From Patescibacteria group bacterium (GTDB lineage Bacteria; Patescibacteriota; Microgenomatia; 0-14-0-10-38-17), in contig JBMNNJ010000002.1 in NCBI GenBank assembly GCA_050953885.1, positions 124,140 to 188,139 of the forward strand: a stretch of DNA of 64,000 bases, in the 5' to 3' direction. The translations under genes and the position numbers were made by a program. Below, piece by piece: positions 1 through 64,000 of the stretch (its first letter is position 1; each line of letters opens with the position of its first letter). Below the pieces are notes generated by a model that did not search any database, was not told the origin of the DNA, and worked only from the letters and a program-made list of their open reading frames with translations.

Positions 1-1559
1 ACCTTAATACCCGTCTTTCTCCTCTTAACCCCTACAATCAGGGCCATTCTTTCTTTGTCTACGGCACCTTGCCTCTTTTTTTAAATAAAAAGCTCGCGCT
101 TGTTTTAAACCATGATAATTATGATGATTTTAATCTTCTTGGCCGCCAACTGGCCGCTTTTTTTGATTTAGGCACCCTTATTTTAGTAGGGCTTAGTGCT
201 AAAAAACTTCTCCCCGGCAAAAATTGGCTCTGGGCGCCTTTTTTCTATAGTATTTCCGTCCTGCCTATCCAGCTGGCCCATTTTTTTACCGTCGACCCTT
301 TTTTAAACTTTTTTCTTGTCTTAGCTTTTCTTTTCCTTGTTGACGCCCAAAAAAGTAACCGCCCTTTCTGGCTTGGCTTAAGCGGAATAGCTTTAGGGGC
401 AGCTTTGGCTTGTAAAGCAAGCGCCGCCCTTTTTTGCCCTCTTATTTTATTTTTTTTAATTTTAAAGCTTAAAAAAGAAAAAAGCCTGCAAAATTTTTTT
501 ATAAGGGGAATTGTTTTTTCTCTAACCTGCTTTTTTTCTTTCCGCCTTTTCCAGCCCTATGCTTTTACCGGTTTAATAAAACCCAATCCTCAATTTTTAG
601 CTAATTTAGCCGAGCTTCGTTCCTACCAAAACCCCGCCTCAACCTATCCTCCCAGCCTTCAGTGGGTAAAAAATAATCATCTTTTTTTCCCGGCTAAAAA
701 CCTTTTTCTTTTTGGTTTAGGACCTATTTTGGGAATAATAAGTTTGCTAAGCTTTTCCCTCACTCCCCTTTCCTTTTTCAAAAAAAGAAAAAATCTTTTT
801 CTTGCCTTTGCTTGGTTTATGGTTCTCGAAATTTTTGTTTTTCACGGCCTCCAGTTTGCCAAACCCAGCCGTTATTTCCTAACCTGTTTCCCTTTTCTTT
901 GCCTTACCAATGCCTACTTTATCAACTCCTCGGTCTTTTTAGGAAAGAAAAAATTATCGCCAAAACTTTTAAAAGCGGCCTTATTTTCTTTAATTATTAT
1001 TCTTTTAGTCTGGCCGCTTTCTTTTTTGCGTATTTATTGCCAACCCCACAGCCGGATAACCGCCTCCGCTTGGATTTACCAGCATCTTCCCACGGGGGCA
1101 ACCCTTTCCTGTGAATACTGGGATGATTGCCTTCCCCTTTTTCTGCCCAATAATAACCCCGCCGCCTATCAAAAAGAAATTATTGACTTTTACCCTCCTG
1201 ACGATGCTCAAAAATGGCAAAAAATTAACCAACAGCTGGCAAAAGTTGACTTCTTAATCATTTCCTCCAACCGTGTTTGGAAGCCAATGATGGAAAATCC
1301 CGAGCGCTACCCTCAAACCGCCCAATTTTATCAAGATCTTTTTGCCGGCCGCTTGGCTTGGGAAAAATTAGCCGAGTTCACCTCTTACCCCGGCTTTCCC
1401 CCTTTCGGCAAACCTTGGTTTATTTTTAAAGATGAAGAGGCCGAAGAATCTTTCACTGTCTACGACCATCCAAGAGTAATTATTTTTCAAAAAACCCAAG
1501 AAACAAAAGAGGAACAAAATTCCTTGTCCAGCTCTAATCGAAAAACTTTCACAAAATAA
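1..1559 (+). CDS. Multi-pass membrane protein, 5'-partial; putative glycosyltransferase-associated protein (PMT/DUF2298-like architecture with a C-terminal soluble domain)
   Basis: The ORF track starts at 69 with TTG, but the frame is open back to position 1 (…YNQGHSFFVYGT|LPLFLNKK), so the gene probably starts upstream of the window. Many hydrophobic TM segments are followed by a soluble C-terminal domain (EYWDD…). Confidence 0.5.
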   Translation, partial: LNTRLSPLNPYNQGHSFFVYGTLPLFLNKKLALVLNHDNYDDFNLLGRQLAAFFDLGTLILVGLSAKKLLPGKNWLWAPFFYSISVLPIQLAHFFTVDPFLNFFLVLAFLFLVDAQKSNRPFWLGLSGIALGAALACKASAALFCPLILFFLILKLKKEKSLQNFFIRGIVFSLTCFFSFRLFQPYAFTGLIKPNPQFLANLAELRSYQNPASTYPPSLQWVKNNHLFFPAKNLFLFGLGPILGIISLLSFSLTPLSFFKKRKNLFLAFAWFMVLEIFVFHGLQFAKPSRYFLTCFPFLCLTNAYFINSSVFLGKKKLSPKLLKAALFSLIIILLVWPLSFLRIYCQPHSRITASAWIYQHLPTGATLSCEYWDDCLPLFLPNNNPAAYQKEIIDFYPPDDAQKWQKINQQLAKVDFLIISSNRVWKPMMENPERYPQTAQFYQDLFAGRLAWEKLAEFTSYPGFPPFGKPWFIFKDEEAEESFTVYDHPRVIIFQKTQETKEEQNSLSSSNRKTFTK

Positions 1560-1625
1560 TAATAAATTCTTTTAATTTCAAGCCTGTTTTGTTTTCTTCT
1601 CTTATCATAAAGAAGCGTTCGCTTG

Positions 1626-3374
1626 TTATTTTTCTTTGCCTAAACCTTGATTAGAATTAAAAAACTCGTAAGTAACAAAAAGTTCTTCCTGATAATAATT
1701 ATGGCTTCTTAAAAAGCCCCCGGGGAAAAACGTCTCGACTTTTTTTAAATCGTCAAGCCTTTCGGGAAGAAAAATAAAAATATTCTTCCCTCCCTGATTC
1801 TTTACTTCCGGCAAAAGGTCATCAATCTCATCACTTTTTACATCCCTAACTTGGGCTTGGGGAGCCAGATATTCCCAAACAGGAACGCTTCGCCAACCCA
1901 TTCTTGAAGAATTTAAAAAGTAAAATTTTGTTTCCGGAGAAAAGGAGGCGGTATAATAGCCTGCTATTGTGGCGACTTTAGTATTGGTATCAATCGCCTT
2001 TACCCAAACGACATCAAGAAAGTAAGCCTTCAAATTAAAAAACATAAAAGCCGCTATTATTAAAGTTAAAATTATTTTGGAGAAAATAACACTTTGGTTA
2101 AACCTTAAAAACCGACTGAAGTGAACTATTCCCAAAGCGGTAACGATCATTATTACCGGAATAATGCTTAAAAGCCGATGGGTAAAATTCAAATCAGCTA
2201 AAATTGCGCTGTTAAAAGTGAGAACGGTAAGAATCCAAAGAAGCAAAAAATTACTCTCCTTTTTTTTAATTTTTAGCAATAAAGAAACCGCTCCCAAAAT
2301 AAAAAAAACATTAAAGGGAAAGGACAAAAAGGGACCACCGTAATGGTAATGAAAATCAAGAGGATAATAAACTAACGATCCCAAAGAACGACTAAGATTA
2401 AAGGGAAGTATTTCTAAAAATTCTCCCGGCTTGAGGCTTAAAAAAAGCGGCTTGCCGGCGGTGCCGGTATTAAAAATCTCGCCAAAACGGGTAAGAAAAA
2501 CAACCAAAGAAGGGCCTATCCCTAAAAAAAGACCCGCTAAAAAATAACCAATTTTTAAGCCCAAAAGAGGCCGCGAACGGTGAAAAGCCAAAAGCATCCA
2601 AATTAAAAAATAAATTGCCGTCAATAATAAAAACGCTCTGATTCCCTGGTAGAAATGAAAAGCCAATCCCATCGCTATTCCTAAAAAAAGCGGCGAGCGC
2701 TTTTCTTTTAAAGAATTCAACAATAAGATTGCCAACAAAGAAGACCAAAAAGAATCAAAAAGAGGCAAAAACTCGCTCCGGCTAAAATGAAGATGAACAT
2801 GATAAACGGCCATTAAAAGCGCCGCCGTTCTCCCCACCGGCGCCCCAAAACACTTTTTAGCCAAAAAATAGGTTAAGACCACTGTTAAAACTCCAAAAAA
2901 GGCCGCCCAAAAACGAATTGCCAAAACAGAATGGCCAAACAAAAGATGAGGAAGAGAAGAAAAAGCAAAAAATAAATTCGGGATGCCATAAACCCCATAG
3001 CCAAAGAAATCCTTTATTTCTCCTCTTAAGAATGCCTCGGGGAGAAATCCCGCGTCTCGTGTTTCGTCTCCCGACAAAAGAGGAATTTTTTCTAAATAAA
3101 AAAATCTCAAAAATGCCGAAAGAAAAACAAGAACCATTAAAAATAAAAGCTCGTTTCTATTAAAAAAACTTTTTTTCTCTTTTCTAAAAAAACCAAAAAA
3201 CAAAGGTATTATTGGCGTTAATATTGCCAAAAGCCACAAGGCCAATGCCCACCAGCGACAGGAAAAATCTTTATCAAGAGCATAAAGCCCCATCGCCAGA
3301 AGATTCAAAATTAAAGCCAGAATTAGAAAAAAAGGCGATGTTGTCTTTTTGTTTGTTTTTAAATACTTGTTCAT
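1626..3374 (-). CDS. GT39/GT83-family (ArnT/PMT-like) membrane glycosyltransferase
   Basis: 582 aa, ~12 TM. N-terminal region LLSGDETRDAGF…GYGVYGIPNLFFAFSS is typical of PMT_2 / ArnT-type lipid-linked sugar transferases. Confidence 0.6.
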   Translation of the reverse strand: MNKYLKTNKKTTSPFFLILALILNLLAMGLYALDKDFSCRWWALALWLLAILTPIIPLFFGFFRKEKKSFFNRNELLFLMVLVFLSAFLRFFYLEKIPLLSGDETRDAGFLPEAFLRGEIKDFFGYGVYGIPNLFFAFSSLPHLLFGHSVLAIRFWAAFFGVLTVVLTYFLAKKCFGAPVGRTAALLMAVYHVHLHFSRSEFLPLFDSFWSSLLAILLLNSLKEKRSPLFLGIAMGLAFHFYQGIRAFLLLTAIYFLIWMLLAFHRSRPLLGLKIGYFLAGLFLGIGPSLVVFLTRFGEIFNTGTAGKPLFLSLKPGEFLEILPFNLSRSLGSLVYYPLDFHYHYGGPFLSFPFNVFFILGAVSLLLKIKKKESNFLLLWILTVLTFNSAILADLNFTHRLLSIIPVIMIVTALGIVHFSRFLRFNQSVIFSKIILTLIIAAFMFFNLKAYFLDVVWVKAIDTNTKVATIAGYYTASFSPETKFYFLNSSRMGWRSVPVWEYLAPQAQVRDVKSDEIDDLLPEVKNQGGKNIFIFLPERLDDLKKVETFFPGGFLRSHNYYQEELFVTYEFFNSNQGLGKEK

Positions 3375-4201
3375 TTCTGCTTAGAAACGATCATGATTAA
3401 GTTTAAATACCTTTTTCCTCCAATCGCGCGGTTATTTATTTTTTCAAAGAAAGCGCTTCCCTTCAAAAGACCGTTGCTAAAAAAATTAGTCCCTTTTCCA
3501 CTTTTAAAGCGGTTAAGACTGGAAAACCATCCTTTTTCCACTAAATTTTTACCTAAGGCGTAAAAAAGAAAATGAGAAAAAGGGAAACAAAAAGAGGTTG
3601 TCTGCCGGCATTTTTCTACTTTTAAGCCCGCCCTTCTTACTTTTTTTGCCAATTCTTCATCGCTATAAAGCCGCCGGTGATCCGCCCAAATCCCCGCCAG
3701 CCACCAAACACGGCTGGGCAAATGAGCATGAAAGGCCCTTTCTAAAAAGAAATTTAGCGGATCCCAAAAGAAAGGATAATTTTTAGCCGGAACGGTAATA
3801 ATCGCTTTCCCTTCCCAAGATAAAACCCGATAAATTTCTTTTATCGCTTTTTCATCGTCTTCAAGATGCTCAAGAATTTCGCTGGCAATAATAAAGTCAA
3901 AAGCGTTATCTTTTAGGGGAAGCTTGGTAATATCTGCCTTAAGGTAAGCAACATTATCCGCCTGAACATAATTTCGAGCTTTTTTAAGATAACCACTATT
4001 TTTATCAACTCCTAAAATTTTTGCTTCGGGCAAAAGTTTTCCGGCCGCTTTCAGATAAAAACCCCGTCCGCAACCAAGATCCAAAATTTTTTTAGGCCGC
4101 AACAAAGAAAGGTTTTCTAAAATTATTCTTGCCCTTAAACGAAAAGCATAATCAACCTCGCCAGCCAAAATTTTCTTAATTGCCGAAGAATAATTTTTCA
4201 T
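3371..4201 (-). CDS. Class I SAM-dependent methyltransferase
   Basis: Motif I LDLGCGRGFY, the acidic motif VDKNS, and DFIIASEILEHL (Methyltransf_11-like). Confidence 0.75.
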   Translation of the reverse strand: MKNYSSAIKKILAGEVDYAFRLRARIILENLSLLRPKKILDLGCGRGFYLKAAGKLLPEAKILGVDKNSGYLKKARNYVQADNVAYLKADITKLPLKDNAFDFIIASEILEHLEDDEKAIKEIYRVLSWEGKAIITVPAKNYPFFWDPLNFFLERAFHAHLPSRVWWLAGIWADHRRLYSDEELAKKVRRAGLKVEKCRQTTSFCFPFSHFLFYALGKNLVEKGWFSSLNRFKSGKGTNFFSNGLLKGSAFFEKINNRAIGGKRYLNLIMIVSKQK

Positions 4202-5849
4202 AGGAAGAAAGCGACTCTTGGGAACTAAATTTCTTCTTTACTAAGGGATAGCGGGCTGAATATTTTTGGGGGGTTTCCAATACCTTGATAATTCCTGCTG
4301 CTAAAGAACGACTGCTTCCGGCCTTAACCAAAACACCAAAACCGGTTTCCTCAACTAACTGTCTTGCCCCGGGAATATCGGTGCAAACAACCGGAGTTCC
4401 CGATAAAGCCGCCTCAATTTGGGCCGAGGGAAAGCAATCGCTGCGGGAAGAAATCACAAAAACATCAAGCATTTTATAAAAACTGGCCAGTCTTTTCTTC
4501 GACTTTATCAAGCCCAAAAAACAAAGGTTTTCTTTATATTTCTTAATTAACGGTAAACATTGCTGATAAAAATTTTCATATTCAATATCTGTTTTCCCCG
4601 CAAAGACAAAAATTGTTTCCGGAAATTTTTCAAGAACATCGGGAATAGCCTTCAATAAATAATCAAAGCCTTTTTCCTCCACAAAACGGCCAGCAAAACC
4701 AACTAACTTTTTGCCCTCTAAGTGATTTTCCCTCTTAATTTCTTCGATAATTGCCTTATCGGGAGCAGGAATTTCCACCGGCGCTTTTATAAAAATCAAT
4801 TTCTTGCCAAGCCGAGATAAAAGAGAAGAACTGCGGGCATAATCTTCTGTTTGAGCAATAATTCCGTCACTTGCCTTTGCCGACCAATAAGTTAACCAAT
4901 AATAAGTCTTTTCCAAAAGACGATTGAATAGTCCTTTAGGCAAAATCAAGTCGCCGTTGTGAGTTAAATACACTTTTTTACCCAATAGCTTTCCTATTAT
5001 TGTTGCCGGTAAAACTTCGGCAAAGGGCAAATGGATACTAATTACTTGATATCGGTCTTTTTCTTTTACCATTTGCCAGATAATGCCGGGGGTTAAAACC
5101 GATCGGCTTAGCTTTAAAAGAGGAGCAATTCTTCTTATCTTTACCCCCTGAAAAACAGCCTTTTTTTCAAGCAGGGGGTCGTGTTGAGATGTTAAAACAT
5201 AAGCCCGATAACCCCTCTTGGCCATAAAACAAGCTATCCGCTGGGCATAAACGGTTAAACCTGTCCAGTGAGGATAATAAAAGGTAAGCAAAAATAAAAC
5301 ACCGTCGGAAGGCTTATCTTGGGGAATAATTTTAGAAAAATAATCACCTAAATCACCATCTTTTTTTATTAAAAACGCCGATACTCCTTTAGATTTTAAA
5401 TAGTTAACCGCTTCCTCATCATCCTCAAAAAAATAATCCAAATTTAGCTCTTTAATAATTCTTTCTTTAAAAAGATGCGGCTGTTCGTTACCTAAATTAA
5501 TAAAAACAGCTTTAAAAAGATTTCCTAGGCCTCTTTTTTTAAGCCAACAATCGGTTTCTAAAGTTAAAAAAGAGTAACGACCGGAAATAACATAAAGTTC
5601 ATATTTCTTTGAATTTAATTTTTTAATAAAATTAATATTTTGACGCAGGGGAGGGCGAAAAAGATAAAAATGGGAAAATTTTCTCACGTATTGTTCGAAC
5701 AAACTTTTGGGGAAGCGGAAGTGAAGAGAAGAGTTGGCCGGTTTTTTAGTTAAAAATTCAATTAAACCCTTAGGCACTAACGGCGGCTTGCTCACAATCA
5801 CCCCATCAAGATCAAAGCCAATTCTAATTATTTTTCTTTCTTCTTCCAC
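4176..5849 (-). CDS. HAD-like hydrolase domain fused to a GT4 (group 1) glycosyltransferase
   Basis: N-terminus IGFDLDGVI (HAD motif I). C-terminal half has the GT4 signature LVGFAGRFVEEKGFDYLLKA…DVFVISSRSDCFPSAQIEAALSGTPVV. Confidence 0.7.
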   Translation of the reverse strand: MEEERKIIRIGFDLDGVIVSKPPLVPKGLIEFLTKKPANSSLHFRFPKSLFEQYVRKFSHFYLFRPPLRQNINFIKKLNSKKYELYVISGRYSFLTLETDCWLKKRGLGNLFKAVFINLGNEQPHLFKERIIKELNLDYFFEDDEEAVNYLKSKGVSAFLIKKDGDLGDYFSKIIPQDKPSDGVLFLLTFYYPHWTGLTVYAQRIACFMAKRGYRAYVLTSQHDPLLEKKAVFQGVKIRRIAPLLKLSRSVLTPGIIWQMVKEKDRYQVISIHLPFAEVLPATIIGKLLGKKVYLTHNGDLILPKGLFNRLLEKTYYWLTYWSAKASDGIIAQTEDYARSSSLLSRLGKKLIFIKAPVEIPAPDKAIIEEIKRENHLEGKKLVGFAGRFVEEKGFDYLLKAIPDVLEKFPETIFVFAGKTDIEYENFYQQCLPLIKKYKENLCFLGLIKSKKRLASFYKMLDVFVISSRSDCFPSAQIEAALSGTPVVCTDIPGARQLVEETGFGVLVKAGSSRSLAAGIIKVLETPQKYSARYPLVKKKFSSQESLSSYEKLFFGN

Positions 5850-5999
5850 CCCTTGCTAAGTTAAATTTCATCTATTATAACAAGTTTTCCACCCTTTTAA
5901 TAAAATAGTATTATTTTTAGCAAAGTGAAAAAATTATGATAGAATGGATAAAGTTTACCTCCTGAAGAAGCATAAATTTTTAATAGGTTACAACATTAT

Positions 6000-6629
6000 A
6001 TGAGCGAAGGCGGTATCAGCCCTGAAATTAATGAAAAAGAGATCGAGCCAATCGAATTACTGGCGAGAAGGCTTGATGAAAGAGTGGGCAAAAAAGAAGG
6101 CATTTCTATTTCCCAGACATGGGAATACCGGGAAAGAGTGAGGGCTAAATATCAACTGCCTGAATGCGCCGGACGCTGGGAAAATCCTGTCGGCTATATT
6201 GACAAAATTACCAAATTTGCGAAAGAGAAGGGTATTCCCATCAGGCCAAAGGATGAATTTCAGCCTTTTTTTGAAAAATACAAAAACGCTAAGGCAGCCA
6301 TTATTGATAATAACTTAGTGGTGGAGAAAGCGTCAGGATCAGATTGGTTTGCCCTAAGAGCCCTGGCAAACCAGCTCTCTCACGAGATTGTCCACGGCTT
6401 ACAAAATCAAAAATATCCCCGTATGTCCGACGAAGAGGCAGAAAGAGAAGCTTTTTATTACCAAATGATCACCCCCGACACAATCAGAAGATACAAAGAC
6501 AATCCCGAATTCCTTCATCACTTCATTAATAAAATTGTGGAGGCAGATATCAAGACTTCCTGCGCAAACGATCAAGCAATCAGAGAAGAGCAGTCCCCTC
6601 CAGCAAACAACAATCAAGAAGAGGAATAA
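6000..6629 (+). CDS. Hypothetical acidic protein with an HEXXH motif (possible small zinc metallopeptidase-like protein)
   Basis: 209 aa with no TM segments and an SHEIVHG (HExxH) motif. Otherwise no recognisable family. Confidence 0.4.
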   Translation: MSEGGISPEINEKEIEPIELLARRLDERVGKKEGISISQTWEYRERVRAKYQLPECAGRWENPVGYIDKITKFAKEKGIPIRPKDEFQPFFEKYKNAKAAIIDNNLVVEKASGSDWFALRALANQLSHEIVHGLQNQKYPRMSDEEAEREAFYYQMITPDTIRRYKDNPEFLHHFINKIVEADIKTSCANDQAIREEQSPPANNNQEEE

Positions 6630-6659
6630 AATGTGACTAGGGTATAAATATGACGAGGC

Positions 6660-6895
6660 AAAATTTAACCGCCTCCTTTTGGAGTAGCGCCATTTCCACC
6701 AGAGGCGGATAAATATTGCGCGCCAGTCCATTCGCTCATTCGCATCTATTCGTTTCCCATTCGTGTTTCCGGCGCGGGCTAAAGCCCGCTACTCCATTTT
6801 TTGGAATAGCGCACTTTAGTGCGCGCCAACAATGAAACAATGAAACAATGAAACAATTTATCACTTTAGCAGTTTAACAATCCAGCATTATGGTT
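6660..6895 (+). repeat. Composite intergenic repeat: large inverted repeat (GGAGTAGCGC…GCGCTACTCC), ATTCG-rich 48-bp element (6728-6770), and CAATGAAA x3.7 tandem with a TTTAACAAT motif
   Basis: The same composite element, in the same part order, recurs at 57640-57840. The ATTCG element alone has 8 copies in the window. Confidence 0.7.
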
Positions 6896-6908
6896 TAAAA
6901 TAGAAATT

Positions 6909-9008
6909 GTGCTGGCAAATGACTTTTTAAGCATTTTCTATTGGTGGTTTATTCTTTTTGGCCTCGGCATTGTTTTTCTGCCCCTGACAGCGAAAATTTT
7001 TGCCCGCTTTTACGATCGCGGCTATCTTTTTGCCAAAGTTTTGGGGTTGGGTATTTTGAGCTACTTCGTTTGGCTTTTTGCCCACCTGAAACTTATTCCT
7101 TTCACTCAAGTTTCTCTTCTGGCCGTTTTTGGAGGAACGGCCGTTATTTCGGCTATTTTTTTAGGCAGGAGAAAATCCCTTAAAAAGAATTTGGCCGGGA
7201 AAAACCTCAAATTAATCTTTTTGGGCGAGGAGTTAATTTTTTTTCTTGCTCTTCTTTTTTGGTGCTTTATCCGCGGTCATAACCCGGAAATCCAATCGTT
7301 GGAGAAATTTATGGATTATGGATTTTTAAATAGCATCCTGCGGAGCCGCTTTTTCCCCCCCGCTGATATGTGGTTTGCCGGCGAGGCGATTAATTATTAC
7401 TACTACGGCCATTATTTAGCCGCTTTTTTAACCAAACTTTCCGGCCTTGACTCCGCCGTTACCTACAACTTAATGATCGCCACCCTATTTGCCTTCACCT
7501 TTGCCCTTACTTTTTCCCTCACCAGCAATCTTTGCTTTTTCGTTCAAAAAAAACCGTCAAAGTCTAAAGGATCACAGCGAGCAACTATTATTTTTGCCGG
7601 TCTTCTTTCCGCTTTTTTAATCTGCTTTGCCAGCAATCTCCACACCCCTTACTATGTTCTAAAAAACGGCGCCCAGAAATACTGGTATCCCGACGCCACC
7701 CGTTATATTGGCTATAACCCGCCAACCAATGACAAAACAATCCATGAATTTCCCTCCTATTCTTTTATCGTCGCCGATCTTCATGGCCATGTTTCCGACC
7801 TTCCCTTTGTTTTCACCTTTCTTGCTCTCAGTCTTAGCCTTTTCTTAAATTTAAAAGATAAAAAAAGGGGGGCTTTAGTTTTGCCTTTTGCCTTTTGCGT
7901 TTTGAGTTTGTCTTTAATGTATATGACCAATGCCTGGGATTTCCCTATTTACCTGCTTTTATTAGGAATAACTCTTTTGGGGACAAACTTAATTCTTTTT
8001 TTCAAAACTAAAAAAACTCCCCCAAAATTCTCCCAATTTCCTCTGCTTTGGCCAATAGTTAAAACCGCCCTGCCTCTTTTGGGCGTTGTTATTCTTTGGT
8101 TTCTCTTCACCCTCCCTTTTAACCTGAACTTTACCCAAATTCCCCAAGGAATTGGCTTAGTCCACACCCACACCCCCATCTTCCAATTTTTTATCCTTTG
8201 GGGGGCGCTGCTTTTTTTCTCTCTTGCTTTTGCCATTTTCTTCTTTAAAAATCCTGATAAAAAGCCAGTTGATTATTTTGTTTCTTTTATGCTCCTAACC
8301 GCCTTTATCCTTCTTTTAATCCCCGAGGTAATTTATGTAAAGGATATCTATGGCGCCGATTATTATCGGGCGAACACGATGTTTAAATTTACTTATCAGG
8401 CTTATGTTTTGATGACCGTCGCGGTGGGTTTTATTATTTTTCGCCTCTTAAAGGCAATTTCCCAAAAAGCAGTTAAAATCTCCTTGGGAGCTCTTTTTTT
8501 CTTGCTTGTTTCTCTTCTTCTTTTCTATCCTTCCTTTTCTCTTCCCGGCTATTATGGAAAAATCGGCACCAAGAATTACCAAGGCCTTTACGGTTTAAAT
8601 TTTCTGGCGAAAAGCTACCCGGAAGATTATCAGGCAATTTTATGGCTTAAAGAAAATGTGAGCGGCCAGCCGGTAACTCTGGAAGCTCCGGGCGACAGCT
8701 ACACCAACTATAACCGCGTTTCCGCTTTTACCGGCCTGCCTACCATTCAGGGTTGGCTGGTTCACGAATGGCTCTGGCGAGGTGGTTATGACGAGCCGGC
8801 AAAGCGCGCCGCCGAGGTCGAAAAAGTTTACCAAAACGGCTCGTTTGTAGAGGCCAAAGAAATTTTAAACCGCTACCGGGTTGAATATATTTTCTTTGGC
8901 GCCTTGGAAAAAGAAAAATATCCCCAAGCCTCCTCCAAGCGCTTAGAGCAATTAGGCCAGCCGATTTACCAAGCCGGGGAAACGGTGGTTTATAAGATAG
9001 AAAGATAA
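6909..9008 (+). CDS. DUF2298 / Chlor_Arch_YYY-family integral membrane protein (glycosylation-associated)
   Basis: 699 aa, many TM segments, AINYYYYGHY motif, and a C-terminal soluble domain with GWLVHEWLWRGG. Confidence 0.6.
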   Translation: MLANDFLSIFYWWFILFGLGIVFLPLTAKIFARFYDRGYLFAKVLGLGILSYFVWLFAHLKLIPFTQVSLLAVFGGTAVISAIFLGRRKSLKKNLAGKNLKLIFLGEELIFFLALLFWCFIRGHNPEIQSLEKFMDYGFLNSILRSRFFPPADMWFAGEAINYYYYGHYLAAFLTKLSGLDSAVTYNLMIATLFAFTFALTFSLTSNLCFFVQKKPSKSKGSQRATIIFAGLLSAFLICFASNLHTPYYVLKNGAQKYWYPDATRYIGYNPPTNDKTIHEFPSYSFIVADLHGHVSDLPFVFTFLALSLSLFLNLKDKKRGALVLPFAFCVLSLSLMYMTNAWDFPIYLLLLGITLLGTNLILFFKTKKTPPKFSQFPLLWPIVKTALPLLGVVILWFLFTLPFNLNFTQIPQGIGLVHTHTPIFQFFILWGALLFFSLAFAIFFFKNPDKKPVDYFVSFMLLTAFILLLIPEVIYVKDIYGADYYRANTMFKFTYQAYVLMTVAVGFIIFRLLKAISQKAVKISLGALFFLLVSLLLFYPSFSLPGYYGKIGTKNYQGLYGLNFLAKSYPEDYQAILWLKENVSGQPVTLEAPGDSYTNYNRVSAFTGLPTIQGWLVHEWLWRGGYDEPAKRAAEVEKVYQNGSFVEAKEILNRYRVEYIFFGALEKEKYPQASSKRLEQLGQPIYQAGETVVYKIER

Positions 9009-9020
9009 ATTATTAAAAAA

Positions 9021-9236
9021 ACGCGAATTAACGCGAAAAATAAACTCAAATGTTAAATCGCAAAACTCAAAACTACAACTTAAAACTCAAATCTGAAAAA
9101 CACTTTTAAGTTCTAAGAAAGATTTAAGATTTGACATGTAGTTTTGCCATTTGCCATTTGCGTTTTGAGTTTATTTATTGTCTTTGAACTTTGATTTAGG
9201 TTTTGATTTTTGCGCTTTGCTCTTTGAGTTTGTCTG
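9021..9236. repeat. Long AT-rich imperfect palindromic element (AAAACTCAAA… / …TTTGAGTTTT family)
   Basis: The left arm is rich in AAAACTCAAAACT and the right arm is its reverse complement, centred near ACATGTAGTTTTG. Paralogous elements lie at 22552, 28585, 35040, 39290, 52236, 61010 and 62396. Confidence 0.7.
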
Positions 9237-9310
9237 TCACCTATAATAATTTAACCATTAAACATCCTTTATCAGAATTATAATCAACTGATATCATTTA
9301 TAATATTATT

Positions 9311-11107
9311 ATGGACAATTCTCTTCTTTCCTCTCTTAACCCTCAACAACAAAAAGCGGTTCTTTTTGGCAACGGCCCCCTGCTGGTTTTGGCCGGCGCT
9401 GGCAGCGGCAAAACCCGCGTTTTAACTCATCGCGTTGCCTACCTTGTTGGCGAAAAAAAAATTAACCCCCAAAATATTCTTTGTATCACTTTCACCAATA
9501 AGGCTGCCGAGGAAATGAGAGAGCGGCTGCAAGAGCTCTTGCCCGGCCAAAATTTGCCTTTTGCCGGCACTTTTCACGCTTTCTGCGTTTCTGTTTTGCG
9601 CCGGGAAGCAAGAGCAATTAACCTTTCCCCCCATTTTGTGATTTGGGACGAAACCGACCAACTGGCCGCCATAAGAAAAATCCTCAAGAAAAAAGGCCAA
9701 GATTATCAGCCTTCTTCTGTTCTTAGCGCCATATCGCAAGCTAAAAACGAGCTTATCTCGGCCCTTGAATATCCTCAATATGCCCGCAATTCTTTCCAAG
9801 AGTTGGTAGCCGAAGTTTATCTTGCCTATCAAAAAGAACTAAAGCTTGCCCAAGCTCTGGACTTCGATGATCTGTTGGTAGAAACCGTCAGGCTTTTTCA
9901 AAACTATCCCGAAATTTTAGGAAAATACCAAGAACGCTACCAGTATATTTTTGTTGATGAATATCAAGACACCAACGCCGCCCAATATTTTCTCACCAAA
10001 GCCTTAGCCGGCCGCCATCAGAATCTTTTTGCCGTTGGCGATATAGCGCAGTCGATCTATTCGTGGCGAGGAGCCGATTATCATAATGTTTTACGCCTTA
10101 AAGATGACTTTCCTAATTTAACGGTGATCAACTTAGAGCAAAATTATCGCTCCACCCAAAATATTCTTGACGCCGCCTATGGTGTTATCTCCCAAAACCA
10201 TTCCCATCCGGTTCTTCATCTTTGGACCCAAAAAGAGAAGGGCGAAAAAATTTGCCTTTATAACGGCGCCAGCGAAGAAGATGAGGCTCGTTTTATTGCC
10301 GAAAAAATTATTGAACTTACCCAAAAAGGTTATCAAAACAATCAAATGGCTATTCTTTACCGCACCAACGCCCAGTCAAGAATTTTAGAAGAAGTTTTAC
10401 TTCGTTATAATCTTAATTATAAATTAATCGGCGGCGTTCGTTTTTACGAAAGACGGGAAGTTAAGGATGTTTTGGCTTTCTTGCGCGCTTTGGTTAACCC
10501 CCAAGATTCTCTTGCCTGGCAAAGAATCGAAAAAATTGGTAAAAGAATTAAAGGAAAATGGGAAAAATTTAGCCAAGAAAACAAGCCCTCCCGAGAACTT
10601 GAAAGCGCAAAATTGGTAAAGCTCGCCTTAGAAGAAAGCGGCTATCTTGGAAAACTTAACCCCGAAAAAGAAGAAGATCTTTCCCGAATAGAAAATATTA
10701 AAGAGCTGATTAGTGTGGCCCAAAATTTTCCCAATGTTGATGATTTTCTTGCCAATATTGCTTTGATGGAAGAAGAATATTTCCCTCAAGGAAAGCTTGA
10801 AAGCCAAAACAGCCAAGTCGCAGCGGTTAACCTGATGACTCTTCATCGGGCTAAGGGAACGGAATTCCCTGTTGTTTTTATTACCGGCCTAGAGGAAGGG
10901 CTCCTGCCTCATTATCGCGCCCTTAACAATCCTCAAGAGCTTGAAGAAGAACGCCGGCTTTGCTACGTTGGTCTCACCCGCGCCCAGGAAAAATTATTTT
11001 TAACCCTTGCCTCAAGGCGGCTTCTTTTTGGCAAAAAAAGCAGTAATCCGCCCTCAAGGTTTTTAAGCAATATCCCGGAAGATTTAATCAACCTTATTAA
11101 TTATTAG
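9311..11107 (+). CDS. UvrD/PcrA/Rep-family ATP-dependent DNA helicase (no intein)
   Basis: Walker A GAGSGKTRVLT, motif Ia TFTNKAAEEM, DEYQDTN, and an intact motif III VGDIAQSIYSWRGA. Confidence 0.8.
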   Translation: MDNSLLSSLNPQQQKAVLFGNGPLLVLAGAGSGKTRVLTHRVAYLVGEKKINPQNILCITFTNKAAEEMRERLQELLPGQNLPFAGTFHAFCVSVLRREARAINLSPHFVIWDETDQLAAIRKILKKKGQDYQPSSVLSAISQAKNELISALEYPQYARNSFQELVAEVYLAYQKELKLAQALDFDDLLVETVRLFQNYPEILGKYQERYQYIFVDEYQDTNAAQYFLTKALAGRHQNLFAVGDIAQSIYSWRGADYHNVLRLKDDFPNLTVINLEQNYRSTQNILDAAYGVISQNHSHPVLHLWTQKEKGEKICLYNGASEEDEARFIAEKIIELTQKGYQNNQMAILYRTNAQSRILEEVLLRYNLNYKLIGGVRFYERREVKDVLAFLRALVNPQDSLAWQRIEKIGKRIKGKWEKFSQENKPSRELESAKLVKLALEESGYLGKLNPEKEEDLSRIENIKELISVAQNFPNVDDFLANIALMEEEYFPQGKLESQNSQVAAVNLMTLHRAKGTEFPVVFITGLEEGLLPHYRALNNPQELEEERRLCYVGLTRAQEKLFLTLASRRLLFGKKSSNPPSRFLSNIPEDLINLINY

Positions 11108-11108
11108 C

Positions 11109-11705
11109 ATGGAGATTCTCTCTTTCAAGCTAGGTCCCTTGGAAACTAACGCCTATCTTGTCTTCTGCCCAAAAACACGGGCCGGCTTAATTATTGACCC
11201 AGCCGATGAGGCTAATTTTCTAAGCGAAAAAATTTTGAGAGAAAAAATTAAACCGCTTGCCATTGTTGCCACCCATGGCCATTTTGATCACCTTCTAGCC
11301 GCTAACGAACTCCAGCTGGCTTTTGACATTCCTTTTTTAATTCATCAAAACGACCAAAAAGTTCTTTCCACCATGCAAAAATCCGCCTCTTGGCATCTTA
11401 GGAGAAAAATGAGCGAGGAGCCGCCAAAAAAATTAAGTTTTCTAAAAGAAGGAGAGGAAATTTGCTTCGGTAAGGAATCGCTAACCGTGATTGAACTTCC
11501 CGGGCACACGCCCGGCAGTATTGGCCTTTATAACTTTTCTCAAAAAATTCTCTTCAGTGGCGACACCATTTTTAAAGATGGGGTGGGGAGAGCTGACTTT
11601 TTCTACAGTTCACCGGAAAATTTAGCGTCCTCGCTTCAAAAGATAAAAGAAAAATTTAGCGGTTTTATGATTTTCCCCGGCCATGGCGAAAGCTTCCGGC
11701 TTTAA
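11109..11705 (+). CDS. MBL-fold metallo-hydrolase (glyoxalase II-like)
   Basis: HGHFDHL metal-binding motif and GHTPGS. Confidence 0.7.
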   Translation: MEILSFKLGPLETNAYLVFCPKTRAGLIIDPADEANFLSEKILREKIKPLAIVATHGHFDHLLAANELQLAFDIPFLIHQNDQKVLSTMQKSASWHLRRKMSEEPPKKLSFLKEGEEICFGKESLTVIELPGHTPGSIGLYNFSQKILFSGDTIFKDGVGRADFFYSSPENLASSLQKIKEKFSGFMIFPGHGESFRL

Positions 11706-11999
11706 TTAAACCGTAGCGCGGATCTCAAATTGGCCAAAGAAGGGATCCTTTTTGATCGCTTTTTTCCCCTTAATTCTTACCTCTTCTACCCGCGCCAAAG
11801 GCGAGCCACGTTTAAGCCAGGAAAGCATTTCTTCAATTTTCTCCCTAGGGCCAACAAGCATTGCCTCTACCCGGCCATCTTTTAAATTCCGCACCCAACC
11901 GGAAAGGCCTAAATTCTCGGCCTTTATTTTGGTAAACATCCGAAAGCCTACCCCTTGTACCCGGCCGGAAACGAAAAGATGAACTTTGAGAAAAGGCAT
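11706..11999 (-). CDS. acyP: Acylphosphatase
   Basis: 97 aa, with [11 protein letters not shown] and [12 protein letters not shown] signatures. Confidence 0.8.
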
Positions 12000-12101
12000 G
12001 ATTAATCAAGCACAATGGGCGATTCATGAATCGCCCCTACAGATTTATTTTCGTTTTAAAACAATTTAACAGTTTAACAGTTATTTTGTGTTATTATAAC
12101 A

Positions 12102-13121
12102 TTGATGCTCGTTAAACCTGTTTCCTCTTCGCAAAAAGAAGACTTTGACCGCTTGGCCACCCATCCCCTCCAGTCATGGGCGTGGGGAGAATTTCGCCAA
12201 AAAATGGGCCAAAAAGTGGCCCGCTTTGGGATCTTTGAAAGCCAGAAAATGGTCGGTTCCTTTCAGCTTTTCTTCCACCATCTCCCTCATCTTTCTTATA
12301 CCGTAGGCTATTTTCCTAAAGGACCAATGCCTACCCCGTTAATAATAAAAACTCTTAAAAAAGTAGGCCAAGAAAACAAAGCCATTTTTATTAAACTGGA
12401 ACCAAATATCCAAAAATCCGAAACCCGATCCGCCAGTAGGCGGACGAAATCCGAAATAAAAAAGTTAGGGCTTATAAAAGGCAAGCCGCTTTTTACCCGC
12501 CACACCATGATTATTAACTTAGAAAAAAGCGAAGAAGAACTAATGGCCGGTTTTGCTTCAAAAACCCGCTATAATATCCGCCTCGCCCAAAAAAGAGGAG
12601 TAAAAATCGTTGAAGATAATTCCCAAAAAGGGTTTGAACAGTACTGGCAATTGATGGAAGAAACCACTAAAAGACAAAAATTTTACGCCCATAACAAGGC
12701 CTACCACCAGCTGATGTGGCAAGAAATGAGCCGCGCCGGCATCGCCCACCTTTTAAAAGCAGTTTACCAAAAAGAAACTCTGGCCGCTTGGATTCTTTTT
12801 GCCTTTAACGGCGTTCTTTATTATCCTTATGGGGCTTCAACGCGGCGCCATCAGGAAGTAATGGCCTCAAATTTAATGATGTGGGAGGCAATTCGCTTGG
12901 GAAAAAGATTGGGTTGCAAAAAGTTTGATTTATGGGGAACCCCGGGACCCGATCCAAAACCCGATGACCCCTGGTTTGGTTTTCACCGTTTCAAGATGGG
13001 CTACCGGCCGGAAATTGTTGAATTTATCGGCACTTACGATTTAGTCCTCCGCCCTGTTTTCTATCAATTTTATCTTTGGGCTGACAAAGTTCGCTGGCAA
13101 TTTTTGCGCCTTAAAGCCTAA
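12102..13121 (+). CDS. FemAB-family aminoacyltransferase-like protein (peptidoglycan interpeptide bridge formation family)
   Basis: 339 aa. KTRYNIRLAQKRGVKIVE and overall FemAB/GNAT-fold resemblance; family assignment made by eye. Confidence 0.5.
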   Translation: MMLVKPVSSSQKEDFDRLATHPLQSWAWGEFRQKMGQKVARFGIFESQKMVGSFQLFFHHLPHLSYTVGYFPKGPMPTPLIIKTLKKVGQENKAIFIKLEPNIQKSETRSASRRTKSEIKKLGLIKGKPLFTRHTMIINLEKSEEELMAGFASKTRYNIRLAQKRGVKIVEDNSQKGFEQYWQLMEETTKRQKFYAHNKAYHQLMWQEMSRAGIAHLLKAVYQKETLAAWILFAFNGVLYYPYGASTRRHQEVMASNLMMWEAIRLGKRLGCKKFDLWGTPGPDPKPDDPWFGFHRFKMGYRPEIVEFIGTYDLVLRPVFYQFYLWADKVRWQFLRLKA

Positions 13122-14190
13122 CTATCTCCCCCTGCCAACCCTGTCGAGCCTCGGTGGCGCTCACCAGCACTTGATTTCCCTCAAGTTCTTTAATCACCAG
13201 TTCCTCAAAGTTTTCGTCTAATTCGGAAAAAATATCATCTAAAAGCAGCACCGGCTTTTCTTTTTTCACCTTTTCCCAAAAAGCAAGTTGACCTAATTTA
13301 AGCCATAAAACCCCCAGCCGTTGTTCTCCCCGGGAGCCAAAAAGGGCTAAATCCCGCTCGTTTTTTAAAACCAAGAAATTATCGCGGTGCGGACCCACCA
13401 AAGTTTTTCCCAGTAAAATTTCCAACTCTTTTTTCTCTTCCAAGCGCGCCGGTGAGATAACATTTTTTTCGTAAACCGCTCTCATCTTTCCCCAAGGGGA
13501 TTCTTTCTGATTTAAAAACTCTAAAAATTCTTCTCTTTTTTGGGCAATTTTCTCCCCATTTTCCACCAAAAGATGATCATAGAAAAATAACGATTTGGGG
13601 GTGGTTCTTTTCTCCCGAATTTGTTCCAAAATCTTGTTGCGCGCCCGAAGGCCCCGCTGGTAAGAAGAAAGACAACGATAATATTCCCGATCAGCCGAAG
13701 AAAGCACCTCATCTAAAAAATTGCGCCTCAACGCGGGCGAATCAATAATCACTTCCAAATCCTCCGGCCGAAAAATAACCGCCAAAAAATTACCCAAAAA
13801 ATTGCCTTTAGTCTTGGCCACACCGTTAACCAGCCACCGACTTAAAACCGTCCTCTGGCCTCCCACCTGACCGTTGGTTAAAACTATCTGCAGCTGTCGC
13901 TTTTCCTCGCCACCAACCCTTGCCTCAAGATGAGCCACTTCCTGCCCAAAATGAACCATTTCCTCAATTTTCTTAGCCCGAAAACTTTGCCCGGAAGAAA
14001 AAAGATAAATTGCTTCCAGAAGATTTGTTTTGCCCGCCGTATTTGGACCAACAATTAAATTCTTCCCCTCCGCAAAAGAAAATTCTCTCTCCTCAAAGTT
14101 GCGAAAATTTTTTAACTTAATTTTTTCTAAAATCATTCTTATATTATATACGATTATACTTAAGCACGCTAATAGCGCCCTCTTAATCAC
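13111..14190 (-). CDS. recF: DNA replication and repair protein RecF
   Basis: N-terminus LEKIKLKNFRNF, Walker A GPNTAGKTNLLEAI, and C-terminal LLLDDIFSELD. Confidence 0.85.
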   Translation of the reverse strand: MIKRALLACLSIIVYNIRMILEKIKLKNFRNFEEREFSFAEGKNLIVGPNTAGKTNLLEAIYLFSSGQSFRAKKIEEMVHFGQEVAHLEARVGGEEKRQLQIVLTNGQVGGQRTVLSRWLVNGVAKTKGNFLGNFLAVIFRPEDLEVIIDSPALRRNFLDEVLSSADREYYRCLSSYQRGLRARNKILEQIREKRTTPKSLFFYDHLLVENGEKIAQKREEFLEFLNQKESPWGKMRAVYEKNVISPARLEEKKELEILLGKTLVGPHRDNFLVLKNERDLALFGSRGEQRLGVLWLKLGQLAFWEKVKKEKPVLLLDDIFSELDENFEELVIKELEGNQVLVSATEARQGWQGEIVRL

Positions 14191-14403
14191 AAAATTGTCC
14201 GCTTACACAAGACATTAAAATTAATAATGCGGACGGGGCATAAATAAAGCGGCGCATTTTAAAGCGCGCCAATTCCAGCACAAACAGCCTGCCTGCCACA
14301 AGAGGAAAGTTTACTACCAGCAAACGGCAGAATAAATTGCATCTCAACCGCAAATAACAAAATAAGATAAATATAAGAATCAAAAGGAGGATGTCTCCAT
14401 AAT

Positions 14404-14482
14404 TTCTGAAATGCTTTAGATCATTTCAGAAATTACAAAAAGAGTGGAATTACTAGCAATTAAATGCTTTAGAGCATTTCGT
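14404..14482. promoter_or_regulatory. Two copies of the GAAATGCTTTA(A/G)A(G/T)CATTTC palindrome, in the recF upstream region and downstream of the YerC-like gene
   Basis: 14404-14431 TTCTGAAATGCTTTAGATCATTTCAGAA and 14463-14482 AAATGCTTTAGAGCATTTCG. Confidence 0.4.
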
Positions 14483-14567
14483 AATATAAAGATTTTTTAA
14501 TGCTATAAGACGCTATTAATACTTAAGAGTATCGGAGGCAAAGGGTTTGGGTCTTAAAAGAAAGAAG

Positions 14568-15032
14568 TTATTTTTTCTCTTTAGGAGGAAGAATGCCTAA
14601 TTCTTCTAAAATCCGGTCAACTTGAGGATGAGAAACCGGCCGGAAACGGTCGGCGGCCATCTTTTTATCAATTTTTTCCTGCCTTGCCTCCTCTTCTTGG
14701 GGGTAAATAAAAATTAAATAAATTGCCCTTGCCAATTCCAGTTGGGAAAAAAGCAACTGGTGAATTTTGCTAATGGTGTTAGAACTGGTATTAATTTCCT
14801 TCTCAATTTTCCGATAATCCTTGCCTGCTAACAATAGAATCGCTATTTGCAACCTTTTAGCCAGAATTTCTTTTTCCTGGGGGCTTAAAAAAATCTCCAA
14901 GAATAGTTGCTGCTCAAAAGAAGATTCCAGTGATTCTAAAAATAGGCCAAAGTTCGCTAAAATTTTTTCTTTTATTGTTCGCGGAAGCGGTTCTTTAGGC
15001 AGGCGACTCATTATAATTCCATAATAAAACAA
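14568..15032 (-). CDS. TrpR-related YerC/YecD-family DNA-binding protein
   Basis: LSPQEKEILAKRLQIAILLLAGKDYRKIEKEINTSSNTISKI matches the YerC/YecD helix-turn-helix region. Confidence 0.6.
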   Translation of the reverse strand: MFYYGIIMSRLPKEPLPRTIKEKILANFGLFLESLESSFEQQLFLEIFLSPQEKEILAKRLQIAILLLAGKDYRKIEKEINTSSNTISKIHQLLFSQLELARAIYLIFIYPQEEEARQEKIDKKMAADRFRPVSHPQVDRILEELGILPPKEKK

Positions 15033-15092
15033 AAACCTTTTCCCTTACAACTACTAAATTATCCCAAGCTAATTAGTTATTAGAAAAAAACC

Positions 15093-15114
15093 CGAAATGC
15101 TTTAAAGCATTTCG
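15093..15114. promoter_or_regulatory. Perfect 22-bp palindrome CGAAATGCTTTAAAGCATTTCG, ~60 bp upstream of the YerC/TrpR-like gene (candidate operator)
   Basis: The palindrome is perfect. It belongs to the same motif family as 14404, 14463 and 57585. Confidence 0.4.
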
Positions 15115-15179
15115 GAATATAAAAATTTAAAAAACACTAACCCAAAGGGCCAAAATATTATTTTCCCAACGGTTTTGCT

Positions 15180-16043
15180 TTATTTTTGACAACGGGGGCA
15201 AAAAAAGGTACCGCGACCGCCTAAATTAATTCGCTGAATTGTTCCCCTTCCACAACGCGGGCAGGATTTACCTGCCTGCTGATAAACCCTTAAGTAACGC
15301 TGATAACCGCCCGGCGTGGCATCGGGCTTAACGTAAGCATCATCGGCGGCACTGGTTCCCCCCGCCTTAATTGCCGCTTTAAGAATTTTAACAATCGCTT
15401 GATAAAGCTTACCAATTTCTTGACTCGTCAGGCTATTAGCCGGCCGACGGGGGTCAATGCCGGCCTCAAAAAGAGCCTCGTTGGCATAAATATTTCCCAA
15501 GCCGGCAATCTTTTTCTGATCCATTAAGACAATTTTTATCGCCCGGCGAGTTTTTGAAAAAATATCTTGGAGATATTCAAGAGTAAACTTTTCTTCCAAA
15601 GGTTCCGGCCCGTATTCTTCTTCTTTCTGCTCCAATTTCTGGTCAGGAATTACTTTTATCCAGCCAAACTTGCGCAAATCATTAAAAAAAAGCTTGCTTC
15701 CATCGGCAAATTCAATAATAATCCGGGTGGTTTTCCCCGGCAGTTTATTATCAGCAAAGGGAAGAGAAGAAGGCAAAACCAGTTCCTCTTTTAAACAATG
15801 ATCGGCAAAAAAAATAATCTGGCCGGTAAGTTTTAGATGGATTAGAAGAGTTAAGTTATTATCCAAAACAAACCCTAAAGTTTTGGCCCGCCGAAAAACT
15901 TTTTCCACTTTGGCGCCGATAATCTGCTTTGGATCGCCAATGAATTGCTTTTTCTCCAAAATTTTAACCGCGACAACTTTTTTGCCTACTAAACTTTTAG
16001 AAAGATAGCGCCTGATGGTTTCGACTTCCGGTAGTTCGGGCAT
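15180..16043 (-). CDS. mutM: Formamidopyrimidine-DNA glycosylase (Fpg/MutM)
   Basis: N-terminal MPELPEVE (catalytic Pro2/Glu3) and a C-terminal zinc finger CPRCG…CPRC. Confidence 0.85.
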   Translation of the reverse strand: MPELPEVETIRRYLSKSLVGKKVVAVKILEKKQFIGDPKQIIGAKVEKVFRRAKTLGFVLDNNLTLLIHLKLTGQIIFFADHCLKEELVLPSSLPFADNKLPGKTTRIIIEFADGSKLFFNDLRKFGWIKVIPDQKLEQKEEEYGPEPLEEKFTLEYLQDIFSKTRRAIKIVLMDQKKIAGLGNIYANEALFEAGIDPRRPANSLTSQEIGKLYQAIVKILKAAIKAGGTSAADDAYVKPDATPGGYQRYLRVYQQAGKSCPRCGRGTIQRINLGGRGTFFCPRCQK

Positions 16044-16084
16044 AGAAAGAAAAATAAATTGCTAAATGGTCAAATTGTTAAATT

Positions 16085-16115
16085 GTTGCAGGCTTGTAGG
16101 GGCGTATTGCATACG
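16085..16115. repeat. GC-rich hairpin GGCTTGTAGGGGCGTATTGCATACGCCCG (second copy, inverted, at 50521-50556)
   Basis: 8-bp arms GGGCGTAT/ATACGCCC; it sits in the mutM upstream region. Confidence 0.55.
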
Positions 16116-16188
16116 CCCGCAACAATATAGCAATTTAACAATTTAACAATATAGCAATGAATTCCACCGCTTTTTATTTCAAAAAAAA

Positions 16189-17304
16189 TTAACCAAGATT
16201 AACAACTTTATCAACAAATCGCTTTATCTCCCTCTCAAACCTTTCTTGACTAAATTTTCGGGCTTGCTTAATACAATCCTCGCTATTATAGAGTGTATCA
16301 TTAAAACTTGCCAAAACACGAGCAAGGGAAGAGACAGTGGGTTTTTCAAAAAACTCCCCGGTTTTACCGGGAATAATTGTTTCCAAAACTCCACCGGAAG
16401 AAAAAGCAATTACCGGCCGGCCGGCGGCCATCGCCTCCACCGGCACAATGCCAAAGTCTTCCTCCTGCGCCGGAAAAATAAAAGCCCGGCAGCGCTGATA
16501 TAAAGAAACCAACTGGGCATCATTCACCTCTCCCAAAAATTCCACCTTTCCCCCCTGAGCCATTTTCTTAAGTTCTTCTCCGTAGTCGCCAAAAGGGCGA
16601 CCAAAAACTTTAAGCGGCAAACCCAACTTAACACAAGCTTTAATCGCCAAATCAATCCGCTTGGCACGCGCCAGCCGACCCCCGGCCAAAAAATAATTTT
16701 CTACTTTAACTTTTTTTGGGGGGATAAATTTTTCCACCGCCACCGGCGGATAAATCACCCGGCTTTCCCGGCGGTAAAACTTTTTAATTCTGGCAGCGGT
16801 ATTTTGGGAATTGGCTATAAAATAATCTACCTTTTGGGCGGCTTCAAAATCTTTTTGGCGCAAAAAATGGTTTACCAACTGCCCGGCAATTCTGCCCCAC
16901 CAGTGTTTTTGCCAATTTCGCGCCGTCGGGTAGCCATATAGAAACCGTGGCGGCGTATGGCAGTAACAAAAATGAGCTCCTTTCTTGGTTTTTACCAAAT
17001 TTGGCTGATAAGCGCCGGTTGAAGAAACAATTACCACTTCAAAATCGGTTAAGTTAAGATGAGAAAAATAATGAGGGGTAAGAAGACGAAAGGGGCTAAT
17101 CAGGTGATCGGCCAAAGGAAGCTTTCCTACCCACCAGCTTTTCACCGGCCATTTTTCAATCCGCTGGCGGTGAGGGCCGAGAAAGCGGGGAAAATAAAAA
17201 GCGGTATAAATTTCGCTTTGCGGCCAAATTTCTCGCAAGGCCTCCAAAACCCTCTCCGCCCCCCCATATTCTTTAAGATAATCATGAACTAAGGCAACTC
17301 TCAT
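16189..17304 (-). CDS. GT4 (group 1) glycosyltransferase
   Basis: MRVALVHDYLKEYGGAERV N-terminus, and EDFGIVPVEAMAAGRPVIA C-terminal sugar-donor binding region. Confidence 0.75.
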   Translation of the reverse strand: MRVALVHDYLKEYGGAERVLEALREIWPQSEIYTAFYFPRFLGPHRQRIEKWPVKSWWVGKLPLADHLISPFRLLTPHYFSHLNLTDFEVVIVSSTGAYQPNLVKTKKGAHFCYCHTPPRFLYGYPTARNWQKHWWGRIAGQLVNHFLRQKDFEAAQKVDYFIANSQNTAARIKKFYRRESRVIYPPVAVEKFIPPKKVKVENYFLAGGRLARAKRIDLAIKACVKLGLPLKVFGRPFGDYGEELKKMAQGGKVEFLGEVNDAQLVSLYQRCRAFIFPAQEEDFGIVPVEAMAAGRPVIAFSSGGVLETIIPGKTGEFFEKPTVSSLARVLASFNDTLYNSEDCIKQARKFSQERFEREIKRFVDKVVNLG

Positions 17305-17315
17305 TATAAAAATTT

Positions 17316-18209
17316 TTAAAATAACCTCGCCTGGTTAACGTTTTTCTTTTCTTTTTTCTTTTTTTGACCCAGAAAGGAGCGGAAACCTAAATTTTTAAAA
17401 AAATCTTCTGTCTCCTTTTTCTCCCAATTACCAAAACGAAAATCATCTAACTTTACCCGCAAAGGCACATCCTTCCTCACCATGGCCAATTCTTGTGATA
17501 AAAAAGCCGCCTCCCGTCCTTTTTCTAGCTTTTCCCGCAAAGAAGGGGGCTCGATTTTGGCTAAATTTTGATAAATTTGTTCAAGCGAACCGTATTCTTG
17601 AAGCAATTTTTGGGCGGTTTTTGGCCCCACTCCCGCCACCCCGGGATAATTATCGGAAGAGTCGCCGGCTAAAGCCTTGTAATCCACCACTTGCTCCGGT
17701 TTTATCCCTAAAATTTTCTCTACCTCTTTTTCTTTTACTAAAAGAGGAGTGGAAAGCCCTCGTTGGGGGAAATAAAGAGAAACTTGCTTGTCTACCAATT
17801 GCATTAAATCCCGATCGCCGGTGACAATAAAAACTTCGGCCCCTTTTTTAAATTTTTCCGCCAGAGTGCCTAAGAGATCGTCCGCTTCAAAACCTTCTTT
17901 TTCCAGCTTTTTTATTCCCATCACCACCAAAGCCTCCTTTGCTAAGCTGATTTGGTCGGCAAGCTCTTCGTCCATTTTCGGCCGTTTTGCCTGATAACCG
18001 ACAAATTTTTGGTGCCGAAAAGTAGGCTTGGGGGTGTCAAAGGCGACCGCTAAATAATCAGGTGCTAAATCCTCTCGCAGTTTAAAAAGCATCTTTAAAA
18101 AACCATAAACAGCGTTAACCGGATAGCCCTGCGGTGAAGAAAGAGGGGGAAGAGCATGATAGGCCCGGTGAAGAAGAGCGTGAGCGTCAAGCAAAACTAA
18201 TTTCTTCAT
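17316..18209 (-). CDS. 5'-3' exonuclease (FEN/Pol I N-terminal nuclease domain, standalone)
   Basis: LLDAHALLHRAYHA, GFEADDLLGTLA, and a helix-hairpin-helix region. Confidence 0.75.
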   Translation of the reverse strand: MKKLVLLDAHALLHRAYHALPPLSSPQGYPVNAVYGFLKMLFKLREDLAPDYLAVAFDTPKPTFRHQKFVGYQAKRPKMDEELADQISLAKEALVVMGIKKLEKEGFEADDLLGTLAEKFKKGAEVFIVTGDRDLMQLVDKQVSLYFPQRGLSTPLLVKEKEVEKILGIKPEQVVDYKALAGDSSDNYPGVAGVGPKTAQKLLQEYGSLEQIYQNLAKIEPPSLREKLEKGREAAFLSQELAMVRKDVPLRVKLDDFRFGNWEKKETEDFFKNLGFRSFLGQKKKKEKKNVNQARLF

Positions 18210-20164
18210 TAATTTTTACTAACTTTTTTCTTGCCCATTAAGGCTTCAAATTCCTCTTGATCCAAAGTTTCTTTTTCTAAAAGCGCCTTAGCCAGCTCAT
18301 CAAGCTTAATGCGGTTTTTGGTTAAGATCTTTTTGGCCTCTTGGTATGCCTCATCAACCAATTTTTTCACCCTCTTGTCTACCTCCGCCTGCATTTCTTG
18401 AGAAAGATTCTGGTCCTGCGGCCAAAAATAACCAAACTCTGTTTCCACCGGCTGGGGGCCAAAAGAAATCGGCCCCAAGTCGCTCATCCCCAAGTCAACC
18501 ACCATTTTACGCGCTAAAGAGGTCGCTTTATCAATATCATCGGCGGCGCCGGTGGTAATTTCTTTAAAAACCACTTCCTCAGCCGCCCGACCCCCTAACA
18601 TCACTGCCATTTGCTCCAAAAGCCGACTTTTGGTTTCCTGCCCCCGGTCATGAGCGGGAGGTAAGAAAGTATGGCCTAAGGTTAATCCCCGGGCAACAAT
18701 GGAAATCCTCCCTACTGGATCCATATGGGGTAAGAAGTGCGCCACCAAAGCATGGCCGCTTTCATGATAAGCGGCCATTTCTTTTTCCTCTTTTGACTGC
18801 AAACGCTTGCGCTGGGGGCCTAATTTTACCTTGGTGGCCGCTTCTTCAATGTCCGCCATCTGGATCTCCATTTTCCCATCCCGCGCCGCCAAAATAGCCG
18901 CCTCATTAAGCATGTTTTCTAAATCCGCCCCGGAAAATCCCACCGTTTGTTTGGCCACCTGCTCCCAATTAACACTCTTGGCAAAGGGTTTGCCGCGGGC
19001 ATGCACTTTCAAAATTGCCTTTCGCCCCTCAATATCGGGCATGTCCAAAACCACCCGCCGGTCAAAACGTCCCGGCCGCATCAGCGCCGGGTCTAAAAGA
19101 TCAGGGCGGTTAGTGGCTCCAATTACCACCACATTATCATTGGGAGCGAAACCGTCCATTTCCACCAGCATTTGGTTAAGAGTTTGCTCCCGCTCGTCAT
19201 GGCTACTGAAACCACCTAAAGAACGCGCCCGGCCAATGCTTTCAATTTCGTCAATAAAGATAATTGAAGGAGCATTCTTCTTGGCCGTTTCAAATAAATC
19301 TCGCATCCGCGCCGACCCTACTCCCACCAGCATCTCCATAAACTCCGACCCGGCCATCGAGAAAAAAGGCACGTTTGCCTCGCCGGCCACCGCCCGCGCT
19401 AAAAGCGTTTTTCCCGTTCCCGGCGGTCCTACCAAGAGCACTCCTTTTGGTGTCCGCGCCCCCAAGCGACGATACTTTTGGGGGTTTTTCAAAAAATCCA
19501 CCACTTCTTTCAACTCCTGCTTGGCCTCATCCACCCCCGCCACATCGGCAAAGGTAGCCTTTTGCTTACCTTTAATAAAGGGCTTGGCCCGTGATTTGCC
19601 AAAAGAAAAAATTGAGTCCTGAGCTCCTTTTGCTTGTCTAAAAGAAAAATAGAAAAAAATACCAATTAAAATCAAAGGAACAAAGGTGATAAAAATCTCC
19701 CACCAAACTTGAGAAAAAGACTGGTCCACTACCTTAATGTCCAAACTCGAAGGGTCAATCGCTTCTTCCTGAAGAATATTCACTAAGCTTTGTTGAGGCT
19801 CTTTATTGGCAAGGGCTACCTTACCATCGTTATAAATTAGGCTTATCTGATTGCCCGCTACCTCTACCGATTTAACCTTCCCCTCTCTAATATCGGCAAT
19901 TGCCTGCGAAAGGGGAATTTCCAAATTGCTTCTCGCCCAACCAGAAAGAGCAATAAAAAACCAAACCACCAAAAAAATTCCCAAAATTCCGGTGAGAATT
20001 TTCTTGGGGCTAAGTTTCACCTCCACTTTTTTAGCCCCCTCAGGAAGCTTAATTTCCGGCTTCCCTGCTTCCTCTTTGGTATTATTTTTTGAACCTCTTT
20101 TTTGAGGCTTTTTAAAAATCGCCATAATGTTTTTATTATGATTAAAGGAAAAATGGAATAGCAA
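18209..20164 (-). CDS. ftsH: ATP-dependent zinc metalloprotease FtsH
   Basis: AAA Walker [12 protein letters not shown], second region of homology, HESGHALV zinc site, N-terminal TM. The likely true start is the internal MAIFKK. Confidence 0.9.
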
Positions 20165-20180
20165 ACTTTAGCCCGCGCCT

Positions 20181-20229
20181 ATCATTCGCTCATTCGTGTT
20201 AATTCGTTTCCAATTCGCGCTAATTCGCG
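20181..20229 (+). repeat. ATTCG-rich 48-bp repeat element (copy b)
   Basis: ATCATTCGCTCATTCGTGTTAATTCGTTTCCAATTCGCGCTAATTCGCG, followed by TTAACAGTTTAACAC. Confidence 0.7.
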
Positions 20230-20262
20230 TCTTTTAACAGTTTAACACTTTAATTTTATGAT

Positions 20263-21261
20263 TTAATGATTTTTTATCTTTCTTAACCCCATTTTTTCTT
20301 TTACCTCATCCATCGTTTTCTTGGCCAAGGGAAGAGCGTAATCTCGCCCTTCTTTCAAGATCGCTGCCACGGCTTCAGGATTTTCCTCAAAATAATGTCG
20401 CCTTTGCCGAAAAGGTTCAAGCTCCTGATAAATCGCCTCCGCCAGCTCACTCTTAAGAGAGGCATATTTTATCCCTTTTCCTAAATATTCCTTTTCATAT
20501 TCTTCCCGCCGTTTTTTTCCTAAAAAAAGAGCGGCCATGGCCAGCAAATTAGCCACCCCGCCTTCTTTGGGTACTTCTTTCCCTTTCCCCAAATCAGTCG
20601 GCACCCGGGCTATTTTTCGGTTAATCTCCTCCTTGCTGTCAGCTAAGAAAATGGCGCTGCCAGCTACTGACTTACTCATCTTCCCCTCTCCTGTCAACGA
20701 AGGAACAATCTCGCCTACAATTGCATAACGTTGGGGTTCGGGAAAAGTTTTCCCAAACATCTGGTTAAACCGCCGGGCAATTTCCCGGCTCACCTCCAAA
20801 TGAGGCTCCTGATCTTTACCCACCGGTACCAACTCGGCTTTGTAAAGCAAAATGTCAGCTGCCATTAAAACCGGGTAATAAAGCAAGCCTAAATTAATAT
20901 AACCCGGCTGTTCTTTCTTTTTATCTTTATAAGTAGGCAGCTGCTCCAAACGGGAAACAGGAAAAATAGTCCCCAAAAGATAAGCAAGTTCCACATGATA
21001 GGGAACTTCGGACTGAATCATCAAATGGGCCTTCTTGGGGTCAATTCCTGCCCCTAAATAATCAAGCACTACTTGATAAATATCCTCCTGCAGGGTTGCC
21101 GGCTGATAAGGCGAGGTAATGGTATGAAGATCAACGACCGAAAAAATACAATCGTATTTATCCTGTAGGTCTACCATTCCCTTCATCGCTCCCAAATAAT
21201 TCCCCAAATGAAGCCGGCCGGTAGCTCTGATCCCTGAAAAAACCCGTTTTTTTTCTCCCAT
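20263..21261 (-). CDS. trpS: Tryptophan--tRNA ligase
   Basis: 332 aa class I aaRS with an HLGN (HIGH-like) motif and KMSKS. Confidence 0.75.
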   Translation of the reverse strand: MGEKKRVFSGIRATGRLHLGNYLGAMKGMVDLQDKYDCIFSVVDLHTITSPYQPATLQEDIYQVVLDYLGAGIDPKKAHLMIQSEVPYHVELAYLLGTIFPVSRLEQLPTYKDKKKEQPGYINLGLLYYPVLMAADILLYKAELVPVGKDQEPHLEVSREIARRFNQMFGKTFPEPQRYAIVGEIVPSLTGEGKMSKSVAGSAIFLADSKEEINRKIARVPTDLGKGKEVPKEGGVANLLAMAALFLGKKRREEYEKEYLGKGIKYASLKSELAEAIYQELEPFRQRRHYFEENPEAVAAILKEGRDYALPLAKKTMDEVKEKMGLRKIKNH

Positions 21262-21292
21262 TCCTTAATTATAACACCGAAGGAAAAGAAAG

Positions 21293-22540
21293 CTATGTGC
21301 GGTGTCCAGGACATGCTATACACTTCATGAGGTTTGGGTATGAGGAATATGTAAGAAGAGTGTTAAAATTGGTGGGTGTTAATTTTGAGAGTGTAGTAAA
21401 GGGGGTGAAAAAGCATGAGTCCTGGAATCCATGGAATCCGGATAGACTACAAGGAATTAAGAAAGATTAATCCAGAAGCAGCCAGACAAACAGTGATTGA
21501 GTATCTAAAGACTAATGGCCACAACATTGCTGATACCGCCAGGGTTTTTAGGGTCAACAGGACAGTGGTTTATGACATCTTGGCAAAAAGCAAAGAGGGC
21601 AATCTTAAAGACAGACCCAAGATACCAAAACACCAGCCCAACAAGACACCAGCCAAGACAGAAGGTAAAGTCATTAAGGCCAAGAACAAAACCCACCTGG
21701 GGCCAAAAAGATTATCACGCTACCTTGAGAAACATGAAGGGATTCTTGTTCCTCCAGGAACAATCAGGCACATTCTAAGGAGGAATAAAGACAGGCTTAC
21801 TTACAAACTAAAATCAAACAAGAGAAGAAAACAACCAAGGGAGTTTGTTGACTGGTATTCAGCTAAACCTTTTGAGATTGTCCAAATGGATATCAAATTC
21901 ATTAGGGATCAGAAAGCCCTGACTAAAAAGCAAATTATTCATCTTAACCAATATGATATTCCCAACTATCAATGGGGAGCCCTGGATGTTAACTCTAGGT
22001 TTAAACTAATTGCTTATTCCAAGGAAAAATCTTGGACTAATGGTTTGTGTTTTTACCTTTGGACTATTTCCTGGTTAAGGTCTCATGGGGTTAAATCAGA
22101 GATTGCCTTTACTGTTGATAATGGTGAGGAATTTGGGGGTAGATCCTGGTTGAAGGTCAAAGAGTTAAGAAAACTGATCAGGGGTTTTGGCTGTAGATTA
22201 ATCCAGAACCACAAAGGTCATCCTGAGGAGAATGCTCATTTGGAAAGAAGCCATAGAACCGATGACGAAGAGTTCTACATTCCCAGGGTCCTACAGATTA
22301 AGAGCAAAAAAGATCTCTTGAATGAGGCCCTGGGTTACATTTATTACTACAACAATGTCCGGGAACACTCATCCTTAGACTATCAAATACCCTACCAATA
22401 TCTGAAAATGCAATTACCAGAGATTGATGATAACATACGTTATGTACAACCGATTATCCTTGATGATGTCTCGGTAAAACTAGGCCCTTGGAGTGGATAC
22501 AATGTCTTGGCACATCACCGCTAAATTATTAAATGGCTAA
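21293..22540 (+). mobile_element. IS481-family-like insertion sequence (single DDE transposase); right boundary approximate
   Basis: The left end TGTGCGGTGTCCAGGA is shared with a truncated second copy at 25667. It encodes a 369-aa HTH + rve-type DDE transposase. Terminal inverted repeats were not resolved by eye. Confidence 0.6.
21415..22524 (+). CDS. DDE transposase (N-terminal HTH + integrase-core rve domain), IS481-like
   Basis: N-terminal HTH (IADTARVFRVNRTVVYDIL). The core has WGALDVN (D), TVDNGEEF (D) and HLERSHRTDDEEFY (E) in an rve-like arrangement. Confidence 0.7.
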   Translation: MSPGIHGIRIDYKELRKINPEAARQTVIEYLKTNGHNIADTARVFRVNRTVVYDILAKSKEGNLKDRPKIPKHQPNKTPAKTEGKVIKAKNKTHLGPKRLSRYLEKHEGILVPPGTIRHILRRNKDRLTYKLKSNKRRKQPREFVDWYSAKPFEIVQMDIKFIRDQKALTKKQIIHLNQYDIPNYQWGALDVNSRFKLIAYSKEKSWTNGLCFYLWTISWLRSHGVKSEIAFTVDNGEEFGGRSWLKVKELRKLIRGFGCRLIQNHKGHPEENAHLERSHRTDDEEFYIPRVLQIKSKKDLLNEALGYIYYYNNVREHSSLDYQIPYQYLKMQLPEIDDNIRYVQPIILDDVSVKLGPWSGYNVLAHHR

Positions 22541-22551
22541 ACTCCCCTAAA

Positions 22552-22672
22552 AAAGTCAAAAGTTAAAATTTAAAAGTCAAAATTACAAGTAAAAACCTAA
22601 AAGTGAAGCAAAAAAACTTTTAACTTTTAAATTTTGAATTTTGAATTTTGACTTTTGAATTATATACTTAAT
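22552..22672. repeat. AT-rich palindromic element (AAAAGTCAAAAGTTAAAATTT… / …AAATTTTGAATTTTGACTTTT)
   Basis: Left and right arms are reverse complements. It lies between the IS right end and the tRNA-Met 3' end. Confidence 0.65.
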
Positions 22673-22685
22673 ACTAGCGCCTTTG

Positions 22686-22759
22686 TGGCAGGGGTCGGAT
22701 TCGAACCGACGACCGGGCGGTTATGATTCGCCTGCTCTAACCAGCTGAGCTACCCTGCC
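22686..22759 (-). tRNA. tRNA-Met (anticodon CAT); elongator type most likely, an Ile2 (lysidine) type cannot be excluded
   Basis: Manual cloverleaf. Acceptor GGCAGGG/CCCTGCC, D-stem GCTC/GAGC, anticodon stem GGCGA/CCGCC with loop ATCATAA, T-arm GTCGG-TTCGAAT-CCGAC, discriminator A, no encoded CCA. Confidence 0.8.
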
Positions 22760-22993
22760 CTCATTTAAAAAACTGGCTTTATTTTATCAAATCTTGTTAA
22801 TTTTACCAAGTTTTTAAGATGGTAATCTGCCGGAGCATTGTCTTTGCTCCAAGACCCTAATTTTTGGCAAGGCCTATCCTTGTGAAACAAAAAGCTGGCT
22901 TCTTCTTAATCTTCCCCGAGCTTAAAAACCCTTCTTTTATATTACCGGGAAAAAGGAGGCATGTCGCAAATGTATTTGACTTATACAAAAAAA

Positions 22994-23022
22994 TTGACAT
23001 TTGGAAAGTCTAAGTTTATAAT
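22994..23022 (+). promoter_or_regulatory. Consensus sigma70-type promoter (TTGACA-N17-TATAAT) reading into tRNA-fMet
   Basis: -35 TTGACA at 22994-22999 and -10 TATAAT at 23017-23022, both perfect, with a 17-bp spacer. The tRNA starts at 23065. Confidence 0.5.
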
Positions 23023-23064
23023 TGGACAAGGTGGAAAAAGGAAATATAAGATTAATTTATGACG

Positions 23065-23134
23065 CGCGGGGTAGTGTACGGCAGCACGTGAGGCTCATAA
23101 TCTCACAGACCAGGTTCGACCCCTGGCCCCGCAA
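23065..23134 (+). tRNA. tRNA-Met (anticodon CAT), initiator-like (fMet): 5' CGCGGGG…CCCCGCAA 3' with a C1·A72 mismatch
   Basis: The acceptor matches the E. coli tRNA-fMet ends (CGCGGGG / CCCCGCA-A). Anticodon loop is CTCATAA. T-arm CCAGG-TTCGACC-CCTGG. The D-loop is short, and the anticodon stem lacks the canonical three G-C pairs. Confidence 0.65.
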
Positions 23135-23141
23135 CTAAACA

Positions 23142-23495
23142 TCATTTTTGGCCAAAAAAAAGCTCCCACCACTGCCGCCAAACAGGAGAAGGAGGAGAAA
23201 AAGCCGTTTCGGCCTTTACCTCTTCTTCTTGGGGCAAAACAATCATCATTTCTCCCTCTTTGCTCATCCCCAAACTATTCCGCGCTTCTTTTTCCAAAAA
23301 GGAATCGCTCTCAACATAATCCAAATAAGCTCTTAGCTCCTCGTTTTCCTTCTCAATTTGGGCTAAATTTTTCTTCTCTTCCTGCCATTTTTTGGCCCGT
23401 CCCACCAAATCCGCCGTTCTTTGCGACAAACTTATAATGGCCATTATTAAAATCGCCAAAAGCAAAAACCGAAAAATTCTTTTAACCGTTGACAT
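23142..23495 (-). CDS. FtsB/DivIC-like septum formation initiator
   Basis: 117 aa with an N-terminal TM (FRFLLLAILIMAIISL) followed by a coiled coil (KKNLAQIEKENEELRAYLDYVE). Confidence 0.55.
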   Translation of the reverse strand: MSTVKRIFRFLLLAILIMAIISLSQRTADLVGRAKKWQEEKKNLAQIEKENEELRAYLDYVESDSFLEKEARNSLGMSKEGEMMIVLPQEEEVKAETAFSPPSPVWRQWWELFFGQK

Positions 23496-23525
23496 TCTAA
23501 CCGCAAAAATGCTATTATAAGGTTT

Positions 23526-24407
23526 ATGAAGAAAACCGATAATCTCACCTCATTAACAAAGGCTCAAGAACGTTTTGTCGCCCATCTTAAAGCGCAAAAA
23601 CGCTCTACCAACACCATCATAGCATACCAAAACGATATCGGGCAATTAATCAGTTTTTTGGCAGAAAAAAACATCAAAGAGGCCGGCGAGGTAAACGCCG
23701 CTCATATTGAAGATTTTAAAAAAGATCTGCTGACGGAGAAAAAATATACCAAAAAAACGGTTTCCCGCAAACTTAACTCTATCAAGTCGTTTTTCCGCTT
23801 CTTAAAAGATAACGGCGTTGTTACCGAAGACCCCAGCCTCAAGGTGGCTCATCCCAAAGTGAGCCAAAAGCCGCCACGAATTCTTTCATCCTTGGAGTAC
23901 CGGGCTCTGCGCGATGCTTGCCGCAATGACAACCGCGCTTATGCAATTGTGGAACTTATGCTACAGGCTGGTCTACGCATTTCCGAAGTGGCTAATTTGG
24001 AACTTAACGATATCACCGAAAACACTATTATCGTCCGTGCCTATGAATCCCATCCCCAACGGGTTGTTCCCCTAAATCGCGCCGCTAAAGAGGCGGTAAG
24101 GCGCTATATCGAAAATGATCGGCCGAAAACCAACCGCACCAAAAAAATCTTTGTTACCAAAACCGGCCGGCCGCTTTTGGTGCGCAACATCAGAAACAAT
24201 CTTAACCGTTATTTTGAACTGGCGGGCATTAAAAACGCCTATGTCAATAATTTACGCGATACCTTCGTGGTTAGCCAGCTGGAAGCCAATGTTCCCCTTA
24301 ATGTTATTTCCCAAATTATCGGCCACAAAAGAATTTCCTCAACCGAAAAATATCTTGCCTTGGTAAAAAACCGCGAAGAGGAGAAAATAAAACTTAAGGA
24401 ACTTTAA
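23526..24407 (+). CDS. Tyrosine recombinase (XerC/XerD-like integrase family)
   Basis: N-terminal SAM-like domain (NTIIAYQNDIGQLISFL). C-terminal GLRISEV (Arg I), LR (Arg II) and GHKRISSTEKYLAL (His/Tyr). The HxxR box reads NNLR, so the His is not conserved. Confidence 0.7.
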   Translation: MKKTDNLTSLTKAQERFVAHLKAQKRSTNTIIAYQNDIGQLISFLAEKNIKEAGEVNAAHIEDFKKDLLTEKKYTKKTVSRKLNSIKSFFRFLKDNGVVTEDPSLKVAHPKVSQKPPRILSSLEYRALRDACRNDNRAYAIVELMLQAGLRISEVANLELNDITENTIIVRAYESHPQRVVPLNRAAKEAVRRYIENDRPKTNRTKKIFVTKTGRPLLVRNIRNNLNRYFELAGIKNAYVNNLRDTFVVSQLEANVPLNVISQIIGHKRISSTEKYLALVKNREEEKIKLKEL

Positions 24408-24801
24408 AACCTTCTCTTGCTTCAGTCTGATGGGTACCCGATAAAATGGGCACAGCTTGAAGATGCCGCCGGTCGTTCTCAAAAAACAGTTTCTAGACGA
24501 AGAAAGTGTTTCCCAAAAATCGGGTACTTGACAAGGACCGTATAAAAAACCAAAGTTGAAACATATGCCCTGTCCGGTAAGGCTACCTAGCCATTTACCC
24601 TTGCCGCTTTTTTAATTTTTCCTTGTCATTGGCTAAAAAATATTCAGGAGTAGGATCCTTCAAGTCCCTTGGAACTTGAAATCTGACAACTTCAATTCCC
24701 CGATCAGGAGAAGCTAACCCGTCAATTAAAGTAGATTTTCACAGCAAGAAATGCCCTCAAAGCAAACAACCTTTGGGCTTCCCGATTCTTTTTCTTTATG
24801 A

Positions 24802-25365
24802 TTAAACTGTTCTACCATTTGTCAGATATTTGGCTAGATTAACCCAACAATCAGCATTCCAAAGGCTTAACCTGACATCTTCAGGAAGTGTTGCCAATGG
24901 AGTTTTATAGCCATCCGGAATATAAAGCATATCAATAGTTGAACCATTCACCCCTTCTGCTTTAAAGGCTAGATTTCCATAATTTTCAGATAAAAATGTT
25001 TTTGGTTCTCCTCCGGGCTCACAATAAGCCACACAAATTGGAGATCTCACCCGCCGGTTTTCCTTACCTTCCATCATTTTTATAAGTTCCTGAGGGGTTA
25101 ACCATTGATTAATATATTTAATAAAAGGTCCTGGAAAACCATTTAGTGCTTCAATGTAATATCCTGCGTCAGTCTTTACCACCGGCTTCCCCAATTTGTT
25201 GGCCGCGTACTGAGCAGAATACCCGGCGATTATTTCCACATTCGTATCCTGTATTTCCGGAGTTTCAAGCTTTGTACCGATTAAATTTATCGGATACCCT
25301 TGAATTTTTTCCCTGGCCTGATCAAGTTTTTTCTGATTTCCGGTAATAAAAATTAAATCAAGCAT
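24802..25365 (-). CDS. Ham1/RdgB-like non-canonical purine NTP pyrophosphatase (tentative)
   Basis: 187 aa. ITGNQKKL near the N-terminus resembles the Ham1 TGNxxK motif, and the C-terminus carries FPGPF. Weak assignment. Confidence 0.4.
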   Translation of the reverse strand: MLDLIFITGNQKKLDQAREKIQGYPINLIGTKLETPEIQDTNVEIIAGYSAQYAANKLGKPVVKTDAGYYIEALNGFPGPFIKYINQWLTPQELIKMMEGKENRRVRSPICVAYCEPGGEPKTFLSENYGNLAFKAEGVNGSTIDMLYIPDGYKTPLATLPEDVRLSLWNADCWVNLAKYLTNGRTV

Positions 25366-25666
25366 GTATCCTCCTTAATAAATATTAAACAAAATCCCCA
25401 TGTGGCTTATGACTAAGTTTCAAATAACAGATAATTTCATTATAATAAAGGTCAATGCACCAGATACAGTTATGATTACAAAAATTCACCAGATCAAGTT
25501 CAACCATTACCGGAATAATGTCCTTTCCCTCCGCCAAATCAATAAATCTCTCAAGATGGTTTATATATTTATATGGGCTAAAAGTATCTAGCGTTTTTAT
25601 TGTAATAATGATTGCTAATACAGTGGTTTCTATTATAAACTATATTTACCGATATTCAATTGGGCT

Positions 25667-26035
25667 TTGTGCGGTGTCCAGGAGATGCGATACACTTCAT
25701 GAGGTTTGGGCATGAGGAACATGTAAGAAGAGTGTTAAAATTGGTGGGTGTTAATTTTGAGAGTGTAGTAAAGGGGGTGAAAAAGCATGAGTCCTGGAAT
25801 CCATGGAATCCGGATAGACGACAAGGAGTTAAAAGATTAATCCAGAAGCAGCCAGACAAACAGTGATTGAGTATCTAAAGACTATAATGGCCACAACATT
25901 GCTGATACCGCCAGGGTTTTTAGGGTCAACAGGACAGTGGTTTATGACATCTTGGCAAAAAGCAAAGAGGGCAATCTTAAAGACAGACCCAAGATACCAA
26001 AACACCAGCCAAGACAGAAGATAAAGTCATTCGCA
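25667..26035 (+). pseudogene. Truncated, degenerate second copy of the IS481-like element (5' ~370 bp only)
   Basis: Near-identical to 21293-21665 with point changes, an in-frame TAA, a small insertion and a 15-bp deletion. It ends ~30 bp from the tRNA-Ile 3' end. Confidence 0.7.
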
Positions 26036-26064
26036 ATCTCGTGTTTACCTGCCCAGCGCACGGG

Positions 26065-26136
26065 TGCGCCTGCTTGGATTCGAACCAAGGACGTCTACTT
26101 TATAAGAGTAGCGCTCTACCACTGAGCTACAGGCGC
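26065..26136 (-). tRNA. tRNA-Ile (anticodon TAT; UAU reads AUA)
   Basis: Manual cloverleaf. Acceptor GCGCCTG/CAGGCGC, D-arm GCTC-AGTGGTA-GAGC, anticodon stem CTACT/AGTAG with loop CTTATAA, T-arm CTTGG-TTCGAAT-CCAAG, discriminator A. Confidence 0.75.
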
Positions 26137-26223
26137 AACGAAAGTTAAAAGTTTTTTAGATCGGACTTCTATCTGCTCTTTATTATACTTTATACTCTAT
26201 ACTTTATACACTACACATTAGAT

Positions 26224-28560
26224 TTACAGCCTTGCCCGCCGCGCCACCTCCGCTTCCACCAGTGCCCGGTCCCGACCATACTTTAGCCGCGAAAGCTCTT
26301 TAATTTTTTCCGCCAGTTCGGGATTATCCAAGGCTTTTTCCCGACTCATGTCTTTAGTTAAATCAATAGAAAAAGGCCGCACCGGCTCATTATTAACAAT
26401 TGTCTTCACATAAGCGTTAAAGCGCTCGATGTTTAAAAGATCATTCTCACCAAAAACCGGGGCAAACTCATGCTGGAGATAGGAAGCATCGGCCACCCCC
26501 ACCCGAAAAGCGATAAGAGTGCCCACATTGCCAAAAACCGCATTTTTAACCTCTTCTTCCATTTGGCCAATAAACTGGTTGGCGACCGTTAAATTAAGAT
26601 GATATTTACGCGCCTCGGATAAAATTTGGGCAAAATCAGGGGTGGCAAAGTTTTGAAACTCGTCAACATACAAATAAAAATCGCGACGCTGGGATTCGGG
26701 AACATCTTGCCGACTCATCGCGGCAATTAAAATCCGCGGCACCAAAATTAATCCCAAAAAGCTGGAATTTTCCTCACCAATTTTCCCCTTCGCCAAATTA
26801 ATCAATAAAATTTTTCCCTCATCCATTACTTTTCTAAAATCAAAAGCCGACTGGGATTGGCCGATGATATTGCGCATCATCGGATCGGTAACAAAGCGGC
26901 CAAACTTGGAAACAATATAATCCAAGACTTCGCTTTTATGAAAATCTGATGTTTGGGCAATCTGATCTGTCCAGTAGCGACGCACCATCGGATCGCTAAC
27001 CTTTGGTAAAATCTCCTGAACGAAAGAGGCATCGGTTAACGCCCGCACTACCTCCACAAAGCTTGAGCCCGGTTCGGCCATTACGGTGAGCATCGCATTT
27101 CTTATCGCGTGCTCAAACCGCGGCCCAATAATACCGGTTTTATAAGGATCATAGAGCTTATACATCAAATTGATAATTGAGGAAACCACAAAACTTTTTT
27201 CCTCCTCGGTGCGCGCTTCCAGTAAATTTAACCCCATCGGCCGGCTGGTATCGGAGGGATCAAAATAAATCACGTCTTCCGCCCGTTCGGGAGGAATCCG
27301 GGCTAAAACCTGCTCTACCGTATCATGGGGATCAATAAAGCAAACCCCCTTGCCTTCCTCAATATCCTGCAGAATCATCTGCTTTAAAAGCTCCGACTTG
27401 CCCGTACCGGTTTTCCCAATTACATAAATATGGCGCCGCCGATCATCGTCGCCAATACAAACCGGCCGCACCTGCCCCCGGTAAATGCTTTTTCCCAAAT
27501 ACAAACCGGTGGTGGGCACTTCCGGCGGCACCGGGGCGCGCTTGGCATTAAGCCAATAAATGTTCGGCGTTTCAATCGTTTTGTTAGGGAAATGAAAAAT
27601 TGTCGCCAACTCCGCCGTACTTAAAATAATTGGTGTTGTCAAAAGACGCCAGAGAGAACGATAGCGATAAATAAAATCAATCATAAACATTTTCTTAAAA
27701 CGAATTTTTTTGGAGGAAAGGCCATTTTGATCAGAGTCAAATTGGGCAAAAGCGCTTTTAATATTTCCCAAGTGATTTTTTGCCTCTTCCAGTGTCGGCG
27801 CGCAGACCACCACCCGAATCTCGGTTTCAAATCCCGGCTTGCTACACTTTTCCTCAATTTTCTCCATCGCCTTGGGGTCCATTTTAAAACTGGCTTTTTC
27901 CGGGTCGGCTTCTTTTTTCTTGCTTTGGGCCAAAAATTCCCGACCTCGTTTTTGCCACTTGCTGCCTACGGGAGCGGCCAAAATTTGAATTGCCGCCGCC
28001 TCTCCCTCCTTGAGTTTGGAAAGAGCCGAAGTAATTGAGGAAAGGGGATCAAGAGAAAAATCCTGATAAGTTTTAATTGGGTAAAAAGGAGAATTACGAA
28101 ATTGAAAAGCGGCATAAGCCACTTTACCATTTTTGAAAAAAAGATTATATTCATCAACCACGGTAATTATCGCCGTGGGATAAAAAGCGTAAACTTGCCG
28201 CTCTACCAATTCCTGCTTTCCTCGCGGCACACCGATATAAAAACGAATATCCTCCGGCCGACCAACAATTTCCAAAGTAAAATATTCGAGCGGCTTTAAA
28301 AAAGAAAAGCGACCGCCTTTTTTAAGCGAATGCAGGCTTTGAAAAAGCTGTTCGGCGGCGTCAATTTTAATCTCATTATCCTTGGGAAGAGCCACCTGCA
28401 GTAAAACTAAATTTAAAGAGCGTTCTTCCCGGTCGCGCTCCCGCCACCAGCAAAAAAGTAAATACCCCAAAAAGGAAAGCGCCAAAAGGCACAGAATAAT
28501 AATTATGCCCGAAATGAGATAGTGGGTAAGTAGGGAAATAAGATCGTTTAAAGGGGACAT
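26224..28560 (-). CDS. Membrane-anchored FtsK/HerA/TraG-superfamily P-loop ATPase (type IV secretion coupling-protein-like, TraG/TraD/VirD4 or DUF87 type)
   Basis: 778 aa with an N-terminal TM, Walker A IGKTGTGKSELLK and Walker B LYVDEFQNF. The architecture is typical of T4SS-DNA_transf / HerA-like ATPases. The exact family was not resolved. Confidence 0.5.
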   Translation of the reverse strand: MSPLNDLISLLTHYLISGIIIILCLLALSFLGYLLFCWWRERDREERSLNLVLLQVALPKDNEIKIDAAEQLFQSLHSLKKGGRFSFLKPLEYFTLEIVGRPEDIRFYIGVPRGKQELVERQVYAFYPTAIITVVDEYNLFFKNGKVAYAAFQFRNSPFYPIKTYQDFSLDPLSSITSALSKLKEGEAAAIQILAAPVGSKWQKRGREFLAQSKKKEADPEKASFKMDPKAMEKIEEKCSKPGFETEIRVVVCAPTLEEAKNHLGNIKSAFAQFDSDQNGLSSKKIRFKKMFMIDFIYRYRSLWRLLTTPIILSTAELATIFHFPNKTIETPNIYWLNAKRAPVPPEVPTTGLYLGKSIYRGQVRPVCIGDDDRRRHIYVIGKTGTGKSELLKQMILQDIEEGKGVCFIDPHDTVEQVLARIPPERAEDVIYFDPSDTSRPMGLNLLEARTEEEKSFVVSSIINLMYKLYDPYKTGIIGPRFEHAIRNAMLTVMAEPGSSFVEVVRALTDASFVQEILPKVSDPMVRRYWTDQIAQTSDFHKSEVLDYIVSKFGRFVTDPMMRNIIGQSQSAFDFRKVMDEGKILLINLAKGKIGEENSSFLGLILVPRILIAAMSRQDVPESQRRDFYLYVDEFQNFATPDFAQILSEARKYHLNLTVANQFIGQMEEEVKNAVFGNVGTLIAFRVGVADASYLQHEFAPVFGENDLLNIERFNAYVKTIVNNEPVRPFSIDLTKDMSREKALDNPELAEKIKELSRLKYGRDRALVEAEVARRARL

Positions 28561-28584
28561 ATTCGTAATGTAAAAGTCACTCCG

Positions 28585-28860
28585 CCGGCGGGCGGAGCAA
28601 AATTAAAAATCAGTAATTCGTAATATGTAATAAAAAAAGCGCAAAAAGCAAAACGCAAAGAGCAAAACCTAAATCAAAGTTCAAAAATATTTTTAATTTT
28701 TGGTTTTGGTTTTTGAGCTTGGTTTTGCATTTTACTCTTTGCACTTTAATCTTGTTTTCTCACGAGTTACTAACTTTTTACACTTTACTTTTGAATTTTG
28801 ACTTGTAATTTTGATTTAGGTTTTAATCTTTTCCGCCAGCTGGCGGATTGACTTTTCGTT
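28585..28860. repeat. AT-rich palindromic element plus GC palindrome CCGCCAGCTGGCGG (28833-28846)
   Basis: AAAGCAAAACGCAAAGAGCAAAACCTAAATCAAAG … CTTTGCACTTTAATC arms. It includes the TTGAGCTTGGTTTTGCATTTTA segment also found at 62402. Confidence 0.65.
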
Positions 28861-28877
28861 TTACATTAATTTAGCGT

Positions 28878-29261
28878 TTATCCTGTGTGCTTCCCCGCAA
28901 ACCCCACTTTTCCCCCCAAAAGCTTTATTAACCGTTTTGACCATTCCGCCAGCCAGCGCAGGGAATCCTCAATTTTTGCTTCAAGCCCCGCTTGATATTC
29001 TGCCGCTGTTATGGGCAGAATAATCTCTGGCGCTACCGGCGCGGGCGGGGAAACCAAAACTTCGCCGGTTTGATCGTCTAAAACCGGCGTTGGCAAAACA
29101 TACTGTTCCTTTTCTAATTTCTCAATTCCTGTTTCAGGCGCCACTTCTGGTTCCCGACCCACCTCAATAATCGGCACTCTTTCCTCACTAAAGCCATTTT
29201 CTGCCTTTGCTTCCCGCTCTTTACCGGGCAAGCCGGTTATATCATCAGCCATATTCTTCAT
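28878..29261 (-). CDS. Hypothetical acidic protein
   Basis: 127 aa, Glu/Pro-rich, no recognisable domain. Confidence 0.45.
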   Translation of the reverse strand: MKNMADDITGLPGKEREAKAENGFSEERVPIIEVGREPEVAPETGIEKLEKEQYVLPTPVLDDQTGEVLVSPPAPVAPEIILPITAAEYQAGLEAKIEDSLRWLAEWSKRLIKLLGGKVGFAGKHTG

Positions 29262-29417
29262 TATAGCAAAGATGGCGGAAAATTAGTTGTTGGAAAATGG
29301 TAATAGAAATTGGAAATTAGAAATTCCCCCGTCAGGGCGGGGGGTGAAATTAAGAAATTAAAAATTGGGGAAAAAATTTGTTTCATTATTGCGGGCGTAG
29401 GCAATGCGCCCTTGCCT

Positions 29418-29465
29418 CTCATTCGCTCATTCGCGTCCATTCGTTTCTCATTCGCGTTAATTCGC
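29418..29465 (+). repeat. ATTCG-rich 48-bp repeat element (copy c), ~65 bp upstream of the methyltransferase gene
   Basis: TCATTCGCTCATTCGCGTCCATTCGTTTCTCATTCGCGTTAATTCGCG, followed by AATTTAACAATTTAGC. Confidence 0.7.
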
Positions 29466-29528
29466 GTATTTTAGTAATTTAACAATTTAGCTCAAAAACT
29501 TTTTTTATGAGAAAATAGGAAAAAAGCA

Positions 29529-30803
29529 ATGGCAAAAGAAAAACATCAATACTATTTTGTTTTAGGCACCAATCACTCCCTGTGTAAAGCGGATATTGTT
29601 AATGTTCTTGTCCGGGAAAAAGCTAAATTTTCAATTTTGGAGGCTTCGGAGGAAATTTTAATTATCGAAACAAAGGGGAGAATTGACACCGAAAAGCTTA
29701 TCAACACGCTGGGAAGCGCGGTAAAAATAGGCGAGATTTTTAAAAAATACGAGCCAAAAAATTTCCCGGCTCATTTCTTAAAAGAAGTTAACACCGAAAA
29801 ATTCAAAAGTTTTTTCTTAAAAGAGGCTTGCTCCCATTTTGCTATCAGTGTCTACAATGGCGGCGGCGGTTTTAAAAGCCTGAACCAGCTTTGGTTTTCC
29901 TGCCCTAAAATTGCCTCTTACCTTAACCAAAAAACAAAAGTCCGCTATCTGCACTGGCGGGAAAGAAAAATCCCGAGTTTCATTGTGGACCAAAAAAAAC
30001 TTTTAAAAACCGGCTTTGAGCTGATGCTTGCCAATGGCAGACAAAATATTTATGTTGGCAAAACCACCGCTTTGCAGGATTATCAAAGTTATAGTTTCCG
30101 CGACTACCAGCGGCCCCAAAAAGACCCTAAGTCGGGGATGATCCCGCCAAAATTGGCAAAAATAATGATTAATTTGGCCGGCAAGGAGAAAAACCAAACC
30201 TTTTTGGATCCTTTTTGCGGCAGCGGCACTTTTCTTCAGGAGCTAATTCTTTTAGGCTACAAAAACATTATCGGCACCGATAAAAGCCCAAGAGCCATCG
30301 AGGCAACGAAAAAAAATCTTGATTGGCTCTTTAGTCAGTATTCTTTAAATAAAAAAGATTACTCTCTTAAGATTTTTGAAAGTGATGTGCGCACTCTTTC
30401 TTCTAAACTGCCTTCCCAAAGCGTTGACGCTATCGCCAGCGAACCACATTTAGGTTCACCACAGGCAAAATATTTTTCTCCTCAGCAAATAAGGCAGGAA
30501 ATTGACCGCCTTTCTTCTTTTTATCTTAGCGCCTTTGCGGAGTTAAAACCGGTGCTTAAAAAAGACGCCACCATGGTGATTATTTTTCCTGTTTTCAGGC
30601 TTAAAAACCAATTCTTCCAACTTGAGATTTTGGAGAAACTACGCCAATTAGGATTTTTCCCCCAAGATTTTGTGAGCCCAAAGATTCCCGGCGCTAAGCT
30701 TTTAAACTTAAAAATCACTCCTCGCCACTCCCTTATCTTCTTCCACCCCGGCCAAACCATTTCCCGGGAAATTTTTATCTTTAAAACCAGTCATTTGAAA
30801 TAA
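29529..30803 (+). CDS. SAM-dependent methyltransferase (UPF0020/Trm11-RlmL-like, possible THUMP-type RNA methylase) with atypical motif IV
   Basis: Motif I DPFCGSGTFL. Motif IV reads SEPH instead of (D/N)PPY. N-terminal ~160 aa is a possible THUMP-like domain. Confidence 0.55.
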   Translation: MAKEKHQYYFVLGTNHSLCKADIVNVLVREKAKFSILEASEEILIIETKGRIDTEKLINTLGSAVKIGEIFKKYEPKNFPAHFLKEVNTEKFKSFFLKEACSHFAISVYNGGGGFKSLNQLWFSCPKIASYLNQKTKVRYLHWRERKIPSFIVDQKKLLKTGFELMLANGRQNIYVGKTTALQDYQSYSFRDYQRPQKDPKSGMIPPKLAKIMINLAGKEKNQTFLDPFCGSGTFLQELILLGYKNIIGTDKSPRAIEATKKNLDWLFSQYSLNKKDYSLKIFESDVRTLSSKLPSQSVDAIASEPHLGSPQAKYFSPQQIRQEIDRLSSFYLSAFAELKPVLKKDATMVIIFPVFRLKNQFFQLEILEKLRQLGFFPQDFVSPKIPGAKLLNLKITPRHSLIFFHPGQTISREIFIFKTSHLK

Positions 30804-30859
30804 TCGCCGTTAAGTTTTCCCGAGGTTTGAAGCCAATCAACTCCGGGGGTTAAATAGCT

Positions 30860-31378
30860 TCAAACCTCGGGATTTGAGGCTAAAACCGCCCACCAGAAAA
30901 GAAGGGTGGAAAGGCGGTTAAGGTAGGCAAGGCCACGGGGAGAAACCGTTTCTTTTTGGCTCAAGGCCACTAAACTCCGTTCTGCCCGACGGCAAACGGT
31001 GCGGCTAATATTTAAAAGCGTCGCCTCGCGCTTGGTAAAAATCAAAAACTCTTTTATCCGGCCGGCTTCTTTTTCGGCTTTTTCTGTCTCTTTTTCCAAA
31101 AAATCTATTTCTTCCTTATCGATTTCTCCTTCAACACAGCCGGCAATTTGTCCAGAAAGACTACCTAAAGTCTTAATTATTCTTTTAAGAGAAGCCTCTT
31201 TTTCGGGCAAAAAAGAAATCAGTAGTGAAAGCCATGCCTGAAGCTCGTCCAAGTTGCCAATGGCGGCAAAAGGAGGACTGCTTTTAAGAAAACTTTCGCC
31301 GTTTATTTTGGAAAAACCGTTATCACCAGGGTGAGACATGAGAGAACAAATCAAAACGGAAAATAGAAAATTAGCCAA
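30860..31378 (-). CDS. PduO-type ATP:cob(I)alamin adenosyltransferase
   Basis: GDNGFSKI (TKxGDxGxT-like), AIGNLDELQA and NISRTVCRRAER motifs. The likely true start is internal, at MSHPGDNG (~31339). Confidence 0.7.
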   Translation of the reverse strand: MANFLFSVLICSLMSHPGDNGFSKINGESFLKSSPPFAAIGNLDELQAWLSLLISFLPEKEASLKRIIKTLGSLSGQIAGCVEGEIDKEEIDFLEKETEKAEKEAGRIKEFLIFTKREATLLNISRTVCRRAERSLVALSQKETVSPRGLAYLNRLSTLLFWWAVLASNPEV

Positions 31379-31384
31379 AGGTAT

Positions 31385-31432
31385 TTCATTCGCTCATTCG
31401 CGTCCATTCGTTTTTCATTCGCGTTAATTCGC
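31385..31432 (+). repeat. ATTCG-rich 48-bp repeat element (copy d)
   Basis: TTCATTCGCTCATTCGCGTCCATTCGTTTTTCATTCGCGTTAATTCGCG, followed by AGCAATTTAACCGTTTAA. Confidence 0.7.
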
Positions 31433-31469
31433 GTCTTTCAGCAATTTAACCGTTTAATAATTTATTTTT

Positions 31470-34400
31470 CTAACACTTGCTGTATCCGCAATAAAGGCAT
31501 TTATGGCAACCCTCCTCGTAAATTAAGGCTGCCCGGCCACAGGAAGGGCAAAGATCGCGCTTACCGCTCTTGGCAAAAAGCGGCGCCTGCTCGCCAACCG
31601 CCTCCACTACCTCTCCGTCTTTGCCTAAATATTCATTCAAAACTTGAGCAATACCATCGGCCAAAGAACGCACTTTTTTCTTCCCAAAACCAACGCTTTG
31701 GCTACCGCCAATCCCCTCCAGCTGGTCAATCACTTGCGCCAAAACTTCCTGGGGAGAAAAAGAAGAGGCGATGCGCAAATTAAGCGAAATCAGCCGACCA
31801 ATCGCCTCGGCATCGGCGGCAATATCCGAACCGGCCTTACCCACATTAACAAAAACCTCCAAAGGCTGATTATCGCCATTAGCGTTAATCGTCACAAAAG
31901 CGGTTCCCACCGGCGTCTCTACCCGATAAGTTACCCCCACCACCTTGCGCGGCCGTTCTTTAATTAAAGGCAAGGAAACAGTTTTCTTTTCCTCCTCTTT
32001 GCCAACACCGGCATATAAAACCTGTTCGCTCCGGCAACCATCGCGGAAAATGGTAATTCCCAAACAGCCAAGTTTGTAAGCCAAAAGATAAGCTTTTTCC
32101 ACTTCCTCCACTCCCACTTCATGACGTAAATTAACCGTTTTGGAAACGGCATTATCCACTCCTTTTTGAAAAGCCGCCTGCATCCTGATATGGCCCTCGG
32201 GAGAAATTTCGTGGGCGGTGGCAAAAACTTTCTTTAATTTTGGCGGCAAGCTCTTAATTTCTCCCAACACCCCCGCTTCCTCAACTTCTCTGATTTGTTT
32301 GGCGCTCAAGCGATATTTTTTTGCCGCCGCCAAGAAGTAGGGATTAACAAAGGTTAATTCCCGACCGTTAGCCTTATGTTTGAAAGCCAGGGCAAAGGCC
32401 GGCTCAATGCCCGAAGAGGCCCCGGCGATAATGCTAATCGAACCGGTAGGAGCAATGGTTGTTAAGGTAGCGTTGCGCAGGGCCGGCCCGTTTTTGTAAA
32501 TGCTTTTGGAAAAATTTGGAAAGGGGCCGCGCACTTTGGCCAAATTCTGGCTTTCAAGATGCGCCTCGTCATGAATAAAACGCATTAATTTTTCGGCCAA
32601 TTTTTGCGCCTCTCGCGACTCATAGGGAATTTCTAGAAAAAACAGGGCATCGGCCCAACCCATTACCCCCAAGCCGATGCGCCGGTTTAATAGCGTTGCC
32701 TGGCGCACCTCTTCTAAGGGATAAGGATTTGCCTCCACCACGTCATCCAAAAACCGCACCGCCAATCGTACCACACCTCGCAACGCCTCCCAATCAAAAT
32801 CATTCTTTTTCAAGAAATTAACCAAATTAATACTCCCTAAATTACATGACTCGTTAGGATAAAGAGGTTGCTCGCCACAATTATGGATTAAGACCCCATT
32901 GGCAAAAAAGGCATTAGCTCCGGGGACCGAAAGATCATAAACTTTCTCCTTTCGACCCGTTTTCTCTACCAAAAGAACTTTATCTTTAAAATCACGCTGG
33001 TAAACTCCCTGTTTTTTTATCGCTTCTATTTGTTCAGAGTGAACTTTATTCCAAAAGCCAACTTTTTTAATAAAGGTAATTAAGTTTTGCCGGCTAATAT
33101 TAATCTCGAAACAAACCCCATCAGTTAAATAATCCCTCTTTTCCCCTTTAATATTTTGATAAGTAAATGCCCTCCGGGGGGCACGAGAGCGATCATAAAT
33201 CTTGCTAAAAATCCCCAAGTTTAAGAGAAGCAATTGAACTTGCCTTAGCAGTTTTAGTGATTTAGAAGTAAGACGAATATATTTATTACCCTTTTCCTTT
33301 TGATCAGCAATCGTCCCATCCGCGGTAAAAAGACCCTGGAGAAAACCGACCACCGTCTCTTTAGGTGCTCCAAAAATGGCTGCCGGCACTTCTTTTTCGG
33401 CCGCTTTTACCGGCTTTACCCCTAATTTCCTAAAGAAATCTCTTAAATAAGCACTGTGATAAGAAAGATGCCAAACTCCATTTTCTCTTTTAACCAGCTT
33501 GACCTTTCTCCCATACCATTGGTTGATAATTCCCGCTATCTCCTCCATCAAAAGTTTATTTTTCTCTCCAAAAGTAAAGCCAACCCGACCATTATCTTTA
33601 TCATCCCTAAGCCAACCATCACCAACTAGCAACCCTAAAACCAAACCCAACTCATAAGACCATTTTTGGGGGAAATTAAATCTATAAACTCTCCCGTTAT
33701 CACCCTGAACCTCATTTTTAATCTCAAAGGGAAGCTCTTTATTTTCAGAAAAGCCGCCTTCTTGGGCTTGGAGATAAACTTGGTCCTCGCCGGCTTTCAG
33801 CTCGGAAAGTGCCACCCACCCTCGGGGGGTAAAAAATTGGTGGTCAGCAGTCGCCTTAACCACCACCCCTGATTCGGTAACCAGCTGCCAAACCTCTTTT
33901 TCCCCTCTTTCCCAAAAACCGTTCACCGCTTCGTAGGAAAAATCCTTTTTTCCAAGAACTCGATTGTCCACGAACACCGCCACTGGCTCTTTCTTCCGAA
34001 CTATCTGCCCAATGGAAAGCAAACCCCTATCGGTAGCGACTAAGGTTGAACCGACCAAACATGGGTTAGTTGACTCTATCGGTCCCATTTGGGGTACCGG
34101 ATTGGCCGAACCCGCATTCGCCCGATCAATAAAGAAAAGCCCGGGATCGCCCGTTTTCCAAGCCTCTTCAATAATTTTTCCAAAAACCTGCCGCGCCTTA
34201 AGGCTGCCTGCCTTTTTACCAGTATGGGGATCAATTAACGAGTAGTCTTTATCTTCCAAAACTGCTTTCATAAAGCGATCGGTAGCCGCCACGGAAAGGT
34301 TAAAATTGGTAATCCCCCCCTCTTCTTTGCAAACAATAAATTCCAAAATATCGGGATGATCCACCCGTAAAATGCCCATATTCGCCCCCCGGCGCCGGCC

Positions 34401-34922
34401 GCCCTGCTTAATCTCATTGGTGGCCGCATCAAAAACTCGCATAAAAGAAACCGGGCCGGAAGCGACGCCACGGGTAGATTGGACAATGCTCCCTTGGGCG
34501 CGAAGACGCGAAAAAGAAAAACCCGTCCCCCCGCCGGATTTATGAATTAAGGCCGCTTTTTTAACCGCATCGAAAATGCTTTCTAAAGAGTCGTCAACCG
34601 GCAAAACAAAACAAGCCGAATATTGCAAGTGGTCATTACCAACGCCGGCGTTCATTAAGGTTGGTGAGTTGGGAAGAAAATCATGGCGCACAAAAGCCTC
34701 GTAAAAAAGGCGGGTGATTTTTTCAATTTCTTTCTCACTTACCCCAAAATTTTTTTCTATTGAAGCCATTGTTTTGGCCACCCGAAAGCACATTTCGTCC
34801 GGCGTTTCGATCACCTTTCCCTTCTTGTCTTTTCTTAAATAACGCTCGGCCAAAACCTCTTTTGCCTGCTGGCTCCATTTTCCCTTTGGCCACGAAGATA
34901 GTCGCTGGCGATTTTTTGCCAT
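31470..34922 (-). CDS. nrdJ: Class II (adenosylcobalamin-dependent) ribonucleotide reductase NrdJ, interrupted by an intein
   Basis: N-extein FLPNSPTLMNAG…GGGTGFSFSRLR…PIESTNP, intein, then C-extein CGEQPLYPNESCNLGSINL. C-terminal Zn-ribbon CPSCG…CHKCLYCG. 1150 aa in total, with a 756-aa mature enzyme. Confidence 0.85.
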   Translation of the reverse strand: MAKNRQRLSSWPKGKWSQQAKEVLAERYLRKDKKGKVIETPDEMCFRVAKTMASIEKNFGVSEKEIEKITRLFYEAFVRHDFLPNSPTLMNAGVGNDHLQYSACFVLPVDDSLESIFDAVKKAALIHKSGGGTGFSFSRLRAQGSIVQSTRGVASGPVSFMRVFDAATNEIKQGGRRRGANMGILRVDHPDILEFIVCKEEGGITNFNLSVAATDRFMKAVLEDKDYSLIDPHTGKKAGSLKARQVFGKIIEEAWKTGDPGLFFIDRANAGSANPVPQMGPIESTNPCLVGSTLVATDRGLLSIGQIVRKKEPVAVFVDNRVLGKKDFSYEAVNGFWERGEKEVWQLVTESGVVVKATADHQFFTPRGWVALSELKAGEDQVYLQAQEGGFSENKELPFEIKNEVQGDNGRVYRFNFPQKWSYELGLVLGLLVGDGWLRDDKDNGRVGFTFGEKNKLLMEEIAGIINQWYGRKVKLVKRENGVWHLSYHSAYLRDFFRKLGVKPVKAAEKEVPAAIFGAPKETVVGFLQGLFTADGTIADQKEKGNKYIRLTSKSLKLLRQVQLLLLNLGIFSKIYDRSRAPRRAFTYQNIKGEKRDYLTDGVCFEINISRQNLITFIKKVGFWNKVHSEQIEAIKKQGVYQRDFKDKVLLVEKTGRKEKVYDLSVPGANAFFANGVLIHNCGEQPLYPNESCNLGSINLVNFLKKNDFDWEALRGVVRLAVRFLDDVVEANPYPLEEVRQATLLNRRIGLGVMGWADALFFLEIPYESREAQKLAEKLMRFIHDEAHLESQNLAKVRGPFPNFSKSIYKNGPALRNATLTTIAPTGSISIIAGASSGIEPAFALAFKHKANGRELTFVNPYFLAAAKKYRLSAKQIREVEEAGVLGEIKSLPPKLKKVFATAHEISPEGHIRMQAAFQKGVDNAVSKTVNLRHEVGVEEVEKAYLLAYKLGCLGITIFRDGCRSEQVLYAGVGKEEEKKTVSLPLIKERPRKVVGVTYRVETPVGTAFVTINANGDNQPLEVFVNVGKAGSDIAADAEAIGRLISLNLRIASSFSPQEVLAQVIDQLEGIGGSQSVGFGKKKVRSLADGIAQVLNEYLGKDGEVVEAVGEQAPLFAKSGKRDLCPSCGRAALIYEEGCHKCLYCGYSKC
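32880..34061 (-). mobile_element. Intein (394 aa) with LAGLIDADG homing-endonuclease domain, inserted at the NPC|GE active-site loop of NrdJ
   Basis: Block A CLVGSTLVAT (Cys1), block B TADHQF, two dodecapeptide motifs LGLVLGLLVGDGWL and VGFLQGLFTADGTI, C-terminal VLIHN, and a +1 Cys in the extein. Confidence 0.8.
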
Positions 34923-35039
34923 TAATCTCTTTTTTAAAACTAAAAAACTACCAACTAAAAAGAATTAGGACAAGAAGACAACGGGGCAGTTTAATCTTCT
35001 CTTTTATTAAACCCCCAAATGATTAGCGCTGTCAAGGGG

Positions 35040-35235
35040 TATAATAAGATAAGCTCAAATGTTAAAACTCAAAACTCAAATCTACAACTCAAAACTTAAA
35101 ACTTGAAAGACAAAAACAGAATTACAATTTAGAAATACAAATATTAAGCCCTAAAGTTTTTTAGTTTTAAGTTTTAACATGTAGTTTTGAGATTTGCGTT
35201 TTGAGATTTGCGTTTATTTTTCGTGTTAATTCGTG
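35040..35235. repeat. AT-rich palindromic element in the divergent nrdJ / helicase intergenic region
   Basis: CAAATGTTAAAACTCAAAACTCAAATCTACAACTCAAAACTT … AACATGTAGTTTTGAGATTTGCGTTTTGAGATTTGCG, the same architecture as 9021-9236. Confidence 0.65.
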
Positions 35236-35247
35236 TCGTAACTTATC

Positions 35248-38200
35248 ATGCTTTTAAACCCCGAGCAAAAAGCGGCTATTACTTATAAAGGCGGACCGCT
35301 TTTGATCATCGCCGGCGCCGGCACGGGCAAAACCACGGTGATCACCGAAAGAATTAAGCATTTAATTCTTAAGGAAAAAGCGGCTACCGACCAAATTCTG
35401 GCCTTAACTTTTACCCAAAAGGCCGCCGGCGAAATGGAAGAGCGGGTGGACATCGCCCTTCCCTACGGCTACACCGATCTTTGGGTGATGACCTTTCATG
35501 CTTTCTGCGACCGGCTTTTGCGCAACGAGGCGGCTCAAATTGGCTTAAATCCTGACTATCGCTTAGCCAGCGAAGCCGAATCCCTAAAACTTCTTCAAGA
35601 TAATCTTTTTTCCCTCCCTCTAAATTATTTTCGCCCTCTTGGCAATCCCACCCGTTTTTTGGACGGTCTTTTCCGTCATTTTTCCCGGCTTAAAGACGAA
35701 GATGTAAGCCCCGAAGAATATCTTCTCTGGGCTAAAAATTTAAAAACCGAAAAAGAGGAAAAGGAAAAATATCAGGAGCTGGCTAAGGTTTACCAAAAAT
35801 ATGAAGAAATTAAAGTTAAAAAGGGGCTGATGGACTTTGGTGACCTAATTACCCAAGTGTTAACTCTTTTTAGAAAGCGGCCCAATGTTTTGCGCCAATA
35901 CCGGCAAAAGTTTGCCCACATTTTAATCGACGAGTTTCAGGATACCAACATTGCCCAGTACCAGCTTTTAAAGCTTTTGGCCCCGCCCAAAACCAACCCC
36001 GATTTAACCATCGTCGCCGATGATTCCCAATGCCTGCCAAAAGAAACAAAAATTACCCTCCTTAAAGAAGAAAAAAGAATTGACCAAATTAAGCCGGGAG
36101 AAAAAATATTAACCGCGGTCGGCAAGGGATATACCTCTGTCAGCAAAGTCAGGCGCGTTTTTAAAAGAAAAGCGCGGGTGCGTCTGCTCACCTTTGAACT
36201 TGAAAGCGGCCAAAAAATCACCGTTACCGATAATCATAAAATGTTTTGCTATCTTTCTTCAGTAGAAAAAGATGATCGTTATTATCTCTATTTAATGGCC
36301 CAAAAGAAATACGGCTGGCGCTTGGGAATAACCCGAGATTTGTCAACACGGTTGAAAATAGAACCCCCTGCTGACAAAATCATTGGCATCGGCTCTTACG
36401 CCAGCGAAGAAGAGGCGCGCTATTATGAAGCCCTATATGCGGCCAAATATGGTTTGCCGACCGTTCCTTTTAATTCCCGCCCCCATCAGGCCATTAGCGG
36501 GGCTTGGCGGGATAAACTCTTTGCCGCCATTAACACCCGGGAAAAAGCGCAAAAGCTGGCCGACGATCTTCACTTAGAATTAGATTCTCCTCATTGCCTT
36601 GCCGATGGCGTGGTTCGCGGCGAAACAGAAAGAGTTAAGATTAATTTGGAAATGTGTCATCGCTGTTACCCAAGTAAGTATGACCGGGAAGGATTCTTGC
36701 CAAATCCCCAAGTGCTCCACCTGGTCAGGATGGAAACATCATCCGCAAAAATGATTGCCAAATTGAAAAAAGCCGGTTTTAAGCTTCACCCGACAAAAAA
36801 GGGAGAAAAATATCAATTAAGCACCGCCGATTTAAAAAAAGCGTGGGAGATAGCGTTAAAATTAGCAGAATTAACCGGAGGAGTTTTAGATAAAAAGTTC
36901 GCCGTCGGTAAAGTTCAACGCCAAACCAGAGCGGCCAGAATAATGCCTGCCAGCCATATTTTAGTAGGTAATTATCTGCCGGTTTTACAAAATAAGGAAA
37001 TTGTTTATAAAAAGGTAATTAAACGGGAAGAAAAAGTGGCTACCAAAACTGTTTACGACTTAGAGGTGGAGCGGACCCATAACTTTATTGCCAACGGGGT
37101 GGTGGTTCACAACTCAATTTATAAGTTCCGCGGCGCCGCCGTTTCCAACATTCTCCAGTTTAAAAAAGACTATCCTCAAGCAAAAATGGTCAGCCTGATT
37201 AAAAATTATCGGTCTTATCAGGAAATTTTAGACGCCTCCTACCGGCTGATTAAAAATAACGACCCCGACACCTTAGAAGCCCGGCTTAAAATAAGCAAAA
37301 ACTTAAAAAGTCAGCGGGGGGAGGGGGGGGAGGTAGAATTTTGGCATTTTAACCGCTTCGATGAGGAGGCCGAAGCGGTGGCACGAAAAATTAAAGAAAT
37401 GGTTAAAGAAGGCAAATATGCTTATGGCGATTTTGCCATTCTCCTGCGCACCAACCGCGCCGCCCAAAATTTCATCCAAAGCCTGCGCTACCAGCAAATT
37501 CCCTACCAGTTTTTGGGTCCGGGCCTTCTTTTCCATCAACCGGAAATTAAAGACTTAATTGCCTATCTTTCTTTCCTGACAAACCCCAACGATAACCTTC
37601 CCCTTTATCGACTGCTCCGCCTTCCTCCCTTTGGCCTTTCCGGCCGCGACTTGGCCGTGCTTAACGGTTTTGCCAAAAATGCCGGCCTTTCTCTTTTTGA
37701 AGCCATCAGCATCATCGCCAACCCGGCAGAAAAACCGGCTAATTTGCCCCTGCCGTTCTTAAGCCTTCAGGGAAGAAAAACCTTAGAAAAAATCACCCGT
37801 CTTTTAAATCGCCATCTGGAATTAACCAAAAAAGAAAAAAGCGCCGGCCAAATGCTTTATTATTTCTTACAAGATTCCGGACTTTTGGCAAAAATGGGCG
37901 AGGTGAAAACGGTAGAGGGGGAACGTCAGATAAAAAATGTTGCCCGTTTTTTTGAGAAACTGCGCCAATATGAGCTTGATCATGAGGACAGCTCTCCGGA
38001 AGCGGTTTTATCATGGATTAATCTTTCTCTTTCCTTGGGCGAAAGCCCTTTAGCCTCCGAAGTTGACTGGGGCGAGGAAAACCGCGTTAACCTCCTCACC
38101 GTTCATTCGGCCAAGGGCTTGGAATTTCCGGTGGTTTTTTTGGTTAATTTGGCGGCCAATCGTTTCCCCCTTCCCCAGCGCCGGGAACAAATTCCCATTC

Positions 38201-39222
38201 CCGAGGCCTTAATTAAAGAAATCCTCCCCCAGGGGAATTATCACGAACAGGAAGAACGACGGCTTTTTTATGTGGGGATGACGCGGGCGGCCGACTGCCT
38301 TTTCTTAACCGCCGCCGATTATTACGGCGAGAAAAGAAAAAGCCGAATTTCTCCCTTTGTTTTTGAAGCTTTAGGCGAAAAAAACCTTACCAATAAAATT
38401 TCCTCGCCCCTTTCTTTAGCCGAACAGCTTTCAATTTTTAAGTTCGAGGAGACAACGGAAAAAGAGGAAAAGGAGGAAAAGGAGGAAAAATTTATCCTCC
38501 CACCCAAAATTTCTTTTTCCCAACTTGAGACCTTTGAACATTGCCCCGCCCAATTTTACTACGCCTACCTTAAACGCCTGCCCACCCCGCCCACCGGCAA
38601 TCAAAATTTTGGCAGCACGATTCACAAAACCCTTCTTAACTTTTACCAAGCGGTTTTGAATAACCAAGAGGTTAGCCTTGACCTGCTTTTAAGTCTTTAC
38701 GAGAAAAACTGGCTTCCCTTTGGCTTTAAAAGCCGCGCCTGGGAAAAACGGCTTAAAAAAGAAGGCGAGCAAATGTTGAGGCGTTTTTTTAAAGAAGGTT
38801 TTAGTCCGGCCAATAAACCGCTTTTTCTGGAAAAACGTTTTGTTTTTCCCCTTAAGAATTGGCGGCTTTCGGGAGTGATTGACCGGGTGGATAAAACAAG
38901 CAAGGGGTACGAGATTATTGATTACAAAACCGGCAAGGTAATGGCCGATAAGGAAATTGAAAAAAGCCTCCAGATGACCGTTTACGCCTTGGCCGCCACC
39001 GATCCGGGCATTTTGGGCGCCAAACCGGAAGAAATTACCGCCACTTTTTACTTTTTATCCGAAGGGGTGAAGAAAAGTGTCCAGAAAAGCGCCGCCCAGC
39101 TTGAGAAAGGCAGGGAAGAATTGCTTAAACGTCTTGAGGCGTTACAGAATGATAAATTTTTGCCAAAACCGGGCTTTTGGTGCGACTTTTGCCCCTATCG
39201 CGCCCTTTGCGATGCGTGGTAA
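35248..39222 (+). CDS. UvrD/PcrA-like superfamily 1 helicase fused to a C-terminal PD-(D/E)XK (RecB/Cas4-like, Cys-cluster) nuclease domain, interrupted by an intein
   Basis: Walker A GAGTGKTT, DEFQDTN, and motif III split as VADDSQ|intein|SIYKFRGA. C-terminal nuclease region IDYKTGK… and CDFCPYRALC. Confidence 0.8.
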   Translation: MLLNPEQKAAITYKGGPLLIIAGAGTGKTTVITERIKHLILKEKAATDQILALTFTQKAAGEMEERVDIALPYGYTDLWVMTFHAFCDRLLRNEAAQIGLNPDYRLASEAESLKLLQDNLFSLPLNYFRPLGNPTRFLDGLFRHFSRLKDEDVSPEEYLLWAKNLKTEKEEKEKYQELAKVYQKYEEIKVKKGLMDFGDLITQVLTLFRKRPNVLRQYRQKFAHILIDEFQDTNIAQYQLLKLLAPPKTNPDLTIVADDSQCLPKETKITLLKEEKRIDQIKPGEKILTAVGKGYTSVSKVRRVFKRKARVRLLTFELESGQKITVTDNHKMFCYLSSVEKDDRYYLYLMAQKKYGWRLGITRDLSTRLKIEPPADKIIGIGSYASEEEARYYEALYAAKYGLPTVPFNSRPHQAISGAWRDKLFAAINTREKAQKLADDLHLELDSPHCLADGVVRGETERVKINLEMCHRCYPSKYDREGFLPNPQVLHLVRMETSSAKMIAKLKKAGFKLHPTKKGEKYQLSTADLKKAWEIALKLAELTGGVLDKKFAVGKVQRQTRAARIMPASHILVGNYLPVLQNKEIVYKKVIKREEKVATKTVYDLEVERTHNFIANGVVVHNSIYKFRGAAVSNILQFKKDYPQAKMVSLIKNYRSYQEILDASYRLIKNNDPDTLEARLKISKNLKSQRGEGGEVEFWHFNRFDEEAEAVARKIKEMVKEGKYAYGDFAILLRTNRAAQNFIQSLRYQQIPYQFLGPGLLFHQPEIKDLIAYLSFLTNPNDNLPLYRLLRLPPFGLSGRDLAVLNGFAKNAGLSLFEAISIIANPAEKPANLPLPFLSLQGRKTLEKITRLLNRHLELTKKEKSAGQMLYYFLQDSGLLAKMGEVKTVEGERQIKNVARFFEKLRQYELDHEDSSPEAVLSWINLSLSLGESPLASEVDWGEENRVNLLTVHSAKGLEFPVVFLVNLAANRFPLPQRREQIPIPEALIKEILPQGNYHEQEERRLFYVGMTRAADCLFLTAADYYGEKRKSRISPFVFEALGEKNLTNKISSPLSLAEQLSIFKFEETTEKEEKEEKEEKFILPPKISFSQLETFEHCPAQFYYAYLKRLPTPPTGNQNFGSTIHKTLLNFYQAVLNNQEVSLDLLLSLYEKNWLPFGFKSRAWEKRLKKEGEQMLRRFFKEGFSPANKPLFLEKRFVFPLKNWRLSGVIDRVDKTSKGYEIIDYKTGKVMADKEIEKSLQMTVYALAATDPGILGAKPEEITATFYFLSEGVKKSVQKSAAQLEKGREELLKRLEALQNDKFLPKPGFWCDFCPYRALCDAW
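36031..37113 (+). mobile_element. Intein (361 aa) inserted in helicase motif III (GDDxQ|SIYxFRGA)
   Basis: Block A CLPKETKITLL (Cys1), block B TVTDNH, C-terminal YDLEVERTHNFIANGVVVHN, and a +1 Ser. The central region has no clear LAGLIDADG motif; it contains a CHRC pair. Confidence 0.75.
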
Positions 39223-39289
39223 CCCCGCCGTTTTCGTCCACAACTTTTACCAGGCGGTTATTTTTTGAACAACTTAAAATAGTCAAAGA

Positions 39290-39500
39290 GGCAAAATTTG
39301 CTTTCCTAAAACAGGCGGGGTTGATCTCAAATCTCAAATGGCAAATGGCAAAACTATCCACCTAAAATGGCGGATCCGCCGTCTGAGGCGGACATGGCAA
39401 ATGTTAAAACTTTTTTAAAGTTTAAGACGTTTTAGATTTTAGTTTTGAGTTGTAGATTTGATCCGCCAGCTGGCGGATTGCGATTTGAGATTTGCGATTT
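39290..39500. repeat. AT-rich palindromic element plus GC palindrome GATCCGCCAGCTGGCGGATTG (39461-39480), between convergent gene ends
   Basis: CAAATGGCAAATGGCAAAAC … CATGGCAAATGTTAAAAC … TTTTGAGTTGTAGATTTG, followed by CCGCCAGCTGGCGG. Confidence 0.65.
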
Positions 39501-39502
39501 CT

Positions 39503-42500
39503 TTAAGGAATCACCTCCTGCCAAAGGTATGGCTTCTCGCGCAAAACTTTCGGGGCGGTGAAAAGATAGCTTGGGTCAAAGGTAAAAATCTCGGCGGGGG
39601 TAGTGGCGTTGGCACCGCTACGGAAATTTCTCTTCAGGAAAGCTCCTCCCCTAGGAACAAAAATCCCCTGACCATTAAACTGGCTATCGGTGGCCCCATT
39701 ACTTTCCACCGTCAGGTTTCCATCGGCAAAGTAGACTCCCTGGACTTTGGTAACACTTGGAGCAATGGTAATATTGCCGCTGACAATAAAGGCTAAAAAT
39801 CCGCCCGAGGTAACGCTGATGTTTTTGTTAATATTGAGGTTGTCTTCAACAAAAATAACCAGCTTTTGATTGGCACTAATAGAGAAGTTATCTTCATCAA
39901 GAGAAACGGCCATATCACCTGTCCCGTAGGGAGGATAATAATAAAGGCCGGCACTAGCGCCAACCAAAGCGGTTTTATTAATTGTACCTGATTTAATCAC
40001 CTTCACTCCGCTGTTGAAGCTTTCTTCTTTATTATCTTTAATCGCCAAGTCAACCAGATGGTCCAGTTTGTCGTAGGAGTAATCATTAAGAAGGGCTTGA
40101 GCAGAGCCGTCAATACTCCAGGCGTTGCCTTGAGTCTCCGTCGCTGTCCCTTCGCCAAAATCACGACTTGTTTCCGAGGGGGAGGAGATTAAACCAGAAT
40201 AGCCATTTAGGGCAAGAGAGAAATATTCCTTGCAGGTTGGACTCTCTACGCAAGCCTCAGGAATAGGAGAGGAAATGCCGCCACCGCCATGAACATCACC
40301 GCCTTGAGTTTGCCACCAAGGGTCGGGATGGGTAATATCAAAATACCAAACTGAAGAATCGGCGGTTAAAGCGCCATTGGAGGCTCTCACTCCCCAACAA
40401 TATCTTGTATCCCAAGAAAGATTTTCCAAAAATTTTTCAACCGTGCTACCGGAATCACTATCAGCACCGCCATCAAAGGTGAAGACAAAGTCTCGGCCGC
40501 CGACCAAGCTGCCAAAGCTAGGGCAAGGATTACCTTTACCAACATTTTTAACATAAAGAGAATACTGGTTATTACTCACGTCGCAATTGAACCCCCAACT
40601 GCTTAATTCGTACCAGATAAGATTAATTTTGTTCCTTTTAAGGGAAGTTCCGCTACTTGGGGAAATAAGAGAAGGAGCATCAGGGGCTTTATTAATACAA
40701 AATCTCCAAATGTCTGAATCTCTGGAAAGCGCCCCATTCGTTGCCACCACTTTCCAATAATAAGTGTTGCCCGCCTCAACGGTAACTGCTTGCTGTGTTG
40801 TACCTGAACCAACCGCGGCAACAACATCGCTTTCACTAAAGCTACTGCTTCCTTTCTTAAGATAGACCTTGTATTGATTGTTATTGACGTTACAATTTAC
40901 ACCCCAACTGCCTATCGGATTCCAATCTAAAGTAATCCTTGTGCTTGAAGTATGATAGTCATAGACAGGGGAGTAAAGGCTGGGTTTATCGGGGGCAACA
41001 TTTTCGCAGGATATAGAGAGACACTTTTTATCGTTTATCGCACAAGGTTGCCAACCGCTGCCGCAGTCATTGCTACTACAACCAGCTCCAGGACAACTAT
41101 CGCAAAACGCACTGCTGGTATAGTTGCAAAAGGGGTTGCCGGAACAGGCGCCGGGGCTATGAGGAATATCACAATGGAGATAATATTCTCCTACCGGCCA
41201 ATTAGAAGTAAGATTAATACTGTCATTGCAAAAACCACTGCCATTATTAGTGCAACGAGCCAGCTCATAATAACATTTTCCTCCGGAACAATATTTATTC
41301 AAATAGTCTGTCCCCTGGACCACTCCGGTCACCTCCCCACCGTCTCTTTTTTCTAACCATAGTCTTGTAGTTTCTCCGCTACCTAAACCGCTGCCGAAAA
41401 AGCTAACCTGAAATGGATCTGCCTGTTTTTTTATTTCCGAGGGGGCGTTGACAGAACATGTTTTAGAAGAACACTCCCAAAGGCGTAAATTATCAAAAGA
41501 TGCCCCCCAAGGCGTCCCCCACCAACCATAATAAGAAGTCCCTTTGCTTGCCAAATCCACCTTAAGAGAAGTATCGTCATAGGTATACCACAGGCATCTT
41601 TTAGTTTCCCAAGGGCCGTTGGGCTTAATACTCCCCCAACTCCCTCGATAATTATCAGTTAACTTATACCAAGCAGAGGACATGCCCCCTGATGATAACT
41701 TTATGTTTGGCCTCTGATAAGTCCTCTCCCCGCTAACAGACCCTCTTGCCCCCCAAGAAGAAATTTGTATTAAATAGTTAGTATTAGACTTTAAACCGGT
41801 AATTGTATTCGAAATATTATATTCAGGAGATGCATTACCTTCCTTGTAATTTGTAGAGCATAGTCCGGTGCTCTCCCCATTAGGGCAGCAAGACCCTCCT
41901 CCACAATGCTCCGGGTCCCAGGGACAACAGTCCCCACCTTGACCAATCACTCCATAAGGGTTACCAGCCCACATATTGTAGTAATTCTCAAAACGAGGAT
42001 TATACGCAGAAAGATTTACCTCCACTGGGGTTGTCCCCGCAGGGCAAGAGGTAGTCAAGCACGGCGGCGGTTGAGTTGGAATAGGACAAGTCCCCAATGT
42101 AATTTCGTCAGAAACCCCGCAAATGGGGTCGCTGCAAATATTACCCTCTTCCTCATTAGGAATATGGCCACCATAAGAAACTTCTAAAACATAACGGCCT
42201 TGAGGATAAGGACCTATGGGCATATCTTTTGCCCTACTATCAGGCGCCGCTTGCATATTAGTAATATTCCAAAAGCAAGATGACCAATTTTTACAACTCT
42301 CGCTACCAACGCTACAAACAACATAACCATAAGGAATACCGGAGTTCTCGGGTGAGCTAACTATTTTAACGTCTAATTGAGAGTAAGCGCAACCGCAATC
42401 AACAGAACCATGAATTGTTCTGGGGTCTTGTTTTACCTTAACTTCAACATAAGCATTACTAGTACAATCATTATACGTCCCCTCTACATTCATCTGCGCT

Positions 42501-43453
42501 GGGCACGCTTGCGGGGTGCAGCAATAAACTGTGTTAGGATCAGAACAGTAGCAATCTCTTTCTGCGGGGATTACTCTCCCCCCCACGCTGGAACAATCAT
42601 TTGCGTTTGGGGCGCACCATCTCCATTCACCTGATCTACAGTTTTCACAACTTTCTTGTGGAGTTGGTGTTACTGGCGTCGGGCCGCCGGGCGTCGGCGT
42701 CGGGCCGGCGGTGGGGGCAATAGTTTTAGTACAGGTAGCGGTATGTTCGGAGGTACAATTATTTGTCAAGGCCGTACTGGCAACCGAACAGCTATAAGTT
42801 GACCCAGCTGCCCCGGAAACGGTAAAACTGTAAGAAGGAGGATAATTGCAATTGAAAAGAAAAGAGTCGTTTATGCCCCCCCTATATACATCAACCCTTG
42901 TTTGATTTCCCGGAGTAAGAGTGGTCCCTGTGTAGAGAGATTTTCCGTTGATGTAGCTATTAATGGAAATAGTATCACTAGTGTTATTCTTTAGCGTTAA
43001 ATAAATCCTCGACAGGGGATATCCTGTATCACTCTTAGAAATACTGCCATTAGTAACCGTGCTTGTTACCGAATTTACAGGGCATTTGTTTGCTAAAGTA
43101 GCATACCAATAAATTGTTTTTGACTCACCCCTTGAAAGGGTATAGTCATATCTTAATCTCCCCCCATCCCACCTCCAATCACTGGGAGAAACACTAGAAT
43201 AATTCTCTGTTTGGACAGTAGCATACAAAATGCCTGACCTCACTACTTCATCATTGTTGGCAATAACTGTTTTCCACGCTATCCCTGCGCCGGGTTGAAG
43301 ATAGGGATGAGGATAACCACCCGAGTCATTAACAGTATACTGAAGAGAAATTTCCGCCCTCGCTGGTATGATTAATGGGTTTTTCTTAACTGGCAAAAAA
43401 CATAAAAACAAAACTAACAGTTTTAGGATGAATAAAAAAAATTTTTTAGCCAT
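39503..43453 (-). CDS. Very large (1316 aa) secreted Cys-rich cell-surface protein with duplicated FN3-like domains (putative adhesin)
   Basis: Signal peptide MAKKFFLFILKLLVLFLCF, a TPTPGGPTPVTPTP linker, dense Cys clusters, two paralogous ~100-aa modules (…NNQYKVYLKKG…YYWKVVATNGAL… and …NNQYSLYVKNVG…RYCWGVRASNGAL…), and a Gly/Asn-rich C-terminal region. Confidence 0.65.
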   Translation of the reverse strand: MAKKFFLFILKLLVLFLCFLPVKKNPLIIPARAEISLQYTVNDSGGYPHPYLQPGAGIAWKTVIANNDEVVRSGILYATVQTENYSSVSPSDWRWDGGRLRYDYTLSRGESKTIYWYATLANKCPVNSVTSTVTNGSISKSDTGYPLSRIYLTLKNNTSDTISINSYINGKSLYTGTTLTPGNQTRVDVYRGGINDSFLFNCNYPPSYSFTVSGAAGSTYSCSVASTALTNNCTSEHTATCTKTIAPTAGPTPTPGGPTPVTPTPQESCENCRSGEWRWCAPNANDCSSVGGRVIPAERDCYCSDPNTVYCCTPQACPAQMNVEGTYNDCTSNAYVEVKVKQDPRTIHGSVDCGCAYSQLDVKIVSSPENSGIPYGYVVCSVGSESCKNWSSCFWNITNMQAAPDSRAKDMPIGPYPQGRYVLEVSYGGHIPNEEEGNICSDPICGVSDEITLGTCPIPTQPPPCLTTSCPAGTTPVEVNLSAYNPRFENYYNMWAGNPYGVIGQGGDCCPWDPEHCGGGSCCPNGESTGLCSTNYKEGNASPEYNISNTITGLKSNTNYLIQISSWGARGSVSGERTYQRPNIKLSSGGMSSAWYKLTDNYRGSWGSIKPNGPWETKRCLWYTYDDTSLKVDLASKGTSYYGWWGTPWGASFDNLRLWECSSKTCSVNAPSEIKKQADPFQVSFFGSGLGSGETTRLWLEKRDGGEVTGVVQGTDYLNKYCSGGKCYYELARCTNNGSGFCNDSINLTSNWPVGEYYLHCDIPHSPGACSGNPFCNYTSSAFCDSCPGAGCSSNDCGSGWQPCAINDKKCLSISCENVAPDKPSLYSPVYDYHTSSTRITLDWNPIGSWGVNCNVNNNQYKVYLKKGSSSFSESDVVAAVGSGTTQQAVTVEAGNTYYWKVVATNGALSRDSDIWRFCINKAPDAPSLISPSSGTSLKRNKINLIWYELSSWGFNCDVSNNQYSLYVKNVGKGNPCPSFGSLVGGRDFVFTFDGGADSDSGSTVEKFLENLSWDTRYCWGVRASNGALTADSSVWYFDITHPDPWWQTQGGDVHGGGGISSPIPEACVESPTCKEYFSLALNGYSGLISSPSETSRDFGEGTATETQGNAWSIDGSAQALLNDYSYDKLDHLVDLAIKDNKEESFNSGVKVIKSGTINKTALVGASAGLYYYPPYGTGDMAVSLDEDNFSISANQKLVIFVEDNLNINKNISVTSGGFLAFIVSGNITIAPSVTKVQGVYFADGNLTVESNGATDSQFNGQGIFVPRGGAFLKRNFRSGANATTPAEIFTFDPSYLFTAPKVLREKPYLWQEVIP

Positions 43454-43469
43454 TTTAGCTATCTATTAA

Positions 43470-43991
43470 CTATTCTACCTCCCAATCCTTCTCATCAAAA
43501 AAAGGATTAGGACGGGCGAGTTCTCTGATTTGCGCTAAAACTTCAAGGATTTTTTGATTACGATTTTCGGGACTATCACCACTCGCATAATAAACCCCCA
43601 CCAACCAACCTACCGTAATTCTATAGTGTTCGTATTGGTCTAAATTTTCAGGAAACTTATTAGGATCAAGCTCATTTGCTTTTTCAAGATTCTTTAAAAT
43701 ATCTTGAGCTATCTCTGAATTTTCTCCTCCATAGGGTTCATAAATCTTAATAATATCGGCATAGAGTTGTTGCTCTGAAGAAAGAGACGGGGTTGTTGTC
43801 TGCTGGGAAGGCTCGGAGGTAATTATTTGATTCTCTTTTTTTAACTTAAACCAATAAATTCCTTCCCCGATTAGCGCTAAAATCACCAAACCTAACGCCA
43901 AATAAAGAAATATTGGCTTTTTTGCTTTTTCGGGAACTGGAGGAAAAGAAAGGTGGCTTAGCTGTTTTTCTTCCGGCGATAAATTTTCCAT
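43470..43991 (-). CDS. Single-pass membrane protein carrying the shared ~100-aa C-terminal domain X
   Basis: 173 aa with a TM (IFLYLALGLVILALIGEGIYWF). The C-terminus QQLYADIIKIYEPYGG…FFDEKDWEVE is identical to the C-terminus of the 44827 gene. Confidence 0.6.
   Translation of the reverse strand: MENLSPEEKQLSHLSFPPVPEKAKKPIFLYLALGLVILALIGEGIYWFKLKKENQIITSEPSQQTTTPSLSSEQQLYADIIKIYEPYGGENSEIAQDILKNLEKANELDPNKFPENLDQYEHYRITVGWLVGVYYASGDSPENRNQKILEVLAQIRELARPNPFFDEKDWEVE
43473..43777. repeat. 305-bp segment 100% identical to 44833-45137 (encodes domain X)
   Basis: Compared by eye across the whole length; no mismatches seen. Confidence 0.8.
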
Positions 43992-44066
43992 CTATTTAGA
44001 TAGTAAACAACCGGAAAACTTTTGTCAAGCCCGCCAAAAGAAGGCAAGATGAAGTAATAAAACGGG

Positions 44067-44747
44067 TTATTTTGACTTACAACAAATATCTTCTATCTCC
44101 TTACAAGCCTGAATAGAAGAAATAATCATCTCGCCGTCAGCTTTAGCGCAATCATTAATGTTGGTACACCAAGTTCCCTCCGGACATCCCCCCTCGGTAA
44201 GTTTTCCCAAAACTGCTTTAGCCGCATTCTGGCTATCGCAATCAGCAATTAATACGCTACACCATTCTCCGGACGAAGGATTACCGCCCGTAACAAATAC
44301 TCGCCATGCCCCTTCGCCTTCTTTCGCCCAATTGGCATAAAAAACTTCGGCCCGGGCACTACACGAATGAGGCCCTAATTCATTTTCTGGAAAAACCTGA
44401 TAAGTTTTGTATTTACGCACCTCCTGACATCCTTCTACCGAAGATAAAGGGATCTTCCAAACTAAATAAGAACCGGCTTCCCCCTCTTTTCCTTCTTGGG
44501 AAAAATTAGGGGCAGCAATTTCACCTTCCTGGTTATCCGCCAATAAGCGCGCTCCTAAAGTATCCTTGCTTAAATTCATTCTCACCACTTCGTTCGTTGC
44601 TTCGCTCCTTCTTTCTGCCAGAAAAGCTCCGGAAGCACTCCTGTCTTGACTTTCAGCACGTAAGAGCGGCGTTACCGCCGCACTCACAACTAGCAAACTT
44701 GTTCTTTTTAGAAAATCTCTTCGTGTTATCTGTTTTTCTTTATTCAT
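44067..44747 (-). CDS. Tat-signal secreted Cys-rich protein
   Basis: Twin-arginine motif TRRDFLKRTSLLVVSAAV and multiple Cys in the C-terminal half. Confidence 0.55.
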   Translation of the reverse strand: MNKEKQITRRDFLKRTSLLVVSAAVTPLLRAESQDRSASGAFLAERRSEATNEVVRMNLSKDTLGARLLADNQEGEIAAPNFSQEGKEGEAGSYLVWKIPLSSVEGCQEVRKYKTYQVFPENELGPHSCSARAEVFYANWAKEGEGAWRVFVTGGNPSSGEWCSVLIADCDSQNAAKAVLGKLTEGGCPEGTWCTNINDCAKADGEMIISSIQACKEIEDICCKSK

Positions 44748-44826
44748 ATAACACCTATTTTAAAATTATCTAGGTTCTAAGCAATGTATTCTTATATATA
44801 TCACAATCAAAGTTATAAGTCAAATT

Positions 44827-46381
44827 TTACTTTTCTACCTCCCAATCCTTCTCATCAAAAAAAGGATTAGGACGGGCGAGTTCTCTGATTTGCGCTAAAA
44901 CTTCAAGGATTTTTTGATTACGATTTTCGGGACTATCACCACTCGCATAATAAACCCCCACCAACCAACCTACCGTAATTCTATAGTGTTCGTATTGGTC
45001 TAAATTTTCAGGAAACTTATTAGGATCAAGCTCATTTGCTTTTTCAAGATTCTTTAAAATATCTTGAGCTATCTCTGAATTTTCTCCTCCATAGGGTTCA
45101 TAAATCTTAATAATATCGGCATAGAGTTGTTGCTCTTCCGAAGTTAATTCCGGCGTTGGCGTTGGTTCCGCCTCTGCCTCCTTCCATCCCCACTCTCCCT
45201 TCTCCTCGTCATAGGAAACTTGGGCAAAGTCAACCAGCTCGCCTTGGTCGTTTTGCTCTTGAAGAAGGAAGCTGATCTTGCCTTCTTCTTCCTGTTGGAC
45301 AAGATTCCAAATGGCGGGCATCTGGTCGGGATAGGGAACAACGGGGTTTTTAATCAGCTTGCCGTTTATCTGGTCCACAAAGGCAAGGCCAGTGGCTTGC
45401 CTTAGATCTTTGATTAAGTCTTCTCCTTCTATCCGGTTTAGGCCCACCTTGGTTTGCTCTTTGGTTTGGGGATCAACAAGGGTAATCTCGTTTGCTTGAG
45501 GGTCATACTGATAACCATTAGCTTCTAAGAGGTTTTTAAGAGTCAGGGCATTCTTGTTATCAGAGTCGGCCGGAAGGTGGGTGGGGAGAACGGCTAAGTA
45601 GTGGCGGGGGACGCCTTCCTCGGAGGAACGAAGATAGTCAGTAAAGGAAACTAAGGCGAAGTTAAGCTCGCCTGCGGCAACTTCCTTGTCAACAGTAATC
45701 TCCTCGGCCGACTTGGGTTGGTTAAGCAAGCCGACTACCGTCATCTGGGTTTGGGGGCGAAGGAGAAGGCCTTGGGGGGAGACCCGCTCCGGATATTCTT
45801 GCTCCTTTTGCTCTCCTTCTGAAGGAATCTTTTCTAAAGTTAACCTTGGCAGTGATAAGTCTTTTAACTGGGGAAAGATTATCTCTTCTCCTTGCTTTCC
45901 AGGGGTAAAAACGCCTTCTTTACCCTGATAAGTACCTAAGGAAATTAAATATTTTAGTGAAGAAATAGGATCTTCGGATAATTTAGCAAAATCAACTTCT
46001 TCTCCCCACGATGAGGAAACATAATCCTGGCCAAATTGGACCAGCGACACTTCCTCCTGACCGTTGGTAACAATCTCCTCGCCGCCAATACCGGCAAAGG
46101 CGTTCCTTAAGTAGTCGGCAGTGATCGTCGTGCCGGCAATACTTATTATCTCCGGGGCAGGAGAGGGTTCGGGAGAAAGAATAAGGGTTGGCTCTTTTGT
46201 TTTGACAGGGGTTTGGGTAGGAGGGACCTGTCTCGGTTGGAGAAGGGGCTTTGGTTGGTTCTTCCCCAGAGGGTTTTTCTTTAACGCCGCAGGAGGAAAG
46301 CAGGGCCGAGGCGCCCAAAGCGGTGATGCCCTTTAAAAACTGCCTTCTGGTGATTCCCTTTGGTTCCTTTTCTTCAACCAT
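44827..46381 (-). CDS. Tat/lipobox-signal exported protein with Pro-rich linker and C-terminal domain X; apparent frameshift near 46215-46260 (possible pseudogene or sequencing indel)
   Basis: The N-terminal frame (46381→) reads MVEEKEPKGITRRQFLKGITALGASALLSSCG…, then degenerates into an Arg/Cys-rich frame. The frame of the 407-aa ORF is open upstream of its GTG start and reads a sensible Pro-rich linker (…PPTQTPVKTKEPTLILSPEPSPAPEIISIAGTT…). Confidence 0.5.
44833..45137. repeat. Second copy of the 305-bp identical segment (see 43473-43777)
   Basis: Identical sequence. Confidence 0.8.
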
Positions 46382-46424
46382 AAGCTTTTATTTAAGCCTC
46401 AAGGCAAGAATAGCATAGAGAAAG

Positions 46425-47084
46425 CTATAAGTCAAGAGAGCGGTTAAACATTTCTCTTGACAATTTAATTATTTGATTGTCTTTGTTGTGCAACCAGAAA
46501 GAAAGATTTGTTCCTGAACGAAAACCTAATCCTCCTTCACCCGCTTTAGCCAATATCGCACCTTCGGCAACGCTCTGCCCTTCTTGAACTAAAATCTCAC
46601 CAACAATCACATAACTAACCCAAAACTTCCCGTCTTCGCTTTCAAGATGAATCTCGTTAAAAGGCAAATCATCAGGGAATGGTTTCTGATCAAGTAAAAC
46701 TTGGGTAATCTGGCCGTTAAAAACTGCCCTTATTGGTTCATCTTTAGGCAGAAAAAAAGATAAAACTTGAGAAGACTCTTTATCAATAATTGCTTTTTCT
46801 AAATATTCTTTTCTAACTGGCGAGGCTAAAGTTAGCCCTTCTGGCAATTCCACCATATCCGGCTCCACGGCTACTATCGGCGGAGGAGGTATCTTTGTAG
46901 GAGCGGGAGTAATTAACACCGAAGTCTCCAACGCCTTCTCTCCTTTTCTAAGCTTAAAGTAATAAACCCCCTCGATAAGCAAAACTAAAATCACTACACC
47001 TAAAACAATAAAAAGCCATTTGGAGTTTTTTAGTTGCTTAGACGATAAAACTGATGTTTGGCCCAAGGCTGGTAGATTTTCCAT
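46425..47084 (-). CDS. Single-pass membrane protein with C-terminal degenerate LytM (M23-like) domain
   Basis: TM LFIVLGVVILVLLIEGVYYF. The C-terminus YVIVGEILVQEGQSVAEGAILAKAGEGG…NLSFWLH follows the M23 beta-core pattern but lacks the full HxxxD/HxH set. Confidence 0.5.
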   Translation of the reverse strand: MENLPALGQTSVLSSKQLKNSKWLFIVLGVVILVLLIEGVYYFKLRKGEKALETSVLITPAPTKIPPPPIVAVEPDMVELPEGLTLASPVRKEYLEKAIIDKESSQVLSFFLPKDEPIRAVFNGQITQVLLDQKPFPDDLPFNEIHLESEDGKFWVSYVIVGEILVQEGQSVAEGAILAKAGEGGLGFRSGTNLSFWLHNKDNQIIKLSREMFNRSLDL

Positions 47085-47244
47085 CTATCATAAGAATAGA
47101 TGATCAAAAAGAAGTTGTCAAGAGACCACAATATTTACCTTTAATACCCGACAGTGGGATAAAATATGAGCAAGCCCTAAAAGAGACTTTGTTGTTTTCT
47201 AAACTTAAGGCGATAATAGCACAGAGAAAACTATAAACCAAGAC

Positions 47245-49029
47245 TTATCCTACCTTAACTGCCAAAAACCAGCCAATTCCTCTCATCCATTGCGCTAAAG
47301 TATCAAAAGTATAGACCTTCTTTGAGCCGCTACCATAAGGAAGAGGATCGCTAATTTCAATCAAGAAATTACCATCATCAACAGACATTACCCGCCCGGC
47401 AACGCAATGCTCTCCATAAGCCATTGGATATTGCTCGCCGGTGCGCGGATTAGCCCGCCATTCAACCGATTTTTCGTTCCATCTTCCCCAAAGACAAAGC
47501 ACTTGGTTATTATGATAAGAATCAATTAAAACCTGTTTCAGCTGCTCTCTGCCGTTATCAAGATCTTTAATGGTAATGGCTTCGGCCGGAATGCCCAGCT
47601 GACGATAGCCGTTTAAAAGCGGCTCGTTGTAAACCCCGTAGCCGGCTCCCGAAGAAGCGTCGCAACTGGTGGAAAGCCAACCATTAACCGCCCCGCAATA
47701 ACCCTCAACAGGATTATCCGCCAATCCGGCTTCGGCAATAAAAAAATCTTCAAAGGTTTTAAATCCTTCGGGAACGGCAATTTCCCCGCCGGCAATGGCT
47801 TGGTTATACCATAAAACGGTAATCTCCGCTGCCGCCAGCTCGCAAGATAAAGTATAGGCCTGGGGATCAATTGGCAACGGCGTTTCCGGCGCTTTTTCCC
47901 GAGGGGCAATTGTCGGCAAGGGAGTTTCTATCGGCGCTGGGGAAGATTCAAACAATTTTTCATATCCTTCTTCTCCCTGATAGGCTCCCTCGCCTTGCCA
48001 CGCCCCCTTTTCCAAATCCCAAAAACCAACATAGGGATAATTATTTTCTTGACTATTTTCCCACATATGCCATTTGGCGGTCGCCAAATCAAAAACAGTC
48101 ACGAACCGACTTTGATCAAATTTTCCCTTGCCAGAAGGCAGGGGAGGAAGTTTTTCCTCCTCTTTAAAAGATAAAAAGAAGGTTTCAGGCAACGATCGTT
48201 CCTCATTTAAAGGGGCAGCCGTAAAAAGATAACCAACCATGGACTTCCCCTCGGCAATTTCTGAAAATTCTCCATTTTCACCTACCGTCACCGGAACCAA
48301 TCTACTTAGATCAGCCCCAAAAGTCGTTTTTTCTTCCCGATAAGCTAAACCATCAGGGCAGGAAATAAGAAGAGAGCTTTCAACCTTTTGCTGGCAGCCG
48401 CTTCCCCAAATTTTTGGTTCAGGAGTAAAAAGATCAGGAATCGCTTCTATTTTAATCTCCGGGCTACCTTTCTCCTCGCTTGCATAATAAATCTTTTCTT
48501 CATCCCCCTTGATTAAGACAAAAGCTCTTAAATTATCCTCTGCTTGACCTTCTACACTTTGCAAATCGGACTGCCCTTGCTCATTCTCCTTAATTTGAGG
48601 AAAGGTGCCAACAAAAAGCTCCGCTTGCGCCAACGTCTCTCCTTTTTGCTCCCATTGTTTAGTTAATCGTTCAAGAAAATTTCCCCAACGGTCTTTTTCA
48701 GGAAGGTTTTCTTTTGCGCCGCCGGTTGATTCCCCTCTCCCCAAAACCCAAATTTTCCTCCATTTTTCTTCTAAAACCTCAGGAGAAACAGCTTTAGGGG
48801 CTTCGACAGGAAAAGGATCAAGAGCGGAAGTAAGATAGGATTCCACCCGCACCGGCTTAACTAATTTATAGGGGGAAGGGCTCACCGTTGGCCCCTTATT
48901 TTCGCCACCCTCCTGCTTAGGGTCAGAATTAGAAATAGGTTCTATCCTGCAAGAGTTAAGAAGAAAACCTGCTGTTGCTAAACCAACCTTTTTAAGAAAA
49001 TCGCGACGACCAATTTCTTTACTAGACAT
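47245..49029 (-). CDS. Tat-signal lipoprotein with C-terminal papain-like (peptidase C39-like) domain
   Basis: RRDFLKKVGLATAGFLLNSC (Tat + lipobox). C-terminal LSCELAAAE (Cys region resembling C39 xxCGxAxLAM) and GEHCVAG (His region). Confidence 0.45.
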   Translation of the reverse strand: MSSKEIGRRDFLKKVGLATAGFLLNSCRIEPISNSDPKQEGGENKGPTVSPSPYKLVKPVRVESYLTSALDPFPVEAPKAVSPEVLEEKWRKIWVLGRGESTGGAKENLPEKDRWGNFLERLTKQWEQKGETLAQAELFVGTFPQIKENEQGQSDLQSVEGQAEDNLRAFVLIKGDEEKIYYASEEKGSPEIKIEAIPDLFTPEPKIWGSGCQQKVESSLLISCPDGLAYREEKTTFGADLSRLVPVTVGENGEFSEIAEGKSMVGYLFTAAPLNEERSLPETFFLSFKEEEKLPPLPSGKGKFDQSRFVTVFDLATAKWHMWENSQENNYPYVGFWDLEKGAWQGEGAYQGEEGYEKLFESSPAPIETPLPTIAPREKAPETPLPIDPQAYTLSCELAAAEITVLWYNQAIAGGEIAVPEGFKTFEDFFIAEAGLADNPVEGYCGAVNGWLSTSCDASSGAGYGVYNEPLLNGYRQLGIPAEAITIKDLDNGREQLKQVLIDSYHNNQVLCLWGRWNEKSVEWRANPRTGEQYPMAYGEHCVAGRVMSVDDGNFLIEISDPLPYGSGSKKVYTFDTLAQWMRGIGWFLAVKVG

Positions 49030-49046
49030 CTTAAGAATCCTATTTT

Positions 49047-50393
49047 TTACCTTAAAACCTCAGAAACTGTCGTGGGCTGTAAGCCCTTTTCTATAATTCC
49101 CCTTATAGTAGCATTAAGATAAAGAGTGTCCCAAGCATTAAAATGCAATAAAATGATTGTTCCCCGCCCGGCGCTATTGACAACATGAGCCGTTACCTCT
49201 TGAGCAATTGGCGCCACCGGATCGGCATTTAAATTATAATTTTTTAACACCGCCGCGTAAGTTTCGGCCGACCAGGCAATGGGCCGATAACCGGCTTCGG
49301 CAACCGCTTCCAACACTCCCTCACTATTGTGACCGGCGCCGCCGGGAAAACGAACATAAGGAAATTCCTGCTTCATCTGCCGCACATATTCTTCTCCCAA
49401 AACTTCCCCCGCCGCCGCTTCCCAACGAGCCAATTCTTCTTTTATTTCCTCCCCCGAAAGAGAAGAAAGATAAGTATGGGTGTAGGTGTGATTACAAATC
49501 TGGTGACCATCAGCCGCCGCCTGTCGCCAAAGATCGGGGTAAGCTTTAAGCTGGGAGCCAATAACAAAAAATGTTCCCTGAATATTATTAGCCCTTAAAA
49601 CTTCTAAAGTTGTTTGGATCGCTTGAGCAGAAAAGCCGTCATCAAAAGTCAAGGCTACTTCTGGCTGATTACGGTCGCCCCAAAAAACAGCCCGACAAAC
49701 CTCTACTTCTTTCTCTGCCGATTTTTCCTGAATAATAGCAGCTGAAGTAGGCTCTGCTGTTGGCGTTGGCCGAGGTGTGGCCGTGGGGGAAGGCGAAATT
49801 GCTTCGGCGGTTAAGGTTAAAAGCGGCGCCTCTTCTACTTTCTCATTTGTGGCCACATAGGAAGATTTACCGCTAACCCATCCTTCTTTCTCTTGGTCCC
49901 CCTCCTGCCAGTGTACCTTAAGCCAACCATTTTCTGCCCGTCCCACCACTGCCACCGACGCTCCCCGGAATAAACCATCAATAGCAGGATAAGCTGTTCC
50001 CGGCCCGCTTCTCACATTTAAAGCGTTAACAACTACCTCGGCGCCGGGGGTAGCCTCTGGAGAAGGAGACTCCACAGGGCTTAGGGTAATGGTTGGCGTT
50101 GTTTCAAGAGCAAGGGATAATTCGTGAATCGGCTGACGGTTAGCGGCTAGTGCTGATTCAGAAGTTGGTGTAGGAATATTAACCTTTTCTTCGTTGCTGG
50201 CTTGAGGAAAATAAAGGGTATGAATGGGGGTTTTCTGGGCATCTACAAAAGAAGGGTCTTCTTCAATTTGGCGAGGCAGGTTTTCTATAGGGCCTTTCAT
50301 CGCCCCCGCCACTATTATCGCCAAAAAGGTGTTTCTAAACCTATCTTTCGGGATAAACGTTTCTTTAGCCATCTTGAACCGAATATACCACAA
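49047..50393 (-). CDS. Polysaccharide deacetylase (NodB/CE4) with N-terminal bacterial SH3 domain
   Basis: SH3b: NVRSGPGTAYPAIDGLFRGASVAVVGRAENGWLKV. NodB: ALTFDDGF…GTFFVIG…HTYTHTYL. Confidence 0.75.
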   Translation of the reverse strand: MWYIRFKMAKETFIPKDRFRNTFLAIIVAGAMKGPIENLPRQIEEDPSFVDAQKTPIHTLYFPQASNEEKVNIPTPTSESALAANRQPIHELSLALETTPTITLSPVESPSPEATPGAEVVVNALNVRSGPGTAYPAIDGLFRGASVAVVGRAENGWLKVHWQEGDQEKEGWVSGKSSYVATNEKVEEAPLLTLTAEAISPSPTATPRPTPTAEPTSAAIIQEKSAEKEVEVCRAVFWGDRNQPEVALTFDDGFSAQAIQTTLEVLRANNIQGTFFVIGSQLKAYPDLWRQAAADGHQICNHTYTHTYLSSLSGEEIKEELARWEAAAGEVLGEEYVRQMKQEFPYVRFPGGAGHNSEGVLEAVAEAGYRPIAWSAETYAAVLKNYNLNADPVAPIAQEVTAHVVNSAGRGTIILLHFNAWDTLYLNATIRGIIEKGLQPTTVSEVLR

Positions 50394-50520
50394 TTAATAT
50401 TATAAGTCAATACTAAAATACGCAAATTAGCAGCTAAAAAACGAAGGAGGGTAATTTTGTCGGGGTGGGGTCTTTCCGCCCGATAAAAATTCCCCACCCG
50501 AAACCAAACGGGTCGGGAAA

Positions 50521-50556
50521 CCCGCCCCCATACGGGCGTATGCAATACGCCCCTAC
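50521..50556. repeat. GC-rich hairpin (inverted copy of 16085-16115), within a run of GC hairpins at 50455-50560
   Basis: CCCATACGGGCGTATGCAATACGCCCCTACAAGCC. Also CGGGGTGGGG…CCCCACCCG. Confidence 0.5.
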
Positions 50557-50593
50557 AAGCCCACTCATAAACTGATGTTATAATAAGGCCAAG

Positions 50594-51382
50594 ATGGGCG
50601 CGGAAATTTCGAGAACAACGGTTTTTTCTCCCGATTGGCTAAACCGCCTTAATTCCGCCCGGACAGAGGCTTTCGCTACCCAAAAATTTTTAGAGCAACG
50701 AGGCGGGCGGGGGGTAGTCTTGGGCAACGGCGGTAAAGCCGATTTGGAAAAAATTTTCCAAGCAAGCCTTTTGGGGTTGCGGCTTAAAAATAAGGTGGAA
50801 GTTGATAAAAATGCCCTTAGCCCCTATGAACGAAGTTTAATCAACCAAGACGCTCGCCTTTTAACGATTATCGATTGGGACGGAGTAATGGGCAGTCCCC
50901 TTCACGCGGTCTTAAAATTTGCCCAAAAGCCCGCCTCATGGAAAGGGGGATTTGGAGAAATTAAAAAATTAGGGCGAGTTAATCTTGAAGAATGGCGCTG
51001 GTTTAAAAAAATGGCCCGGGCAAGCGATTATTTGGTCGTTTGGTCAAGCCGCTTCTTGGTTGACGAAGAATCTCCCTTAAGTTTCCTTGCCAAACCCTTC
51101 GCCGCCCCCATCAGCTACTGGCCTTTCTTTGACAAAAGTTCTCTTCGCCGTCTTGCCTTAATTGAGCCGGATAAAATCGAGGTTTGGCCGCAAAAGCCGC
51201 TTTTGGACCGCAAAACCTCTTTGGAAAAAATTATCGGCGGCACCACCATTAAATCTTGGGAGATGATTTACTATGTCGGCAGCAGCCATTTTGACCGCCA
51301 AACGGTCCGCCGCTTTGTTAAGAAAAATCCCCATCTTGCTCCCCGTTTTGTCTTTTTTGACACCAGCCACCTGATTTTTTAA
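50594..51382 (+). CDS. Hypothetical protein, possible HAD-like fold
   Basis: 262 aa. IIDWDGVM resembles HAD motif I. Weak. Confidence 0.35.
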   Translation: MGAEISRTTVFSPDWLNRLNSARTEAFATQKFLEQRGGRGVVLGNGGKADLEKIFQASLLGLRLKNKVEVDKNALSPYERSLINQDARLLTIIDWDGVMGSPLHAVLKFAQKPASWKGGFGEIKKLGRVNLEEWRWFKKMARASDYLVVWSSRFLVDEESPLSFLAKPFAAPISYWPFFDKSSLRRLALIEPDKIEVWPQKPLLDRKTSLEKIIGGTTIKSWEMIYYVGSSHFDRQTVRRFVKKNPHLAPRFVFFDTSHLIF

Positions 51383-51383
51383 A

Positions 51384-52229
51384 CTATTTCCCCAACCGCC
51401 GCCGGTAGCCCAAAAATTTTCTAATTTCCAAAAGCAAGTTTTGGGGGGAAAGATCCGGAAAGTAAACCGGAGAGAAAGCCCAACAGGCGTAAGATGTCTG
51501 AAGAGGTAAAAAACCGCTGGTATGAGGCAATTCGCCGCGGTCAACCCCGGTTCTTACCACCAAATCAGGCAAGGCCTGACCGGCGGTATCCAGATAGTTA
51601 AAAATTAGCTGAGGATTTTTGAGGATTTTCTCAAAAAGTAATTTTTCCTTTCTCGTTGCCTCGCCAATTTTAACAATTGCCCGCGCCACTTCGTTCAAGC
51701 CGCCGTAGTCCATCGCTAAATTAAGCCGATAATCGGTAAAGCTTTTTGTTTCTTCCTCCAGACCCGCCAAAGCTTCTCTTACTTTTGGCGGCAGGCGATC
51801 ACGCCGGCCAATTTGGGTAAATTTCACCTTATTTTCTATTATCTCCCGTCGCAATTGGGAATCGGCCAAAAAACGCGCCGCCAAATTCATAATGTACTTT
51901 ACCTGCTTTTCCTCCCTCTCCCAATTCTCCGTTGACCAAACCCAAAAAGTAATAGTTCTCACTCCCCATTTTCGGCAAACCCGCGCCGCTCCCTGGATCA
52001 CTTCAATCCCCGCCCGGTGACCAAAATAAGGATCAAACCCTCGCGCTTTGGCGGCCCGGCGATTGCCGTCGCAAATAATCGCCAAATGCCCAAGCTTACC
52101 CTGAGCAATTTTAAAATCAGGTGATTTTTCCCACCTTGCTTTAATCTCTTCAAGCCACTGGTTAAGTTTTTGTCCGTTTTGCACTCTTAAGATAGAAATG
52201 ATTATAACCCACTTGCTTTTTTTCGGCAA
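51384..52229 (-). CDS. uppS: Undecaprenyl-diphosphate synthase (cis-prenyltransferase)
   Basis: GHLAIICDGNRRAAK (DGNxRxA motif) with a conserved C-terminal region. Confidence 0.8.
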   Translation of the reverse strand: MPKKSKWVIIISILRVQNGQKLNQWLEEIKARWEKSPDFKIAQGKLGHLAIICDGNRRAAKARGFDPYFGHRAGIEVIQGAARVCRKWGVRTITFWVWSTENWEREEKQVKYIMNLAARFLADSQLRREIIENKVKFTQIGRRDRLPPKVREALAGLEEETKSFTDYRLNLAMDYGGLNEVARAIVKIGEATRKEKLLFEKILKNPQLIFNYLDTAGQALPDLVVRTGVDRGELPHTSGFLPLQTSYACWAFSPVYFPDLSPQNLLLEIRKFLGYRRRLGK

Positions 52230-52283
52230 TTCTCCTTACTAATTTTTCACTTTTGAATTTTGACTTTTAACTTTTGACCTTTT

Positions 52284-53348
52284 TTAATATCTTCTCTCCA
52301 CCATAAAGTCAATCCCCGCCCTGATTTGGGAACGAGCGGGCTCTTTTTTTAAAAAGCCCAAGTTTTCTTCAAAAAATTCTCCGGCTTTTTGGGCTAATTT
52401 TTGAGCCAACTTTTCTCCATAAAAAAGACTGCCGTATTTTTCCATCGCCTTAATCACCCAAAGCGCTTCTTCCTCGCTTTTTTCCTCCCTTTTCTTTACT
52501 AAAATCTTAAGCAGTTTTTGCCGATCTTCGCCTTTAGCGCTTCGTAGAAGGTGAGCCAGCATGATTGTTCGTTTGCCCTCGTAAATATCATTGCCGGTTT
52601 GCTTTTTTAAGCCGGCAAAATCGGAGGTTAAATCAAGCAGATCGTCACGGATTTGAAAAGCGCGGCCTAAAATCTGGCCAAACCGATAAAGAGAAACCAG
52701 CTGTTTTTGACTCCCGTTGGCCAAAATGGCTCCCAAACGCATCGGCCCGGCAATGGTGTAGTAAGAAGTTTTGCCGTCTAAAATGAAAAAGATATCCTCA
52801 TCGGTTAAATCAAGACGATTTTCCCGAGCCCATTTTATCTCCGCCGTTTGCCCCAAAGCGGTTCGGCTAAGCATTTGGTAAAATTCCTCCTCTATTGCTA
52901 AGGCTTTCTTTTGGCCTAAAAGGGAAAAATTATCTGCCAAAATCTTCCACATTAAAATATGCAAAGCATCCCCGGCATTAATCGCCAGCTCTATCCCGTA
53001 AAGGCGATGAAGCGCCGGCTGACCGCGACGCTGGCGGGAATTATCCTCCACATCGTCATGGCCTAAAAGCCAGTCCTCGGAAACCTGCATTGCCGCCGCC
53101 GTTTTAAGCGCCTTCTCTTGGGAAAAACCCATCGCCTCGGCGGTCAGCAAAACCAGTGTTGGCCGCAGATATTTCCCCTGCCGGCGGGGATATTCGGCGG
53201 TTATTTTTTGGTGAAAAGAAGCAAGAGGGGAATATTTTTTGGAAATTTGGCAATAAGAGGGGAGGCGGACCAGGCCGGTAAGATATTTTTCAATTTCTGG
53301 CCAAACCAAGGCTTTTTTCTCGGCTAAAACTTCCGGAAAAGAGAGCAT
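52284..53348 (-). CDS. trans-Polyprenyl diphosphate synthase (IspA/GGPPS family)
   Basis: FARM LGHDDVEDNSRQRRG and SARM FQIRDDLLD. Confidence 0.8.
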   Translation of the reverse strand: MLSFPEVLAEKKALVWPEIEKYLTGLVRLPSYCQISKKYSPLASFHQKITAEYPRRQGKYLRPTLVLLTAEAMGFSQEKALKTAAAMQVSEDWLLGHDDVEDNSRQRRGQPALHRLYGIELAINAGDALHILMWKILADNFSLLGQKKALAIEEEFYQMLSRTALGQTAEIKWARENRLDLTDEDIFFILDGKTSYYTIAGPMRLGAILANGSQKQLVSLYRFGQILGRAFQIRDDLLDLTSDFAGLKKQTGNDIYEGKRTIMLAHLLRSAKGEDRQKLLKILVKKREEKSEEEALWVIKAMEKYGSLFYGEKLAQKLAQKAGEFFEENLGFLKKEPARSQIRAGIDFMVERRY

Positions 53349-53395
53349 CGTTGAAAATTAAAATTGTATTTTATATCTGTATTAAGCTGGGGTAC

Positions 53396-53442
53396 GCGAA
53401 TTAACACGAATGAGAAACGAATGAACGCGAATGAACGAATGC
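53396..53442 (-). repeat. ATTCG-rich repeat element (copy e, inverted), ~50 bp upstream of the polyprenyl synthase gene. Followed at 53443-53476 by nested palindrome GTCATCCTGATGAATCCGCCAGCTGGCGGACAGGATCTG
   Basis: CGCGAATTAACACGAATGAGAAACGAATGAACGCGAATGAACGAATG. Confidence 0.7.
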
Positions 53443-53534
53443 GTCATCCTGATGAATCCGCCAGCTGGCGGACAGGATCTGCCTTACCCATTACCCCATT
53501 ACGAGTTTTTGATTTTTGCGTTAATTCTCATTTG

Positions 53535-54560
53535 CTATTCCTTTTCCTCTGCCTCGCTTTCTTCCCCCAACGCCCGCGTTTGGTTTAACCGCTGACCTAG
53601 AGCGGAAAAATCGTTGTTCACGCTTCCCATTTGGTTATAAGCATTGGTTAAATGGCGATTCAAAACTCCTAAGCGTTCATTTACTTTCTCATAATCTCTC
53701 TCGATGGCTCGAAGAGAGGCAAGAATTTGCCGCGCCTTGGCCTCAATTTTTTGGCCCTCAAAACTGGCTAAAATTGCCTTAAGATAGGCGTAAAAAGTGC
53801 TGGCCGAAACCGGTAAAACCCGGTTTTTCCCCGCGTAGTCAAAAAGTTCCGGGTCATTGGCCACCTCGTAATAAACGGCTTCCGAAGGAAGATACATCAG
53901 GGCGTAATCAATCGTCCCCTCGGCGGGAAGAATATATTTTGAAGAAATCGCCCGAATATGTTTTTTAACATCATTGGCAAAATCGCGCCGCGCCGCTTCC
54001 TTTTCTTTTTCCCCCTCCGCGCTCATCAGGCGCCGGAAGCTTTCCATGGGAAATTTAGAATCCACCGGAATAATTCCGGCTTGCGTTTGCACCGCCGCGT
54101 CCACCGTTTCTCCTGATTTGAAAGTGTATTGGAGGAAAAAGGCTTTTTTGGGAAGCATTTGCCCCAAAATTTCTTTTAAAACCATCTCGCCAATGTTGCC
54201 GCGCAGTTTGGGAGAACGCAAAAACTCCTGCAGATCTTTCATCCCCCGGCCAATTTCCGCCATCTGCCCCACCTCTTTTTTCACCCCGGCAATAAACTCC
54301 GCCGCTTTATCCAAACGCTCGTTCATTCCCTGACTGGTTTTTTGCAAATTTTCCACCATCGCCTGATTGCTTTCCCGCATTGCCTGGTTAAGATTGCGAT
54401 TAGTTTCCTCAACGGTGGCTTGCATAGTTTTCAACCATGCCGTCAAGGTTTCGTCAGGTTTGCTTTTCTCCTCCAGCTGGTTTATTTTCCGGACTAAAAA
54501 AAAGGCCAAAAGAATAAAAGCAAGAAGAACAATGAAAAGAATAATCGTGGTAGAGGTCAT
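53535..54560 (-). CDS. rmuC: DNA recombination protein RmuC
   Basis: N-terminal TM, a coiled coil, and the conserved C-terminal GEMVLKEILGQ…DSKFPMESF…ALMYLPSEAVYYE. Confidence 0.75.
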   Translation of the reverse strand: MTSTTIILFIVLLAFILLAFFLVRKINQLEEKSKPDETLTAWLKTMQATVEETNRNLNQAMRESNQAMVENLQKTSQGMNERLDKAAEFIAGVKKEVGQMAEIGRGMKDLQEFLRSPKLRGNIGEMVLKEILGQMLPKKAFFLQYTFKSGETVDAAVQTQAGIIPVDSKFPMESFRRLMSAEGEKEKEAARRDFANDVKKHIRAISSKYILPAEGTIDYALMYLPSEAVYYEVANDPELFDYAGKNRVLPVSASTFYAYLKAILASFEGQKIEAKARQILASLRAIERDYEKVNERLGVLNRHLTNAYNQMGSVNNDFSALGQRLNQTRALGEESEAEEKE

Positions 54561-54572
54561 TTTGGTAATTTA

Positions 54573-54938
54573 TCAACCAAGGGCAATTTCGCCCCCCGGC
54601 ACTAACCTTTTTTCTTTCCTTTCCTCGCCAATACCTTCTTCTTTCTTCTCCAAATAATCGGCCGGTCGCAACGCCCCGCCAAAAGGAAGTCGCCGCGCTT
54701 CCACCCCATCGCCGGGTTTAATATCCAAACTTTTTATATCCCGATAAAGAACCACCGCTCTCTCTTCCCTTGTCGTTGATAAAAAAGCCACCTTTTCGCC
54801 ATCAAAGCCCTCCATTGGCAGCACCTCTTTAACCACACCCTGCGTTACTCTCACCCCAACCGGTAAACGGCCGGCTAAGCGCCCCGCCAGCCCATGTTCC
54901 ACTTTGCTCATCTTAACTTTATTATAGCATCTAACCAA
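54573..54938 (-). CDS. Hypothetical protein
   Basis: 121 aa with no clear family. Confidence 0.35.
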   Translation of the reverse strand: MVRCYNKVKMSKVEHGLAGRLAGRLPVGVRVTQGVVKEVLPMEGFDGEKVAFLSTTREERAVVLYRDIKSLDIKPGDGVEARRLPFGGALRPADYLEKKEEGIGEERKEKRLVPGGEIALG

Positions 54939-55052
54939 TAATTAAAAAAATTATTTCCCTGCGCCCCTTTACTAAATTACTACATAGTAATTTAGTGCTT
55001 ATAGTAAATTAATCACTAAAAAATAGGAAACTTTTTGGGATAAAATAAAAAT

Positions 55053-55397
55053 ATGGTTTTAACCAAAAGAAAAAAAAAGGAAGTCCGAATTAATCCCAAA
55101 AAGCTCATGCTAGCGGGAACAATTTTGCTTTGGCTGGCAACGGCTTGTTTTTTTTATTTTATTCCCCCAAAAAGTAATTTGATTATCAGCTTGGCGTTTT
55201 TACTTCTTTTCCTTTGCCTTTTTGCCCCGGCTTTCTTGTTGCTTAAAGTCGTCCTGGCGGCGTTTTTTCTTTCCCTCGGTCTCTGGCTTCTTTTATTATT
55301 TCAATTTTTCTCCCTTTTAACCCTACCCTTAAGCTTAACAACGATTCTCTTTACCAGCCTGATCGCCTTGTATGTTTTGCTAAACAAAAAATCGTAG
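55053..55397 (+). CDS. Small hypothetical membrane protein
   Basis: 114 aa, 3 predicted TM. Confidence 0.45.
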   Translation: MVLTKRKKKEVRINPKKLMLAGTILLWLATACFFYFIPPKSNLIISLAFLLLFLCLFAPAFLLLKVVLAAFFLSLGLWLLLLFQFFSLLTLPLSLTTILFTSLIALYVLLNKKS

Positions 55398-55424
55398 GGT
55401 CGGGTTTTCCGACCCGTTTGATTT
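55397..55424 (+). terminator. Putative intrinsic terminator GGGTCGGGTTTTCCGACCCG + TTTGATTT
   Basis: GC hairpin followed by a T-rich run immediately after the stop codon. A second GC hairpin follows (GGGCGGGAAGACCCCGCCCCG). Confidence 0.4.
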
Positions 55425-55449
55425 CGGGCGGGAAGACCCCGCCCCGACA

Positions 55450-55498
55450 AATTCGTTCATTCATGTTTATTCGTTCGCTATTCGTTCCCATTCGTGTC
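55450..55498 (+). repeat. ATTCG-rich repeat element (copy f, degenerate), ~50 bp upstream of trxB
   Basis: AATTCGTTCATTCATGTTTATTCGTTCGCTATTCGTTCCCATTCGTGTC. Confidence 0.6.
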
Positions 55499-55548
55499 TC
55501 TTAATCTCCCTTGCCAAAAACTCTCTTAAACTTTATAATTAAACTCAA

Positions 55549-56520
55549 ATGAAAAAGCTTCCTCCTTACGACCTGATTATCATCGGCACCGGGCCGGCGG
55601 GGTTAGCGGCTTCTATTTATGCCAGCCGCTACCGGATAAAGCATTTGGTTTTAGGCCAACAGCCCGGAGGAACCATCACCCTAGCCCACAGAGTGGAAAA
55701 CTATCCCGGTTTTCCTTCAATTTCCGGCTTTGAATTAGGGCAAAAATTCTTAGACCATGCTAAAAGCTTAGGGGGCGATATCGAAAATAAAGAAGTGGTG
55801 GAAATTAAAAAAGAAAATAACCATTTTAAAATCATTACCAACAATAACGGTCAATATCAGGCAAAAGCCATTATTATTGCCACCGGCACCAAAAGGAAAA
55901 GTTTGGGTATTCCCGGCGAGGATACTTATTTGGGCCACGGCGTTTCCTATTGCGCCACCTGCGACGCCGCTTTTTATAAAGGAAAAACCGTTGCCGTGGT
56001 GGGCGGAGCCAACGCCGCCTGCTCCGGCGCTCTGCATCTGGCCCGCTTTGCCCAAAAAGTTTATCTTATTTATCGCGGCGAGCGCTTGCGGGCAGAACCG
56101 GCTTGGGTACAAGAAGCTCGGGAAAATCCTAAAATTGAAATAATTTTTAACACCAATCCCCTCGCTATTTCAGGCGACGGGCAAAAAGTCACCGCCATTG
56201 CCTTAGACAAGCCCTATGGAGGGCAAAAAGAACTTGCCGTTGACGGCGTTTTTATTGAAGTGGGGGGAGTGCCGGTAGCCGGTTTAGTTAAAAATTTAGG
56301 GGTTAAAACCGATGAGGATAATTATCTTTTAACCGATAATTCGATGGCTACTAATATCCCCGGCATTTTCGCCGCCGGCGATATCAACGCTTTCCAGAAA
56401 AACTGTCAGCAGGTGGTTACCGCTGTGGCCGAAGGCGCTCAAGCGGCCTTAGGGGTTTACCAATATCTAAGTCAGACTACCGCTTCTCCTCGCCAGCCGG
56501 CAAAACGGACAAAGGATTAA
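55549..56520 (+). CDS. trxB: Thioredoxin-disulfide reductase
   Basis: FAD site IIGTGPAGLAA, redox-active CATCDA, and NADPH site GGANAACSGA. Confidence 0.85.
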   Translation: MKKLPPYDLIIIGTGPAGLAASIYASRYRIKHLVLGQQPGGTITLAHRVENYPGFPSISGFELGQKFLDHAKSLGGDIENKEVVEIKKENNHFKIITNNNGQYQAKAIIIATGTKRKSLGIPGEDTYLGHGVSYCATCDAAFYKGKTVAVVGGANAACSGALHLARFAQKVYLIYRGERLRAEPAWVQEARENPKIEIIFNTNPLAISGDGQKVTAIALDKPYGGQKELAVDGVFIEVGGVPVAGLVKNLGVKTDEDNYLLTDNSMATNIPGIFAAGDINAFQKNCQQVVTAVAEGAQAALGVYQYLSQTTASPRQPAKRTKD

Positions 56521-57181
56521 TTTTTTCCTCGTTAAGAATGATCTCCAAATGTAGATGAGGGCCGGTGGAAAAACCAGTGCTTCCTACCCGACCGATAATG
56601 GTCTCCTTCTCTACCTTCTCTCCTTTTTCCACCTCAATTTTAGACAAATGGGCATAAACCGAATAAAAAGCCGGACTGTGACGGATAACCACATAATTAC
56701 CCAACCCGAAGCGATTAAAACTGGTCAAAAGCACTTCGCCCGCGCTCACCGGCTTGACCATCGTTCCCAAAGGAGCGGCCAAATCAATTGCCTGATGAAA
56801 ACGAGAATAGCTTTGGGTAAGAGTAAAATTCTCCAAAGGAAATTGAAGGGCGCTTTGGGTTAAAACGCTAATCTCTTCCGGCTCAATCGCTAAAGCCTGG
56901 AAAACCACCTCGTCTTGGTTATCAAGCCCTACTGAAAAAGAAAAAACTGGCGCCATTAAATTAAGGCTAAGGCCGATCAGGGCAAAAGCCGAAGCCGCCG
57001 CCAACCGATATTGGCTGGCTTTCTGGGCCAAAATCCGGCCTAGCCGGCTTAATTTACTCCCTTTGCGGACGTTTTTAAGCCGCAAAAAGCCCGCGCCTAA
57101 CTTTTGGAAATAGTTTTTGGCCAACAAACTGGCCCGGAAGAAAAGACGTTTCATAGAGCGGGTTGATTTAGCCCGCGCCAA
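56477..57181 (-). CDS. M23-family peptidase (LytM domain) with N-terminal membrane anchor
   Basis: HQAIDLAAPLGTMV (HxxxD) and GSTGFSTGPHLHLEI (HxH). Confidence 0.8.
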   Translation of the reverse strand: MARAKSTRSMKRLFFRASLLAKNYFQKLGAGFLRLKNVRKGSKLSRLGRILAQKASQYRLAAASAFALIGLSLNLMAPVFSFSVGLDNQDEVVFQALAIEPEEISVLTQSALQFPLENFTLTQSYSRFHQAIDLAAPLGTMVKPVSAGEVLLTSFNRFGLGNYVVIRHSPAFYSVYAHLSKIEVEKGEKVEKETIIGRVGSTGFSTGPHLHLEIILNEEKINPLSVLPAGEEKR

Positions 57182-57275
57182 TAAAAAATCTACACTTTCA
57201 AAGTGTAGATTACCAGCAATTATATACTATAGGGGGTTAAAAGTCAAATAACACCCCGCCTGGGCGGGGCGAAGG

Positions 57276-57362
57276 CGGAGGAGGGGAGATTCGAACTCCC
57301 GTGAGCCTTGCGGCTCGCAGGTTTAGCAAACCTGTGCAATGGACCGGCTATGCGACTCCTCC
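57276..57362 (-). tRNA. tRNA-Ser (anticodon GCT)
   Basis: Acceptor GGAGGAG/CTCCTCC, discriminator G, anticodon stem CAGGT/ACCTG with loop TTGCTAA, long variable arm CGAGCCGCAAGGCTCAC, T-arm GGGAG-TTCGAAT-CTCCC. Confidence 0.85.
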
Positions 57363-57401
57363 AAAAAACAATATGCTTATTATAGCAAAAATTGAAAGAG
57401 A

Positions 57402-57453
57402 CGCGAATTGGCACGAATGAGAAACGAATGGACGCGAACGAGCGAATGAAATG
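57402..57453 (-). repeat. ATTCG-rich repeat element (copy g, inverted), ~40 bp upstream of tRNA-Ser
   Basis: CGCGAATTGGCACGAATGAGAAACGAATGGACGCGAACGAGCGAATGAAATG. Confidence 0.65.
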
Positions 57454-57639
57454 TAGGTGTGCCCCTTGTGGACGTTCGACCATGCGGGCCCTGTACCAGA
57501 ACGGTACGGGGCGGGCGGGGATACTCCCGAGGTTCCTGCCTAATCAACCCCCGGAGTTGATTAGCTTGCAACCTCGGGATTAAATGCTTTAGAACATTTC
57601 AAAAAAATTCATTACCGGAAATTACAGGGGTTGGTAGCC

Positions 57640-57840
57640 GGAATTTTGTCTGCGCCAACCAAGAAGAGAGCGCAATAAATTGCGCTATTCCACCTTGTTT
57701 TGGAATAGCGGGCTTTCCGCCAGGGGCGGACAGGTAGCCCGCGCCCACCATTCGCTCATTCGTATTAATTCGTTTCCCGTTCGTGTTAATTCGTGTATCT
57801 TAACAATGAAGCAATGAAGCAATGAAACAATTTAACAATC
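57640..57840 (+). repeat. Second copy of the composite repeat seen at 6660-6895 (TTTTGGAATAGCG inverted repeat + ATTCG element 57748-57795 + CAATGAAG tandem + TTTAACAATC)
   Basis: Same part order as 6660-6895. Includes a GAAATGCTTTAGAACATTTC-family palindrome at 57585-57603 just upstream. Confidence 0.7.
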
Positions 57841-57851
57841 TGAAGCTTCTC

Positions 57852-59489
57852 TTAGTACTCCGGCATTTGGGGGGCGCCGCCGGCAGGAGCCGGTTCTTTC
57901 TCGGGAAGATCGGTAATCATCGCCTCGGTGGTTAGGGCCATAATCCCCACCGAAACGGCATTTTGAAGCGCCAAGCGGGTTACTTTCAAAGGGTCGATAA
58001 TGCCTTTTTGAGTCATCGAGCCAAACTCTCCCGTCAGGGCATCAAACCCATAATCCGCCCGGCTGTTATTTTTAAAAACTTCTTCTTTAATTTTGGCCAC
58101 CACATAACCCTCATCTTCGCCGCTGTTTCGGGCAATTAAGCGAGTGGGCTGTTCTAAAGCAAGGCGTAAAATTTTCACTCCCACCGCTTCCTCATCATTA
58201 AGTCCCTTTAGGTTATCTAATGCCTTTTGGGCATAAATAAGGGAAGAGCCGCCGCCGGGAATAATCCCTTCCTCCACCGCCGCTTTGGTGGCTTCTACCG
58301 CATCCTTAACCCGTTCTTTTTTCTCGGAAAGCTCCACTTCGGTGGCCGCCCCCACATTAATTTGCGCCACCCCGCCGGCAAGTTTAGCTAATCTTTCCTC
58401 CAGCTTCTCGCGGTCAAAATCAGAATCGGTTTCCTCAAGCTGGCGCCTAATCTGCGCCACCCGCGCCTTAATGTCCACCGCATTTCCTTTCCCGCCAATA
58501 ATCCGGCAATTTTCTTTATCCGCCCAAACCTTTTCCGCCCGGCCGCAATCCTCCACCTTAATCGCATCAAGCTTTCGCCCAGTTTCCTCCGAAATTACCG
58601 TCCCGCCCGTTAAAATCGCAATATCTTCAAGCATTTCTTTGCGCCGGTCGCCAAAGCCGGGAGCCTTTACCGCCAAAATGTTAAAAGTCCCCCTTAATTT
58701 ATTAACCACCAGCGTTGCCAACGCCTCGCCCTCTACCTCATCGGCAATAATCACGATATTTTTGGACACCTTGATTAAATTCTCCAAAGAGGGAAGAATG
58801 TCGGCGATAGCGGAAATCTTTTGGTCAGTGATAATAATGTAAGGGTTCTCGACCTCTGCCTCCATTGTTTCGGGGTTGCTCACAAAATAGGGGGAAACAT
58901 AACCGTTATCAAATTCCATTCCTTCCTTATATTCAATTTCCAAATCCCAGCCCTTTGACTCCTCCACGCTAATCACCCCGTCACGACCCACCTTCGCCAG
59001 TGCCTCAGCAATCTTTTTCCCAATCGCCTCATCTCCGGCGGAAATAGTCGCCACCTGTTCAATATCGGAATTGCCTTTCACCGGCTTGGCAATTTCTTTT
59101 AGGCAAGCCACCACTGCTTCGCCACCTTTCTCCAAACCTCGGCGTAAGATCATCGGGTTGGCGCCGGCGGTAATGTTTTTCATTCCCTCGGCAATAATCG
59201 CTTGGGCTAAAACTGTGGAAGTGGTGGTGCCGTCGCCGGCATTGTCATTGGTTTTTTCCGCCGCTTCTTTAATCAACTGGGCTCCCATGTTTTCAAAAGG
59301 ATCTTCCAATTCAATTTCTTTTGCCACCGTGACACCATCATGAACCACATTGGGCGAGCCCCATTTGCGGTCAATGGCCACATTGCGGCCCCGGGGACCC
59401 AACGTTGTCCCCACCGTTTTGGCTAAAATCTGGGCTCCTTTTAAAATTGCCTCTCTTGCCTCGTCACTGTATTTAATTTGCTTGGCCAT
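57852..59489 (-). CDS. groL: Chaperonin GroEL (Cpn60)
   Basis: The ORF runs from 59528 but the conserved start is the internal [18 protein letters not shown]. GroEL-wide conservation. The C-terminus ends …GGAPQMPEY rather than a GGM repeat. Confidence 0.9.
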
Positions 59490-59526
59490 ATTCAAAATAG
59501 TATTAAGTATAAAGAACTCAAATCGC

Positions 59527-59549
59527 AATCCGCCAAGCTGGCGGATTCG
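59527..59549. promoter_or_regulatory. GC palindrome AATCCGCCAAGCTGGCGGATT in the groES-groEL intergenic spacer
   Basis: Member of the AATCCGCCAGCTGGCGGATT family (others at 28833, 39461, 53455; degenerate copies at 60831, 60968, 61275). Followed by GTCAGAATGAC and ACAATTTGACAATTTAACAAT. Confidence 0.5.
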
Positions 59550-59605
59550 TCAGAATGACATTTACGAATATTCCGTCACAATTTGACAATTTAACAATAT
59601 AACGT

Positions 59606-59905
59606 TTATCTTACTATTCCCAAAATATCCTCAAATTTAATAAAAAGATATTCTTTTTCTCCTTCTTTATATTCATTGCCGCCCCATTCTTTATAAATTA
59701 CCGTTTCCCCCACTTTGCAAGGGGCCTCTCTTTTAACACCGCCTTCGGTAATTTCCGCACCGCCTACGGCTAAAACCTTCCCTTTTTGGGGCTTTTCCTC
59801 ATGAGAATCAGGCAAAACAATCCCCGAAGCCGTTTTTCTTTCGGTCTTGGTTGGTTCAACTAAAATGTAACCAGAAGCAGGAGTAATTTTTAAAGAAACC
59901 GTCAT
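59606..59905 (-). CDS. groS: Co-chaperonin GroES (Cpn10)
   Basis: 99 aa with ILVEPTKTERKTASGIVLP and GKVLAVG. Confidence 0.85.
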   Translation of the reverse strand: MTVSLKITPASGYILVEPTKTERKTASGIVLPDSHEEKPQKGKVLAVGGAEITEGGVKREAPCKVGETVIYKEWGGNEYKEGEKEYLFIKFEDILGIVR

Positions 59906-59949
59906 TTTTTAACAAAGTTTTAAAAAGATTTGTCTTGGGCTAATTTTTA

Positions 59950-59977
59950 ATTATAGCCAAATTCTTTTTTTTGTCAA
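59950..59977 (-). promoter_or_regulatory. Sigma70-type promoter for groES-groEL (TTGACA-N16-TATAAT on the minus strand); no CIRCE element seen
   Basis: -35 is the reverse complement of 59972-59977. -10 is the reverse complement of 59950-59955. It lies ~45 bp upstream of the groES start. Confidence 0.4.
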
Positions 59978-60010
59978 GAGTTTTTTTAAACCCCTCTCTA
60001 ACCCGAAAAG

Positions 60011-60415
60011 TTACAAGCTAATAACCTCAAGACCGGCAATTTTTTGGTGATGTCGAGGATTAGCGGTCACCAAGATCGCCTTTTGAGTCTTGGCTAAGGC
60101 CAAAAAGCAAGCGTCATAATAAGAAATACCCAACTTCTCGGCAAATTTATAACTTAATTCCGCCAACCCCAAATTCTCTTCGACAAAAATTAAAGGTAAA
60201 CTATAAAAAATTTTTAACGCCAATTCTGCCTCCTTATAAGAAAGCTTTTTCTCTTTTAAAAGAGCGTTCGCCAGCTCATATTTAACTAATGCCGGCAGAT
60301 AAATTTCCGCTTCTTGTTTCTCAAGCAATTTTAGCCAACCTTCTGCCTCATCCGTGCCTTCTTCCTGGGAAAACCACTTTACCACCACCGAAGTATCCAA
60401 AATATATTTTTTCAT
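60011..60415 (-). CDS. vapC: PIN-domain ribonuclease toxin (VapC-like)
   Basis: YILDTSVVVKWF (Asp in the first strand), a conserved acidic residue in ISYYDACFLA, and ~134 aa length. Confidence 0.7.
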   Translation of the reverse strand: MKKYILDTSVVVKWFSQEEGTDEAEGWLKLLEKQEAEIYLPALVKYELANALLKEKKLSYKEAELALKIFYSLPLIFVEENLGLAELSYKFAEKLGISYYDACFLALAKTQKAILVTANPRHHQKIAGLEVISL

Positions 60416-60417
60416 TT

Positions 60418-60675
60418 TTAATGACTCGCCCTGTCGGTAACCACAAAATCCGCCAAGTTACTTTTTGCGCCCCAGTTTTTAACTTTTTTTAAATTTTCCC
60501 AAATTTCAGGCCAACTAACCACGCTCTCCCGATAAGGTTCCACTAAAACCTTATCCTCGCCAACTAAAACCCACCTGACAACTTTTTGCGTCTTAAGCCA
60601 GCTTAAATTCTTCCTAATCTCTTCGGGAATAGTTAATTGATACCTATCCCTGATAATGGCAAGGCTATCTTTCAT
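60418..60675 (-). CDS. vapB: Antitoxin (AbrB/MazE/VapB-like swapped-hairpin domain)
   Basis: 85 aa immediately upstream of the PIN gene with a 2-bp gap. QLTIPEEIRKNL is typical of the AbrB/SpoVT fold. Confidence 0.55.
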   Translation of the reverse strand: MKDSLAIIRDRYQLTIPEEIRKNLSWLKTQKVVRWVLVGEDKVLVEPYRESVVSWPEIWENLKKVKNWGAKSNLADFVVTDRASH

Positions 60676-60699
60676 ATTATGAGCAGAATATCAGAAAAT

Positions 60700-61000
60700 C
60701 AGACGCCTGTCAAGAGGAAAAATAGTAGGGGCGGACCCATGTGTCCGCCCGTCAAGGGGTTCGTGATTGTCTATTTAAAACCATTAATCGGGTCGACACA
60801 TGGGTCGACCCCTACAAATTCCTTATCTGCCCGCTGGCGGACAAAATCATCCCCGTAGCTGTCATTCCTGAATTAAATTCAGGACAGGCTCTGACGAAAG
60901 TGTCATCCTGACGAAAGTCAGGATCTGTTTTGATTCTGAATCAAGTTCAGAATGACGCTAATCGTGGCCGTCATTCTGACGAATTCGCCAGCTAACAGAC
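60700..61000. repeat. Cluster of GC-rich hairpins: paired CATG-centred palindromes (GGGCGGACCCATGTGTCCGCCC; GGGTCGACACATGGGTCGACCC) followed by four tandem related hairpin units (TCCTGAATT/AATTCAGGA; ATCCTGAC/GTCAGGAT; ATTCTGAA/TTCAGAAT; GTCATTCTGAC…)
   Basis: Read directly from the sequence. ~300 bp without a plausible ORF between vapB and the next gene. Confidence 0.6.
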
Positions 61001-61073
61001 AAGTCAAAATTAAAAAATAAAGCAAAAAAAAACTTTTAACTTTTAACTTGCACTTTTGACTTTTGAATTTTTT

Positions 61074-61955
61074 TTAATCTTTTATCATCTTCCGATACCT
61101 CCTCATCATTTCCCCTCGCCGGTCTTGGGGATGGAAAAAAAGCTGGCCGGGTAAAATTTCCTCCCGTCCCTGATGAGTGCTAATCCTTTTTAACTGAAGG
61201 CCAGCCAAAATCTTCTCGACAATAGGAGGAGAAACAGCCGTTACTTCCTTTTCTTCTTTACTTTTGACTTTTGTTCGCCAGTTAGCGGATTGACTTTTGA
61301 CTTTTTTCTCTCCCCACGCCTGCGGCAAAAAAGAAGCCGCCCAAAAATTGGCCTGTAAAAAACGCTGATAAGCATTGGCTTTATCAACCAAGGGCTTCAT
61401 CTGTAAAATCTCATGGGCGGTATATAAGTCATGCCGTTCTTTTTTCAAAGCCAAATGACCCTCCTCTAAAAAAAGATTAAGGCAAATTTTATCCCGCACT
61501 TCTTTTTGATTTGGTCGCCGCCGCCAGCCCAAAAGCTCCAAGAAAATAACGGCCAAAAAGCGGCTTCGCCAAAGCCAGCCGGAACGGGTAATTATTAAAA
61601 AATCAATATCGTCTTCTTTTTTGGCCGCCTTCATCGCCAAGTTGCCCGTTAACCCCACCAAAAGAACTCCCGGCAAAAAGCCCAAAAGCCGCGCCGCCTT
61701 TTGGGCTTTTTTTATTTTTCCCTCTGCATACCTTTCCCGTTTTTTCCTTAACTCGACGCTGTTTTTGGGAGGGAAAAAATAAAAACCATCTTTAACGCTA
61801 ACTTTTCCCGCCTTTCTTAATTCTTCCAAAGCTTTTTTTACTTCTTGCCGCCCTGCTTTGGCCGGCAGCCAAAGAAAAACTTCTTCCTCGCGAAGGGGGT
61901 AGGAGAAAAGATCAAAATAAGAAAGGCAAGCTAAGACGGCACTCTTTGTCTTCAT
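61074..61955 (-). CDS. Nucleotidyltransferase-domain protein (Pol beta superfamily, minimal NTase motif)
   Basis: GLTGNLAM…EDDIDFLII (GS/T…DxD). Contains a degenerate copy of the CGCCAGCTGGCGGATTGACTTTT repeat at 61270-61300. Confidence 0.45.
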   Translation of the reverse strand: MKTKSAVLACLSYFDLFSYPLREEEVFLWLPAKAGRQEVKKALEELRKAGKVSVKDGFYFFPPKNSVELRKKRERYAEGKIKKAQKAARLLGFLPGVLLVGLTGNLAMKAAKKEDDIDFLIITRSGWLWRSRFLAVIFLELLGWRRRPNQKEVRDKICLNLFLEEGHLALKKERHDLYTAHEILQMKPLVDKANAYQRFLQANFWAASFLPQAWGEKKVKSQSANWRTKVKSKEEKEVTAVSPPIVEKILAGLQLKRISTHQGREEILPGQLFFHPQDRRGEMMRRYRKMIKD

Positions 61956-62039
61956 AAAATATTGGAAGTATCACTTCTTATCTTCTAAACTTGCCCTCAT
62001 CAAACCTTAGCGCAAAAAGCAAATAGCAGAAATCAAAAC

Positions 62040-62429
62040 CTAAATCAAAGATTTGAGACTTCTTTTCCCTTTCATGGTCAAGATGCTAGCGCTTAAAATT
62101 TTGGCAATTTCTTCAGTTTCCCTCAAAAAACCGTTAATTTTGTCTTTTTGATCTGGAAGTAATTCTCTTAGCATCGCTAACCAATATTTAGTCTCTTGAG
62201 CACTTTTCAAAGAGATTTCGAAGAATTTTAAAAATTCTCTTTTGGAAACTGCACTTTTAGCCTCAACGATATTCGCCCCAATTGAGGTAACCGCCCTAAT
62301 AAGTTGATTAGCAATAATTTTTATTGCCTGCCGATATTCTAAACTCTCTAAGAAACTTATTATTTCCAAACTTAAACGAAACACCCTATATTTTAATTCT
62401 GTTTTTGGTCTTTGAGCTTGGTTTTGCAT
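62040..62429 (-). CDS. Four-helix-bundle protein (TIGR02436 / 23S rRNA intervening-sequence protein family)
   Basis: EYRQAIKIIANQLIRAVTSIGANIVEAKSAVSKREFLKFFEISLKSAQETKYWLAML is typical of this family. The N-terminal codons overlap a repeat segment (TTGAGCTTGGTTTTGCATTTTA, also at 28706). Confidence 0.65.
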   Translation of the reverse strand: MQNQAQRPKTELKYRVFRLSLEIISFLESLEYRQAIKIIANQLIRAVTSIGANIVEAKSAVSKREFLKFFEISLKSAQETKYWLAMLRELLPDQKDKINGFLRETEEIAKILSASILTMKGKRSLKSLI

Positions 62430-62521
62430 TTTAAAATTTGATTTTTACATTCTACAGTAAAAGTATCTTTTCGCTCGTCATTTTCGCCTAAAGTAAAGTA
62501 TATGAATCAGAATCAAACTCG

Positions 62522-63943
62522 TTATATTCCGTATTTTTCCAACACCGAAGCCACTCCCTGACTGACCGTAGTTTCAAGTTGGGGATCTCCACCCGACAAG
62601 GAACGATTAATGGCATCCTCAAAGTATTTTCTGATCGTGTCATTAATCCCGTTATCAAGCGTGCGGGAGCAAAGATACCAGCTTTTGGCATAAGACGCCT
62701 GCTCTAAAAACGGCCCCAAAAGAGGGTCGTTTTTAAGAGTTGGGGCCAGACTTTTCCGGGGATACAAAGCGCCAATATAATGCACCTGGCTGCCGGCCTG
62801 AAAGATCCGTTCTAAGGTTTCGTTTTGGGCTAAATAGGCTAAAAATTCAAAAGCCAAGCTCTGCTGCTGGCTTTTAGCCGAAACCCCTTCCACCCAAAAG
62901 CTGGCCCAGGAAACAGGCTTTTCCTGTCCGGGTATTTGCGGCAGTTGCGGTACGGGCGCAACGCCAAAATTAAGATTAGGATTAAGTTCGCGAAGGCTGA
63001 TAATCCGCCACGAGGGGCCAAAATAAAAAGCCAACTTGTTACCGGCAAAGGCCATCGTGGAGGCGGGAAGAGTTTCATCCCAAACCTTATCCTCGCGGGA
63101 AAAAACCATAAAAAAATCAAAAGCTTGCTTGGCAATTTCATCATATGGCCCGGCCAAATTAACCTCGTTCTGCAGCATCATCAGTCCCAAAATATCGCTC
63201 CAATGATCAACGTTGGAGGCGGCCCCCAAGGCCGCTCCCGCCACCATAATTCGTCCCGCCTCGTCACGTTGGGTAAGCTGATAGGCCGTCTGGCGAAATT
63301 CATCCCAGGTTTTGGGAACGCTTGCGTTCGCCGCCGTTAAGATGTCTTTATTATAAAAAAGCGCCAAGGTGTCAACCATCAAAGGAACGCCGTAAAAGTT
63401 GCTGCCCGCTTTTACCGCTTCCAACCCCACGGGATAAAAATCAGTTTCCAAGCCTATTTGCGCCACCACGCTTTGCGGCAAGGGAGCCAAATCACCTTTA
63501 AACATCGGCAGCCAAGTGTTGTGAAAGCGAAAAATATCCGGACCTCGGCCGGAAGCTAGGGCATTTTGCAAACGAAGACGATAATCGGTGATTGACTGTT
63601 GCTCATAGCGAATTTTAACGCCAGGATGAGTTTTTTCAAATTCAGCAATTACTCCTTCCATCACCGCCGGCGGCTCCCAAAGCCCCCAATAGGTAAGCTC
63701 AACCATTTTTTCCTCCCCGCCGGAGGAACGGTGGGAAAAGTACCAAAAAGCCCCTCCTCCCAAAACAAGAAGCAAAATTATTATTCCCAAAAGCCAACCC
63801 TTGCCTCCCAAAAACCGTTTTTTTTCGGTAATGAAAGGAGAGGACGGGGGAGGAGGGGTGGTGGCAGCTGCCGGCGACGGCTCTCCTGAAGACGTCAGGC
63901 TCCCGCCCGAAATAGGCGGTTTTGGCGGCGGCACTGGTGGCAC
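62522..63943 (-). CDS. ABC transporter extracellular solute-binding protein (family 1, sugar type), 5'-partial at window end
   Basis: Pro-rich N-terminus, TM anchor GWLLGIIILLLVLGG, then an SBP_bac_1-like domain (TYWGLWEP…PDIFRFHNTWLPMF). The listed start is GTG and the frame stays open to the window edge, so the true start may lie beyond 64000. Confidence 0.7.
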   Translation of the reverse strand: MPPVPPPKPPISGGSLTSSGEPSPAAATTPPPPSSPFITEKKRFLGGKGWLLGIIILLLVLGGGAFWYFSHRSSGGEEKMVELTYWGLWEPPAVMEGVIAEFEKTHPGVKIRYEQQSITDYRLRLQNALASGRGPDIFRFHNTWLPMFKGDLAPLPQSVVAQIGLETDFYPVGLEAVKAGSNFYGVPLMVDTLALFYNKDILTAANASVPKTWDEFRQTAYQLTQRDEAGRIMVAGAALGAASNVDHWSDILGLMMLQNEVNLAGPYDEIAKQAFDFFMVFSREDKVWDETLPASTMAFAGNKLAFYFGPSWRIISLRELNPNLNFGVAPVPQLPQIPGQEKPVSWASFWVEGVSAKSQQQSLAFEFLAYLAQNETLERIFQAGSQVHYIGALYPRKSLAPTLKNDPLLGPFLEQASYAKSWYLCSRTLDNGINDTIRKYFEDAINRSLSGGDPQLETTVSQGVASVLEKYGI

Positions 63944-64000
63944 TACCGATGGCGAGGGAAAAACTTCCTTCTCTTCCTTATCAGGAGAAACTGGTTCCGG

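What the first reader, a model, noticed from the sequence alone, without database searches (positions are those of the whole stretch)
43473..45137. 305 bp of 100% nucleotide identity shared by two otherwise different genes
43473-43777 and 44833-45137 are identical at every position I compared. They encode the same C-terminal domain at the 3' ends of a 173-aa TM protein and a ~500-aa Tat-lipoprotein. The upstream parts of the two genes are unrelated.

Perfect identity over 305 bp in a genome where paralogs are otherwise diverged implies very recent duplication or ongoing gene conversion. This is possibly domain shuffling among surface proteins, as in antigenic variation. Alternatively it is an assembly artefact.
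Basis: seen in the sequence. Interest (0 to 1): 0.55.

Follow-up and report, generated by a model that had tools for sequence, protein, structure and literature searches.

The report
Gene conversion keeps shared domain identical
Two neighbouring cell-envelope genes of an uncultivated Patescibacteria bacterium end in the same 101-codon helical domain, and comparison with relatives shows that gene conversion repeatedly copies one onto the other; this process is well known, here found in a new, tiny domain family.

Summary
The repeat is real. They are direct repeats 1360 nt apart on the minus strand. Each encodes the last 101 sense codons ("domain X") of a gene: a 173-aa membrane-anchored protein and a Tat-signal lipoprotein. 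The lipoprotein gene is frameshifted in this window but is an intact 519 aa in a sister strain.

It is not an assembly artefact. Independent assemblies from other samples carry both copies, and many short contigs break inside the repeat.

It is not a recent duplication. Seven further lineages have X only 41-88% identical to the window's X at protein level, with synonymous sites saturated. Yet each lineage's own two copies are 97-100% identical at nucleotide level. The homogenised tract starts at different positions in different lineages. This is concerted evolution by intragenomic gene conversion, limited to one domain.

X is a confident four-helix bundle with no Pfam, PDB-sequence or specific fold match. 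The family has 19 clusters among 1.84 billion representatives. It occurs on several different carrier proteins. One near-identical strain replaces the whole X-bearing 2.5-kb segment with another cassette, so module shuffling is real. A cassette-type antigenic variation system is not supported.

The mechanism is known; the domain and host lineage are new. Interest is moderate to low.

The parts
43473..43776 (-). Repeat copy 1: the last 101 sense codons (domain X) of the 173-aa membrane-anchored protein.
   Evidence: Exact 304-nt identity with 44833-45136. tblastn gives 100% over 101 aa.
44833..45136 (-). Repeat copy 2: domain X at the C-terminus of the Tat-signal lipoprotein, followed by one extra Lys codon and the stop.
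   Evidence: The same arrangement is seen in the independent contigs L001/L002.
43470..43991 (-). TM-X gene (173 aa): N-terminal single hydrophobic anchor (IFLYLALGLVILALIGEGIYWF), a Ser/Thr/Pro linker, then domain X.
   Evidence: ORF list. The identical protein is found on 5 other contigs. Orthologs of 157-178 aa occur in other lineages.
44827..46381 (-). Lipoprotein-X gene: twin-arginine signal (TRRQFLKG), lipobox (LLSSC), Pro/Thr linker, ~300-aa core of unknown fold, linker, then domain X. It is interrupted in this window by a +1 frameshift.
   Evidence: Three-frame translation. Intact 519 aa in L001/L002 and 524 aa in L008. The homolog P0026 carries a precomputed PF10518 TAT_signal hit.
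46230..46230 (-). Single extra base (C on the coding strand) that frameshifts the lipoprotein gene in this assembly.
   Evidence: Alignment with L018 and L001. Whether it is a real mutation or an assembly error cannot be decided without reads.
44067..44747 (-). Intervening gene between the two repeats: a 226-aa Tat-signal, Cys-rich protein. It is part of the 1360-nt repeat unit.
   Evidence: no Pfam hit. Orthologs lie at the same place in L008, L017 and L010. L012 has a different gene there, and L015/L016 have none.
42717..45178 (.). Strain-variable segment: X of the lipoprotein, the 226-aa gene, TM-X and the first ~245 codons of the 1316-aa protein. In contig L018 it is replaced as a block by an unrelated 2.1-kb cassette without X.
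   Evidence: blastn of L018 against the window gives 98.99% over 51381-45178 and 99.9% over 42717-40825, with nothing between. There is no X in L018.
39503..43453 (-). Downstream 1316-aa secreted Cys-rich protein. It starts 16 nt after TM-X in every lineage that reaches this far. Its N-terminal part belongs to the swappable segment.
   Evidence: (weak DUF7305 hit only).
46425..47084 (-). Paralogous anchor carrier: a 219-aa protein with the same type of N-terminal anchor (MENLP...LIEGVYYFKL) but a peptidase M23 C-terminal module instead of X.
   Evidence: Pfam M23 hit at 7e-07. Its anchor is 45% identical to the window's TM-X anchor and 68% identical to the L008 TM-X anchor.

Best explanation
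The two 304-nt copies are the products of repeated intragenomic gene conversion, that is, non-reciprocal homologous recombination. It acts between two old, closely spaced, same-orientation paralogous gene segments. Both segments encode the C-terminal four-helix domain X of two otherwise unrelated envelope proteins: a membrane-anchored protein and a Tat-signal lipoprotein.

Shown: the duplication predates the divergence of at least eight lineages. In each lineage the two copies have been homogenised after that lineage split, at synonymous as well as non-synonymous sites. The tract is bounded at the 3' end by the stop codon, where homology ends. Its 5' boundary varies among lineages: the start of X in the window and L008, about 6 codons into X in L016, about 10-15 codons in L012, and about 22 codons in L010.

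Inferred: the mechanism is ordinary RecA-type recombination, favoured by the short distance between the copies (0.57-1.6 kb). Once the copies are identical, the process sustains itself.

Inferred with lower confidence: in the window, L006 and L008 lineages the lipoprotein copy was the donor. Their TM-X copies carry the 'lipoprotein-type' first helix (EQQL..DII.I[YF]EPYGGE). The unconverted TM copies of L010 and L017 have a different first helix.

The consequence is that both proteins always display the same version of X on the outer face of the membrane. The biochemical role of X is unknown. My best guess is a shared protein-binding or docking module.
For: (1) The repeat is exact over 304 nt, coincides with the coding end of both genes, and has unrelated flanks.

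(2) Independent assemblies carry both copies. L001 and L002 come from two other JGI samples and have 134 and 88 mismatches to the window elsewhere in the locus. L003-L005 support single copies.

(3) Identity between the two copies within one genome, in other lineages:
- L008: 325/326 nt.
- L016 (NCBI GCA_964472215.1): 311/311.
- L012/L013: 278/286.
- L006/L007: 129/132, cut by the contig end.
- L010: 113/114, cut by the contig end.
- L015: 99/99 and L017: 112/112, both cut by the contig end.

(4) Between lineages the nucleotide identity of X is 47-71% and synonymous differences are saturated (pS 0.68-0.93). Within genomes pS is 0-0.05.

(5) In L010 the first 18 aligned codons of X are only 52% identical between the paralogs (pS 0.70), while the next 37 codons are 99% identical. 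This shows an old duplication that was partly converted.

(6) The N-terminal parts are orthologous and syntenic across lineages.

(7) Eight short contigs start or end inside a repeat copy (L004, L005, L006, L007/L009, L010, L014, L015, L017). This is the expected behaviour of a true repeat longer than the assembler's k-mer.

(8) The same pattern, restricted to 3' segments or to one domain, is documented for H. pylori homA/homB and babA/babB (PMC2795765) and for mtrA-1/mtrA-2 (PMC4632066).
Against: There is no direct observation of a recombination event and no reads were available.

De Bruijn assemblers can pop bubbles between nearly identical repeats. The 100% values could therefore be slight overestimates of, say, 98-99%. 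The 97.2% pair in L012 and the single mismatches kept in L008, L006 and L010 show that differences are not always erased.

Four of the seven comparison lineages give only partial second copies, because their contigs end in the repeat.

The lipoprotein gene is frameshifted in this window. If that is real, one of the two copies here sits in a pseudogene and the 'two functional partners' picture does not hold for this strain.
Confidence: 0.85

Rival explanations
1. Independent, very recent duplication or transfer of X onto a second gene in each lineage, with no long-term conversion.
For: X is demonstrably mobile over evolutionary time. It is found on a 594-type lipoprotein (P0007), on a short lipoprotein with a long linker (P0006), and as tandem pairs (P0016, P0020). 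Some lipoprotein-core orthologs carry other C-terminal modules.
Against: It would require the same two recipient genes, in the same order, to gain X independently in eight lineages. In L010, L012 and L016 the start of X is present in both paralogs but diverged, with L010 at pS 0.70. This shows that both copies are old.
Confidence: 0.05
2. Assembly artefact: a collapsed, duplicated or chimeric repeat in a metagenome-assembled genome.
For: The window comes from a MAG. The lipoprotein gene has a frameshift in the window. One related contig, L018, is visibly error-prone. Identity could be inflated by bubble popping.
Against: The two-copy structure recurs in contigs from at least seven other samples or assemblers (JGI, ENA, NCBI and Logan). 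These include lineages with quite different sequences. For a direct repeat with unique flanks and a unique spacer, the A-R-B-R-C path is the only linear solution.
Confidence: 0.02
3. Identity is maintained by purifying selection on the protein alone, without DNA exchange.
For: X is under strong purifying selection between lineages: pN 0.06 versus pS 0.69 for the window versus L006.
Against: Synonymous sites are also identical within genomes (pS 0 in the window and L008) while they are saturated between genomes. Selection on the protein cannot do that.
Confidence: 0.01
4. A programmed diversification system: either a diversity-generating retroelement (template/variable repeat pair) or an expression-site/silent-cassette antigenic variation system.
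For: The repeat sits at the 3' end of surface-protein genes, as DGR variable repeats do. CPR genomes are known to carry DGRs (own knowledge). The locus is strain-variable.
Against: No reverse transcriptase was found among the ORFs of at least 120 aa scanned between 18.2 and 59.5 kb of the window. The eight mismatches in L012 are T/C, C/T, A/T and G/A, so they are not adenine-specific. Both copies are coding, in frame and inside complete genes. There are only two copies and no cassette array. X was identical in the six assemblies of this species that carry it (the window and L001-L005).
Confidence: 0.02

Closest known systems
Concerted evolution of the 3' segments of Helicobacter pylori outer-membrane paralogs (babA/babB, homA/homB)
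   Same: Two surface-protein paralogs in one genome share a 3' segment that groups by strain rather than by gene. This is attributed to intragenomic recombination or gene conversion, while the other segments diverge (PMC2795765, which cites Pride & Blaser 2002).
   Different: The H. pylori paralogs are homologous along their whole length and lie at distant loci. Here the two genes are unrelated outside the 101-codon domain and are 0.6-1.6 kb apart. The pattern is seen across deeply diverged lineages, not across strains of one species.
mtrA-1/mtrA-2 in methanogen mtr operons (long-lasting, domain-restricted gene conversion)
   Same: Two genes in one operon share one domain that is homogenised by gene conversion over very long times. 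The remainder, a membrane anchor gained by domain shuffling, differs (PMC4632066 abstract). In logic this is the closest match.
   Different: That case involves a cytoplasmic or membrane enzyme subunit of known function in archaea. Here it is an uncharacterised extracytoplasmic four-helix module in Patescibacteria. The shared part here is C-terminal and ends exactly at the stop codon.
tufA/tufB and rRNA operon homogenisation in bacteria (reviewed by Santoyo & Romero 2005; cited; details from own knowledge)
   Same: RecA-dependent conversion between duplicated genes keeps paralogs nearly identical within a genome.
   Different: Those cases involve whole-gene duplicates of essential, highly expressed genes. 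This one is a single domain shared by different proteins.
Cassette-based antigenic variation (Neisseria pilE/pilS, Borrelia vlsE, Anaplasma msp2; own knowledge)
   Same: Gene conversion acts on surface-protein genes.
   Different: Those systems use many silent, promoterless donor cassettes to diversify one expression site. Here there are two complete genes and the outcome is homogenisation, not diversification.

Membership tests
Concerted evolution by intragenomic gene conversion | Paralogs within a genome are more similar to each other than to their orthologs in other genomes. | tested here: met
   Within genomes: 94.7-100% nucleotide identity over the aligned X. Between genomes: 47-71% for the four genomes with complete pairs. 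Four more lineages with partial pairs give 98-100%.
Concerted evolution by intragenomic gene conversion | Homogenisation includes synonymous sites, so it reflects DNA exchange and not protein-level selection. | tested here: met
   pS is 0 (window, L008) to 0.05 (L010 tract) within genomes, against 0.68-0.93 between genomes.
Concerted evolution by intragenomic gene conversion | Mosaic structure: a discrete converted tract lies next to homologous but diverged sequence, and tract ends differ among lineages. | tested here: met
   In L010 the first 18 codons are 52% identical and the following 37 codons 99%. L012's tract is 286 nt, with 5 of its 8 mismatches at the 5' edge. L016's tract starts about 6 codons into X.
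Concerted evolution by intragenomic gene conversion | Direct demonstration of non-reciprocal transfer and dependence on recombination functions. | not testable with these tools
   This needs reads, time series or genetics. The organism is uncultivated.
Cassette-type antigenic variation system | An array of silent, truncated donor cassettes plus one expression site. | tested here: not met
   There are exactly two X copies in the 64-kb window and two in every locus that spans both positions. Each lies in a complete gene with its own start and export signal.
Cassette-type antigenic variation system | Sequence variation of the expressed copy within a population. | tested here: inconclusive
   X is identical in the six assemblies of this species that carry it (the window and L001-L005). 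One strain (L018) lacks X altogether through a block replacement. No read-level data were available.
Diversity-generating retroelement (TR/VR pair) | A nearby reverse transcriptase, and adenine-specific TR/VR mismatches. | tested here: not met
   No RT was found among the ORFs scanned between 18.2 and 59.5 kb. The L012 mismatches are not A-specific.
Any described protein domain family for X (Pfam / PDB) | A significant sequence or fold match. | tested here: not met
Tat-exported bacterial lipoprotein (carrier of copy 2) | A twin-arginine motif S/T-R-R-x-F-L-K followed by a hydrophobic stretch and a lipobox Cys. | tested here: met
   The sequence shows KGITRRQFLKGITALGASALLSSC. The homolog P0026 has a precomputed PF10518 hit. 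Actual export was not tested.

The most novel reading that the evidence does not exclude
X may be a self- or partner-specific docking module, so that the identity of the two copies is functionally required rather than a neutral by-product. For example, X on the membrane anchor and X on the lipoprotein could pair homotypically. Alternatively, both could bind the N-terminal region of the giant secreted protein encoded immediately downstream. That N-terminal region is replaced together with both X copies in strain L018. Under this reading, gene conversion would let a fast-changing recognition module change in lockstep on two carriers. Block replacement of the whole segment would switch specificity between strains of an episymbiotic bacterium.
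Probability: 0.12. Interest if true: 0.6.

Novelty: new member of a known kind. Interest (0 to 1): 0.35.

Why it matters
This is a clean, multi-lineage example of domain-restricted concerted evolution in Patescibacteria (CPR). These organisms have tiny genomes and few paralogs, and their surface biology is almost entirely unknown.

It defines a new, very narrow extracytoplasmic four-helix module. It also shows that one envelope-protein locus is built from exchangeable parts: anchors, signal peptides and C-terminal modules. These parts are shuffled, homogenised and replaced as blocks between near-identical strains.

There is also a practical lesson. Real 300-nt repeats like this one fragment metagenome assemblies at exactly this kind of locus, so such loci are under-sampled in MAGs.

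The finding does not reveal a new mechanism.

Tried and rejected
- A scan of GTDB species-representative genomes for X found no relative, so the lineage is not represented there.
- Pfam scans of the 173-, 226-, 407- and 594-aa proteins found nothing.
- Pfam and PDB-sequence searches with the X alignment found nothing significant.
- A Foldseek search of PDB with the X model gave no hit with E below 1.
- The afdb50 library was unavailable.
- I tested whether the two C-terminal modules of the alternative cassette in L018 are related to each other, as the two X copies are. BLASTP gave E 0.21, which is not significant. Only the TM protein is weakly M23-like. A general 'both carriers always share a module' rule is therefore not supported.
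- The DGR idea was rejected: no RT and no adenine-specific mismatches.
- An early note placed the frameshift in a CCC run. Alignment with L018 corrected this to the extra C at 46230.
- Literature searches found no report of this locus or domain in CPR/Patescibacteria.
Full report
**Observation.** The repeat finder reports one long direct repeat in the region. A base-by-base comparison shows exact identity over window 43473-43776 and 44833-45136, which is 304 nt at an offset of 1360. Both copies are on the minus strand. They form the last 101 sense codons of ORF 43470-43991 (173 aa) and ORF 44827-46050. Identity ends one codon before the stop: TAG in copy 1, and AAG-TAA in copy 2. Nothing beyond either end is similar. 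tblastn finds exactly two copies of the encoded domain ("X") in the 64 kb. The N-terminal parts of the two proteins match only themselves. The only other repeat of comparable length in the window is a ~347-nt fragment of a transposase gene.

**The two genes.** The 173-aa protein has an N-terminal hydrophobic anchor, a Ser/Thr/Pro linker and then X. The second gene begins with a twin-arginine signal and lipobox (KGITRRQFLKGITALGASALLSSC). In this window it is split by a one-base insertion at 46230 into a 129-aa ORF and a 407-aa ORF. Sister-strain contigs encode an intact 519-aa protein. Neither protein, nor the 226-aa Tat-signal Cys-rich protein encoded between the repeats, matches any Pfam family.

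The surrounding genes are also envelope-related:
- a polysaccharide deacetylase with an SH3 domain;
- a 594-aa Tat lipoprotein;
- a 219-aa protein with the same kind of anchor but an M23 peptidase module;
- a 1316-aa secreted Cys-rich protein that starts 16 nt after the 173-aa gene.

A public source names the organism 'Patescibacteria group bacterium'.

**Not an artefact.** The exact 173-aa protein is encoded on five further contigs from JGI and Logan samples. L001 and L002, from two different samples, span the whole locus. They differ from the window by 134 and 88 mismatches elsewhere in the locus and carry both copies in the same arrangement. Eight short contigs from various lineages begin or end inside a repeat copy. 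A genuine repeat longer than the assembler's k-mer produces exactly this behaviour. I could not examine reads. Bubble popping could therefore have turned roughly 99% identity into 100% in some assemblies. Several assemblies do preserve differences between the copies.

**Gene conversion, not recent duplication.** Searching for X found orthologous ~157-178-aa anchor-X proteins and ~520-553-aa lipoprotein-X proteins in other lineages. I fetched their contigs. Wherever a contig reaches both positions, the lineage's own two copies are nearly identical:

| Locus | Identity between own two copies | Note |
|---|---|---|
| L008 | 325/326 nt | complete pair |
| L016 | 311/311 nt | complete pair |
| L012/L013 | 278/286 nt | complete pair |
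| L006/L007 | 129/132 nt | cut by contig end |
| L010 | 113/114 nt | cut by contig end |
| L015 | 99/99 nt | cut by contig end |
| L017 | 112/112 nt | cut by contig end |

Between lineages X is only 41-88% identical at protein level and 47-71% at nucleotide level. The proportion of synonymous differences is 0.68-0.93, which is saturated. Within genomes it is 0-0.05. Paralogs therefore group by genome, at silent sites too. This is the defining signature of concerted evolution by gene conversion.

The duplication itself is old. In L010 the first 18 aligned codons of X are present in both genes but are only 52% identical (pS 0.70). The following 37 codons are 99% identical. L012 and L016 also have tracts that start inside X. 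The 3' limit is always the stop codon, where homology ends.

Helix 1 of the unconverted anchor copies (L010, L017) is of a different type from that of the lipoprotein copies. The window, L006 and L008 anchor copies carry the lipoprotein type. This suggests that conversion ran from the lipoprotein gene to the anchor gene in those lineages; this step is inference.

**What X is.** With an 18-sequence alignment, AlphaFold2 gives a confident model (pLDDT 95) of an up-down helical bundle. Neither sequence nor fold searches link it to a described family. A profile search of 1.84 billion representative proteins finds only 19 members, so the family is very narrow. X evolves under purifying selection: pN 0.06 against pS 0.69 for the window versus L006. 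Its function is unknown. From the export signals of both carriers I infer that it is displayed on the outer face of the membrane. I suspect a binding or docking role.

**Module shuffling.** X also occurs in other contexts:
- at the end of a homolog of the 594-aa lipoprotein (P0007);
- on a short lipoprotein with a long Pro/Thr linker (P0006);
- as tandem pairs behind a Tat signal (P0016, P0020).

Conversely, orthologs of the lipoprotein core carry unrelated C-terminal modules (P0026, P0028, P0029).

The most striking case is contig L018. It is 98.99% and 99.9% identical to the window on the two flanks, but it replaces window 45178-42717 with an unrelated 2.1-kb cassette. The replaced segment holds X of the lipoprotein, the 226-aa gene, the anchor-X gene and the first ~245 codons of the giant protein. 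In L018 the lipoprotein core runs in frame into a different ~227-aa module. It is followed by another anchor protein that is weakly M23-like and by a different N-terminus for the giant protein. There is no X anywhere in L018. The left breakpoint lies just after the conserved end of the lipoprotein core, about 40 nt from the repeat.

The strain represented by L001/L002 differs from the window almost only in two hot spots, 45424-46600 and 37500-38250. This again indicates recombination imports at this locus.

**What is not supported.** The evidence does not fit a cassette-type antigenic variation system. There are two complete genes, no silent array, and homogenisation rather than diversification. 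It does not fit a DGR either: no reverse transcriptase was found among the ORFs scanned between 18.2 and 59.5 kb, and mismatches are not adenine-specific. A test of whether the two C-terminal modules of the alternative L018 cassette are related to each other was negative.

**Comparison with known cases.** The pattern matches the 3'-segment concerted evolution of H. pylori babA/babB and homA/homB (PMC2795765). It matches even more closely the domain-restricted, long-lasting conversion between mtrA-1 and mtrA-2 within one operon (PMC4632066). I found no report of this domain or locus in CPR bacteria.

**Verdict.** This is a new member of a known kind: a real and well-supported case of ordinary gene conversion in a new domain family and an under-studied phylum. 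The most novel reading still open is that identity of the two X copies is functionally required. X might be a docking module that changes in lockstep on two carriers and is swapped together with the N-terminus of the downstream giant protein. I give that reading about 12%.

Noticed in passing
window 46230 (gene 44827-46381, minus strand): A one-base insertion frameshifts the Tat-lipoprotein gene in this assembly. It separates the signal peptide and lipobox (129-aa ORF) from the rest (407-aa ORF). The gene is intact in L001/L002, and L018 is in frame at this site. It could be a real pseudogenisation or an assembly error.
   Followed up: partly
window 42717-45178 versus L018 6205-8309: A strain that is ~99% identical over the flanks replaces this 2.46-kb segment, which holds both X copies and the N-terminus of the 1316-aa protein, with an unrelated 2.1-kb cassette. 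The locus is therefore strain-variable through block replacement.
   Followed up: yes
window 45424-46600 and 37500-38250: Differences between the window and sister-strain contigs L001/L002 are concentrated in two hot spots, with up to 89 per 250 nt. Elsewhere there are at most 2 per 250 nt. These look like recombination imports into the N-terminal two-thirds of the lipoprotein gene and into the 3' part of the helicase-nuclease gene.
   Followed up: partly
window 46425-47084 (219-aa M23 protein) versus L008 6220-6750: The N-terminal anchor of the window's M23 protein is 68% identical to the anchor of the L008 anchor-X protein, including a 20-aa identical stretch (KQLKNSKWLFIVLGVVILVL). It is only 45% identical to the window's own anchor-X protein. 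L008 lacks the M23 gene at this site. In L018 a 56-nt exact repeat covers the 5' ends of its two anchor genes. Anchors therefore seem to be exchanged too.
   Followed up: partly
L012 5506-7167 (553-aa lipoprotein, P0013): Upstream of its complete X this lipoprotein carries a relic of an anchor-type first helix (EEEEKLYTDITSLSPSIVGGE) followed by a linker. This may be a footprint of an unequal recombination.
   Followed up: no
window 31470-34922 (-) and 35248-39222 (+): Two adjacent genes contain inteins: the ribonucleotide reductase large subunit (intein with a LAGLIDADG endonuclease) and a UvrD/AddA-like helicase with a PD-(D/E)XK nuclease domain (Intein_splicing/Hint hits).
   Followed up: no
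window 21292-21638 and 25664-26010: A ~347-nt direct repeat (96-100% identical, spacing ~4372). It covers the upstream region and 5' end of an rve-family transposase gene (21415-22524). It brackets two tRNA-Met genes, a tyrosine recombinase (23526-24407) and a Ham1-like gene, and it ends just before tRNA-Ile. It may be a partial IS duplication or an integrated element.
   Followed up: partly
window 6728, 20171, 29408, 31375, 55449, 57737 (+); 53393, 57396 (inverted): An intergenic repeat family of ~50-100 nt with 7-nt periodicity (CATTCGCTCATTCGCGTCCATTCGTTTCTCATTCGCGTTAATTCGCG), with at least 8 copies in both orientations. A second, A/T-rich 7-nt-periodic family (TTTTGAATTTTGACTTTTGAA) occurs at 7875, 9157, 22607, 28686, 28771, 52240, 61029 and 62385. 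The function of both is unknown.
   Followed up: no
window 26062-26137 (-): A tRNA-Ile with anticodon UAU (tat) lies next to two CAU-anticodon tRNAs (22685-22759, 23065-23135). This is an uncommon way for bacteria to decode AUA.
   Followed up: no
L015 and L016: In these two lineages the lipoprotein-X gene lies directly upstream of the anchor-X gene, with a repeat spacing of ~575 nt. The window, L008 and L012 have one Tat-signal gene between them. That gene differs in L012, so the spacer gene is itself variable.
   Followed up: partly
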